This document shows positions 1 through 64,000 of a stretch of 64,000 nt of DNA, piece by piece. The DNA is from Eledone cirrhosa. Its lineage: Eukaryota. Positions within the stretch are counted from its first letter, which is position 1. Each line of letters opens with the position of its first letter. The notes under the pieces were generated by a model. The model ran no database searches. It worked only from the letters and a program-made list of their open reading frames with translations, and was not told where the DNA came from. A program made the position numbers and the translations under genes. The stretch covers positions 41,354,001 to 41,418,000 of the forward strand of contig OZ024751.1 of the NCBI GenBank assembly GCA_964016885.1, given 5' to 3'.

Positions 1-526
1 ACTAACATACACACACACATAGATATACACTAATATACACACACACATAGATATACACTAACACATACACATAGATATACACTAACACATACACACACAT
101 AGATATACACTAACACACACACACAGATATACACTGACACACACACACAGATATACACTGACACACACACATAAATATACACTAATACACACGTCCATAC
201 ACACGCACATAGATATACACTAACACACACATAGATATACACTAACACACACGTCCATACACACATACATAGATATACACTAACACACACACGTCCATAC
301 ACACACATACACCCAAAGAAAAAGATATACACATAAATGTTTACATATACATACACACAAACAAGTATAAATATATACATAGATGTGTGCATATACATAC
401 ATACAAGTATAGATATACACAAAAACACACATACACAAACATACATACATACACGCTGAAATAAAAAAAATAGACATACAGATAATTGTATACATATATA
501 TATATAAACATACATTCACACGCTGA

Positions 527-1050
527 AATATAGATATATACATACAGATAAATCATACACAAACCCACACATACACACAGAGACAACATTAAAAGAGATA
601 CACAAACATACATACACACTGACAAATATAGATATATACATACAGATAAATCATACACAAACCCACACATACACACAGAGACAACATTAAAAGTGATACA
701 CAAACATACATACACACTAACAAATATAGATACATACATACAGATAAATCATACACAAACCCACACATACACACAGAGACAACATTAAAAGAGATACACA
801 AACATACATACACACTGACAAATATAGATATATACATACAGATAAATCATACACAAACCCACACATACACACAGAGACAACATTAAAAGAGATACACAAA
901 TATACATACACACTGACAAATATAGATATATACATACAGATAAATCATACACAAACCCACACATACACACAGAGACAACATTAAAAGAGATACACAAACA
1001 TACATACACACTAACAAATATAGATATATACATACAGATAAATCATACAC
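527..1050. repeat. 98-bp minisatellite (about 5 copies) within an AC/AT-rich low-complexity region spanning 1-1080
   Basis: CAGATAAATCATACACAAACCC recurs at 545, 643, 741 and onward with period 98. Confidence 0.9.
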
Positions 1051-1759
1051 ACACATACTTACACACAGACAATAACAAAGAGATACAGATTGTGCATATA
1101 TGCGTATATAGTTATACAGACTCACTAGAAAGACTTTTCCTTAAGCCATCAAAGACATTAGCAGTTTGGTATTTTGGTATTTAAGATGACCAGCAGGTTA
1201 AATAAACATAGTATGTGTTATGGGAACAACATAGCCCAAGGTCCTTAAGCAATTTCTTTGTTTAACTCATTTATTTTATGTCCTATTTCCAAACTAATCA
1301 CTGGTTATGCAAAGGACTTCCAAACAGGACGGTTTTTTTTTTTTATATATTTTAATCAGTAATGGAGAGAGTTAGACAAGCTCCACGTTTTTTCATGTGT
1401 TACTGAAAATTAACAATCAATCGGATTTATACAAAAAAAAAAAAAAGAAAAAAATTGAAACCCTCCTCAAATAAACATGGAAAAAAAAAACAAAAAAAAA
1501 AACAACAATAATAATAAAAAATAATTAAAAAAGGTTTTTTTTTTCAGCTTTCTGAAATTGGTAAAACAACCATATCTACAATTAAGATATGAGATATGAA
1601 GGATGGTGACATGAAATATGATAAAGTTTTAGTAATAAAAGTAATAAGAAACTTCGAAGTAATTATTTCTTTCTCTTCAAGGTTGGGTTTAGTTTCTAAG
1701 ACTGGTGTATACAAAATTTTACACACATATACACACACGCATACACCTTTCTTTAGGTA

Positions 1760-1783
1760 GGTATGTGTGTGTGTATATAACTA

Positions 1784-1818
<35 letters not shown>

Positions 1819-1847
1819 ATGTGTGTGTGTATATATATATATAAATA

Positions 1848-1881
<34 letters not shown>

Positions 1882-1882
1882 A

Positions 1883-1963
<81 letters not shown>

Positions 1964-2190
1964 AATGTGTGTGTGTATATATATATATATACATATGTAT
2001 GTGTGTGTGCGTACTGTGTCATTTGCTTTGCTTTGTTATTTCTGTTTACTTTTTACATACATGTATGTATGTATATATATATATATGCATGTGTATATAT
2101 ATATACATGTGCTTGTGTATATATACATATGTGTATGTGTATATACATATATATATATACATGAGTGTGTATGTGTGTATATATATATAC
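1760..2190. repeat. (TA)n/(TG)n compound microsatellite
   Basis: Direct reading; source of the YIYI-type ORFs. Confidence 0.95.
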
Positions 2191-2287
2191 AAATCTGTGT
2201 GTATAAACACACCTACACCTTCACACACACATTTTTCTTCCATTAAATATTGGAGGAGGGAGGGTGGCTATCCAATGGCAAAGGTTA

Positions 2288-2422
2288 TTAGCCGGTCAAT
2301 GGCCGTAGGTCCACCTTGACTTTTTCATCACTGCTCAACATGCCAATAGTTGGATAGAGACCATCCCTAGAAATTTTCATTTCCCGACTCCCAATTGTAC
2401 GTCCATTTCTGGTGAAAAACAC
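2288..2422 (-). CDS. SPRYD3: SPRY domain-containing protein 3, coding exon 10 (last)
   Basis: AG acceptor at 2424-2423; encodes VFFTRNGRTIGSREMKISRDGLYPTIGMLSSDEKVKVDLRPLTG*, matching the recognisable SPRYD3 C-terminus (VFFTRNG...PTIGMLS..EKVKVDL.PL.G). Confidence 0.95.
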   Translation of the reverse strand: MFFTRNGRTIGSREMKISRDGLYPTIGMLSSDEKVKVDLRPLTG

Positions 2423-2609
2423 CTGAGAACACAAGAGAAAAAAACAATATCTTAGTATTGCAGATATTGACGGATGAAAACTTATTTCTAAGAACAGAAG
2501 AATTCATGAAAATTATTATTAAAAACCCTCAAAACTCGATTAATAAACTTGTTCAGGAATAGCTCATATTTAAGTATGTATGGAAAATGGCAATATTTGA
2601 CAAAAGATG

Positions 2610-3835
2610 ACATGTTAAATGGTAATATTAACCAAAACATGACATACTAGATGGTAATATTAACCAAAACATGACATATTACATGGTAATATTAACCAAA
2701 ACATGACATATTACATGGTAATATTAACCAAAACATGACATACTAGATGGTAATATTAACCAAAACATGACATATTACATGGTAATATTAACCAAAACAT
2801 GACATATTACATGGTAATATTAACCAAAACATGACATACTAGATGATAATATTAACCAAAACATGACATAATATTAACCAAAACATGACATACTAGATGG
2901 TAGTATTAACCAAAACATGACATATTACATGGTAATATTAACCAAAACATGACATACTAGATGATAATATTAACCAAAACATGATATACTAGATGGTAAT
3001 ATTAACCAAAACATGACATATTACATGGTAATATTAACCAAAACATGACATATTACATGGTAATATTAACCAAAACATGACATATTACATGGTAATATTA
3101 ACCAAAACATGACATACTAGATGGTAATATTAACCAAAACATGACATATTACATGGTAATATTAACCAAAACATGACATACTAGATGGTAATATTAACCA
3201 AAACATGACATATTATATGGTAATATTAACCAAAACATGACATACTAGATGATAATATTAACCAAAACATGATATACTAGATGGTAATATTAACCAAAAC
3301 ATGACATATTACATGGTAATATTAACCAAAACATGACATATTACATGGTAATATTAACCAAAACATGACATATTACATGGTAATATTAACCAAAACATGA
3401 CATACTAGATGGTAATATTAACCAAAACATGACATATTACATGGTAATATTAACCAAAACATGACATACTAGATGATAATATTAACCAAAACATGATATA
3501 CTAGATGGTAATATTAACCAAAACATGACACATTACATGGTAATATTAGCCAAAACATGACATATTACATGGTAATATTAACCAAAACATGACATACTAG
3601 ATGGTAATATTAACCAAAACATGACATATTACATGGTAATATTAACCAAAACATGACATATTACATGGTAATATTAACCAAAACATGACATATTACATGG
3701 TAATATTAACCAAAACATGACATACTAGATGGTAATATTAACCAAAACATGACACACTACATGGTAATATTAACCAATACATGACACACTACATGGTAAT
3801 ATTAATCAATACATGACAAACTTCATGGTAATATT
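2610..3835. repeat. 32-bp intronic minisatellite (about 38 copies)
   Basis: Unit ATGGTAATATTAACCAAAACATGACATATTAC at 2651, 2683 and onward. Confidence 0.95.
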
Positions 3836-3838
3836 TAC

Positions 3839-4011
3839 CCGAACACAAGTTTCTGAAACTTGTTTGTCCCACATGTCATTGTCTTCAGAACTGCTATCAC
3901 TGAAATCTGCTGAATCTGTGACATCTTCAGGAGAATTTGATACAGAATCCCGACTGTCTACGTCGACTGTGTAGTCTCGAGGAAATGATATACCACAACC
4001 CATTCGATCAC
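3839..4011 (-). CDS. SPRYD3: SPRYD3 coding exon 9
   Basis: cag|GT GAT CGA ATG GGT TGT...GTT CGG|gtaaat; (G)DRMGCGISFPRDY...acidic loop; 173 nt, phase 1 to 0. Confidence 0.93.
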
Positions 4012-4522
4012 CTGAAATTAAAACAGTTGGTTAATTAAAAACTTAACATCCTGTAATGATTTAGTAGAAAATATCTAAAAATACGTTTGTTAATTCAGAT
4101 GTTTATAGTATTTTTACTAGTGGACAGACCACTGTGAAAATTTGCAGTAAACTAAAGTAAAGGCTTTGTTTGGCAAGCTTTCTTGGGCAGGATGACTGTC
4201 CAATCACCAACCACTTTACAGCATGTACTGAGTACATTTAATGTGTAGATCACCAACACTAGAGAGGCCGTCATGTTCTTGACATGACTGAAGGGTCCTC
4301 CTGACCCTTTGTTTGGCAAGCTTTCTATGGTTGGATGCCCTTCTTATCACCAACCACTTTACAGCATGTACTGGGTACATTTAATGTGTAGATCACCAAC
4401 ACTAGGGAGGTTGCATGTCCTTGATATAAATAATAAGCATGCAAAGAAATGTTGTGAATCTCTCATTGTAGTCTGTGTTGAAGGTGTGTTGAGATAGAAC
4501 TGAAATATTAACTAAAGCTTAC

Positions 4523-4585
4523 CTTTATGGCATTGTGGACCAAAAGGCTCACCAACTCCTGATCCAACAAATACTTTACCATCAT
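4523..4585 (-). CDS. SPRYD3: SPRYD3 coding exon 8
   Basis: (D)DGKVFVGSGVGEPFGPQCHK(G); cag and gtaagc sites; 63 nt, phase 1 to 1. Confidence 0.93.
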
Positions 4586-4692
4586 CTGAAATTGGAAATT
4601 AATTAATAGCAGAGGTCATTAAATATATTCAACAATATTCTAGACATTAAGAATGATTACATTTCAGGAGTATAACAGCATCAGTTGTTGTC

Positions 4693-4960
4693 ACCACCTT
4701 ACAGGGTGGACTGGGTGTTTTTTGTCATGACACCCCAGCACTACCACCTTACAGGGTGGACTGGGTGTTTTTGGTCATGGCACCAGCACTACCACCTTAC
4801 AAGGTGGACTAGGTGCTTTTTGTCATGGCACCAGAACTACCACCTTAGAGGGTGGACTGGGTGCTTTTTGTCATGGCACCAGCACTACCACCTTACAGGA
4901 TCAACTGGGTGCTTTTTGTCATACCACCAGAGCACTTCCATTTTACAGGGTGGACTGGGT
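4693..4960 (-). repeat. 48-bp tandem repeat (about 5.5 copies) derived from the RTE LINE 3' UTR
   Basis: Unit CCACCTTACAGGGTGGACTGGGTGCTTTTTGTCATGGCACCAGCACTA closely resembles the reverse complement of about 9172-9213. Confidence 0.8.
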
Positions 4961-5459
4961 GTTTCGTTTATGGTACCAATACAACCACTATAATGGCTGG
5001 ATTGGGTCTTCTTGTTGTGGCACTAGTACAGCCAGCTTTATAAACATGTTATACAAATTAAATAACAAATCCATCACTAACTCACATAAACATCATCATT
5101 TAACGTCCGTATTCCCTGCTAGCAAGGGTTGTACAGGTCACCACACACTGAGTCAGTACTCAAGCAGAGCTACTGACCTTTCAGATGGACAAGAGGCCTG
5201 CATTCTGCTTCTATCAAGTGCTCAAGTAGGCAGGAGACCTGCATCTTTCTTACATACATTCCCACACTCAACAGATTACATTTTATTGTAGCCCCAGCAC
5301 TTGGGAGGCTATCATGTCTTTGACACAGCTGAAGATTGCTCTCAGTCCCTTGTTTGGCAAGATTTCTATGACTGGATGAACTTCCCATCACATCTGACAC
5401 AAAACTGTATCATAAAAATCTAAGATGTAAAAAATTACAGAAAATATGTTTATACTGAC

Positions 5460-5517
5460 CTGCATGGTAAGCTATGGAACCAATATTCCACCCAGGGTAA
5501 CGATGTTTGGGATAGTC
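5460..5517 (-). CDS. SPRYD3: SPRYD3 coding exon 7
   Basis: DYPKHRYPGWNIGSIAYHA(D); tag and gtcagt sites; 58 nt. Confidence 0.93.
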
Positions 5518-5739
5518 CTAGAATCAAAAATACAAATTCTATCAACTTTCAACAAAAAGAAGTTTTAAGCTTTTTACTTTATTTTATTTTATTTTTATTT
5601 TTTTGTCTTAAAATCAAGTTTGAAAGCAAGAATCGAATCAGAGGATCAACTTTCAACAAAAAATGATTCCAAGGTTTAAGCATTTTTATTCATTTTTATT
5701 TTTTTCTGAGCAAGAATCAAACAAGAGAGATCAACTTAC

Positions 5740-5889
5740 ACGTCGGGCAAGTCCTATTGCTATAGAACAGTTCTCTCCAGGGTCAACAATTTCCAGTTCA
5801 AAATAATGGTATGTGGGATCAAGTGGTGACCTAGCTTGGGCCAAACCAACATCAATAAGTTTTTTTCCTCGACCTGTGTATTCCATTAT
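5740..5889 (-). CDS. SPRYD3: SPRYD3 coding exon 6
   Basis: IMEYTGRGKKLIDVGLAQARSPLDPTYHYFELEIVDPGENCSIAIGLARR, start of the second SPRY domain; cag and gtaagt sites; 150 nt. Confidence 0.95.
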
Positions 5890-6244
5890 CTGGAAAGAAT
5901 TCAATTTAATATTAAGAAATTTATTAAATTTACTTAAGATAAATAATAACAATGAAATGCTAGTAGTACCAGTAATAAAAAGAAACAAACACAAGTTGTG
6001 CCATAAACACGACAACCCCTTACTATGTGTGTTTATCTACATGATAAACACACCCAGTACACTCTCAAAAGTGGTTGATGATAGGAAGGGCACCCAGCTG
6101 TAGAAAACCTGCCAAACTTAGGGGTGTTTTCCTTGGTTTGGGTGTACTACTGAGCACCTTGTGTCTGGTGACCAGAGAAGCAGTTTCCCTGCAGGTTCAT
6201 CATGGTAGGTAATGTGACCAGCAAGAACCAAGCAAAAAATATAA

Positions 6245-6605
6245 GATGACAATGATGATGATGATGATGATGATGATAATGATGATGATGACGATGGTGA
6301 TGATGATAATGGTGACAATGATGATAGTGATGATGATGATGATGATGACAATGATGTTAATGATGATGACAATAATGATGATAATGGTGATGATAATGGT
6401 GACAATGATGACAATGATGATAGTGATGATGACAATGATGATAGTGATGACGACAATGATGGTGATGACAATGATGATGGTGATGACAATGGCAATGATG
6501 ATGACAATGATGATGGTGATGACGACAATGATGGTGATGACAATGATGATGGTGATGACAATGGCAATGATGATGACAATGATGATGGTGATGGTGATGA
6601 CAATA
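6245..6605. repeat. (GAT)n-derived compound microsatellite
   Basis: Direct reading. Confidence 0.95.
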
Positions 6606-6611
6606 ACTTAC

Positions 6612-6797
6612 ACATCCATTAAGGCGAATTTGGTGCAAGCGGGACCACTCATCATCAATGTTATCAACAGTCATTAAAATTACTTCATCGTGCTGGAAAT
6701 GGCTGTCCAAATGTAACTCTACTTCTTCTCCTTCAGAATGGAGACTAACTATAGGGAACAGACCCCCGTGGGGCCAGGGCACTACAACTGTACCAAT
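6612..6797 (-). CDS. SPRYD3: SPRYD3 coding exon 5
   Basis: IGTVVVPWPHGGLFPIVSLHSEGEEVELHL...DEWSRLHQIRLNGC; tag and gtaagt sites; 186 nt. Confidence 0.95.
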
Positions 6798-6819
6798 CTA
6801 GAGAAAAATAGAAAATAAC

Positions 6820-7366
6820 GGAAAATTTAAAATAGGAAAAATATAAAATATAAAAGTATAGAATATGAAAAATACACAAATAAGAATATAAATATAAAAA
6901 TATGAATATAAAATATATAAATATATAAATAAAAATATGAAAATATAAAATATAGAAATAAAAATATGAAAATATATAAATATATAAATAAAAATATGAA
7001 TATAAAATATATAAATATATAAATAAAATATGAAAATATAAAATATATAAATAAAAATATGAAAATATAAAATATACAAATAAAAATATGAAAATATATA
7101 AATAAAAATATGAAAATATATAAATAAAAATATGAAAATATAAAATATATAAATATATAAATAAAAATATGAAAATATAAAATATATAAATAAAAATATG
7201 AAAATATAAAATATATAAATAAAAATATGGAAATATAAAATACAGAAATAAAAATATGAAAATATAAAATACAGAAACAAAAATATGAATATAAAATATA
7301 TAAATATATAAATAAAAATACGAAAATAAAATATATAAATAAAAATATGAAAATATATAAATAAAA
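6820..7366. repeat. AT-rich degenerate minisatellite (AAATAAAAATATGAAAATATA...), resuming at 9425-9550 after the LINE
   Basis: The same unit lies on both sides of the LINE. Confidence 0.85.
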
Positions 7367-7367
7367 T

Positions 7368-9424
7368 GCATGGAAGAGTCATTATGATAGATTACTAAAT
7401 GAGGAGAATGCATGGGAAGAAGAGACCCTACCCCACGTAGACCCTATAGAGGGACCAGCAGTACAAGTCAGCGGCAGCGTAGTAAGTAAGGCAATCAGAG
7501 ATATGAAGATAGGGAAGGCAACCGGTCCATCGGGTATAGCTGCCGAGATGCTGAAGGCATCTGGGTCTGTAGGTCACACTATAACCACACGTATCGTTAA
7601 CCAGGTAATACTAGAGGGGGCCATACCAAAAGATTGGTGCAGTAGCATCATTGTCAACTGCTACAAAGGTAAAGGCGATGCACTAGATAGAGGAAACTAT
7701 AGAGGTATAAAGTTGATGGACCAGGTCATGAAAGTAACAGAAAGAGTTATAGCACAGCTGATTAGGGACCGGGTGAATATAGACGAGATGCAATTTGGGT
7801 TTGTTCCAGGGAAAGGCACCACTGATGCGCTCTTCCTTGTGAGGCAATTACAGGAAAAGTACCTAGCTAAAAGTAAGCCACTCTACTTGGCATTTGTCGA
7901 CCTTGAGAAAGCCTTTGACAGAGTTCCACGTGCAGTAATCTGGTGGGCTCTTAGAAAACTAGGAGTAGATGAATGGCTTGTGAAAGCGGTACAAGCCATG
8001 TATAGGGGAGCAGTCAGCAAAGTTAGGATTGGCAATGAGTATAGCGAGGAATTTAGCGTACAGGTTGGGGTCCACCAGGGCTCTGTTCTTAGCCCTCTCC
8101 TGTTCATCATAGTCCTGCAGGCAATAACGGAGGAGTTTAAGACCGGATGCCCATGGGAACTCCTGTATGCTGATGACCTCGCACTCATAGCTGAATCTAT
8201 GGTAGAACTAGAGAATAAATTCCAAACCTGGAAGCAGGGACTAGAGAGAAAGGGCCTCAAAGTCAACATGACAAAGACTAAGGTCCTTATAAGTAGACGA
8301 GAAAACAGAACCCAGATCCCCTCAGGGAAATGGCCTTGCTCAGTATGTAGGAAAGGTGTAGGTAGGAACTCCATTCTTTGCCCCAAATGCAAACAATGGG
8401 TACACAAGAGATGTAGCGGGATCTCAGGAAGCTTAATTAAGAATGTAGGATTCACATGCAGCAGCTGTGCTGAAACAGCAAGCAAACAGCCACAGGAAAC
8501 AAGTACCACCAATCTCTGGGAGGGCCCTGTAGAAACAGTAGACAGCTTCTGCTACCTAGGTGACCGAATTAGCAACGGAGGTGGGTGCTCAGAAAGTACA
8601 ATAACTAGGGTAAGAACGGGATGGAAGAAGTTTAGGGAACTACTACCACTGCTAGCTGCAAAAGGCTTCTCCCTCAGAATGAAAGGCAGACTGTATGATG
8701 CGTGTATCCGAACAGCGATGTTGCATGGTAGTGAGACCTGGGCGCTGAAGGTGGAAGACTTACGTAGATTAGAGAGAAACGAAGCCTGCATGCTCCGATG
8801 GATGTGTAACAGTAATATACGTGAACGACAAAGCATAAATGAATTGAGAGAGAGACTGAGCATAAGAGGAATCAAATGCTGCGTGCAGGAGAGGCGGTTA
8901 CGCTGGTATGGACATGTGATGCGTATGAAGGATGACAGCTGCATAAAAAGGTGCAGAGCACTAGAAGTTGATGGAAACCGCGGAGTGGGGAGACCCAAGA
9001 TGACTTGGGATGAGGTGATAAAAGCCGACCTTACCCAACTACACCTCTCAAAGTCAATGACACACGACCGTGACTTCTGGCGTCACGCAGTAATACAGGG
9101 TACCCGACCTCCCATGGGTACATGCTGAAGCATATAAACAATATGCCCCCCCACCGCAAGGTGGTCGTGGAGGTGCCACGGCAAAAAAGCACCCAGCCCA
9201 CACTGTAAAGTGGACGTGTAGGCGCCACGAAAAAGCACCCAGCACTCACTGTAAATGAGGTTGGTGTTAGGAAGGGCATCCAGCTGTAGAAATCAAGCCA
9301 GATCAGTTCCTCTATGAGCAAGGCATGGTCAGCCGACCAGACACTGCCCACAACAGGACAACCCGTCTAACCCATGCTAGCGTGGAAGAACGGACGTAAA
9401 ACGGTGATGATGATGATGATGATG
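7368..9424 (+). mobile_element. 5'-truncated RTE-clade LINE in SPRYD3 intron 4, antisense to the host gene
   Basis: GC-richer island; frame open from 7368 (AWKSHYDRLLNEE) to 9128; about 280-nt 3' UTR ending in (GAT)n, typical of RTE; no endonuclease domain present. Confidence 0.95.
7503..9128 (+). CDS. Non-LTR reverse transcriptase (RTE clade, partial ORF) with an internal PHD finger
   Basis: Motifs NYRGIKL, QFGFVPGKGTTDA, AFVDLEKAFDRV, GVHQGSVLSPLLF, LLYADD, FCYLG, RLRWYGHVMR, GRPKMTW; C4HC3 motif at 8337-8468. Confidence 0.95.
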   Translation: MKIGKATGPSGIAAEMLKASGSVGHTITTRIVNQVILEGAIPKDWCSSIIVNCYKGKGDALDRGNYRGIKLMDQVMKVTERVIAQLIRDRVNIDEMQFGFVPGKGTTDALFLVRQLQEKYLAKSKPLYLAFVDLEKAFDRVPRAVIWWALRKLGVDEWLVKAVQAMYRGAVSKVRIGNEYSEEFSVQVGVHQGSVLSPLLFIIVLQAITEEFKTGCPWELLYADDLALIAESMVELENKFQTWKQGLERKGLKVNMTKTKVLISRRENRTQIPSGKWPCSVCRKGVGRNSILCPKCKQWVHKRCSGISGSLIKNVGFTCSSCAETASKQPQETSTTNLWEGPVETVDSFCYLGDRISNGGGCSESTITRVRTGWKKFRELLPLLAAKGFSLRMKGRLYDACIRTAMLHGSETWALKVEDLRRLERNEACMLRWMCNSNIRERQSINELRERLSIRGIKCCVQERRLRWYGHVMRMKDDSCIKRCRALEVDGNRGVGRPKMTWDEVIKADLTQLHLSKSMTHDRDFWRHAVIQGTRPPMGTC

Positions 9425-9870
9425 AAAAATATGAAAATGTAAAATATATAAATAAAAATATGAAAATATAAAATACAGAAATAAAAATATGAAAATATAA
9501 AATATAGAAATAAAAATATGAAAATATAAAATATATAAATAAAATATACATATATAAACATAAAGAGGCAACAATAAATGAATAAATAAAATAGAATAAG
9601 TAAACATTACAGCAATACAACGGGAGGAAACATAATAGTATCACTGATGATGTCACAGGTGTGTGACGAAAGAAATCTGACAGACTATATATATATTTAT
9701 ATCTATATTTTTAACTATTGGTCAATCAATGATAAACATTGATTTCCAGCTAAATTAACTATAGGGATATAAAATATACTGAAGCAAAAACCAATCCAAA
9801 CCAATCAGTGAGTTTGGTTTGGGTTGGTTTTCATATTTATATATTTTGCAACAACCACGCAAAGGATTAC

Positions 9871-10018
9871 CTCATCTCCATTTCTAGTGAAGAAAACTTT
9901 CACCAGAGGGCGCACACCACTCACATCAGTCTGGTCAAATTTGATACCACAGCCAATTCTGTCACCGGTCAAGCATTTGGAACCAAATGGTCGACCAATC
10001 CCACAAGACTTGTATAAT
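9871..10018 (-). CDS. SPRYD3: SPRYD3 coding exon 4
   Basis: (R)LYKSCGIGRPFGSKCLTGDRIGCGIKF...VKVFFTRNGDE; cag and gtaatc sites; 148 nt. Confidence 0.95.
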
Positions 10019-10099
10019 CTGAAATAGTTAAGAAAATAGAAGACTTAAAAACATATAATTTAGAGTAAAAGAAGAAAGTACACCCTATATATATATATA

Positions 10100-10292
10100 T
10101 TATAAATAGTCGAAACAAGATGACTGAGCTCTTGCCATTTCAATAACTAGCTCCAGACTAACTGTTGAAAAAGCAAGAGCTCAGCTGTCAGGTCCCAACT
10201 CTTTATAATATAACCATACTCTACTACCCCAAATATCAAGTACTCTGTTGAGTAATGGTCTAACTAGTTTTAAACTGGTTCTATTTTGAGAT
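10100..10292. mobile_element. Degenerate (TA)n-flanked arm-loop-arm-tail element (family of 31606)
   Basis: GACTGAGCTCTTGC / GCAAGAGCTCAGCTGTC arms plus tail ACTCTACTAC...CAAGTACTCTG, similar to 31606-31803. Confidence 0.65.
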
Positions 10293-10676
10293 ATATATAT
10301 ATATATATATTTGAAAAAAGGAAAAGAATGATTTCACTTGTAGTTCTAAACAATTTAATTTTATAAATATTATAATTTTACAATTTGGTTTTGTAGATCT
10401 AGTAAGTTCTTTGATAACATCGGTGGATTTTTTTAAAGATTCTGGTTAATTTTCTTGGAGAACTTTCTCACATTCATCAGTGGTGCAATTGTCAAACTGA
10501 TCTCAGTATTTATACATTATATGGGAGAGTTAGGAAAATGTTTAAATGGAGGGGAATATTTCAGATTGATGAATATTTTCTGGCAAATGGAAAATACAGA
10601 CTTTGTTTGATGTGGGTGTTATAAATGTACCAATGCCTTATGGTAGAACAAATATCTGAAGAAACGTTTAACTTAC

Positions 10677-10764
10677 CGACCATCATCAGCATGGTAACCA
10701 ACTGAATCAACATTCCAGCCAGGTTGACAGTCTAGAGGATACCGGGAAGGTCCTAGACCAATGG
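10677..10764 (-). CDS. SPRYD3: SPRYD3 coding exon 3
   Basis: (A)IGLGPSRYPLDCQPGWNVDSVGYHADDG(R); cag and gtaagt sites; 88 nt. Confidence 0.95.
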
Positions 10765-10835
10765 CTGGAGAACAAAACAAAACAATATAAATATACAAAC
10801 ACACACACATATATATATACACACACACACACATA

Positions 10836-10889
<54 letters not shown>

Positions 10890-10932
10890 CATGAATATGA
10901 TAACATTGCAGTTAGAAGGTCAACTCTCTCTC

Positions 10933-10973
<41 letters not shown>

Positions 10974-10999
10974 TTATGCATAAAGTGAAAGTTCCTTAC

Positions 11000-11115
11000 C
11001 AGTAGTTCCCTGCAATCCACTGTCTAGGATTTCTACCTCGTAATAGTTTCTGTCTTGTGTGAGAGGATCAGCTGCTATATAAACTCCTACTTTGTCTTCA
11101 TCATTAACTATATAC
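11000..11115 (-). CDS. SPRYD3: SPRYD3 coding exon 2
   Basis: (S)YIVNDEDKVGVYIAADPLTQDRNYYEVEILDSGLQGTT(A); tag and gtaagg sites; 116 nt. Confidence 0.93.
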
Positions 11116-11329
11116 CTAAAGAGACAATTAAAATCACCATCATCATCACCACCATTTTTTTAATACAAACTTGTCCAAGCTGCTTTGGGTTCTATGTAAT
11201 AAAATCAACAATTTTAAAGGGCTCCTATTTAATTTAAAATCTTTCAACATAATTTTATATAACAACTTTATGTTACTATCTTAGTAATGAAATAATAAAT
11301 AATTTTAGTAAATCCTTCAAAATTCTTCA

Positions 11330-11530
11330 TTAACCCTTTAGCATTTACATTACTCTATATATACACAGTAAAGGCTTTATTTCGCATAATTATCTCACAT
11401 AATATCGAATCTATGAGATTTTGATATTATTTATTTTGAGAACAATACCTTAACATCAGTATGGCAGCCAGTTACAGCCGGTTTGAATGGAAAGAGTTGA
11501 GAGAATTCTGGCCAGATTCAGCTGGTTTAA
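11330..11530. mobile_element. piggyBac-like TTAA MITE with one terminus lost
   Basis: Begins TTAA-CCCTTTAGCATT; body matches the reverse complement of the complete copies at 23118 and 47450. Confidence 0.75.
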
Positions 11531-12531
11531 GTTAAAATCTGGTCAGATACAGCCAGGTTAAGTTAAAATCTGGCCAGATACAGCCAGGTTAAGTTAAAAT
11601 CTGGCCAGATACAGCCAGGTTAAGTTAAAATCTGGCCAGATACAGCCAGGTTAAGTTAAAATCTGGCCAGATACAGCTGGTTTAAGTTAAAATCTGGCCA
11701 GATACAGCCAGGTTAAGTTAAAATCTGGCCAGATACAGCTGGTTTAAGTTAAAATCTGGCCAGATACAGCCAGGTTAAGTTAAAATCTGGCCAGATACAG
11801 CCAGGTTAAGTTAAAATCTGGCCAGATACAGCTGGTTTAAGTTAAAATCTGGCCAGATACAGCCAGGTTAAGTTAAAATCTGGCCAGATACAGCTGGTTT
11901 AAGTTAAAATCTGGCCAGATACAGCCAGGTTAAGTTAAAATCTGGCCAGATACAGCCAGGTTAAGTTAAAATCTGGCCAGATACAGCCAGGTTAAGTTAA
12001 AATCTGGCCAGATACAGCTGGTTTAAGTTAAAATCTGGTCAGATACAGCCAGGTTAAGTTAAAATCTGGTCAGATACAGCCAGGTTAAGTTAAAATCTGG
12101 TCAGATACAGCCAGGTTAAGTTAAAATCTGGCCAGATACAGCCAGGTTAAGTTAAAATCTGGCCAGATACAGCCAGGTTAAGTTAAAATCTGGCCAGATA
12201 CAGCCAGGTTAAGTTAAAATCTGGCCAGATACAGCTGGTTTAAGTTAAAATCTGGCCAGATACAGCTGGTTTAAGTTAAAATCTGGTCAGATACAGCCAG
12301 GTTAAGTTAAAATCTGGTCAGATACAGCCAGGTTAAGTTAAAATCTGGCCAGATACAGCCAGGTTAAGTTAAAATCTGGCCAGATACAGCCAGGTTAAGT
12401 TAAAATCTGGTCAGATACAGCCAGGTTAAGTTAAAATCTGGCCAGATACAGCCAGGTTAAGTTAAAATCTGGTCAGATACAGCCAGGTTAAGTTAAAATC
12501 TGGCCAGATACAGCCAGGTTAAGTTAAAATC
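11505..12531. repeat. 31-bp minisatellite (about 33 copies)
   Basis: Unit ATCTGGCCAGATACAGCCAGGTTAAGTTAAA, period 31. Confidence 0.95.
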
Positions 12532-12721
12532 TTTCAATATAATTCAATATAAAAACTTTATGTTACTATCTTAGTAACGAAATAATAAATCATTTTAGTA
12601 AATCATTCAAAATTCTTCATTAATAAATTGAAGTAGTGTATTATTTCACAAGAGATACAGCCGGGAAAGGGTTATAAAAGAAAAACAATAAATAACCAAA
12701 CTAGAAAGGATGTGAACTTAC

Positions 12722-12837
12722 GAGAGAATGTCTCCATCGATATGTAGCCTCTCACTTTGTACATGCCGAGGAGGTAAGGCAGGGGCATTCCTTGCCGGGG
12801 GATGACACCGGAGATTTTCAAAGATTACTTCCTCCAT
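12722..12837 (-). CDS. SPRYD3: SPRYD3 coding exon 1 (probable start; exon acceptor at 12867-12866)
   Basis: MEEVIFENLRCHPPARNAPALPPRHVQSERLHIDGDIL(S); gtaagt donor. Joined CDS is 1233 nt, 410 aa plus stop. The frame stays open for 28 nt upstream, so a longer N-terminus is possible. Confidence 0.85.
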
Positions 12838-13307
12838 TTTACACCTTGGTACTGCTTCCAAGATTCTGCAAGAATGAAACCCATTCTTTAACTTTTAACA
12901 TCCTGTAATGAATTAGCAGAAAATCTCTAAAGGAAAGGTTCGTTAATTTAAATGATGATAGAGTAGTTGAGATACTATAAACATTTAGAGTATCTTTACT
13001 AGTCTGTTCAATAGTAAAGATACTTTAAATGTTTATAGTGTCTCTACCAGTTAACAAGTCTGTCCACTAGTCATCATCATCATTTTTACATCCGCTTTTC
13101 CCTACTTGCAAGGGTGGTATATATATATACACACACACACACACATATACCTACATATACAAACATACACACACATATGTACATATACACACATATTTTA
13201 TATATATAATACAAATAATGGATAGACAAGCATGATGAAATTTACAACATTTTATTTGTCATATATATAGATGTGTGTATATATATATATTATGCATGAT
13301 GATGGTA

Positions 13308-13345
<38 letters not shown>

Positions 13346-13351
<6 letters not shown>

Positions 13352-13488
13352 AAAGTTCTATTTAAAATTGTTGGGACACAACAAGTAAATATTTTATAAC
13401 TGATATAAAGCACTTGACAAGCCTTTGGAGTAGATATACGATATTAAATAAATGGAAATATAGTTTCCATTTATTTAATATCGTATAT
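13346..13488 (-). mobile_element. Internally collapsed copy of the 44079-44489 (TA)n element
   Basis: Tail resembles the reverse complement of 44403-44489; arms reduced to TATACGATATTAAATAAATGGAAA / TTTCCATTTATTTAATATCGTATA. Confidence 0.8.
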
Positions 13489-14234
13489 ATATATATATAT
13501 ATATACACACTCACACACACATACCATCATCATCATCATTTTTACTTGCACTTTTCCATGCAGGTGGCATGGAGTGTACAGGATTTTTACAGCCAGGGTC
13601 CTTACCCAATGTCAATCCTTTTAGTTACCTCTTACAACACAGGTACACATGTACTTATTCTGAATATTGGAATACCTACATCAACTCTTCTAGTTGCTTC
13701 TTACAACACACAGGGATACAGTGTACCTATTCTGAAAACCGATATATTTATGCAATCAGTTGATGTTTTCATAACAGGATTGACTTTATAAATCAATTGA
13801 GGAGATGATGTAGGTTCTCCAAAATTGTAATTTTGCCCAAATAAACATGATGTAATAGTAAACATGATAGTAACATAGACTAATGTTACTATATATAACA
13901 GAAATTGTAGCTGCCGCATGCAGTGAGAACTAAAGTGGTTATTTCTGCTGCAGCTTTAGAAGGGTTTAACTTCCTTACACCCAGCCAAGTTGTAGCTGAT
14001 GAAATAACAAAGTTAAAGATTAAAACTAATCTTCAAGTATTCATCATCATCATCATCATCATCATTGTATGTCTGGTCTTCCACACTTGCATGGGTTGGA
14101 AGGGTCCTTCTCAGTACAGCATCTCTCCACTTGCCGAGTTCGTTTGTTATCTCCTCAATGAGCTTTAGCAATCTGAGATCAGTTCTCACCACTTCCATCC
14201 AGGTCTTCCTTAGTCAATCAATATCATATCAATA

Positions 14235-14435
14235 TCTTCTTCTTCTTCTTTGCCTACTTATTCCAGAGAGGGTTGTGTCCTCAAACACTCCTTCCAACGG
14301 GTCCTGTCAGAAGCAACCATCTCCAACTGATCCAGCTAGATCCCCAAGCAAGAACAGCCAAGCTCATAGATGTTATCCAACCATCTGGCTTGGGGTCTAC
14401 CTCTGGGTCTCCAGCCAGTTGCTTTTGCCCATAAA
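14235..14435 (-). mobile_element. 3' end of a second RTE-like LINE family (related pieces at about 25900-26045, 30020-30110 and 62163-62386)
   Basis: Minus strand reads RPRGRPQARWLDNI...DQLEMVASDRTRWKECL, followed by a (GAA)n tail. Confidence 0.75.
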
Positions 14436-14581
14436 ATCAATATCCTTAACTAATTCAATAACAGTGACTGATTGCTTCCCCTGTTTCCCTGAAGGGGTTG
14501 GTAGTTGGTTCAGAGCAGAATTCTTGCACAGAACTACAATTGACTGTGGTTTACCGTTTGCTCCAATATTCCTTAAGATGC

Positions 14582-14907
14582 TTCAATTTTATCGACTCCA
14601 TAAAGATGAAAGGCAAAGCTATCCTCGGCAGGATTTGAACTCAGAACGTAAAGGGATGTAACTCTATGCTGTGAAGCATGGTATCCGACACACTCTACCA
14701 ATACTGCTAATCCAGCACCTTTATAATAATTGTTTCTACTTTTGGCACAAGGCCAGCAATTACCCAGTGCATTACTGGTACTTTATTTTATCGACCCCAT
14801 ATGGATGAAAGGCAAAGTTAACCTCGGTGGGATTTGAACTCAGACCATAAAGGGCCGTAACTCTTTGCTGCAAAGCATGGCGCCTGATCCTCTACCGATA
14901 CTGCCAA
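14582..14907 (-). mobile_element. Two tandem tRNA-derived SINE copies
   Basis: Reverse complements of the 46133 SINE (GATTTGAACTCAG, GATGAAAGGCAAAG). Confidence 0.85.
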
Positions 14908-17819
14908 AATAGTTTCTGATTTAGTCACTAGGCCAACAAATATGGGGGAAGTTTAAATTTGATTAAATCAACTTGACATTTTCCTTCATTTCATCATTAA
15001 ATATATTTTCCATATTCTGCTTTGAAACTTGCCCAAGAGTTCACTGCTATCCTCCAAGTTACATCACCATTCCATCATGTTCCTCAATGTTTCTGTTAAG
15101 ACAGACAATTACGAGTGCCTTTGTTTTACCTAACACTCAACTAACTTTCTCAATGAGATACACTTGACATTCTTCAAGAACATTAGTGATGGTTACTCTA
15201 ACCTTCTTTCTTCATTATCATCAGCTTTGACATCGAAATTCTTCCAGCCTGTCTGTTTATCATGTTACAATCTACCAAGATATTTTTTGGCGCTGTGCCA
15301 TCATTTCTCAGCTTTTCTATAAACTCTATTGAAGTTCTCTTCAAGTTTTTTCTAAATCAGATATGCTATCAAATGGGTCACCATTTTTCTTGCTTGTTAT
15401 CTCAGAACCAACACTAACTTCCACTGGACATGTGCAGTCATCTTTTAGAACTATTTTGAAGTTGTAAAATATATGCATGTATGTGTGTATGTATGAGCAA
15501 GACTCAGTCACCTGATCCAACTTGTCTCTATTAGACCAACTTTGTGAAGTCGTCGGCATTAGGAAGAACATCCAGCTGTAGAAACCATACCAAAAGTTCC
15601 ACATGTTGTTCTACATGGTCTTTGGCTTGCTAGAAATAGCAGCCAACTCCTCCAAAAAATGCACCCTATTGTCTTGAAAAAGAAAGCCAAGGTGACAAAA
15701 AGCACTCAGTCCATGCTGTAACGTGGTTGGCATTAGAAAGGGCATCCAGCCACGGAAACGAAACCAAAAAACAAATCCATATGAGCCATACATGATTACT
15801 TGACCTGTTACATAACGTGATAGATAACCCGTCTAACCCATGCAAGCAGTGCTGGATTTAGGACAAACGAAGCCCTGTGCTAATTAAGTTATGAGGCCCC
15901 TTACTTGGGACCTGAAGAAGATAAAAAAAAATTGTTCACAGGAAGATGACCCCCTTGGCCAACGGTACCCTGCGTTTAAGCACACCTAAGCACAATGGTA
16001 AATCTGGTTCTGCATGGAACCATGATAATGATGACGATGATGATAGTTCTATAAAAAATCCATTTAGTATAACTCGTGCCACCCATCTCTCACTCCATCG
16101 ACTTTTCTGTGTCCTATTTCCAATATCTTACACGATGTCTTTTAGTCAAGCCTATCTGGGTCAAACTGTATATTTCTCAGTTAATGTTTCCTTTCAACTA
16201 CTGACCTTCAAAAGTTTCAAAAACGCGAAATCTCGACCCAGTTCAACCCCGGACAAGAGAAGAGGTCGGAATATGGAGGTTGGAGGTTGTGAGTTTTATC
16301 ATTCAATCAGAGACGAAGTTTATTTTCAAATGTATCAGTGCATATATATATATATATATATATACGTACGTTTGTGTGTGTTTGTCAGTGTGTGCATGTG
16401 TGTGTGTGTTTATGTGTACACGCGCACGCGTGTGTGTATGTATGTGTGAATGTGTTTGGATGTATGTTTCTGTGTGTGTGTGTGATTTTGGATGTGTTTG
16501 TGTTTCGATTGTGTTTGTATATTTGCATGTGTTAGTATGTGCACGTAAATATGTGTACGTCTGTAAGCCTCGCTCCGTGCAAAGTTGGTAACAGGTTCAG
16601 GTCAAACGTGAAATATAACACTCCCCCACCACCACCACCACCACTTCAAACTGATAATTAAATATTTTAGTATTCAGTGCTAAATACACACGAATCATGC
16701 ATGGGTTATGGTTATATGCATTAACGTCTAGCATACATGATGTACTTAATGAGAGAGAGAGAGAGTACAAGAACTAGAATTCGTGGTGAGTGGAGCCTCC
16801 TTAAAATCGCAGGGGTTTGCCAGTTGGCACACATGGCCCCGTCTATAGTTTGACCTGTATATGTCTAATACTAGAAGTGCAGATGTTAGTCTATGAGAAA
16901 TTTCAAGTGAGTGTATGTATATATGTCAATAGACTAAGAACGTCGATGAGGCTCCACGAAATCCAGCGTAGGTGTTTTAAAGATTTTCATTTTACGATGT
17001 GTTTCCAGCCAGTTTCGATAGCATTGCTGATTATAACTGTTGTTTTGGTGCTACTTACAACAGTTCTTACATTCTTACATAAATGCAGCATTCCGTGTTT
17101 AAAAGCGAAGAACAAATAAAATTTCGAGATTTTCGTGTCTATTCCATTAGCAGCAATATAAAAGAGGAATATAGTAATATATAATAAACACACACACACG
17201 CAAATAGTTTGGCGTGTTCAGACATGAGGTGGTACAGAATTACCATCTATAAATATAAAACTATGCATCCAAGAGGAACAAAAAAAAAAATACGCAAAAG
17301 AATTACCATAAGAGAATGGGGGAGATAGTAAGAAAGTGAGACGGGGTAGGAGACAGGCAAACACCTGACTTCACTTGTCTATGTGTCGGTATTTAACTTA
17401 ATAGCTATCTATAGATTCTTATTCAATCATCTCGTATGTGTCTGTTATACAGAAAATATCTTGTACACTATGTCTATACCATTCTCGATAGTAAATAACC
17501 AGAACGAATTAGTTGGATTTTAAATAAATTTGTTAGCTGGTTTGTTTATGCGTGTTGGCGTGTCTTACGACTGTTAGCATACATAGCTTTAGACTAAGTT
17601 ACTATTAAAGACAACAAAAAGAGTAATTTAAATAGAAAATATTTTTGTTATAGCCTGAGAAATAGTGTCACGTATACGACACATGGCGTTGTGACCAAAG
17701 TGTTATTTATTTTTTACACGAGGTATAGCCAAAACACAGTTCCACCAGCACAAACTACACACAAACAAATTGGAGCGATTTAAGTTGATAAGAGAGTATA
17801 ATGAGTAATATCTTCTTAC

Positions 17820-17877
17820 CTGAATTTGCCAAAATAATAAACCCAGTCAAGATTCCATTGGAAATATTTATATGATG
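17820..17877 (-). other. Candidate upstream (probably 5' UTR) exon of SPRYD3
   Basis: Strong donor CAG|GTAAGA at 17820/17819 and a pyrimidine-rich possible acceptor (...ccccaccccag) near 17878; no transcript evidence. Confidence 0.3.
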
Positions 17878-18404
17878 CTGGGGTGGGGACCAAAATAGAA
17901 ACAATAACAAAACAAAACAAAAATATCTATTGGTATCGATTCACATTTCTTCCTAACGATACTGTGTTGTTGTTATCTATATTTATATTTAATATTTGTC
18001 AGCTCGAAATTGTTGATAGCGACAGCGTTGACATTTATTTACAATACACAAATGTTTACGTAGCTTTTAAGATGTGTAGATTATTTAAGTTTGTATTAGT
18101 CATGTTTATAAAACAGTGTAATCCAAGAACTAATGCCACACGTCAGATATTACAGTTGCCGCCTCTGCAACTCTTCTTAATCTGTACTTTAATTGTTTTT
18201 CACTCAGTGGTTGTCTTCTCCTTGTTATTTATTTCAATTCATCGCCTTTATTATTCACTTTGCTTTGCTTTACTTTACTTTTCGTCCTTTATTCTTCTTT
18301 TCTGCGCACACTCTTTCATTATCATCATCATCATCATCTTCGTTTAACGTCCATTTTCCACGCTAGCATGGGTTAGTATATAAATAGTATATGGGTTAGT
18401 ATAT

Positions 18405-18627
18405 AAATACTCTGATCTGTCGGCTAGCTACATTTTTCAGCCTGTGGCTTTCGAGATGTTTGGGGAAGTCAGGGCCACTGACTGCGAGGTTCCTTTCCTC
18501 ACTGGCGGCTCGCCTAATAGATGTGACTGGCGGATCTCGCGAGGATGCTTGGCTGTTTCAGCACTTCAGCCTCGCCATTACCCGAGGCAAGACTGCGAGT
18601 GTGCTGGCTTGCCTCAAAAGTCATTAG
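18405..18627 (+). mobile_element. C-terminal fragment of a CRE-like (restriction-like endonuclease) non-LTR retrotransposon, one frameshift
   Basis: KYSDLSASYIFQPVAFEMFGEV/PLTARFLSSLAARLIDVTGGSREDAWLFQHFSLAITRGKTASVLACL* fits the F.PVA.E..G...LFQRLS.A..RGN..S pattern. Confidence 0.75.
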
Positions 18628-18804
18628 AGAGGTTGCCCAGTACTCCTCGTTGCTGTCTTTTGCTCTGGTGTTGGCTCCGTTGTTCACCCCTTCCTTTACA
18701 TTTTCTTTAATATTGTAGCATTGAAGGAATATATTTTTCACTGTATAATCCTTTTTAGTGTTACCGAGGCATTTGTAGTGTTATTTATGTATATATTTAA
18801 AACA

Positions 18805-18850
<46 letters not shown>

Positions 18851-18875
18851 TGTAATAAACAACATAAGATAATTA

Positions 18876-18935
18876 TTTCATTTACTAGTGGTTTCTTGAA
18901 AGCAACCAAAATTGCTTTCATTCATCAGAATGAAA
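18876..18935 (-). ncRNA. Minimal type I hammerhead ribozyme motif in (TA)n element 18845-19050
   Basis: tttcatt-CTGATGA-a-tgaaagcaa(ttttgg)ttgctttca-a-GAAA-ccactag-TA-aatgaaa; 7-bp stem I, 9-bp stem II. Confidence 0.7.
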
Positions 18936-19089
18936 AAATCCTGGTAAAGGAAATAATTATCTTATGTTGTTTATTACATAACTAATAAGCTCTGTAACTT
19001 ACATAGAGCACTCTTTTTTCCTGGACCTTTCCGACGGAATTACTTCATTTATATATATATAGTTTGGATAGGACTACCTATGAAAACTC

Positions 19090-19177
19090 TCATATCTGAA
19101 GAAGTATCGATTAAGAGTCTGTATCCGATCGCATGATCAAACCCGAACTGATCGATATAGAAACAATTGTGATATGA
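19090..19177 (+). ncRNA. Degenerate minimal hammerhead motif (UH site reads UG)
   Basis: tcatat-CTGAAGA-[tatcgat...atcgata]-GAAA-CAATTG-TG-atatga, followed by AATAAA and (TA)n. Confidence 0.55.
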
Positions 19178-19212
19178 AATAAAGTTTACAAAAAGCTGTA
19201 ATTCTTATTGTC

Positions 19213-19261
<49 letters not shown>

Positions 19262-19655
19262 TTAGTTTTCTTAACTCTCCCCCTTCTATCTACTCCTTCG
19301 TTCTTCTTCTTGTGGGGGTCAGCACTTCTTTTTCCAACATCACCTTCCTTTCTCAGCCAAAAGGCAACGATGTGAGTTTCATGATGAACTAGGATCAAAG
19401 GCGTAACTAGGTTGAGTAGCGCCTATGGCAAACAGTGAAATTGCACGCCTGCCCAAACACGAGGTATGCTTACTGTGGGCCTAATAATTTATTAAATGAT
19501 TTAATGATCCAGCCACCATAGTGCTTCTCACCCATGATAATCAAAGACAAATCATACGCCCGAAGAAGTTTTTTTTTTCGATCTCCGACAATAACTTATC
19601 TGACTTTAAGAGAAAGTGTTCTTAGTCCAAGTGGCGTCCATGGAACATGCCATGC

Positions 19656-19841
19656 TTACCATATTCTACACCGCTGTCTTGGACAATAGCCGAACAATGG
19701 CTGTTTGACAAAACTCCACAAGTCAGCAATGCATGGACACGGGACAAATGCGTGCAGAATGCAATTATCACTATGTGTACATTTCGGACAGATCCGTGTG
19801 ACAGCAATTCTGTGTCTGTAAAGTATGTATCGAACCAGCAT
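19656..19841 (-). mobile_element. L1/Tx1-like LINE fragment (C-terminal zinc-binding region)
   Basis: LYRHRIAVTRICPKCTHSDNCILHAFVPCPCIADLW has the C-x2-C-x7-H-x4-C-x6-W spacing of L1/Tx1 ORF2 C-termini. Confidence 0.55.
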
Positions 19842-21451
19842 TGCCCTCAGGCCAGGGTCTCTGAAAATTATCTATAACCCTCAGGTCAAAATCCCCCAGG
19901 GAACAGACAAGACACTTCATCATAGTCGACACTTAGAGTTTCCACTAAGAACATCATCACTCTTATCCACCACTAGTATTCGGAGGGATTTGAACTCAGA
20001 GTGTAAAAGGTCGTATTTATATGCAGCAAAGCATGTTGTCCGATACTCTACCGATACTACCAATCCAATCGTTAACGGAGAAAGAGAGAATGAAGGAGGA
20101 TTAAGAATTATAGTTGACACTAGCTATTCATTTTCTAGATGTCATCTTAAATTTATATTTAGATACGAATAAATTCTACTTCACTACAAATTAAAATTTT
20201 TAAAAAGCTAACTACGTGGTCTTGAATATGTGTCGCATTTTAGATAAACTAAAATATGACTAATGCAAGGGAAATAACTCTGCAAATAAACCGGAACTGA
20301 ATTTAGTGTATCACCGCTTGTCCTATATTTAGTTTACAAGCATGTATAAACAGAAAGTGTTATGTCAAAAGTAAGTCCTTTCATTTATTTTCTGTTTATC
20401 AATTATATATATATATATATAAATGTGTTAAACATGTTCCAAATTATACATATATACGTGTTTATATATACAAACATGTATAACATATTTTAAAATATTT
20501 ACTTTTTTAAAACTATTTCTTTATTAAATTACATTTCATTATAATTCTCAACATCAAAACATTTTCCCCGTCAAAATTATTTATGACTTCGTTAAACCTA
20601 AACTTCCCATCAACATTTTCTCATAGAATTATTTACCATACATGTTTTATGTAGTAAATTAAACATGATAAGAGTAAGTAAACATAAAATATATCACACA
20701 TTCGCTTTGTTTCACGACATATCTCTTTCATGGAGTTTATTCGATACTTCTTCCTAATTATTCTGCATTTCAAGTTCAAAACAAGCGTCTTATAAATCAC
20801 ATAATTTCAACATTAAAAGAATATATCCTTCTGAAAGAATCGCGAACAATTTATAATGTTATCTAAGCATTTGTAATGTTATTTATATATATATTTAAAA
20901 CATATTTGTTATGTTATTCTACAATAAATTTATTTATATGCTTTTTACAATCACATAATTAAATCTAATGTTGCCCCTGATTTTGTTTCGACATAACATC
21001 CTTCACATGGCATGGGTCAACCAACGAAACTTATCAAAGTTATCCATATTGTGAGCTACACTCGTCTTGCAATTGATGAGTAATTAGTTAATTTGTTGTT
21101 TTTTTCTATTTTTTCCCCCCGTTTTCAACGAATCTGACTCCCCAAACCCATCGGAAAAAGGGTTGGTTGGTGGGTGGGTGAGAGGGAAGTACCCTCGGAG
21201 TTTTAGATCTTTACACCACTGCTTTATCTTCCGTTTCTTGAATAACGAGGCGAGTTTTGGAGGCTAGATTCATTGAAAACACACACACAAAAAAAAACGA
21301 GAAAAAAAAGTACCGTAAATACTCGAATTTAAGCTGATTCGAATATAAGTCAACCCCCACTATTTTATGACTGAGAAATGGCTAAAAACCAACCAGCATT
21401 CTTTTATAAGCCGAGGCAATTTAGTCAACAACACATTACCTGGAACTTTCA

Positions 21452-22643
21452 CAGAACTTTCAACTCACCCATCCACTTTGGGGTGGGTGAAAGATGTCGG
21501 TCACTACAACGGAATTGGCTGTCAGAAGTGAAAGTAAAAGAATGTGACGTCACGTATTTGCAACTTAATACCTCTTGGAAAATTACGTGGTTATTTGGTA
21601 CTTATTGGACATCAATACGAGAAGCAGTTATAATTATTAAACTACGGATGTTGAATTTATTTTCTTAATCCTGTATGTTATTAAAAGGTTCCCGAGTAGT
21701 ACAGTAAATTAAAGCCTTTACGAACGGAACTATGCAATGAAAGTATTTTAAATAAGTGTATCTCATCGTAAACGTATCTCTTAGAAATTCATAAATGGCT
21801 GTGTAAACCCTTACATTTTAAAACAAAATTACAAACCAATTATGTGGTCATTGAAGTTGCTAGAAGTAGCAGGCAAATCTTATACCCTCTACCACATTAA
21901 AAAAAGAAAGAACGAAAACGGGAGTAACTCGTTAATATTTATTGAAATATTCGAAGCGTTACTGCTTCGGACGTGATAAGGAAATTATATAGAGAATTTT
22001 AAATATTTCGAAAGCACAAGCAATCGTCAAGGACTTTATATACTAGTTCCTTTCTTTCTGTGTTCGTGGCAGCTGAGTATCAACCATCCATAAATAATAT
22101 TTACCCGTTAAGAATCTCAATGGGGAAAATTTTCTTCAATTTCTGCCAGTATTACAAAACAAGGTTATCTTGTAGTTACCCGCGTTAAATTGTTTTTTTT
22201 TAAAGAAAGTCGGTAGTGACGGCCCCATGAACTTCATTTGTTTTCTAATTTGATAACTATGATTATGAAATAAAAAGCGTGGTTATATGGAAACAAATCG
22301 ATTACGCTAAACGTTAATAAACATAAATAAGTTGCAAATACGTGTATTATCCCAAAGTGAAAAACCAAGTTTTGCATCAACGTGGTGATTTCAAAGTTTA
22401 TTTATTTACACATGGTGGTGGTGGTGATACGGAAATAAAGAGAAGGTTGACGAATGACGTCACATTCTTCTACTTTCACTTCTGACAGCCAATTCCGTTG
22501 TAGTGCCGAGATGTCTTCTCTCGTGAAAATGAGCATAGCTTTCATTATGTAAAATCTCCCCATTATGCCTCAATTTTTCCCCGTTTTGGGGCTCTTTTTT
22601 CATGGTACTCCCTCGTTTGGGTTTTTAGAAGTTGATAGGTCAG
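21452..22643 (+). mobile_element. MITE of the 41449-41624 family, split by a nested insertion
   Basis: 21452-21498 joined to 22508-22643 is colinear with 41449-41624. Confidence 0.75.
21499..22507. mobile_element. About 1.0-kb non-autonomous DNA transposon with about 53-bp TIRs and an 8-bp TSD
   Basis: TIR GG(T)CACTACAACGGAATTGGCTGTCAGAAGTGAAAGTA..GAATGTGACGTCA at both ends; flanks AAGATGTC and GAGATGTC. Confidence 0.85.
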
Positions 22644-22721
22644 CGTTCAGATAAAACACTTCAAAGCAGAGTGTTGAAGTCAATATTGAGCAGTATCTAA
22701 GAAAAACAAAACATACTATTA

Positions 22722-22866
22722 AGGTGGATTGGCAGTATCGGTAGAGGGTCGGACACCATTCTGAGTTCAAATCCCGCCGAGGTTAACTTTGCCTTTCATC
22801 CTTACGGGGTCGATAAAATAAAGTACCAGTAATGCACTGGGATAATTGCTGGCCTTGTGCCAAAAG
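22722..22866 (+). mobile_element. tRNA-derived SINE (internally deleted)
   Basis: TGGCAGTATCGG A box, GAGTTCAAATC B box, CCTTTCATCCTTACGGGGTCGATAAAA core. Confidence 0.85.
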
Positions 22867-23117
22867 GGAACAGAAAAGCAAGAAGGAGAAAAAGAAAAAA
22901 GAAATTGAAAAGGAAAGAAGGACCAAGCAATGAGAGAAAGGGGGAGGGAGAGTCAATATATCCTAGTCTGTGCGGTGCCTTGACCACACTCCGCAGACAA
23001 AATGGCAAAAGCGTTGCCGCAGAGAATGTCCAGAGACACCTGCTGCAACAACCACTCCACCGAGCTCCCACAGTTATGAGTGGAGAAAATATTTGCAAAA
23101 GTTTAATATTTTGATAT

Positions 23118-23323
23118 TTAACCCTTTAGCATTTAAAGTGGCTGTATCCGGCCAGAATTCTCTCCCCGCTTTCTGTTCAAACAGCTGCTCATACTGACGT
23201 TAAGGTATTGTTCTGAAAATAAATAATATAAAAATTTCATAGATTTGATATTATGTGAGATAAGGCCTTTACCAGAAAAATACAATAGTAATTATAGAGT
23301 AATGTAAAATGCTAAAGGGTTAA
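23118..23323. mobile_element. piggyBac-like MITE
   Basis: TTAA-CCCTTTAGCATTT...AAATGCTAAAGGG-TTAA. Confidence 0.85.
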
Positions 23324-23769
23324 AATATTTTAAGAGTTGTTTAGAATATAGACAAAAGATTGAAGAAATAGGTATAATTAAGTCACAGAGATTAAACAGT
23401 GGGTGTGTGTATAGGGGATATTTATGTAATAAAAAGTTCAAATAATAAAGGGCAGTGCATAAATGAAACTCATGATGATATAGTAAATGTAGAAAAACAG
23501 TGTTTCATTGTGAAATCATCAATTCGGAACCTTATTTACATAGAATTCCAAGTTGATGAAACTTGTCAAAATATTGACCCCCGAATATAAGTAGCCCCCC
23601 CCCCCCCCCCCCCCCCCCCCACCACCACACACACACACTTTGCCATCAAGTATTTTGTCACTTATTCCTCTGCTTACATTCGGATATATACAGTATTTTC
23701 CTATCAAACGTGAAGCCAGTGTAGATCTATAGATTTTTTTTCCTATTTCATAACAAAATTTTGCAGGAC

Positions 23770-23961
23770 TATGAAGGTCAGCTGAAAAGTGCATAGGCTG
23801 ACTCTGAAGGAGTGATGCAAGAGCTATGAAATCTTGCATGCATTAATTTGAACTCTTTTTATTGTTTCTTTCTAGAGACTATGTTGAAAAGATAAACTTC
23901 TATTTGGTCATTCCATGAGAGTATCTTGGTCAACCTATGAACTTTTCAGCCAGCCCCTGTA
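23770..23961. mobile_element. Mariner-type MITE (TA-flanked)
   Basis: Imperfect TIRs GAAGGTCAGCTGAAAAGTGCATAGG / CCTATGAACTTTTCAGCCAGCCCC; same body at 38100, 42457 and 63241. Confidence 0.75.
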
Positions 23962-23989
23962 CATTGGATGAAAAGAAAAGAGAAAAGTA

Positions 23990-25819
23990 ATGAAGACAAG
24001 AAATCTTGATCAGAAAAATGACCGGTCTACATATGTAGGACTCAGGAGTAGATCTAATCTGCCATATAAACAAAAACTTCAGCAGAAGAAAACTAAGGAC
24101 CAAACCAGTAATACCAACAATGCTACAATCTTTCCAACACCCCAGAGGAACAAAACTGTCTGTTCACCAGTTGTCCAGTTGACTAAGGACCAAACCAGTA
24201 ATACCAACAATGCTACAATCTTTCCAACACCCCAGAGGAACAAAACTGTCTGTTCACCAGTTGTCCAGTTGACTAAGGACCAAACCAGTAATACCAACAA
24301 TGCTACAATCTTTCCAACACCCCAGAGGAACAAAACGATCTGTTCACCAGTTGTCCAGTTGACTAAGGACCAAACCAGTAATACCAACAATGCTACAATC
24401 TTTCCAACACCCCAGAGGAACAAAACGATCTGTTCACCAGTTGTCCAGTTGACTAAGGACCAAACCAGTAATACCAACAATGCTACAATCTTTCCAACAC
24501 CCCAGAGGAACAAAACTGTCTGTTCACCAGTTGTCCAGTTGACTAAGGACCAAACCAGTAATACCAACAATGCTACAATCTTTCCAACACCCCAGAGGAA
24601 CAAAACGATCTGTTCACCAGTTGTCCAGTTGACTAAGGACCAAACCAGTAATACCAACAATGCTACAATCTTTCCAACACCCCAGAGGAACAAAACGATC
24701 TGTTCACCAGTTGTCCAGTTGACTAAGGACCAAACCAGTAATACCAACAATGCTACAATCTTTCCAACACCCCAGAGGAACAAAACGATCTGTTCACCAG
24801 TTGTCCAGTTGACTAAGGACCAAACCAGTAATACCAACAATGCTACAATCTTTCCAACACCCCAGAGGAACAAAACGATCTGTTCACCAGTTGTCCAGTT
24901 GACTAAGGACCAAACCAGTAATACCAATAATGATAGAATCTTTCGAAGACCCCAGAGGAACAAAACGATCTGTTCACCAGTTGTCCAGTTGACTAAGGAC
25001 CAAACCAGTAATACCAACAATGCTACAATCTTTCCAACACCCCAGAGGAACAAAACGATCTGTTCACCAGTTGTCCAGTTGACTAAGGACCAAACCAGTA
25101 ATACCAGCAATGCTACAATCTTTCCAACACCCCAGAGGAACAAAACGATCTGTTCACCAGTTGTCCAGTTGACTAAGGACCAAACCAGTAATACCAATAA
25201 TGATAGAATCTTTCGAAGACCCCAGAGGAACAAAACGATCTGTTCACCAGTTGTCCAGTTGACTAAGGACCAAACCAGTAATACCAACAATGCTACAATC
25301 TTTCCAACACCCCAGAGGAACAAAACGATCTGTTCACCAGTTGTCCAGTTGACTAAGGACCAAACCAGTAATACCAACAATGCTACAATCTTTCCAACAC
25401 CCCAGAGGAACAAAACGATCTGTTCACCAGTTGTCCAGTTGACTAAGGACCAAACCAGTAATACCAATAATGATAGAATCTTTCGAAGACCCCAGAGGAA
25501 CAAAACTGTCTGTTCACCAGTTGTCCAGTTGACTAAGGGCCAAACCAGTAATACCAATAATGATAGAATCTTTCGAAGACCCCAGAGGAACAAAACGATC
25601 TGTTCACCAGTTGTCCAGTTGACTAAGGGCCAAACCAGTAATACCAATAATGATAGAATCTTTCGAAGACCCCAGAGGAACAAAACGATCTGTTCACCAG
25701 TTGTCCAGTTGACTAAGGACCAAACCAGTAATACCAACAATGCTACAATCTTTCCAACACCCCAGAACCCAATTATGGTTTTGGATAAATATGGTGAAAC
25801 TCTTATTCAACATTCACAA
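23990..25819 (+). CDS. Unrecognised repeat protein, coding exon 1 (610 codons)
   Basis: ATG at 23990 with an in-frame TGA at 23969; CAA|gtaagt donor in phase 0. Confidence 0.6.
24092..25765 (+). repeat. 90-bp coding minisatellite, 18.6 copies (TKDQTSNTNNATIFPTPQRNKTICSPVVQL)
   Basis: Exact period 90 from 24092 to 25712. Confidence 0.97.
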
Positions 25820-26134
25820 GTAAGTTAAACATTTTAGCAGTTTTTTTTTCTCATTTAAATTTTTATTAATTTTTACGTAAAATTTTCCAGTTTTCCCCTT
25901 CTCCTCCTCACTTATTCCTGGGAGGGTCGCTGGAGGGCAGAGTCTTCAAACACACCTTCCAGCGAGTCCTGTCAGAAGCAAGCATCTCCTATTGATCCGA
26001 CTGGATCCCCAAGTAAGACCAACTGAGCTCATGGATGTTATTTGGAAGTGCAGAATTGGTAGAGGAGGCTAAATATCTTACAGTAAAAGTTGTGACATTT
26101 CAGTTATATTATACATCCAGCTACATATACTTTG

Positions 26135-26380
26135 TGGAGGGGCTAGGCCTAGTGGTAAGTGTGTTCGATTTATGATCCTAATGTGGTGGGTTCTATTCCT
26201 GTGTTGTGTATTGTGTTCTTGAGCAAAACACTTCATTTCACATTGCTCTAGTATATTCAGCTGAAAATGAGCAGGGGGTTTAAATTTATGATGGACTAGC
26301 GTCCTGTCCAGGGGAAAGTCTAGTACTCTCAGTTGCTTAACACTACGGAATCTGGGATAAGCATGATGAACCTCAGGGCT
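26135..26380 (+). mobile_element. Second tRNA-derived SINE family (Meta/V-domain-like body)
   Basis: GGCCTAGTGG A box, GGTTCTATTCC B box, TTGTGTTCTTGAGCAAAACACTT and GATGGACTAGCGTCCTGTCCAGGGG segments. Confidence 0.6.
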
Positions 26381-26394
26381 TGAGACTTTTTTAG

Positions 26395-27200
26395 ATATAC
26401 TTACTTGTGTTGTTATATTGTACATGGAACTATATATACTTACTTGTGTTGTTATATTGTACATCAAACTATATATACTTACATGTGTTGTTATATTGTA
26501 CATCGAACTATATATACTTACTTGTGTTGTTATATTGTACATGGAACTATATATACTTACTTGTGTTGTTATATTGTACATCGAACTATATATACTTACT
26601 TGTGTTGTTATATTGTACATCGAACTATATATACTTACATGTGTTGTTATATTGTACATCGAACTATATATACTTACTTGTGTTTTTATATTGTACATCG
26701 AACTATATATACTTACTTGTGTTGTTATATTGTACATCGAACTCTATATACTTACTTGTGTTTTTATATTGTACATCGAACTATATATACTTACATGTGT
26801 TGTTATATTGTACATCGAACTATATATACTTACTTGTGTTTTTATATTGTACATCGAACTATATATACTTACTTGTGTTGTTATATTGTACATCGAACTA
26901 TATATACTTACTTGTGTTGTTATATTGTACATCGAACTCTATATACTTACTTGTGTTTTTATATTGTACATCGAACTATATATACTTACATGTGTTGTTA
27001 TATTGTACATCGAACTATATATACTTACTTGTGTTTTTATATTGTACATCGAACTATATATACTTACTTGTGTTGTTATATTGTACATCGAACTATATAT
27101 ACTTACTTGTGTTGTTATATTGTACATCGAACTATATATACTTACTTGTGTTGTTATATTGTACATCGAACTATATATACTTACATGTGTTTTTATATAT
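26395..27200. repeat. 39-bp intronic minisatellite (about 20 copies)
   Basis: Unit TATATACTTACTTGTGTTGTTATATTGTACATCGAACTA. Confidence 0.95.
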
Positions 27201-27217
27201 ATTTTCTCTCTTTTAAG

Positions 27218-28801
27218 CTATCAAATTCTGATAATTCTGAAGAACTACATCCCCGAACAATTAATAATAATGGGAATGATACATTACCATCCAAGGTTGA
27301 TTCTAATGGAATAGCATCACCACAAGACTGTTTTGTTTCTCAGCAAACTAACAGTGAAAGTCCTACCAATCCTTCTGGTGCCAGATATAAAGTTGTTTCT
27401 GAATGGAAAACATATAAACCAAAATTGAAGATTATGAAGTTTAAAGAAGAACCTTTTGAAAATCCTTTAAATCTAAACAATGAAGGTTCGAATAATCTAG
27501 CAAATTGTGCAATTATAAAAAGAGAAAATACATATCCTGTCTCGAAATCTGGCCATGAAATTACACCTAATTTACAACCAATAAACTTGGTGCCTGATAC
27601 AATACAAATTCAGGAAATACCTGATATTAAACCATCTGTGGAGAATTTATTGAAGGCAAAAGAGAAATACCTGAGTCAGTTATCAAACACCAGATCACAC
27701 GGTGATCTTCTAGAAACCAGTGGAAATTCATTAGAACAGGATAGCCACTACACTAACAATGAACCAGTGGCAAGAAACTCTCTGGAGAGTCAGACAGCGG
27801 GAGGTCTTCTGAGAAGAAAGGCCCCTCTCACCAAAAACCATTTCTACCACAGTAACAACAGCTCAACAGATGTTACTTCTGACAGTAACAACAACTACGA
27901 CAGTCAGCTGCAACATGCAACAGATGTTACTTCTGACAGTAACAACTGCGACACTCAACTGCAACATGCAACAGATGTTACTTCTGACAGTAACAACAAC
28001 TGCGACACTCAACTGCAACATGCAACAGATGTTACTTCTGACAGTAACAACTGCGACACTCAACTGCAACATGCAACAGATGTTACTTCTGACAGTAACA
28101 ACAACTGCGACACTCAACTGCAACATGCAACAGATGTTACTTCTGACAGTAACAACTGCGACACTCAACTGCAACATGCAACAGATGTTACTTCAGACAG
28201 TAACAACAACTGCGACAGTCAACTGCAACACACAACAAATGTTACTTCTGACAGTAACAACAACTGCGACACTCAACTGCAACACACAGCAAATGTTACT
28301 TCTGACAGTAACAACAACTGCGACAGTCAACTGCAACACACAACAAATGTTACTTCTGACAGTAACAACAACTGCGACAGTCAACTGCAACACACAACAA
28401 ATGTTACTTCTGACAGTAACAACAACTGCGACAGTCGACTGCAACACACAACAGATGTTACTTCAGACAGTAACAACAACTGCGACAGTCAACTGCAACA
28501 TGCAACAGATGTTACTTCAGACAGTAACAACAACTGCGACAGTCAACTGCAACATGCAACAGATGTTACTTCAGACAGTAACAACAACTGCGACAGTCAA
28601 CTGCAACACACAACAAATGTTACTTCTGATAGTAACAACAACTGCAACACTCAACTGCAAGATTCCGATGATATTAAGTTGACTTTAATATCATTAAAGC
28701 AGGACAACAGAACAAAATCTGGAGAAGCTATTTCGTCAGTTTATCAATATACTGTCACTTCAGGTTCTAACAGTTCTTTAGATCAACAAGGGAAGCTTAC
28801 A
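27218..28801 (+). CDS. Unrecognised repeat protein, coding exon 2 (528 codons)
   Basis: ttttctctcttttaag|CTA acceptor and ACA|gtaagt donor, both phase 0; about 215 aa of unique sequence, then a Ser/Asn/Asp/Gln-rich repeat. Confidence 0.8.
27863..28660 (+). repeat. 54/51-bp coding minisatellite, 15 copies (ATDVTSDSNN(N)CDSQLQH)
   Basis: Length variants differ by exactly one AAC codon. Confidence 0.95.
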
Positions 28802-29190
28802 GTAAGTTTAAAACTACATTTTTAGTCTGTACAAAACATTGTTATCCTAATCATAAAAATGCAAATAACTAACAAAAAAAAAAAAAGAAAATGAGATTAC
28901 TGGATCTTAATTTCATGTCATGTTACAAATGTGTTGTATCCTTAGACAAATCTCTTCACCTGTAGAAAATTACTAATATCGACTAAGATAAAAGAAAAAT
29001 TATATAAAATCATTTAATTGAGAGTGAAGGTATTTTTACATTGAAGTTGAAATGTGGTATGATTGTGTTACGTAGCTGACTTCATATGGTAATGTAATTA
29101 TTCGCTATAAACCTTTTTTTTAATAAATTGTATTTGTTTATATACATTCTTCTGAAACAAATTATATTTTTCTATATATTTTCTTTGCAG

Positions 29191-30009
29191 ATATCTAAAT
29201 ATTCTTCAGCTTGCACTGCACTTCCAACATATGGGTCCATAGTTTCCATATCTAAACTCACTGCCATTCAACGTTTAAAGAGGAATAAACAAAAATACAT
29301 TACTGCTCTAATAAACAAATTGACACAGAAGTATCCAAAATGGAAAGAATTGCTTTGGAACATACCTTTCACAGATAAGCATTTGAATAAAGTGTTTGTC
29401 AATATACTGAATAAAGCAAGGAAATTTGAAAATAGCTTCTGTAAAACAAAGAAAAAACATTTTCTCCAAACAGTATTTAATTTAAAAGAACATTTGGTCA
29501 CACCCAATGAGAAACCTAAAAGGAAAGATGATGATGGTGAAGAAAGAACTTCAACCATTAAAATCAGAGCAGATAGTTGTAATAACATGAGAACTATTGT
29601 GGAAATGGATGATGAAGCAGAGAGTTCAGCCAACAACGATGACAAGGTAGTTAAAGGAATGACAGATAAGCCTTCTATTTCAAAATCTTCTGACTTAGCT
29701 ATTTCAACACCCGTCCAAATCCAAAACAGCGACACTGATGTAGAAATGCAAGATTGTTGTAGCACTGTAAGAAGTGATTGTGATCTCTCACAACATTTGC
29801 TGGATCTGAAAGCTAGATATTCATCAAATTTGGCCCAGTTGACAAAGAAAAACGAACTAATTGATGAATTAGAGAAGACATTGGAAGATTTAAATGATGA
29901 AGAGAAAAGATACACGACCAAAATTCAGAAATATCACTTCAAAATGACCAAGTTGGATACTTTTCTGTTGAACAAGACTACTCTCAAGACATATTGCAAT
30001 AAATCATAA
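29191..30009 (+). CDS. Unrecognised repeat protein, coding exon 3 (last; 272 aa plus stop) with predicted C-terminal coiled coil
   Basis: ttttctttgcag|ATA acceptor in phase 0; 819-nt non-repetitive ORF; heptad-like LAQLTKKNELIDELEKTLEDLNDEEKRY. Confidence 0.8.
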   Translation: MSKYSSACTALPTYGSIVSISKLTAIQRLKRNKQKYITALINKLTQKYPKWKELLWNIPFTDKHLNKVFVNILNKARKFENSFCKTKKKHFLQTVFNLKEHLVTPNEKPKRKDDDGEERTSTIKIRADSCNNMRTIVEMDDEAESSANNDDKVVKGMTDKPSISKSSDLAISTPVQIQNSDTDVEMQDCCSTVRSDCDLSQHLLDLKARYSSNLAQLTKKNELIDELEKTLEDLNDEEKRYTTKIQKYHFKMTKLDTFLLNKTTLKTYCNKS

Positions 30010-30209
30010 TAGAAATAATTCTTCTTCTTCGCCCAAATATTCCGGAGGGGGGGGGGGGGGGGATCCACAGACACTCCTTCCAGCGGGTCCTGTCAGAAGC
30101 CACAGTCTTGTACTGCCAGTTGCTTAACACCACGAAAACCAGGATAAGCATCAACCTGATGAGCCTCCACAAAATAGGCCAATTTTAAAATATATTTTCT
30201 CACTTAAGG

Positions 30210-30730
30210 ATAGTAGATTGGTAGAATTGATAGAGCGTCAGATAAAATGCCATTGTGTTATTTGTTCTGGCTCTTTATATTCTGTATTTAAACCCCGCCT
30301 TGGTCAACTTTCCCTTTCATCCTTCATCCAGGGTCGATGAAATAAAATACCAGTTAGTTACATACTGGAGTTAATTTAATTTGTTGCCTACGTATAACAA
30401 ATTGAATCAGTATATCTACCTTAGCTGGACTAAACCGGTTATTAACATCACAATTGCAGATGAATTCTTTAAGGGAAGTAACTCTTATATTAATTTTTAT
30501 GTGTTGTCTTTCTTTAAGAAGCGTCGTAGAAGACACATTATCACGCGCCACAATAATTTTTGAGCCAAACCAACTCGCGAGGCAGCGAATTGGCAGAGTC
30601 GTTCGAATGTCAGATAAAATGCTTTGCAGTATTCGTTCCGACTCTGAGTTCAAATCTCGCCGAGGTCAACTTTGCCTTTCATCCATTCCGGGTCGATAAA
30701 AAAGTACCAGTCTAATACTGGGATCAATTC
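30210..30730 (+). mobile_element. Two older tRNA-derived SINE copies (about 30210-30360 and 30580-30730)
   Basis: TTGGCAGAGTCG, GAGTTCAAATC and CCTTTCATCC..GGGTCGAT motifs. Confidence 0.75.
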
Positions 30731-31605
30731 TTCCTCTATATCTCTTTCCCACTTCCATTCTCTCACTTTCCATCCTTCTCTGGAAGAAATCTACTGTATT
30801 CAAACCTGGAGAGGAGATGGGCTCCACCAGGTTTAAAAGAAAATGTTAATACGGCGCTCCATCAGGTGTTACAGGACCATGCATGCAACACATTCGTAGC
30901 ATTTCTATCAGTGGTAGCGAGGCTAAGTCACTGGAATAACCAAGCAGCCTACAAGGAACGTTACCTGTTATGTTGGTAAGGCAAGCCGTAAACAATGACA
31001 TACCTGTGTTGAATCACCATGATTTAGTAAAAGAAATATTCAAAATATTCAAAAAATAAAGTTTGTTAATTCAAATGTTTATAGTGTTTATACTGGTGGA
31101 CAGATCATTATAAACATTTCTAGTATTAAAATAAAGACTTTACTTTTTAATGTGATTAAATTATTGTGTTCTTACTATTGTGGTTTCATGTGGTACAGGA
31201 CGTTAAGAGTTAAAATGTGTTATAAAACAGTTTGACATAAGGAAGAAGGACTTCTAAAGTTTATAACATTGTATGAAACAGATTTGTTATTCTTCATGAG
31301 TTTAAACAGAGCACCAAATTGGTAGCTGGTCTCACCCATTTGCAGTTGAAGTTACTATATGTAATCACAAATTCTATTCTAATAGTTTCTTCTCTCGTAC
31401 ATCTCGCTAATGGAATTCTCTTCCAGCTTCTTACTTTCCTGACCCACTACAATTTGAAGCAATATCAATCTCGATCTTTTCTCTGTTATAATTATGTTCT
31501 GTCTGTCTTATCCTTCTCTCTCCACAGTGTATATATATATATATATATATACGCACACACACATATATACACACGCACATACATACATATATATATATAT
31601 GTATA

Positions 31606-31803
31606 TAGGAAAAGAGTCAGGACCCCGACGGCTGAGCTCCGGCCATTTAGACAGCTAGATCCAAACAGATCTAGCTGTCGAAACGGCCAGAGCTCAGCCA
31701 CCAGGGTCCTGACTCTTTTCCTATTACCCACTCTACTATCTTAATTATCGAGTACTCTGGTACGTTATGGTGCACTTGGTTTCCTACCACACTTTCTTTG
31801 CTA
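31606..31803. mobile_element. (TA)n-flanked arm-loop-arm-tail element
   Basis: About 57-bp inverted arms around CAAACA, then an about 80-bp tail with CGAGTACTC; relatives at about 10100, 42850 and 54955. Confidence 0.75.
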
Positions 31804-31804
31804 T

Positions 31805-31835
<31 letters not shown>

Positions 31836-31879
31836 CACAAGCACACACATGACGTATTATTATGGTGGATTGGCAGTAT

Positions 31880-34800
31880 CAGTAGAGTGGTTATCACGTC
31901 AGATAGAATGGTAGAGTGGTTATAACGTCAGATAGAATGGTAGAGTGGTTATAACGTCAGATAGAATGGTAGAGTGGTTATCACGTCAGATAGAATGGTA
32001 GAGTGGTTATCACGTCAGATAGAATGGTAGAGTGGTTATCACGTCAGATAGAATGGTAGAGTGGTTATAACGTCAGATAGAATGGTAGAGTGGTTATCAC
32101 GTCAGATAGAATGGTAGAGTGGTTATAACGTCAGATAGAATGGTAGAGTGGTTATAACGTCAGATAGAATGGTAGAGTGGTTATAACGTCAGATAGAATG
32201 GTAGAGTGGTTATAACGTCAGATAGAATGGTAGAGTGGTTCAAACCTCATAGAATGGTAGAGTGGTTATCACGTCAGATAGAATGGTAGAGTGGTTATCA
32301 CGTCAGATAGAATGGTAGAGTGGTTATAACGTCAGATAGAATGGTAGAGTGGTTATAACGTCAGATAGAATGGTAGAGTGGTTATAACGTCAGATAGAAT
32401 GGTAGAGTGGTTCAAACCTCATAGAATGGTAGAGTGGTTATCACGTCAGATAGAATGGTAGAGTGGTTATCACGTCAGATAGAGTGGTTCAAACCTCAGA
32501 TGGAATGGTAGAGTGGTTCAAACCTCAGATAGAATGGTAGAGTGGTTCAAACCTCAGATAGAATGGTAGAGTGGTTCAAACCTCAGATAGAATGGCAGAG
32601 TTATTAGAACGTCAGATAGAATGGTAGAGTGGTTAGAACGTCTGATAGAGTGGTTCAAACCTCAGATAGAATGGTAGTCATTAGAACGTCAGATAGAATG
32701 GTAGAGTGGTTAGAACGTCTGATAGAGTGGTTCAAACCTCAGATAGAATGGCAGAGTCATTAGAACGTCAGATAGAATGGTAGAGTGGTTAGAACGTCTG
32801 AGAGAGTGGTTCAAACCTCAGATAGAATGGTAGAGTGGTTAGAACGTCTGAGAGAGTGGTTCAAACCTCAGATAGAATGGTAGAGTCATTAGAACGTCAG
32901 ATAGAATGGTAGAGTGGTTAGAACGTCTGAGAGAGTGGTTCAAACCTCAGATAGAATGGCAGAGTCATTAGAACGTCAGATAGAATGGTAGAGTGGTTAG
33001 AACGTCTGAGAGAGTGGTTCAAACCTCAGATAGAATGGTAGAGTCATTAGAACGTCAGATAGAATGGTAGAGTGGTTAGAACGTCTGAGAGAGTGGTTCA
33101 AACCTCAGATAGAATGGCAGAGTCATTAGAACGTCTGAGAGAGTGGTTCAAACCTCAGATAGAATGGTAGAGTGGTTAGAACGTCTGAGAGAGTGGTTCA
33201 AACCTCAGATAGAATGGTAGAGTCATTAGAACGTCAGATAGAATGGTAGAGTGGTTAGAACGTCTGAGAGAGTGGTTCAAACCTCAGATAGAATGGTAGA
33301 GTCATTAGAACGTCAGATTGAATGGTAGAGTGGTTAGAACGTCAGATAGAATGGTAGAGTGGTTAGAACGTCTGAGAGAGTGGTTCAAACCTCAGATAGA
33401 ATGGTAGAGTCATTAGAACGTCAGATTGAATGGTAGAGTGGTTAGAACGTCAGATAGAATGGTAGAGTGGTTAGAACGTCTGAGAGAGTGGTTCAAACCT
33501 CAGATAGAATGGTAGAGTCATTAGAACGTCAGATTGAATGGTAGAGTGGTTAGAACGTCAGATAGAATGGTAGAGTGGTTAGAACGTCTGAGAGAGTGGT
33601 TCAAACCTCAGATAGAATGGTAGAGTCATTAGAACGTCAGATTGAATGGTAGAGTGGTTAGAACGTCAGATAGAATGGTAGAGTGGTTAGAACGTCTGAG
33701 AGAGTGGTTCAAACCTCAGATAGAATGGTAGAGTCATTAGAACGTCAGATTGAATGGTAGAGTGGTTAGAACGTCAGATAGAATGGCAGAGTCATTAGAA
33801 CGTCAGATAGAATGGTAGAGTGGTTAGAACGTCTGAGAGAGTGGTTCAAACCTCAGATAGAATGGTAGAGTCATTAGAACGTCAGATAGAATGGTAGAGT
33901 GGTTAGAACGTCTGAGAGAGTGGTTCAAACCTCAGATAGAATGGTAGAGTCATTAGAACGTCAGATTGAATGGTAGAGTGGTTAGAACGTCAGATAGAAT
34001 GGCAGAGTCATTAGAACGTCAGATAGAATGGTAGAGTGGTTAGAACGTCTGAGAGAGTGGTTCAAACCTCAGATAGAATGGTAGAGTCATTAGAACGTCA
34101 GATTGAATGGCAGAGTCATTAGAACGTCAGATAGAATGGTAGAGTGGTTAGAACGTCTGAGAGAGTGGTTCAAACCTCAGATAGAATGGTAGAGTCATTA
34201 GAACGTCAGATAGAGTGGTTCAAACCTCAGATAGAATGGTAGAGTCATTAGAACGTCAGATTGAATGGTAGAGTGGTTAGAACGTCAGATAGAATGGTAG
34301 AGTGGTTAGAACGTCTGAGAGAGTGGTTCAAACCTCAGATAGAATGGTAGAGTCATTAGAACGTCAGATTGAATGGTAGAGTGGTTAGAACGTCTGAGAG
34401 AGTGGTTCAAACCTCAGATAGAATGGTAGAGTCATTAGAACGTCAGATAGAATGGTAGAGTGGTTAGAACGTCTGAGAGAGTGGTTCAAACCTCAGATAG
34501 AATGGTAGAGTCATTAGAACGTCAGATTGAATGGCAGAGTCATTAGAACGTCAGATAGAATGGTAGAGTGGTTAGAACGTCTGAGAGAGTGGTTCAAACC
34601 TCAGATAGAATGGTAGAGTCATTAGAACGTCAGATAGAATGGTAGAGTGGTTAGAACGTCTGAGAGAGTGGTTCAAACCTCAGATAGAATGGTAGAGTCA
34701 TTAGAACGTCAGATTGAATGGCAGAGTCATTAGAACGTCAGATAGAATGGTAGAGTGGTTAGAACGTCTGAGAGAGTGGTTCAAACCTCAGATAGAATGG

Positions 34801-37535
34801 TAGAGTCATTAGAACGTCAGATAGAATGGTAGAGTGGTTAGAACGTCTGAGAGAGTGGTTCAAACCTCAGATAGAATGGCAGAGTCATTAGAACGTCTGA
34901 GAGAGTGGTTCAAACCTCAGATAGAATGGTAGAGTGGTTAGAACGTCTGAGAGAGTGGTTCAAACCTCAGATAGAATGGTAGAGTCATTAGAACGTCAGA
35001 TAGAATGGTAGAGTGGTTAGAACGTCTGAGAGAGTGGTTCAAACCTCAGATAGAATGGTAGAGTCATTAGAACGTCAGATTGAATGGTAGAGTGGTTAGA
35101 ACGTCAGATAGAATGGTAGAGTGGTTAGAACGTCTGAGAGAGTGGTTCAAACCTCAGATAGAATGGTAGAGTCATTAGAACGTCAGATTGAATGGTAGAG
35201 TGGTTAGAACGTCAGATAGAATGGTAGAGTGGTTAGAACGTCTGAGAGAGTGGTTCAAACCTCAGATAGAATGGTAGAGTCATTAGAACGTCAGATTGAA
35301 TGGTAGAGTGGTTAGAACGTCAGATAGAATGGTAGAGTGGTTAGAACGTCTGAGAGAGTGGTTCAAACCTCAGATAGAATGGTAGAGTCATTAGAACGTC
35401 AGATTGAATGGTAGAGTGGTTAGAACGTCAGATAGAATGGTAGAGTGGTTAGAACGTCTGAGAGAGTGGTTCAAACCTCAGATAGAATGGTAGAGTCATT
35501 AGAACGTCAGATTGAATGGTAGAGTGGTTAGAACGTCAGATAGAATGGCAGAGTCATTAGAACGTCAGATAGAATGGTAGAGTGGTTAGAACGTCTGAGA
35601 GAGTGGTTCAAACCTCAGATAGAATGGTAGAGTCATTAGAACGTCAGATTGAATGGTAGAGTGGTTAGAACGTCTGAGAGAGTGGTTCAAACCTCAGATA
35701 GAATGGTAGAGTCATTAGAACGTCAGATTGAATGGCAGAGTCATTAGAACGTCAGATAGAATGGTAGAGTGGTTAGAACGTCTGAGAGAGTGGTTCAAAC
35801 CTCAGATAGAATGGTAGAGTCATTAGAACGTCAGATAGAGTGGTTCAAACCTCAGATAGAATGGTAGAGTCATTAGAACGTCAGATTGAATGGTAGAGTG
35901 GTTAGAACGTCAGATAGAATGGTAGAGTGGTTAGAACGTCTGAGAGAGTGGTTCAAACCTCAGATAGAATGGTAGAGTCATTAGAACGTCAGATTGAATG
36001 GTAGAGTGGTTAGAACGTCTGAGAGAGTGGTTCAAACCTCAGATAGAATGGTAGAGTCATTAGAACGTCAGATAGAATGGTAGAGTGGTTAGAACGTCTG
36101 AGAGAGTGGTTCAAACCTCAGATAGAATGGTAGAGTCATTAGAACGTCAGATTGAATGGCAGAGTCATTAGAACGTCAGATAGAATGGTAGAGTGGTTAG
36201 AACGTCTGAGAGAGTGGTTCAAACCTCAGATAGAATGGTAGAGTCATTAGAACGTCAGATAGAATGGTAGAGTGGTTAGAACGTCTGAGAGAGTGGTTCA
36301 AACCTCAGATAGAATGGTAGAGTCATTAGAACGTCAGATTGAATGGCAGAGTCATTAGAACGTCAGATAGAATGGTAGAGTGGTTAGAACGTCTGAGAGA
36401 GTGGTTCAAACCTCAGATAGAATGGTAGAGTCATTAGAACGTCAGATTGAATGGCAGAGTCATTAGAACGTCAGATAGAATGGTAGAGTGGTTAGAACGT
36501 CTGAGAGAGTGGTTCAAACCTCAGATAGAATGGTAGAGTGGTTAGAACGTCTGAGAGAGTGGTTCAAACCTCAGATAGAATGGTAGAGTCATTAGAACGT
36601 CAGATAGAATGGTAGAGTGGTTAGAACGTCTGAGAGAGTGGTTCAAACCTCAGATAGAATGGTAGAGTCATTAGAACGTCAGATAGAATGGTAGAGTGGT
36701 TAGAACGTCTGAGAGAGTGGTTCAAACCTCAGATAGAGTGGTAGAGTCATTAGAACGTCAGATTGAATGGCAGAGTCATTAGAACGTCAGATAGAATGGT
36801 AGAGTGGTTAGAACGTCTGAGAGAGTGGTTCAAACCTCAGATAGAATGGTAGAGTCATTAGAACGTCAGATAGAATGGTAGAGTGGTTAGAACGTCTGAG
36901 AGAGTGGTTCAAACCTCAGATAGAATGGTAGAGTCATTAGAACGTCAGATTGAATGGCAGAGTCATTAGAACGTCAGATAGAATGGTAGAGTGGTTAGAA
37001 CGTCTGAGAGAGTGGTTCAAACCTCAGATAGAATGGTAGAGTCATTAGAACGTCAGATTGAATGGTAGAGTCATTAGAACGTCAGATAGAATGGTAGAGT
37101 GGTTAGAACGTCTGAGAGAGTGGTTCAAACCTCAGATAGAATGGTAGAGTCATTAGAACGTCAGATAGAATGGTAGAGTGGTTAGAACGTCTGAGAGAGT
37201 GGTTCAAACCTCAGATAGAATGGTAGAGTCATTAGAACGTCAGATTGAATGGTAGAGTCATTAGAACGTCAGATAGAATGGTAGAGTGGTTAGAACGTCT
37301 GAGAGAGTGGTTCAAACCTCTGATAGAATGGTAGAGTCATTAGAACGTCAGATAGAGTGGTTCAAATCTCAGATAGAATGGTAGAGTCATTAGAACGTCA
37401 GATAGAATGGCAGAGTGGTTAGAACGTCTGAGAGAGTGGTTCAAACCTCAGATAGAATGGTAGAGTCATTAGAACGTCTGATAGAGTGGTTCAAACCTCA
37501 GATAGAATGGTAGAGTCATTAGAACGTCAGATTGA
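31880..37535 (+). repeat. About 5.7-kb satellite of 29-bp and 21-bp monomers forming 79/108-bp higher-order repeats inside a SINE head
   Basis: Monomers ATAGAATGGTAGAGTGGTTAGAACGTCAG and AGAGAGTGGTTCAAACCTCAG; SINE 5' end at 31863 and continuation GGGTTCAAATCCCACCGAGGTCAA at about 37565. Confidence 0.95.
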
Positions 37536-38099
37536 ATTCTTTGAGGTATTCATTCCGGTTCTCTGGGTTCAAATCCCACCGAGGTCAAGCACAATTTATA
37601 TTTAAAAGAGAGGAAAAGTTGGTGAAGACCCCCACCCCCACGCACAACCATACGCCCCAAGGGGAGGGGCACTGATGATTCTCTCTAATAATGTTTAAGA
37701 CTCTTAAGTTTTTATCCAATTATCATAAGATCAATTTCCTAGGTCAAAGTACTAATCTTCGTGACTCATCCATCTTGTGGTATCAAGTACAACTTTCTTT
37801 CATATCTGGAATGAAGTATTAAATCTTGCGTGATTTCAATACATTGTCGTGTGTTATTGTCTTGAGTAGTTGGAGATTATAAGAATAAAATGATAGACCG
37901 ATGTACACATTAAGATCATGAAACAATTTTCTTTCATTGAGAGATTAATTTGAGAAAATCCTGTTTGCTATTTTCCAGCTCAGACAAAATGTTTCTTTGC
38001 ATGTTAAATGAATATAAATGGTAATCTCTCGATATCAGTTTCCTATATAATAATTACATACCTGTAGTATTGTCTCGTTATTTGAACGAAATGTCAAAA

Positions 38100-38252
38100 T
38101 ATGAGGATAGGCTGATTATGAAAGAGTGATGCTAGAGCTGTGAAATCTTCCACGCATTAATTTTTTTCTAGAGATTATGTTAAAAAAAACCTCATTTGGT
38201 CATTCCTTGAGAGTATCTTGTCAGCCTATGATATTTTCAGTCGACTCTCGTA
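38100..38252. mobile_element. Mariner-type MITE, degenerate
   Basis: Shares GAGTGATGCTAGAGCTGTGAAATC and ATTTGGTCATTCC..GAGAGTATCTTG with the 23770 and 42457 copies. Confidence 0.7.
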
Positions 38253-39129
38253 TAAAGTGTATAGATAATGTATGTAGTGTAGCTATATTATATATGTAGT
38301 GTGTATAATATCTATATTATGTATATCATTGTCCTGGGTATGACATTAAACAGCATCCAGTGGCAAGGCTCCAGTTCCGGAGTCCAGGAGGTGTGGGAAA
38401 TGTGGAGTTACCCCTTAGTTGTTATCACTCCCAGGTCTGCTTTGGCTCGGAGTAGTAGTACTTGTTAGGGTCACATTTATGGGTTAAATAATTACCTTAT
38501 TTGAGTGGCGCCGGTAAGGTATTATCATACATTGAAAAGAACCATGGAAAAATCTCGGGAATTTTACCCGCCCTAGATAGATTATGTATATATAGTGTAT
38601 ATAATGTAAATATAAGCAGTTTAAGAGCAACGAAAACTATACAACTCCGAACTATTTTCTTTTATTAACCTTGTGATGAAGGGATTTTATCCCGAAATAT
38701 AAGGACCTATAAAGAACTGCAAGGTAAACACACCAACGTTAGTGTTATCATATTTTTAACACTCACCGCCCAATCCATATTGTGGTAGCTTTCAAACAAA
38801 ACATTATTTTCTACAAATAGAAAAAGTTTAGGATTGCTAACGAATTAATAAAATATTTGTGACAAACACAAATGCACAATAAAGACTTCATTTCAATCTA
38901 TTCTCTTTATTTCTTTAAACTTTTCATTTTTACGTCCCTCACTAGTTTCTTAAAAAAAAAAAAAATTGTATCTGTTTCTTTTTGTTCCTCTTGTGTCTGT
39001 ATTTGCATATCTCCCTCTCACCTCCCTCTCTCGCTTGCATTCTCTCTCCCCCCCCCCCCACCCTCTCTTCCCCTTTCTCTCAGTTTTGATCTTTAGTCTT
39101 ATTCGTTGTGTAATCCAAACACAGCCTAT

Positions 39130-40225
<1,096 letters not shown>

Positions 40226-40939
40226 TAAATATGTGTTCATATTTCTTTAAGAAGTTTAACAAATAATTGATTTCCTGAAGATGTTAAACCAACTTGTAAA
40301 ATATAAAATTCGATACAAAGTCTTAGATTACTAAAATAAAGGTAAAAACAAACCAGAGATGTTTCTGCTGTCAATTTTAACTAAAATATTCATATCCCAA
40401 ATGTATTGCAAGTCACGTTTACGTCGTTTTTCCTAGTTTAGTTGGTTTTATTATTCAGCCAATAATGTTTTCACTTTTAGTGTGAAAGAATCTTAAAGAT
40501 TGTTAATGATTAACAATAAAATATAAAATTAAATTTAAAAAAAAAATAATAAAAAATATTTTTTTTCTTTTTTTTTTAATATATATTTATTTAGAATGAA
40601 AAATATTTTCACCACATGCCCTCGTATAAACAAACAAAAAAGCAAGAACATAAGAACGAAAAAAATAAAGGAAAATGTTTGTTAAAAGAAATGAAATAAA
40701 CATCTTAATGCATATATGATAGTGTAGTTAAACATTAATTCTGGCTTGCAAGAAAATTATTTTATAATCAAAACATGTATTCTTAGTGTCAGCTATAATT
40801 TCAAGTAAATATATGAAAATATATGAATAAAGATGTACTTGTAAGTTTTACTTCTATTAGTCCAATAGAATAAGACGAGCAGATGGTTTGGTGAATATGG
40901 ACGGTTCATAATTCACATCCTGCTACTAGCACTGCAGCA

Positions 40940-41390
40940 GGGCCCCCTTGTGACAGGGGATCCGGGCCCCTGTTTTGTGACAGGGGAACTGGCCTCCTTG
41001 TGACAGGGAAGCTGGCCCCTTCTGACAAGGGAGCTGGCCCCCTGTTTTGTGACAGGGGAGCTGGCCACCCATTTGTGACAGGGAAGCTGGCCCCTGTTTT
41101 GTGACAGGGGTGCTGGCCCCCTGTTTTGTGACAGGGGTGCTGGCCCGCTGTTTTGTGACAGGCGAGCTGGCCCCCTGTTTTGTGACAGGGGAGCTGGCCC
41201 GCTGTTTTGTCACAGTGGAGCTGGCCCCCTGTTTTGTGACAGGGGAGCTGGCCCGCTGTTTTGTGACAGGGGAGCTGGCCCCCTGTTTTGTGACAGGGGA
41301 GCTGGCCCGCTGTTTTGTGACGGGAGCTGGCCCTCTGTTTTGTGACAGGCGAGCTGGCCCCCATGTACAGCGGAGCTGGCCCGCTGACAG
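40940..41390. repeat. 27-bp GC-rich minisatellite (about 16 copies)
   Basis: Unit GTGACAGGGGAGCTGGCCCCCTGTTTT. Confidence 0.93.
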
Positions 41391-41448
41391 CAAGACAGGT
41401 TTGTGTCATTGTGATTAGCTGTTCGCTTTACCGATGTATCAATTGATA

Positions 41449-41624
41449 CAGACCTATAAACTCTCCCCGTCCGACAGGGAGATCTCCCACCCACTTTGGG
41501 GATGAGTGAGAGATGTCTTCTCTGGTGAAAAGGGGTATAGCTTTTATTGTTTAAAATCTCCCCGTTTTGGGGCACTTTTTTCATGGTACCCCCCCCCCCG
41601 TTTGGGTTTTTAAAGGTTGGTCTG
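41449..41624. mobile_element. Short MITE with CAGACC...GGTCTG termini (hAT-like)
   Basis: Terminal inverted CAGACC/GGTCTG; second copy at 21452-22643; TSD not recognisable. Confidence 0.6.
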
Positions 41625-41821
41625 ATTAATGATACCTGCGAGTGTGCTTGGTTATTCCAGCGTTTTATCCTAACTGCCCCATATGGCAATACTGCGCATG
41701 TGTTGGCTTGCCTGAAATATTATTCGAGGGGAAACTCCAGCGCCCCTTGTAGTGACGTGTGATTGAGTGTGCAAGTCTTCTCTCTTCACCTTTTTTTTTC
41801 TTTTATTATTTTTTCTCTTTC

Positions 41822-42012
41822 GATGGATTAGCAGTATCGTTTGAGCTATGGACAAAATGCTTTACGGCATATAGTTACGGCCTGCTGAAGTTAGCTTTGC
41901 CTTTCATCCTTACCTGGTCGATAAAATAAAGTACTAGTAACGCACTGGGATCGATTTAATCAACTTTCTCTTCTTCCAAAATTGCTGGCATTGTGCCTAA
42001 ATCAAAAACTCT
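41822..42012 (+). mobile_element. tRNA-derived SINE
   Basis: CCTTTCATCCTTACCTGGTCGATAAAATAAAGTAC core and family 3' end. Confidence 0.8.
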
Positions 42013-42456
42013 TATTTTTTCTCTTAAAAAAAAAAAAAATAATAAGCACCATCTGCTTGTTGAATAAAATCTATTTCACAAGAAAAAAAAGAGAGAGATA
42101 GGTGGTGGAGGAATTAAAGATTTTTGTATTTAATATCCTTTCAATTGTATTATAAATTGACTACTAATATATTAATATGAACACAACTTGTTGAAACCTG
42201 TAGAAGAGATAACACGATAATTGCATATTAACGCAATCTGGAGTGGAATCTCGCGTGATATGTTATTTAGTTTGCACTTTGTTGATTTATATAGATTAAA
42301 TTTCCCAGGGACACACATTATCTACTGCAGTTAATCCCATCACCATTTGATCAAAAGAATAACATCATTCATGAATTAGGGGTAAAAGAATATTCGCGTG
42401 TATTCAGTATAAAGATCTTCTGATACAGATAAACCTTGTCCTTGATCTGCTCAAAA

Positions 42457-42819
42457 TACGAGGGTCGGATGAAAAGTTCATTGGCTGGCTACGGCTATGA
42501 AGGGGGTGATGCTAGAGCTGTGAAATCTTGCATGCATTAATTTCAACTCTTCATATTCATATAAATAACTGCCTTGTTTCTTTCCAGGGACTATGTTGAA
42601 AAATAAACCCATTTGGCCTTCCATGAAAGTATCTTGATCAACCTATGAAGGAGTGATGTTAGAGCTGTGAAATCTTGCATGCATTAATTTCAACTCTTCA
42701 TATTCATATAAATAACTGCCTTGTTTCTTTCCAGGGATTATGTTGAAAAATAAACCCCATTTGGTCATTCCATGAGAGTATCTTGGTCAGACTATGAACA
42801 GTTTCAGCTGACCTTCGTA
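42457..42819. mobile_element. Mariner-type MITE with an internal tandem duplication of about 150 bp
   Basis: TACGAGGGTCGGATGAAAAGTTCA...TGAACAGTTTCAGCTGACCTTCGTA; body repeated at about 42495 and 42643. Confidence 0.85.
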
Positions 42820-42920
42820 TACAATAAAATGTGAAATACGATCGCGAATATAAGAGTCTAGAACTAGCGGTTGAAACGGCAAGAGCTCAGTCGTCGGGGT
42901 CCCGATTCTTTGTAATATAT

Positions 42921-42952
<32 letters not shown>

Positions 42953-42956
<4 letters not shown>

Positions 42957-43144
42957 CCCGGGTTCAATCGGGGGTAACCACAGTAAGTAAGGTACTCAAT
43001 ACAAAGCAGAGTATAAATATTTAATATAGAAACGCTTCTACAGGACTAGAACTGTTTCATTCGGGAGAAATCATCAGGGCTTCCTGGTGATTTCTCCCGA
43101 ATGAAACAGTTCTAGTCCTGTAGAAGCCTTTCTATATTAAATAT
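42953..43144. mobile_element. (TA)n-flanked tail-arm-loop-arm element with a truncated hammerhead-like core
   Basis: About 62-bp arms; minus strand CTGATGA-tttctcccgaat-GAAAC-agttcta-GTC; stem I partner missing. Confidence 0.65.
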
Positions 43145-43183
43145 ATATATACATATATATATATGTATGCGCATGTGTGCATA

Positions 43184-43224
<41 letters not shown>

Positions 43225-44006
43225 GCGTATATGTGCGAATAGGTGTATATGTATGTGAGAGAGTGCCATCTACTCTTCTATTTCTAAAGTTTAAACAATG
43301 AATAGACCAGTTTGCTCAGCTCGTTAGTTAGATACTGCCTCGTACAGTATTGTGCTTTGTATGATAAAAATATGCGTTAAAATCGTTACCTTATCCATTA
43401 GTCCATTACATTTTAATTTGTTTTACAGCCCCCTGCCTTCCAACAACAATTCTGCAGAAACAATTATTTTCCTCATTCTTCCTGTTTTACCTTCCCTTGT
43501 ATAAACTTTTACATTTATTTTCTATTTTCATTGATTTTTCTTTGGAATTTTTCTTGTGGCAAAATGAATTCTTTTTTTACCTCTTCCTTATGTTTTTGAA
43601 AAAATTATTTTACATTCTAGTCTCTGTTTACAAAATAAACAATTCCACACGCCAAATTCTTGTTTTATTTTCGGTAGTTCAATTAAACATCTGCGCCAAG
43701 TATGAAGGATAAAAGACCCAACCACAATCATTTTCTCCCCCACAAAATAAATCTCTGTGAGCAGATTTATTTCCTGGAAATGACCGCTTCTCCGATAGTT
43801 TGTTCTCAACATATCTTTTCCTCAAATGTTTGATGTTTTGTTTTCACCCTAAAGATGTCTTTATTTCTTCGAACATTAGGTCATAATTTTGATCTCCCTC
43901 TTACAATGTGGAGTCAAGGTCAATATTGGGCTTTGAAACCTTATGTAGCAGTTTTATTCCGTGTATGAACACAAATAAATTATATATATATGTATACGTA
44001 TATGTA

Positions 44007-44618
<612 letters not shown>

Positions 44619-44705
44619 GGCGTGGGATGCTTAAAGCGTCCGTATGCGGTAGGCCGTTTGAGCACTCGATGCTCTTACCTTTGGAAACTCTGCTTCGAAG
44701 AATCG

Positions 44706-44802
44706 AGACGTATCTGAGGATCTTGCGATTTCAGAGTCAGGTTCGATCATGGCATCGATCGTGCCTCGAGCTGATCGTCAGAGAAACGATTGCAATATGT
44801 CT
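44706..44802 (+). ncRNA. Degenerate minimal hammerhead motif (UH reads CA) in (TA)n element 44617-44838
   Basis: agacgtat-CTGAGGA-tct...aga-GAAA-CGATTG-CA-atatgtct; 8-bp stem I. Confidence 0.6.
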
Positions 44803-44953
44803 AATACATTTTAATTCGTCGCACCACTGTTTCTGCGTATATGTATGTATATATATATATATATGTTTGTATGTATATATATATATGTATGCGTATACGT
44901 ATATATATATATATATATATATGTTTGTATGTATATATATATATATGTATGCG

Positions 44954-45023
<70 letters not shown>

Positions 45024-45025
45024 TG

Positions 45026-45065
<40 letters not shown>

Positions 45066-45164
45066 TGTATGTATATATATATATGTATGCGTATATGTAT
45101 ATATATATATGTATATATATATATAATATATAAGAACAAAAGATGGTTAAAAGAGTTCCATGTA

Positions 45165-45231
45165 TTTTATTATGCGCATTTCAAAAACAAATATCATCAT
45201 GCAATAATATTTGTGTTTTCATCAGATAAAA
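45165..45231 (-). ncRNA. Intact minimal type I hammerhead ribozyme motif in (TA)n element 45122-45441
   Basis: ttttat-CTGATGA-aaacacaaatattatt(gcat)gatgatatttgttttt-GAAA-TGCGCA-TA-ataaaa: all core nucleotides present, 16-bp stem II (one mismatch, two G.U), perfect palindrome in helix III. Confidence 0.85.
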
Positions 45232-45462
45232 CAGGAAGACATGATATGAAGGTTAAAAAACACTTGTGGATAGTTCAGTTTTAAATCAACATATTGAAAT
45301 GCGCATAATAAAATATATGGAACTCTTTTAACCATCTTTTGTTCTTATATATTATATATACTCCAGTCCTACAAACTGTAGAGTGCTTCTTATCCGATAT
45401 CTGCATTGCTTTATTGTACTACAATAAAACTCACCTCCTACATATATATATATATGTATGCG

Positions 45463-45504
<42 letters not shown>

Positions 45505-46132
45505 ATGGTGAAAGCATTTCCGTGGTGAACAGCCACCGACACCCGCTGCATCAGCCATTCAACCTTACAGGGATCCTTCCTAACACGGGGTGGCAGGCCT
45601 ACCGATGTTTGCAGCGGGAATCAGTAGTCTGAGGACAAACAGACAAACGGAGGTTTCAATGATGAGCGGCACGAAAAGGAAGCGGTCGGTCAATGCTCAA
45701 TACCTTTCTCATCCGCATTAGGGGCTGTAGTACCCGGGTCTGTGGCCGAAGCGACAACATCTGCAATTTAGTCGATCTTACGACCTCGACTGTGAATATA
45801 TAAAGTCCCCTGGCAGAGTGTCAACATAGAGAATAAAAGAAATTTCAACGAAGTTATATAAATCATATTGTCTGAAACTCAAACATTGTGTGCCAACTTA
45901 CCATTCTTCGCAACAATTATAATATACGTCATACGGTGAATTTAATTATTTGGTGATTAACTCCCAGATTCTTATTGGCACAGAACACCTTATAAAAATA
46001 AACAGAACTTTTCTTTGAATCTTGATTAAGTCAAAACAATATATCCCACGATTATATACATAGATGGCAGAGAAACTTGCAGAATTCCATTCCATTCTCC
46101 CAATATTATTGTCATTATTTAATTTATTGTAA

Positions 46133-46900
46133 GGCGGTGGATTGGCAGTATCGGTAGAGGGTCGGACGCCATGCTTTGCAGCATAGAGTTACGGCTCTTT
46201 ATGATCTGAGTTCAAATCCCGCCGAGGTTAACTTTGCCTTTCATCCTTACGGGGTCGATAAAATAAAGTACCAGTCACGCACTGGGTCGATTTAATCGAC
46301 TTTCCCCTCCCCCAAAATTACTGGCCTTGTGCCAATATAAGAAACCATTATTTAATTTATTGTAAGGCGGTGGATTGGCAGTATCGGTAGAGGGTCGGAG
46401 ACCATGCTGTGCAGCAAAGAGTTACGGCCCTTTATAATCTGAGTTCAAATCCCGCCGAGGTTAACTTTGCCTTTCATCCTTACGGGGTCGATAAAATAAA
46501 GTACCAGTAATACACTGGAATAATTGCTGGCCTTGTGCCAAAAGTAGAAACAATTATTTAATTTATTGTAGGGCGGTGGATTGGCAGTATCGCTAGAGGG
46601 TCGTACGTCATGCTTTGTAGCATAGAGTTACGGCCCTTTATGATCTGAGTTCAAAACCCGCCGAGGTTAACTTTGCCTTTCATCCTTACGGGGTCGATAA
46701 AATAAAGTACCAGTCACGCACTGGGGTCGATTTAATCGACTGTCCCATGCCCCCAAAATTGCTGGCCTTGTGCCTATATAAGAAACCATTATTTAATTCA
46801 TAGTCGATAAAATAAAGTACCAGTAATGCACTGGGGTAATTGCTGGCCTTGTGCCAAAAGTAGAAACAATTATTTAATTTATAGGGCGGTAGATTGTCAG
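46133..46900 (+). mobile_element. Head-to-tail array of three full tRNA-derived SINEs plus partial copies
   Basis: GGCGGTGGATTGGCAGTATCG starts at 46133, 46366 and 46572; A and B boxes plus a conserved central CCTTTCATCCTT..GGGGTCGATAAAA segment resembling the Nin/Deu-type SINE core. Confidence 0.92.
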
Positions 46901-47002
46901 AATCGATAGAGCTACCTTCCTTAATGAAATCCTTGAGCCTGATACTGAGAAATAAAGTTGTTAATACTACGTTCAATTTTTATTAGGGTCAAACAAAAGG
47001 GC

Positions 47003-47440
47003 CGTATCGGTAGAGCGTCGGACACCGTATATATCCGACCCTCTTATTATGAGCAGATCACGGAGAAGATTGTATCTGTATCAGAAGATCTTTATCCTGA
47101 ATACACGCGAATTTTTTTTACCCCCAATTCATAAATGATGTTATTGTTTTGATCACATGGTGATGGGATTAACGGCAGTAGATAATGTGTGTCCCTAGGA
47201 AGTTTAATCTATATAAATCAACAAAGTGCAAACTAAATAACATAATCACGCGAGATTTCACTCCAGATTGCGTTAATATGCAATTGTCGAGTTATTTCTT
47301 CTGCAGGTTTCAACAAGTTGTAGCAAGTAGTTACGTCTCTTTACGTTCTGAGTTCAAATCCCACCAAGGTTAGCTTTGCCTTTCATCCTTACCAGGTCGA
47401 TAAAATGAAGTACCAATCACGCAACGGGGTCGATTTAATA
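47003..47440 (+). mobile_element. SINE interrupted by an inverted copy of 42183-42470
   Basis: SINE head ends at about 47028 and resumes at about 47322. Confidence 0.8.
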
Positions 47441-47449
47441 TAAAACACT

Positions 47450-47675
47450 TTAACCCTTTAGGATTTAAACCGGCCGTATTCGGCCAGAATTCTCTCACCT
47501 CTTTCTGTTCAAAGCAGCCACAATCCTCCACCCATACCAATGTTAAGGTATTGTTCGCAAAATAAATATCAAAATCTCATAGGTTCGATATTATATGAGA
47601 TAATTAGGTGAGATAAAGCCTTTACCGTGAAAATACAAGAGTAAATATAGAGTAATGTGAATGCTAAAGGGTTAA
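47450..47675. mobile_element. piggyBac-like MITE
   Basis: TTAA-CCCTTTAG...CTAAAGGG-TTAA. Confidence 0.85.
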
Positions 47676-47984
47676 AACAAATAGTTTTGTATTGTAAAAC
47701 TAGTTTCAGGGGGTTTGGTATCAAAAGTGTTGATAGCTTTTTAAAGTATATTTTACTATTAGGATTATATTTGGGGGGAGCAGACACATTATTAGCTCTG
47801 GTGTGTGTCTTTAACGTAGAATTAATAGTTAAGAACAGGGACCATTTCTAGCAATAGATAAAGTGTTCATATTCTTAAATAGAAGCAATGGGGGACCTAA
47901 TTCGGTGAGGGGACCCGGAAACATCACCCTCTCTCTCTCTGCCCTTTTACAAATCTGATTTTGAGCATATTTGTGGGCGCGTGC

Positions 47985-48027
47985 ACGTTGTGTGTGTGTG
48001 TGTGTGTGTGCCTGTGTGTGTGTGTGC

Positions 48028-48096
<69 letters not shown>

Positions 48097-48101
48097 TGCG
48101 T

Positions 48102-48132
<31 letters not shown>

Positions 48133-48178
48133 AGTGTGTGTGTGTGTGTGTGTCTGCGTGTGTCTGTGTGTGCGTGTG
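47985..48178. repeat. (TG)n microsatellite
   Basis: Direct reading. Confidence 0.97.
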
Positions 48179-48589
48179 AAATATAGACAATGACACCTCA
48201 GATATTTACAGAGAAACAAACATTTGAATGCAGATTGGGATTCAAAGACGGGTAGTAACTGTGAAACACAGAGAGTAGATAAAAGGTAAGAGAGAGATAG
48301 AATGAGAGAAAGTGAGGCTGAGCAATACATGTGATGTCAGGTAGCTGTGGATTGTCATAGTAACCATTTGAAAGTTCTCCATTAAGTAGAAATACTTCTA
48401 TATTCTGCTCTCCAATTATTTGTATTACGTCAAATACAAACCTTGCAGCAGAATTTAAAAAAACATACATTTGAAGTATTCTATATAGTTTTCATATTTT
48501 CTTTTCAATGGCTATATGATACATTTATACCTCAGTACACACACACTTACACTTGCAACTACACACACAAACAGGTGCAGACATATAAG

Positions 48590-50165
48590 TATACACATAC
48601 AAGCGCACTCATACAAGTACATACATACAAGCGTACATGTACAGGTGCATACGTACATGTGCATACATACATGTGCATACATACAAGCGTACATGTACAG
48701 GTGCATACGCACATGTGCATACATACATGTGCATACATACAAGCGTACATGTACAGGTGCATACATACATGTGCATACATACAAGTACATACATACAAGC
48801 GTATTCGTACAGGTGCATACATACATGCGCATACATACAAGTACATACATACAGGTGCATACATACAAGCACACACATACAGGTGCATACATACAGGTGC
48901 ATACATACAAGCACACACATACAGGTGCATACATACAAGCACACACATACAGGTGCATACATACAGGTGCATACATACAGGTGCATACATACAAGCACAC
49001 ACATACAGGTGCATACATACAAGCACACACATACAGGTGCATACATACAAGCACACACATACAGGTGCATACATACAGGTGCATACATACAGGTGCATAC
49101 ATACAAGCACACACATACAGGTGCATACATACAAGCACACACATACAGGTGCATACATACAGGGGCATACATACAAGCACACACATACAGGTGCATACAT
49201 ACAAGCACACACATACAGGTGCATACATACAGGTGCATACATACAAGCACACACATACAGGTGCATACATACAAGCACACACATACAGGTGCATACATAC
49301 AAGCACACACATACAGGTGCATACATACAAGCACACACATACAGGTGCATACATACAAGCACACACATACAGGTGCATACATACAAGCACACACATACAG
49401 GTGCATACATACAAGCACACACATACAGGTGCATACATACAAGCACACACATACAGGTGCATACATACAAGCACACACATACAAGTGCATACATACAAGC
49501 ACACACATACAGGTGCATACATACAAGCACACACATACAAGTGCATACATACAAGCACACAAACAAAAGCCCACACACAAGCCCACACACACATAAACGC
49601 ACAAGCCCACACACGCACAAACACACAAGCCCACACACACATAAACACACAAGCCCACACACATAAACACACAAGCCCACACACACATAAACACACAAGC
49701 CCACAAACACACACGCACAAACACACAAGCACACACACACGCACAAACACACAAGCCCACACACACATAAACACACAAGCCCACACACACATAAACACAC
49801 AAGCCCACAAACACACACGCACAAACACACAAGCCCACACACACATAAACACACAAGCCCACACACACCAATGTTCACACACAAGCACACAAACAAGCGC
49901 GAACACAAACAAACACGCACACATAAACACACAAACACATAAGCCCGCGCACACATACACACACAAACACATAAGCCCGCACACACATAAACACACAAAC
50001 ACATAAGCCCGCACACACATAAACACACAAACACATAAGCCCGCACACACATAAACACACAAACACATAAGCCCGCACACACATAAACACACAAACACAT
50101 AAGCCCGCACACACATAAACACACAAACACATAAGCCCGCGCACACATAAACACACACATTCATA
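48590..50165. repeat. (CATA)/(CA)-derived complex minisatellites
   Basis: Units CATACATACAGGTG / CATACATACAAGCACA, then CACACAAGCC and ACATAAGCCCGCAC. Confidence 0.93.
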
Positions 50166-50220
50166 CACATAGATACGTCCCCCCTCTATGAATTATGAAC
50201 TTTTACTTCAGTTTACATCC

Positions 50221-50270
<50 letters not shown>

Positions 50271-50498
50271 AGTCGATTTTATAAGCATCTGTGTGTATGC
50301 TTGTGTGTAAGTGTGTTTGTTAGTGTGTACGAGTCAGTGTTTGTGTGTGTGTGCTTGCTAGTGTAGCTGTGTGTGGACATAATTTATATTTTTATGTCTC
50401 ACGCTCGCTTCCACAAATCCCCCCTCTCTCTTTCTCTCTCTCTTTCTCTCTTCTCTCTACCCCCCCTCTCTCTATATATATATATTCATACATACATA

Positions 50499-50534
<36 letters not shown>

Positions 50535-50740
50535 AGAAGGTAGTACAGCATAATCGAAGCTCTGGTTGCGGGCAAGCTAACGAATGCTGTCGGGAAGTGC
50601 AGCCAAAAGCACTCAATAAGGAATTTTACCTTAGAATTATAACATTACGTTTAGACAGTTATGCAAATTGAAGCCAGCGACCGAAATGCGAACCGCTAGG
50701 ACCAGAACAAGGAAAAAAACCGTCTCAGGGAAATCTTTGC

Positions 50741-50782
<42 letters not shown>

Positions 50783-50899
50783 TATTCCTATCTATATATA
50801 TTCCTATCTATATATATGTATATATATATATATATTCATACATACATACCTATATATATATATATATATATATATACATACTTACATATATATACATAT

Positions 50900-51283
50900 A
50901 TGGTGGCTGCCAACACGTTTTCGAGTACGGCCACTATTTTATAGAGAACTCCTACCGATGCGCTGAACGAGTGTGACTTTTTAGTCCAGCCAGCGACTTG
51001 AACACTCTGGTACAAACACTACACTTGTGACAATTATTGACACATAGTGCTGGGCCCATGGTACCATGTGACGACAAGTGCAGAGAGATCTCCAGATATA
51101 AAGCAATGCCTGTGCCGTGAAGCTTTTATAGTGAGCAAAGGCACTGCACAAAGCCAGTCCCACTCTCTTAACCAAGATGATATTTACCAAAAAGAAGAAC
51201 AAGTCAACATCATTGGATACCATCAGGGTTGCAGGTGTTATATCTTTGTCAAGGCAGAATTCTAGGAGAAGGAAAACTCTGAT
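50900..51283 (+). mobile_element. About 390-bp interspersed repeat; second copy inverted at 62790-63212
   Basis: The two copies align along their length; ends in CTAGGAGAAGGAAAACTCTGAT, reminiscent of RTE-type 5' regions. Confidence 0.7.
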
Positions 51284-51469
51284 ATATATATATATATATA
51301 CATACATACATACACATACACACACATATATATATATATATATTCATATTTATATATAAGTATATATATATACACATACACACACATATATATATATACG
51401 TATATGCATATGTATATATGTAAATGTATATACATAGGTACACATGTTTATGCATATGTTGTACACACA

Positions 51470-51529
<60 letters not shown>

Positions 51530-52174
51530 CACTCCCTTGAGAGTTATATAATTCCAAACAACGTAAAACGGACTGATTTACCCATATCATTCTTGAATAC
51601 TCGAGTTTACTACAATGTTAGGATAATATACACCAGAAGGAGAAAATAACAGACATACAAATATACAAATAACAGATCCACCGAGATATTTGTCTTATTC
51701 AAACATGCACCAATGTTAGGAAATTTGCTATTCAAATTGATATGCAGGTATATTATTGATATTTCATTAGAAATTGTTAATTATCTATAGATTTTAATAA
51801 ATGCAAACACAGGAAACGTCATTCATCACAAAGCTATACTCTGGTTCAGTTGTTTGCCTAAACGTCTCTCTATTTTCCCGTTATTTATCATGTTTTTATC
51901 ACCTTGTTATTTATATATTTAACGGTGAATTAGTTTATTTCTGTCTATTAGTAAGAGTCAGGGTTTGTTGTATGTATCGATCAGATACATGTCAAGTAGC
52001 TGACACAAGCACTTGAGAAGAAACTGGATGCTATATACACTAACAGAATTAGGATTGTGCACAATATAAACTGGCGTTAATGTATTATAAATGAATGTTT
52101 ATAGAGAAACTTGCCCAAGATAGCAACTACAATTGCCCAAAGACGGTTACGATTTGAAGAATATTGCTGGAGAA

Positions 52175-52362
52175 GGGAGCTGGCAGTATCAGTAGAAGGT
52201 CCGACGCCATGCTTTGCAGCAAAGAGTTACGGCTCTTTATGGTCTCAGTTCAAATCCTGCCGAGGTTAACTTTGCTTTTCATCCTTACGGGGTCGATAAA
52301 ATATAGTATCGGTAATGCACTGGGATAATTGCTGGCCTTGTGCCAAAAGTAGAAACAATTAT
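52175..52362 (+). mobile_element. tRNA-derived SINE
   Basis: Full-length match to the 46366 copy. Confidence 0.85.
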
Positions 52363-52420
52363 TCTATACATACAGGCACACACGGAGATATATACACGGA
52401 GATATACACACGGAGATATA

Positions 52421-52918
52421 TACTGGAATGAAACTCTCTAATGATAATTACTTATAACTTTTGGCTTACTGTGACCACTTGGGACAACATCTATGACCTC
52501 GTATTCATGCAAGACGGGGCCTCTCCTGATTTTGCACGCACCGTCCATGAGTGGCTTGATGTCCAATTTCTAGGATGTTTGCTTGATCGTTGAGGTCCAC
52601 GTGAATGGCCTAGCAAGAAGCCCTGACTTAACGCTCTGCGATTTTTTCCTGTGGTGGGTGAGCGAAAGAATTGAAGGAACACATTCGTTATGTACTGTCT
52701 AACATACCGCCCGAGTTCTTGATGAAGTCACTCGAGGATACACCCAGGCGATTACAAACACGAGTGGATAACGCTGGTGTCTGTGTAGAATTCTAACACT
52801 CTACTGTACTTCTACCGCCATACTGTTCAAAATAAAACATGTTTTATGAAAATCGACCAATAATTAATAAAGTTGTTAACAATTTTAAATAGAGAGTTTC
52901 TTTCCACCCAACCCCTAT
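52421..52918 (+). mobile_element. Degenerate Tc1/mariner-superfamily element with a transposase C-terminal remnant
   Basis: VFMQDGASPDFARTVHEWLDVQF...GPREWP/RSPDLTLCDFFLW...RRLQTRVDNAG with a stop and frameshifts; imperfect TIRs GAAACTCTCTA...TAACTTT / AAAGTTG...TAGAGAGTTTC. Confidence 0.8.
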
Positions 52919-54242
52919 ATATTATGTTTAAAAAGGTTTTATTCTAATAAAATGAATGATTTCGCATTTTCTTGTTGTCTATAGTAAATTGTGTCAACGA
53001 AACTACAACATAACTGAGAAGTTTATTGTCTCAACACTGTCACATTTACCATATGGTATTAGAACAGCTATTGTCTCAGTCAATGCATGTATGTTAAAAT
53101 AAAGCTGACGTGTTCACAGACTAGAAGAATAGGCGTTCACCTTTCTTAACTCAAATTAGTTTTCAATGATAACTTTCTAAACTTACCCATACTTATTTGG
53201 TCAACCTTCTTATAGATCTAACTCTAAATTAACCTTGATGGGACGAGGATAGTCAGAACCTCACAATCAGAAAATTGGGTAAATTATCCTTAGAGGCGGA
53301 ATAAAGTAGACAGAGGTGTAAGTGAGTAACAGATTCGTACGATATTCGAGAGAAACGGGTTCGAGTTCTCGTAAGCACGTCAGTCTGCTTTTTTCCGCCT
53401 CTAAGGTTTAATTAACTAAATTTTCTCGACTATTAACTCTAGTGAACGACTGTTGTTACTACAGTATGTAAACTTTCCAAATGAGGTGGAAGTGTTCGAA
53501 CCTAACGTAACACTGAGTGTGCTGGTGGATACTTTCGGGAGGACCGGGTAACAAGAATTAGTAGAGACACGTCTTTGAGATTGTAAGATGTTTTATAGAA
53601 TTGGTCGAGGTGGAAATATATTGAAAACATGATGCATATTTAATGTCCATTACAAATGCAATAAATCATATTCACACCTAGGGGATTTGGAAAGCTTCTT
53701 CACGCATTTAAACCACCAGATTTATATCAACTATTGTTTTCATTTTGATATAATATTTATGTTATGAATTAATGTAGTTTTATATATTCTATATTTGGAT
53801 ATGATGAAATAAATTTAACGTTGCAAGAACATCATAGCTTTAACTGTTGTGCTATTCAGAAATCGGTTAATATAATGTTTATTCAAACTATGTTTTATTT
53901 TTGTGAAGGAATTTAGAAGGAATTTAGATATGTGTAATCTGTTTTATGTAATGTGCTTACCGTTATATATTTTATATTATGTGTTTTCTGGTATATATTT
54001 TATTTCTCAAAATGATGGATTAAACTGTCGATCTAATTGATCGCCAAAACAGCCATAAATTATTTAGGCAGGCAATCTATTGTTTCATCAAATCTAAAAC
54101 CACGGACAACGAAGAACAATAACTTGGTCCCTCGATATGATAGACATTGTAGATAAAGTTCTCACATCATCCCACTACAGACATATACAACAGAAGAATA
54201 CATTCAACTAATGTAATGCTATCATAATATGCTTTCAAAAAG

Positions 54243-54642
54243 AGTGGTGATTTGGTGAAATCGGTAGAGCGTCGGACAACATGCTTTGTACTATAAAGTT
54301 ACGGCCCTTTATATTTTGAGTTCAAATCCCGCCGAGGTTAGATTTGCCTTTCATCCTTACGGGATCGATAAATTCGACCCCCCCCCCTCCAAAAGATTGT
54401 TGGTTTTGTGCCTAAATCAGAAACTATTATTTATAGTGATCGACTAGGGCAGTGGATTGGCAGTAACGGTAGAGGGTCGGACGCCATGCTTTCCAGCATA
54501 GTTACGTCCCTTTACGATCTGAGTTCAAATCCCGGCGAGGTTGACTTTGCCTTTCATCCTTACTTAAAATAAAGTACCAGTAATGCACTGGGTAATTGCT
54601 GGCCTTGTGCCTAAAGTAGAAACAATTATTTATAGTGATCGA
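54243..54642 (+). mobile_element. Two tandem tRNA-derived SINEs
   Basis: Each copy is followed by ATTATTTATAGTGATCGAC. Confidence 0.85.
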
Positions 54643-54867
54643 CAATTATTATAGTCACTTACAATGGAACGACTACATATATATCTATGTACATATTTTG
54701 AGCTGGAGAATGCATGCATACCATTTATTTTTAAGTATTTATGTATGGACCCGTAATTCCTGACATACGGCGTTTCTAGAGCATTTCTTTAAACCTGGCA
54801 GAGCGCACCTCCTCCTTGTGTGAATTCAGCAGATTTCTTTCAAAGAAAGATAGAATGAAAGTGAGGA

Positions 54868-54931
<64 letters not shown>

Positions 54932-54952
54932 ATGTGTGTATATATATATATA

Positions 54953-55097
54953 TAACAAACGTGCGGTAAGATACCAGGTGGACCATAACGCACTAGAGTA
55001 CTCGATACTTAGGGTAGTAGAGTGAGTAATAGATCCGAAAGTTCGGATCTAGCTGTCGAAACGGCCGGAGCTCAGCCGTCGGTGTCCTGACTCTTTT

Positions 55098-55102
<5 letters not shown>
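54953..55102. mobile_element. (TA)n-flanked tail plus single-arm element (family of 31606)
   Basis: GAGTACTCGAT...GTAGAGTG tail (reverse) plus GATCTAGCTGTCGAAACGGCCGGAGCTCAGCCGTC arm. Confidence 0.7.
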
Positions 55103-55165
<63 letters not shown>

Positions 55166-57344
55166 ATGGAAGATATATATATATATAGGGAAGGAATAAT
55201 CGACCCCAGTACAAGACCTGATACTGTTTTATCGATCTTAGATGGATGAAAGGCAAAGTTGACCACAGAGAGCAGAGAGACGGAACGAAACCCGGCGTGC
55301 TTACGACTCTACCAATTCACTGCCTACTTTTAAGAATACATCTTCTAACAGAGGCATCAACTATATTAGGAAACGAACAAAAGGAAATTTTAACAACGTA
55401 AGCTGAGGAAATGTTAGATCGCAAGTAAAATAAAATTTCCGTGTTGCAGCATTAAATAATACAGAAGCATTTGGAGCAGTCTTCTTAAGATGTATTCTTT
55501 GAATTTAATATAATGATGTTCTTCAGAACTTTGTTTTTCTCTTTCGTGTAACGAGATATACGTGAACGTACTTAGATTTATTTCTAGATAGATAGTAAAT
55601 TATGAAGGAGAAAATATGTTAGTGCTTTCGGAAAGGATGTAGAAAGTTCAGCGGTTATAGTAAATCATATCACAATGGAAGTTATGTATATTATGCATTA
55701 TTGAATCATATAATATCGGTAGGAAAAAAGACTCTTTATACAGAGAGGTTTTTGATATGAAATCATGTGTTGAAACAAATATTGTTATACTTGGGGTGGG
55801 TCATATTGTTGTAATAATATTGCCAGAATTAATAACAGAACACACTCACTGTTTGGTTGGTTTTCGCTTCTGTATCTTTTATATCAGTTAATTCATTCGG
55901 TCCTCAATATTTACCATTGACTGACCAACGGTCAAAAATACAGATGAGCAGTATTTGAAATTTTTATGAGAAACCTAGAAGCTTTAATTTTTTTTTGTCT
56001 ACTACAAAAAAATAGTCTAAATCATAGGCCATATAAGCCCCCTTAACGGAAAAGATAATCCTTACTACCCGTGGGACACGAACCCACATCTTTTTGTTTC
56101 ATCAAATGTGACCTATCGTTTTAAAAATGGCTTGGTGTGATTTGAGCGATATTTAGCTGTCATTTCTAAAATATCCAGGTTTACGCAGACGTTCTCTCAT
56201 TGGATCCATGTCTGTTTTATCAATTTAGTAGATTATATTACAGTTATATTTACTTATGATTTCTCTTATGGCATGAACCCAACGGTAGCTAACTTTGGTG
56301 CTATTATTGTCGAAACGTTTACTGTGTTTGTGACTCGGTTAGAGAACAAAAATATAGATTAAAGACAGGAAGTTTCTTGCAAATACTATTTCCATGTTTT
56401 CACTGCATGGAATGATAATCTAAATAATCTTTCATGTTCTTTTCATGTTGATTTTCTGTTGTTATTTTATAAGAATCTTTTGTGGAAATTTTAAAGTTAT
56501 GCACTCTCTGAAAATACTATGTTAGTATGAGAAGAACTGCATAATTAATCCATCACTGTCATCGTTTTATCTGCTCCAAAGCAGCACTCATAGCTTTTTC
56601 TTGAATTACATTCCTAATCAACTCACTCTTATAATCAATCACATAATAATATGCAAATGCAATCAATATATATGGTAATTTATTTTAGATTTAACGTTTC
56701 CGTTCAACCTTTCAACTTTTACTTCTTGGATTAGGTAAAGATATCTGGAATCCACCGTCATATTTCTACTACATAACTGCAGAATATAAAATGAAAATGA
56801 ACAGCAACCATTCGAATCGTAAATCGTAAACAATCTTCAATGTAAGGCTGTTATCTATTGAATCATCCAGATTACTGGCGACATGGAAGTGACAATTATT
56901 ATCATGCTGTGTATAACATTTTCAACAATCTTTCTTATTAATTGAATAAAAGCTCTGGCGCACGCCAACACATGTACCCACTCACCGCTAATATCACCGC
57001 TACCACGCCTAGCATCACCCACCACCACCACCAACACCACAAGCAACACCATTACAACAATACAACAACAACACCATCGCCACCACCACCGCCATCACCA
57101 CGACCACCGCAACAATACAACAACAACACCATCGCCACCACCACCGCCACCACCACAAGCAACACCATCACCACAACAATACAACAACAACAACACCACC
57201 GCCGCCACCACCACCGCCAATATTAGTCATAGGTGTGAGATATTTGTATCGCTAAATTTTTACTGATATCAATCACTGTCAAAATATAGAATGTGGGATT
57301 TATAGATTGTACGATTAGTGGAAGGAGCAACAGGTAGAATGTAG

Positions 57345-58460
57345 TGTCACCACCACCACCACCACCACCGCCACTGTCACCACCACAACCACCACAACCA
57401 CCACCACTGCCACCACCACCACCGCCACCACTGTCACCACCACAACCACCACAACCACCACCACTGCCACCACCACCGCCACCACTGTCACCACCACAAC
57501 CACCACAACCACCACCACTGCCACCACCACCACCACCGCCACTGTCACCACCACAACCACCACAACCACCACCACTGCCACCACCACCACCGCCACCACT
57601 GTCACCACCACAACCACCACAACCACCACCACTGCCACCACCACAACCGCCACCACTGTCACCACCACAACCACCACAACCACCACCACTGCCACCACCA
57701 CCACCGCCACCACTGTCACCACCACAACCACCACAACCACCACCACTGCCACCACCACCGCCACCACTGTCACCACCACAACCACCACAACCACCACCAC
57801 TGCCACCACCACCACCGCCACCACTGTCACCACCACAACCACCACAACCACCACCACTGCCACCACCACCACCGCCACCACTGTCACCACCACAACCACC
57901 ACAACCACCACCACTGCCACCACCACCGCCACCACTGTCACCACCACCGCCACCACTGTCACCACCACCACCACCATTACTATGACCACCACCACCACCA
58001 CCACCACCACTACTGTCACCACTACTGCCACCACTACCGCCACCACTGTCACCACCACCATTACTATGACCACCACCACCACCACCACCACTACTGTCAC
58101 CACTACTGCCACCACCACCGCCACCACTGTCACCACCACCATTACTATGACCACCACCACCACCACCACCACCACTACTGTCACCACTACTGCCACCACC
58201 ACCGCCACCACTGTCACCACCACCATTACTATGACCACCACCACCACCACCACTACTGTCACCACTACTGCCACCACCACCGCCACCACTGTCACCACCA
58301 CCATTACTATGACCACCACCACCACCACCACCACCACTACTGTCACCACTACTGCCACCACCACCGCCACCACTGTCACCACCACCATTACTATGACCAC
58401 CACCACCACCGCCACCACTGTCACCACCACCATTACTATGACCACCGCCACCACCACCAT
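57345..58460. repeat. (CCA)n-derived minisatellites
   Basis: Direct reading; source of the poly-Pro, poly-Thr and poly-Val ORFs. Confidence 0.95.
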
Positions 58461-58544
58461 CATCATCATAATAATTATTATTATCATTATATGATAGATT
58501 TGTGAGATAATATCAGATAGTGTAGGAGGGATGAAGGTAGAAAT

Positions 58545-59840
58545 ACAGAAAGGTAGGGAGGGCGGTAGGGAGGTAGGTAGGTAGGGAGGTAGGGAGGTAG
58601 GGAGGGAGGTAGGGAGGTAGGGAGGTAGGGAGGTAGGTAGGGAGGTAGGGAGGTAGGGAGGGAGGTAGGGAAGTAGGTAGGTAGGGAGGTAGGTAGGGAG
58701 GGAGGTAGGGAGGTAGGTAGGGCGGTAGGGAGGTAGGGAGGGAGGGAGGTAGGGAGGTAGGGAGGTAGGGAGGGAGGTAGGGAAGTAGGTAGGTAGGTAG
58801 GGAGGTAGGTAGGGAGGTAGGGAGGGAGGTAGGGAAGTAGGTAGGTAGGGAGGGAGGTAGGTAGGTAGGTAGGGAGGGAGGTAGGGAGGTAGGGAGGGAG
58901 GGAGGTAGGTAGGGAGGGAGGTAGGGAGGTAGGGAGGTAGGGAGGGAGGGAGGGAGGGAGGGAGCTAGGGAGGTAGGGAGGTAGGGAGGGAGGTAGGTAG
59001 GTAGGTAGGGAGGGAGGTAGGGAGGTAGGGAGGGAGGTAGGTAGGGAGGGAGGTAGGGAGGGAGGGAGGGAGGTAGGGAGGGAGGTAGGGAGGTAGGTAG
59101 GTAGGTAGGTAGGTAGGGAGGTAGGTAGGTAGGTAGGAAGGGAGGTAGGGAGGTAGGGAGGGAGGTAGGGAGGTAGGGAGGTAGGGAGGGAGGTAGGTAG
59201 GTAGGTAGGGAGGTAGGTAGGTAGGGAGGGAGGTAGGTAGGTAGGTAGGTAGGGAGGGAGGGAGGTAGGTAGGTAGGGAGGTAGGGAGGTAGGTAGGTAG
59301 GGAGGTAGGTAGGTAGGTAGGTAGGTAGGTAGGGAGGTAGGTAGGTAGGTAGGGAGGTAGGGAGGTAGGGATGTAGGTAGGTAGGTAGGGAGGTAGGGAG
59401 GTAGGTAGGGAGGTAGGGAGGTAGGTAGGGAGGTAGGTAGGTAGGTAGGTAGGTAGGTAGGTAGGGAGGTAGGTAGGGAGGTAGGGAGGTAGGGAGGTAG
59501 GTAAGGAGGTAGGGAGGTAGGTAGGTAGGTAGGGAGGTAGGGAGGTAGGTAGGGAGGGAGGTAGGTAGGTAGGGAGGTAGGTAGGTAGGTAGGTAGGGAG
59601 GTAGGGAGGTAGGTAGGGAGGTAGGGAGGTAGGTAGGTAGGTAGGGAGGTAGGGAGGTAGGTAGGTAGGGAGTTAGGGAGGTAGGTAGGGAGGGAGGTAG
59701 GTAGGTCGGAAGTGAGGTAGGGAGGTAGGTAGGAAGTGAGGTAGGGAGGTAGGTAGGGAGGTAGGTAGGAAGTGAGGTAGGAAGGAAGTGAGGTAGGGAG
59801 GTAGGTAGGGAGGTAGGTAGGAAGTGAGGTAGGAAGGAAG
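58545..59840. repeat. (GGTA)n/(GGGA)n G-rich tetranucleotide tract
   Basis: Direct reading. Confidence 0.97.
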
Positions 59841-59844
59841 GACA

Positions 59845-60200
59845 CCCTGCTTTGCAGCACATAATTACGGCCCTTTACGTTCTGATATCAAATTCCGCCG
59901 AGGTTAGCTTCACCTTTCATTCATACGTGGTCAATAAAATAAAGTACCAGTCACGCACTGGGGTCGATTTAATCGACTTTTCCCTCCCCACAAAATTGTT
60001 GGCCTTTTGCCTAAAGTAGAAACCTTAATTGTTTCTACTTTTGGCACAAGGCCAGCAATTACCCAGTGTATGACTGGTACTTTATTTTATCGACCCCGTA
60101 AGAATGAAAGGCAAAGTCAACCTCGGCGGGATTTGAACTCAGATCGTAAAGGGCGGTAACTCTATGCTGGAAAGCATGTTCGACCCTCTACCGATATTGT
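59845..60200. mobile_element. Two SINEs arranged tail-to-tail
   Basis: Plus copy ends CCTAAAGTAGAAAC at about 60023; minus copy begins GTTTCTACTTTTGGCAC at about 60031. Confidence 0.85.
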
Positions 60201-61232
60201 CTAAAGTAGAAACCATTATTGCCATCCAATTAGGGATGCGGATTGGTAGAATTCTTTGAGAGTCTGACAAAAGGGTTTGTGGCATTTAGTAAATCATTCT
60301 TACTTTTTGTCCCGTAAAATCTGAGGGAATTGTAGGGCTGCCATATACGGCTTTTTTGTAGGGAATTTGAACTCAGGGAGCAGAGAGCCAGCATGAATAA
60401 CGTAAAGCATCCTATCCGACGTTCTAACAACTTCGTCAGTTCGCCGCCATAGTAAGTTATTAGAGAATGTTAAAAGATAAATCGAACTAGGAGTTGATTG
60501 GTATCCTATCTTATCAACTTCAGAAAGTTGACAGCAACGAAATTTGAAACACGAACGTAAAGAAGCGAATCAAGAAACGCAGGACATTTTAATCTAACAA
60601 GTCTTAGACGAATGATAAAGAGAAGGATAAAAAAAAAAAATCTGAAGATAAATAAAATGAAGGGAGGGAAGTGCAGTAGAATGAATGTGATAATACTGTG
60701 GACTGGTACATATTAAAATAACAAACATAAACTCAACAAAAGGAAACGAAACGAGATATTCATGGATTACAGAAGTGGAGTTATTGAATTAATATTTAAG
60801 AGGGAAACAGTATCGATATCATACAAAAAAGTGAATGAAAATGCAGATAAGAGAAACCAATGAAAAGTTTTTTTTTTTTTTCTTAAATCAGAGATGTTAG
60901 AAGAAGAAATAAAAGGAAAACAGAAAAATGACTGATCATTATATTAATTGGTTTGACAAGTAAGAACAACTGAACAAGATGGAGGATAACTATATATCAA
61001 TAGCATAAATTGGTAGCGGATTATTATTTTTTTTCTACACTTTAGTATTTCTTTCTTTCAGCAGTCTCTCCCTTTGTACATATGTTTTTTATGCGTTTGT
61101 GTATATATATCTATATCTATATATATATGTATGTATAGTATATTTGGTAATATACTGTATGTTTAGTTAAGTATATTACCAACTATACTATACATACATT
61201 CATGTATACATCGCTATTTCAGAGCACCAATC

Positions 61233-61296
<64 letters not shown>

Positions 61297-61354
61297 GTAT
61301 ATATAATGTGTATATATATATATATATATAATGTATGTATATATAATGTGTGTA

Positions 61355-61386
<32 letters not shown>

Positions 61387-61391
61387 CATAT

Positions 61392-61436
<45 letters not shown>

Positions 61437-61438
<2 letters not shown>

Positions 61439-61870
61439 ATTATCCTAGATGTAGTAATGGTTAATTACTACACTGGATATGGTTGACGTACGGTGAGAGG
61501 TTACTCTACGAGTTATGGAAGAATTGTTGAAGAAACTTAGTTCCTGATCCTTCTGTATTCCGGAGTGTATATAAAGAATGAATAATAACAGGTAGACATC
61601 ATAAAAAGGTAATTTATTCCGTGTGCTTACAAATGTTTCCACGGTGGTACTACAGCCTAGTTATGGTATGTGCAAATTTACAACTATTTGCAAAACTCAA
61701 ATATCCAATGCTGTGACCACTGTTTCCTCACAGCAGCATTGGATATTTGAGTTCTGCAAATACTTGTAAATTTGCACATACCATAACTAGGCTGTAGTAC
61801 CACCGTGGAAACATTTGTAAGCACACGGAATAAATTACCTTTTTATGATGTCTACCTGTTATTATTCATT

Positions 61871-61878
<8 letters not shown>
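61437..61878. mobile_element. (TA)n-flanked tail-arm-loop-arm element with about 145-bp arms and a hammerhead 3' half
   Basis: 61569-61713 is nearly the reverse complement of 61734-61878; arm contains GAAA-CATTTG-TA-AGCAC then AATAAA. Confidence 0.8.
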
Positions 61879-61963
<85 letters not shown>

Positions 61964-62691
61964 GATAAAGAGAGAGAGAAACACACACTCGTGTATATAT
62001 ATTATGCCAAGAAAAATACAACACGAGATAGAATGTAAACGGGTATAGCTATGAGGTCGACGATCTGGTAAAGTTAATAGAATATAGGTTTCGGGCCTGG
62101 TCTCTTCTTCGGAAAGATAGACCGAGAGAAAAGACAAGAAGAAAAATATGCAAACAAGATATTTGGCTCATTGATGTTATCCAACCATCTTGCTCTGTGT
62201 CTATCTATGGGTCTCCTAATGATTTGTTTTGCTCGTAAGGGCGTGGTTGATGTCACTTGGAGATCCAGTCGGATCAACTGGAGACGGTTGCGTCTGACAG
62301 ATTCCACTGGAAGGAGTGTTTGAGGGCTCAGCCCCTCACCCACATCCTCGACAACTCTCTCAGAAATAAGTGGGCAAAGAAGAAGATATTTTAGGAGAGT
62401 CCTTAGAGTATTGGACATTTGATGTAGGTCTCTCTGTATTCTGATTTCAAATCTCTTCCTTGCTCACTTTGCCTTTCCTTCTTTCGGAGTCGATAAAGAA
62501 AGTATCTGTCCAGTGTTGGTGCAACCTTCTCTCCTGTCAGCTGTGACATCATGGATGTTTCAGTGAATGGAAAGAGGGAGAGTCGAGTGGGTATCTGCGT
62601 CTACTTGTGGCTGCATTAGTACAACAAATCTTTAACGAAAAAAGCATGTTAGATACTACCAAGTCGTACTCGATTGCCAGTATTCTTTCTA

Positions 62692-62722
<31 letters not shown>

Positions 62723-63240
62723 TGTATGTATGTATGTATGTATGTATGTATGTATGTATGTATGTATGTATGTATGTATGTGTGTATGTTATATCAGAGT
62801 TTTCCTTCTCCTAGAATTCTGCCTTGACAAAGGCTAAGGGATCATCTCTCCCGGTGATTTTGGATGGCCATTGACTCTTGATGGTATCCAATGATGTTGA
62901 CTTGTTCTTCATTTTGTAAATATCATCTTGGGTTAAGAGAGTGGGACTGGCTTTGTGCAGTGCCTTTGCTCATATAAAAGCTTCACGACACAGGCATTGC
63001 TTTATATCTGGAGATCTATCTGCACTTGTCGTCACATGGAACCATGGGCCCAGCACTATGTGTCAGTAATTGTCACAAGTGTAGTGTTTGTACCAGAGTT
63101 TTCAAGTCGCTAGCTGGACTAAAAAGTCACACTCGTTCAGCGCATCGGTAGGGGTTCTCCTACATGGATATAAAGTAGTGGCTGTACTCGAAAACGAGTT
63201 GGCAGCCACCATGTATGTATGTATATAGTATATATATATA

Positions 63241-63427
63241 TATGCAGGGTCGGCTGACCTCGATACTCTCATGGAATGACCAAATGAGGTTTATTTTTCA
63301 ACATAGTCACCGGAAAGAAAGAATGCAGTTACTATTTAGAAGGATTAAAATTAATGCATGTAAGATTTCACAGCTCTAGTATCACGCCTTCATAATCAGC
63401 CTATGAATTTTCCAGCCAACCCGCGAG

Positions 63428-63429
<2 letters not shown>
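63241..63429. mobile_element. Mariner-type MITE, reverse orientation
   Basis: Reverse complement of the 42457 body; another TACGAGGGTC terminus starts at 63987 at the window edge. Confidence 0.7.
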
Positions 63430-63458
<29 letters not shown>

Positions 63459-64000
63459 GTGTGTGTGTAACTAAAGTTATCACACACATATATAGATACG
63501 TACAGACACACACACACACATATATATAAATATATATATAGAGAGAGAGGTGGGGGAATGTTGGTGTATTCTAGTATCCAAGTGCGCTCGACTGGAAGTG
63601 GCTGATATTTTTTAGCGTTAATTCAAGCAATATTACATTCACACCTAATACAATATACACAACACTGACAAAATTGAAATTCTTTTGGCGCTAATGCACC
63701 AAACTATTTTGTTACATTGGAATAACCACGTTCTATAAACAATACAATAATTTTTCAAAGAATTCTGTGCGTCTAAAATTTCTTCAAGGAAGAATCTTCT
63801 ATTCCTTTAATTAGGTTTAAATCACGTTCGATACTTCGTCAGTAAAATCGCCATTATTTTTGTTCGTGAAGTAGAGCGGTATGGTGGAATTATGGTTTGT
63901 GAGAGAAAATAATTTGGTGTATTTTCTTCTGAAATATTTTATATTCTGAACTCAAAATTGTCGAGGTACGTTTTGTGTTTCCAGACTACGAGGGTCGTCT

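Follow-up and report, generated by a model that had tools for sequence, protein, structure and literature searches.

The locus at positions 23990-30009 of the window, the 64,000-nucleotide stretch of DNA that was analysed, raises the question of whether an open frame built largely from minisatellites is a gene and, if so, what its product does. The locus is likely a real gene, encoding a family-less, mostly low-complexity protein with a coiled-coil tail. It illustrates well how a coding gene can lie concealed amid non-coding minisatellites, which are abundant across the window.

Gene model and the conserved third exon

The candidate lies on the plus strand and comprises three coding exons. Exon 1 (23990-25819, 610 aa) consists of a 34-aa basic leader, an array of 30-aa repeats and an 18-aa tail. 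Intron 1 (25820-27217, GTAAGT...TTTTAAG) separates it from exon 2 (27218-28801, 528 aa), which contains a 215-aa unique low-complexity linker, an acidic repeat array and a 47-aa tail. Intron 2 (28802-29190, GTAAGT...TTGCAG, phase 0) is followed by exon 3 (29191-30009, 272 aa and the stop codon), which carries the conserved module. The spliced frame encodes 1,410 aa (610 + 528 + 272), with both junctions in phase 0 and a single, terminal stop. This structure, including the GTAAGT donors and polypyrimidine-AG acceptors, had been proposed in a preliminary description and was confirmed. The hexamer at both donors (25820 and 28802) occurs 12 times in all on the plus strand of the window. Pyrimidines occupy 13 and 12 of 15 positions at the acceptors, which are thus as good as those of the neighboring SPRYD3 gene (9-13 of 15); both rank among the top 15 listed of the 654 AGs in the 21-32 kb interval, and the exon-2 acceptor ends in AAG, a rarer type.

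Dinucleotide shuffling, repeated 2,000 times, never left open either the unique 5′ part of exon 2, which is 215 codons long, or exon 3, which has 272 codons. The triplet lengths of the repeats, which had been offered as further evidence of coding, do not serve that purpose. The shuffled 90-bp unit of exon 1 is open in a given frame in 28% of cases and in some frame in 81%, and an AT-rich 39-bp minisatellite within intron 1 (26395-27198, plus strand) likewise has a period divisible by three and no stop in any of the three plus-strand frames. Among eight other arrays examined, four have an open frame and three a triplet period. There is no match to a curated family or to the ESM Atlas, in agreement with the earlier failure to recognize one; the unique part of exon 2 has no Pfam match, and the search for a full-length relative, a weak negative, returned none. 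Hydropathy, although a crude test, also agrees with the earlier claim that a signal peptide is absent, detecting neither such a peptide nor a transmembrane stretch (the best 9-residue value within the N-terminal 45 aa is -0.3, and the highest score of any 19-residue window is 1.04).

Exon 3 has three unnamed relatives, P0001, P0002 and P0003, among 1.84 billion proteins searched (29-31% identity; E values of 2.3e-13, 3.6e-12 and 1.1e-7, respectively). These proteins are 209-304 aa long, are probably fragments, and match exon 3 only; they are 48-65% identical to one another and 23-30% identical to the candidate over the alignment. Two blocks are shared, in the same order and ending at about the same place. 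The first is a basic helical domain of no named family (29215-29499, plus strand; exon-3 residues about 9-103, ~95 aa), which scores 75.3 bits against a profile built solely from the relatives, compared with 8.4 for the best of 500 shuffles, and has 27-32 identities over 63-94 aligned positions. Its model shows five predicted helices at low confidence (pLDDT about 50-62). The second is a long terminal helix with a heptad pattern, a predicted coiled coil (29767-30003, plus strand; residues 193-271), scoring 27.8 bits against 8.9 for the best shuffle, with 17-21 identities in 67 positions. The coiled-coil tail proposed earlier is borne out by a pLDDT of about 90 over most of this helix and by a hydrophobic fraction of 0.68 at the a/d positions, compared with at most 0.47 in other registers. 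In contrast to both blocks, the linker between them is not conserved (0.9 bits).

Outside exon 3, P0002 has 55 additional residues at its N-terminus, which do not match exon 2, and exon 1 is matched by no relative. P0001 starts with an intron-like hydrophobic run that stops just before the shared block, which suggests that it shares the exon boundary of exon 3. Structure-search matches for exon 3 are dominated by the long helix. At the least, exon 3 defines a small protein family to which Pfam, NCBIfam, PDB sequences and the ESM Atlas give no assignment.

Charged repeat arrays and a proposed function

The 90-bp minisatellite of exon 1 (24092-25766, plus strand; 18.6 copies, 97% matches) encodes 18 full 30-aa units and a partial one. 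The array is strongly basic (net charge +48, pI 10.5) and contains 32 S/T-P sites, 13 of which are full CDK consensus sites (TPQR); the TPQR site is lost in 5 of the 18 units. Each unit closes with PVVQL, a PxVxL HP1-binding pattern present in 18 identical copies at 30-residue spacing, with an S-P site directly before each. Of the unit shuffles, 1.2% contain the PxVxL pattern, 4.4% its relaxed form and 8.9% a full CDK site. The PxVxL match represents a single event copied 18 times and found post hoc after eight motif patterns had been tried. Within the unit, the final six codons do not vary, a feature that is not significant (0.13-0.4).

The 54/51-bp minisatellite of exon 2 (27864-28660, plus strand; 14.9 copies, ~15 units of 17-18 aa) is acidic, with 1 K/R against 39 D/E, a pI of 4.05 and a net charge of -38. 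Along the protein, the basic array (+48) precedes the acidic one (-38). The whole-codon length variant of the second array, noted earlier, is a slip in an AAC run and weaker evidence than had been claimed. An S/T-Q site is found in nearly every unit, as in 51% of shuffles. SQ/TQ-cluster DNA-damage scaffolds such as MDC1 are known, and MDC1-type mediators have FHA and tandem BRCT domains. The candidate resembles them in joining an S/T-Q-bearing acidic array to an array of proline-directed sites, but it has no FHA or BRCT match and its S/T-Q frequency is expected from composition. Two psi-K-x-E motifs, cited earlier as SUMO sites, occur in 535 unique residues, both in the exon-2 linker, against 0.84 expected (P = 0.20), and do not count as evidence. 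The exon-3 relatives, the CpG footprint described below, the basic/acidic layout and the CDK and PxVxL motifs had been missed in the preliminary description.

The whole protein has a pI of 8.82, a net charge of +25 and 37 S/T-P sites (one per 38 residues). It had been portrayed as nuclear, lineage-restricted and largely disordered; its low-complexity, family-less character holds, and its basic clusters make a nuclear location plausible. Most of the protein may be disordered, judging exons 1 and 2 by their composition; structure prediction covered exon 3. A tentative reading, given somewhat less than an even chance, is that the product acts as a nuclear or chromatin scaffold with a phospho-switched repeat brush like that of Ki-67, without being Ki-67 itself. 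The protein would enter the nucleus through its basic clusters, and the predicted helical domain and coiled coil would dock on a partner, while the repeat arrays would form a phosphorylation-switched brush on chromatin. In the unphosphorylated state, the basic array may bind DNA or chromatin, possibly HP1 dimers via the PxVxL patterns. If CDK were to phosphorylate the 32 S/T-P sites, the charge of +48 would be cancelled or reversed and a phosphate would sit directly before each PVVQL, releasing or re-phasing the protein in mitosis; such behavior has been described for the repeat domain of Ki-67. Minisatellite expansion would set the valency. Length variation through repeat number, suggested earlier, is a possibility at this locus, of which a single haplotype was analysed.

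The likeness to Ki-67 lies in large size, basic character (pI 8.8), low complexity, construction from repeats and charge blocks. Charge-block switching of Ki-67 repeats by phosphorylation has been described (PMC9106583). Phosphorylation of the 37 S/T-P sites of the candidate would reverse its net +25. The density of these sites is also close to the one per 35 residues given for human Ki-67 (bioRxiv 10.64898/2026.06.18.733134). In the same source, an octopus Ki-67 is listed among the homologues, all with an N-terminal FHA domain. No FHA domain was matched in the three exons or in 117 upstream plus-strand frames (at least 28 aa, 13-24 kb), a search that very short exons could escape. The PP1 motif [RK]-x(0,1)-[VI]-{P}-[FW], a pattern taken from that source, has 0 matches in 1,410 aa. 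With neither feature matched, the candidate is not taken for Ki-67, and it differs further in having its folded part at the C-terminus, with a coiled-coil end, and in its short, nearly identical repeats. If the Ki-67-like reading is true, the protein would be an independently built brush that lacks the FHA domain normally used to find proteins of this kind, and it would support the view that brush functions lie in the bulk properties of disordered regions.

Each of the 18 basic repeats might bind HP1, and PVVQL is one residue off the PVVVL motif of CAF-1 p150 (PMC12528258). Multivalent HP1 binding through several PxVxL-type motifs is known for SENP7, an ORC subunit and SUV420H2 (PMC11163940), and several such patterns in a disordered region are common to these ligands and the candidate. 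SUV420H2 has three motifs (PMC11163940), whereas the candidate has 18 identical ones, predicted only, made by a minisatellite and each following an S-P site; no catalytic domain was detected in the candidate protein. An 18-valent HP1-clamping brush, in which a minisatellite-amplified unit with CDK-gated PxVxL motifs cross-links heterochromatin with a strength set by repeat number and is anchored by the helical domain, is an unlikely extension of the scaffold reading. Should the HP1 step be true along with the scaffold reading, the valency of heterochromatin would depend directly on the number of repeats, and the locus would bear on the silencing of repeats in octopods, whose transposons are little methylated (PMC9476566); the host is taken for an octopod on its repeat families. 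Such a helical anchor is previously undescribed, and transposons of this lineage are reportedly not silenced by DNA methylation.

Alternative readings

A somewhat doubtful alternative accepts the gene and places its function in the exon-3 module, as a small adaptor domain with a coiled coil, the arrays being recent, tolerated minisatellite expansions and their motifs products of chance. The fraction of synonymous substitutions between repeat units is no higher than random in either array (2 of 9 against 22%, and 3 of 10 against 19%), so there is no sign of purifying selection on the repeats, which may be neutral spacers. This neutral-looking spectrum, matches of 94-97% between copies that imply recent expansion, the many unrelated minisatellites nearby and the restriction of conservation to exon 3 all fit, and motif probabilities of 1-9% are modest given that the motifs were sought post hoc. 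Less easily accommodated are some 825 repeat residues held in frame and stop-free, the opposite charge of the two blocks, and the presence of two proline-directed sites together with PxVxL in one 30-aa unit.

Exon 1 is the least secure part of the gene model. An open array, an open tail and an upstream in-frame ATG coincide in the frame of the donor in 94 of 5,000 shuffles (1.9%), so that about 2% is expected by chance. It is quite unlikely that this exon has been misdrawn, with the 90-bp array intronic or untranslated and a later start giving about 815-840 aa. Translation could then begin, for example, at an in-frame Met close to the 3′ boundary of exon 1, or in a short exon entered through an acceptor inside the last repeat unit. 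Such a model agrees with the 28% openness of the shuffled unit, the lack of any relative covering exon 1 and a phase-0 AG with 10 of 15 pyrimidines in each unit, but these internal sites are at the weak end (their tracts contain 6 T; those of the SPRYD3 acceptors, 6-11). Also in keeping with it, the candidate ATG is preceded by an in-frame stop at 23969, 21 nt upstream, and by four ATGs between the 23875 acceptor and the start. That strong acceptor, which could open exon 1, lies in a ~190-bp inverted-repeat element (23770-23961) that has four other matches in the window and ends 28 bp before the ATG. Against the shorter model stand the 1.9% joint chance and the 117 upstream frames, in which no coding-like exon exceeded the Pfam cut-off.

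Tau/MAP-type repeats bind microtubules. A cytoskeletal, centrosomal or kinetochore factor, with microtubule-binding S/T-P repeats and a targeting coiled coil, would fit the basic repeats and long terminal helix equally well; it is considered very unlikely, given that the basic clusters and PxVxL would point to the nucleus and that no Pfam match to such families exceeds the cut-off.

Harbinger Myb/SANT-type proteins comprise a helical DNA-binding domain, a linker and a coiled coil. The single-exon layout of exon 3 resembles this class, and its relatives are few and unnamed, so that it could be a transposon-derived accessory gene, domesticated or within a decaying element. This origin is highly improbable. 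The helical domain and its relatives have no Pfam match to Myb, SANT or MADF, under HMMER filters that drop weak matches; the 25 longest inverted-repeat pairs listed, of 507, include none that encloses the locus; 139 flanking frames contain no transposase match; and CpG depletion suits a transposon less well than a host gene.

A mucin-like glycoprotein, secreted or membrane-bound, with a signal exon that the model lacks is scarcely credible. The candidate does have repeats rich in T/N/S/P, with one Cys in each unit, and 45 N-x-S/T sequons, but the sequons are expected from composition, no signal or transmembrane stretch was detected, an in-frame stop lies 21 nt before the ATG, and the C-terminus is basic and coiled-coil. 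The candidate shares with MUC1 and MUC5AC, as coding VNTR genes, a large exon made from a coding minisatellite, and differs from them in having no secretion signal.

Genomic setting

The SPRYD3 gene, whose coding exons lie at 2291-12865 on the minus strand, was confirmed by a match to PDB 2yyo_A (E 2.9e-8) and is transcribed away from the candidate from an ATG at 12837. The two genes had been described as head-to-head; they are indeed divergent, but the term overstates their proximity. A shared promoter is unsupported because the ATGs are 11.2 kb apart and ~6.5 kb of CpG-rich DNA (16.0-22.6 kb) parts the two CpG-depleted gene bodies.

A CpG-depleted block (22601-30500) matches the span of the candidate gene, with an observed/expected ratio of 0.37 (53 observed, 142 expected); the flanks reach 0.90 on the upstream side (P about 2e-9) and 0.81 on the downstream side (P about 4e-9). 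The ratio is 0.39 in the non-coding parts of the block alone, and the SPRYD3 gene body, at 0.34, is no different (P = 0.54). Like the exon-3 relatives, this depletion adds support for the gene, and the edge of the block predicts a transcript start near 21.5-22.7 kb. In Octopus bimaculoides, genes that are expressed constitutively have methylated bodies, and transposons carry almost no methylation (PMC9476566). The depletion at this locus is probably the footprint of gene-body methylation, which suggests that the candidate gene is broadly expressed.

A probable three-exon gene and the relatives of its third exon

The candidate gene lies on the plus strand, with coding exons at 23990-25819, 27218-28801 and 29191-30009, each divisible by three in length, that splice into 1,410 residues with a single stop at the end. 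Both introns start with GTAAGT and end in a pyrimidine tract followed by AG; the 15 acceptor positions hold 13 and 12 pyrimidines, as against 9-13 in the nine acceptors of SPRYD3, a neighbouring minus-strand gene. The 64 kb contain GTAAGT 12 times on the plus strand, and each of the first two long frames ends at one of these sites. When the unique part of exon 2 (215 codons) and exon 3 (272 codons) were each put through 2,000 dinucleotide shuffles, neither stayed open in any of them. The structure claimed in the preliminary description was thereby confirmed in its segment positions, GTAAGT donors, acceptors and open spliced frame; its observations stand, and its interpretation is supported in part only. 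The first intron also contains a 39-bp array (26395-27198) that is open in all three plus-strand frames, carries GTAAGT on the minus strand in each unit and extends with its last copy into the exon-2 acceptor tract.

Searched exhaustively against 1.84 billion representatives (cut-off E up to 0.001), exon 3 returned three proteins without names, P0001 (2.3e-13), P0002 (3.6e-12) and P0003 (1.1e-7), which cover exon 3 only, at 29-31% identity. A profile built from these relatives alone found exon 3 as its sole match in the six-frame window, at 95.7 bits against 6.0 for the runner-up. The first 110 residues of exon 3 score 75.3 bits and the last 87 score 27.8 bits, each reached by 0 of 500 shuffles; the linker scores 0.9 bits. 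Since the end blocks score and the linker does not, two conserved blocks flank a free linker, the pattern that selection on a protein produces. The relatives also argue, as independent evidence, for a real gene. The extra N-terminal part of P0002 did not match exon 2, and the searches found no longer relatives of the candidate protein (weak negatives). As the earlier reading had held, no curated family matched in the libraries searched, nor was a publication on the gene found in the literature searched. The exon-3 module, judged by these comparisons, has no assigned family in those libraries; disordered scaffolds built from repeats are a known kind, as are minisatellites that code for protein.

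CpG depletion and the divergent neighbour SPRYD3

CpG o/e, computed after tandem repeats had been masked, is 0.37 across 22601-30500 and 0.34 in the SPRYD3 body; in the stretch between the genes it is 0.90, and downstream of the candidate 0.81. The candidate's block differs from its two flanks at P about 2e-9 and 4e-9, values that are generous because the block edges were picked after the profile had been viewed, and does not differ from SPRYD3 (P = 0.54). Its non-coding parts alone give 0.39, and codon content is therefore not the explanation of the depletion, which begins gradually at ~22.7 kb and fades out at ~30.3 kb. This footprint is independent evidence for a real gene. A study of O. 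bimaculoides places methylation on constitutively expressed gene bodies and describes it as nearly absent from transposons (PMC9476566); if that pattern holds in the present host, which its repeat families suggest to be an octopod, the locus would be a broadly expressed host gene. The first AATAAA (30341) past the candidate stop coincides with the end of the depleted block and lies within a remnant of the short interspersed repeat that is commonest in the window, which forms three to four tandem copies at 46132-46860 (period about 206-237 bp).

A 1,004-bp element (21502-22505), framed by inverted arms of 51 nt that are 98% complementary, lies at the opposite CpG edge, where the candidate's start is predicted, so it could supply the gene's promoter. 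Its arms begin CACTAC and each contains the palindrome TGACGTCA, which we take to be a CRE-type site.

SPRYD3 (coding exons from 12865 to 2291, minus strand; PDB 2yyo_A, E 2.9e-8) had been described as head-to-head with the candidate. The divergent orientation holds; a shared promoter is unsupported, as 11.2 kb lie between the two ATGs and the depleted blocks are separated by about 6.5 kb of CpG-rich DNA. SPRYD3 may also have a non-coding first exon, ending at a strong CAG|GTAAGA donor on the minus strand at 17820, ~5 kb upstream of its first coding exon. One SPRYD3 intron holds, in antisense, an open non-LTR retrotransposon frame of 587 codons (7365-9128, plus strand; RVT_1, E 3.5e-32). A PHD finger lies inside this frame (E 6e-6), and the frame has the same AT-rich repeat on either side.

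Protein architecture and a possible mode of action

Residues 35-592, encoded by the 90-bp minisatellite, form 18 full 30-residue units and a partial one, with a net charge of +48, pI 10.5 and 32 S/T-P sites, of which 13 match the complete CDK consensus (TPQR). A unique, charge-balanced linker (593-824) is followed by about 15 units of 17-18 residues (825-1091) with 39 D/E versus 1 K/R and pI 4.05. In exon 3, a basic domain of five predicted helices (pLDDT about 50-62) is joined by an unstructured linker to a helix of 79 residues (pLDDT about 90), whose one clearly best heptad register over four sequences (0.68 versus at most 0.47) supports the proposed coiled-coil tail. No signal or membrane segment was found in the protein, in agreement with the reported lack of a signal peptide.

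The reading preferred here, though tentatively, is a nuclear scaffold whose repeats act as a phosphorylation-switched, Ki-67-like brush. In this scheme the protein would be tethered to a partner by its exon-3 module and directed into the nucleus by its basic clusters; its basic array would bind chromatin while unphosphorylated and would have its charge cancelled or reversed once the 32 proline-directed sites carry phosphate. For the Ki-67 repeat domain, PMC9106583 reports that such a charge change alters phase behaviour in mitosis. By the features listed in 10.64898/2026.06.18.733134, the candidate shares size, basic pI, repeats and predicted charge reversal with Ki-67 homologues, and its S/T-P density is one in 38 residues, that of human Ki-67 one in 35. 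Two defining features of Ki-67 were sought and not found: the FHA domain in the three exons and in 117 upstream plus-strand frames of 28 aa or more, and the PP1 motif in the 1,410 residues. With bulk features shared and these two missing, the protein may work like the Ki-67 brush by analogy, without being classed as Ki-67.

A second reading, that the function lies in exon 3 and the arrays are neutral, tolerated spacers, is somewhat less probable than the brush. PVVQL represents one event copied 18 times, which counts against the brush and its HP1 version; PxVxL arises in 1.2% of unit shuffles (relaxed pattern 4.4%) and was found post hoc among eight patterns tested. Differences between units are synonymous in 2 of 9 and 3 of 10 cases in the two arrays, the random rate, and no relative covering either array was found. 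These points are the reason why the brush is held only tentatively and why its HP1 version, in which the basic repeats form a predicted 18-valent HP1 clamp, is unlikely. That version draws on the S-P-V-V-Q-L ending of all full units, in which PVVQL fits the PxVxL pattern, directly preceded each time by a phosphorylatable serine. The motif is one residue apart from PVVVL of CAF-1 p150 (PMC12528258), and multiple PxVxL-type motifs are able to lock HP1 on heterochromatin, according to PMC11163940.

In 5 of the 18 units, four non-synonymous changes have turned the TPQR site into a sequence of higher basicity, which could reflect tuning or drift. These units (24902-25711, all within the array's 3' half) have a common cluster of five substitutions; the four non-synonymous ones fall at second codon positions, three lead to arginine, and the full CDK site is removed.

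Exon 1 and the 5' end

Open frames within minisatellites come cheaply: in any one given frame, 28% of shuffles of the 90-bp unit are open, and four of the eight other arrays examined in the window hold an open frame. The triplet repeat lengths cited as a sign of coding are accordingly a weak argument, as is the whole-codon 54/51-bp variant, which is due to slippage within a run of AAC; the SUMO-type motifs (2 observed, 0.84 expected, P = 0.20) are at chance level. The case for exon 1 thus depends on a combined test: an in-frame ATG followed by an array and a tail that are both open in the frame of the donor turned up in 94 of 5,000 shuffles. A misdrawn exon 1 is an improbable reading. Placement of the 5' end is provisional, given an in-frame stop 21 nt upstream of the ATG and a 190-bp inverted-repeat element (23770-23961), ending 28 bp upstream of it, that offers a strong acceptor at 23875 and then four upstream ATGs. 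A cytoskeletal factor, a transposon-derived protein or a secreted protein is less probable still.

The 190-bp element belongs to a family of short inverted-repeat elements with TA ends, presumably mariner-like, with further copies at 38107-38240, 42457-42808 and 63252-63416; some copies hold a strong splice acceptor, and that at 42.5 kb is internally duplicated. A 5.6-kb satellite with strong G skew (31882-37537; 29/21-bp units, higher-order periods 79 and 108 bp) begins 1.9 kb downstream of the candidate stop.
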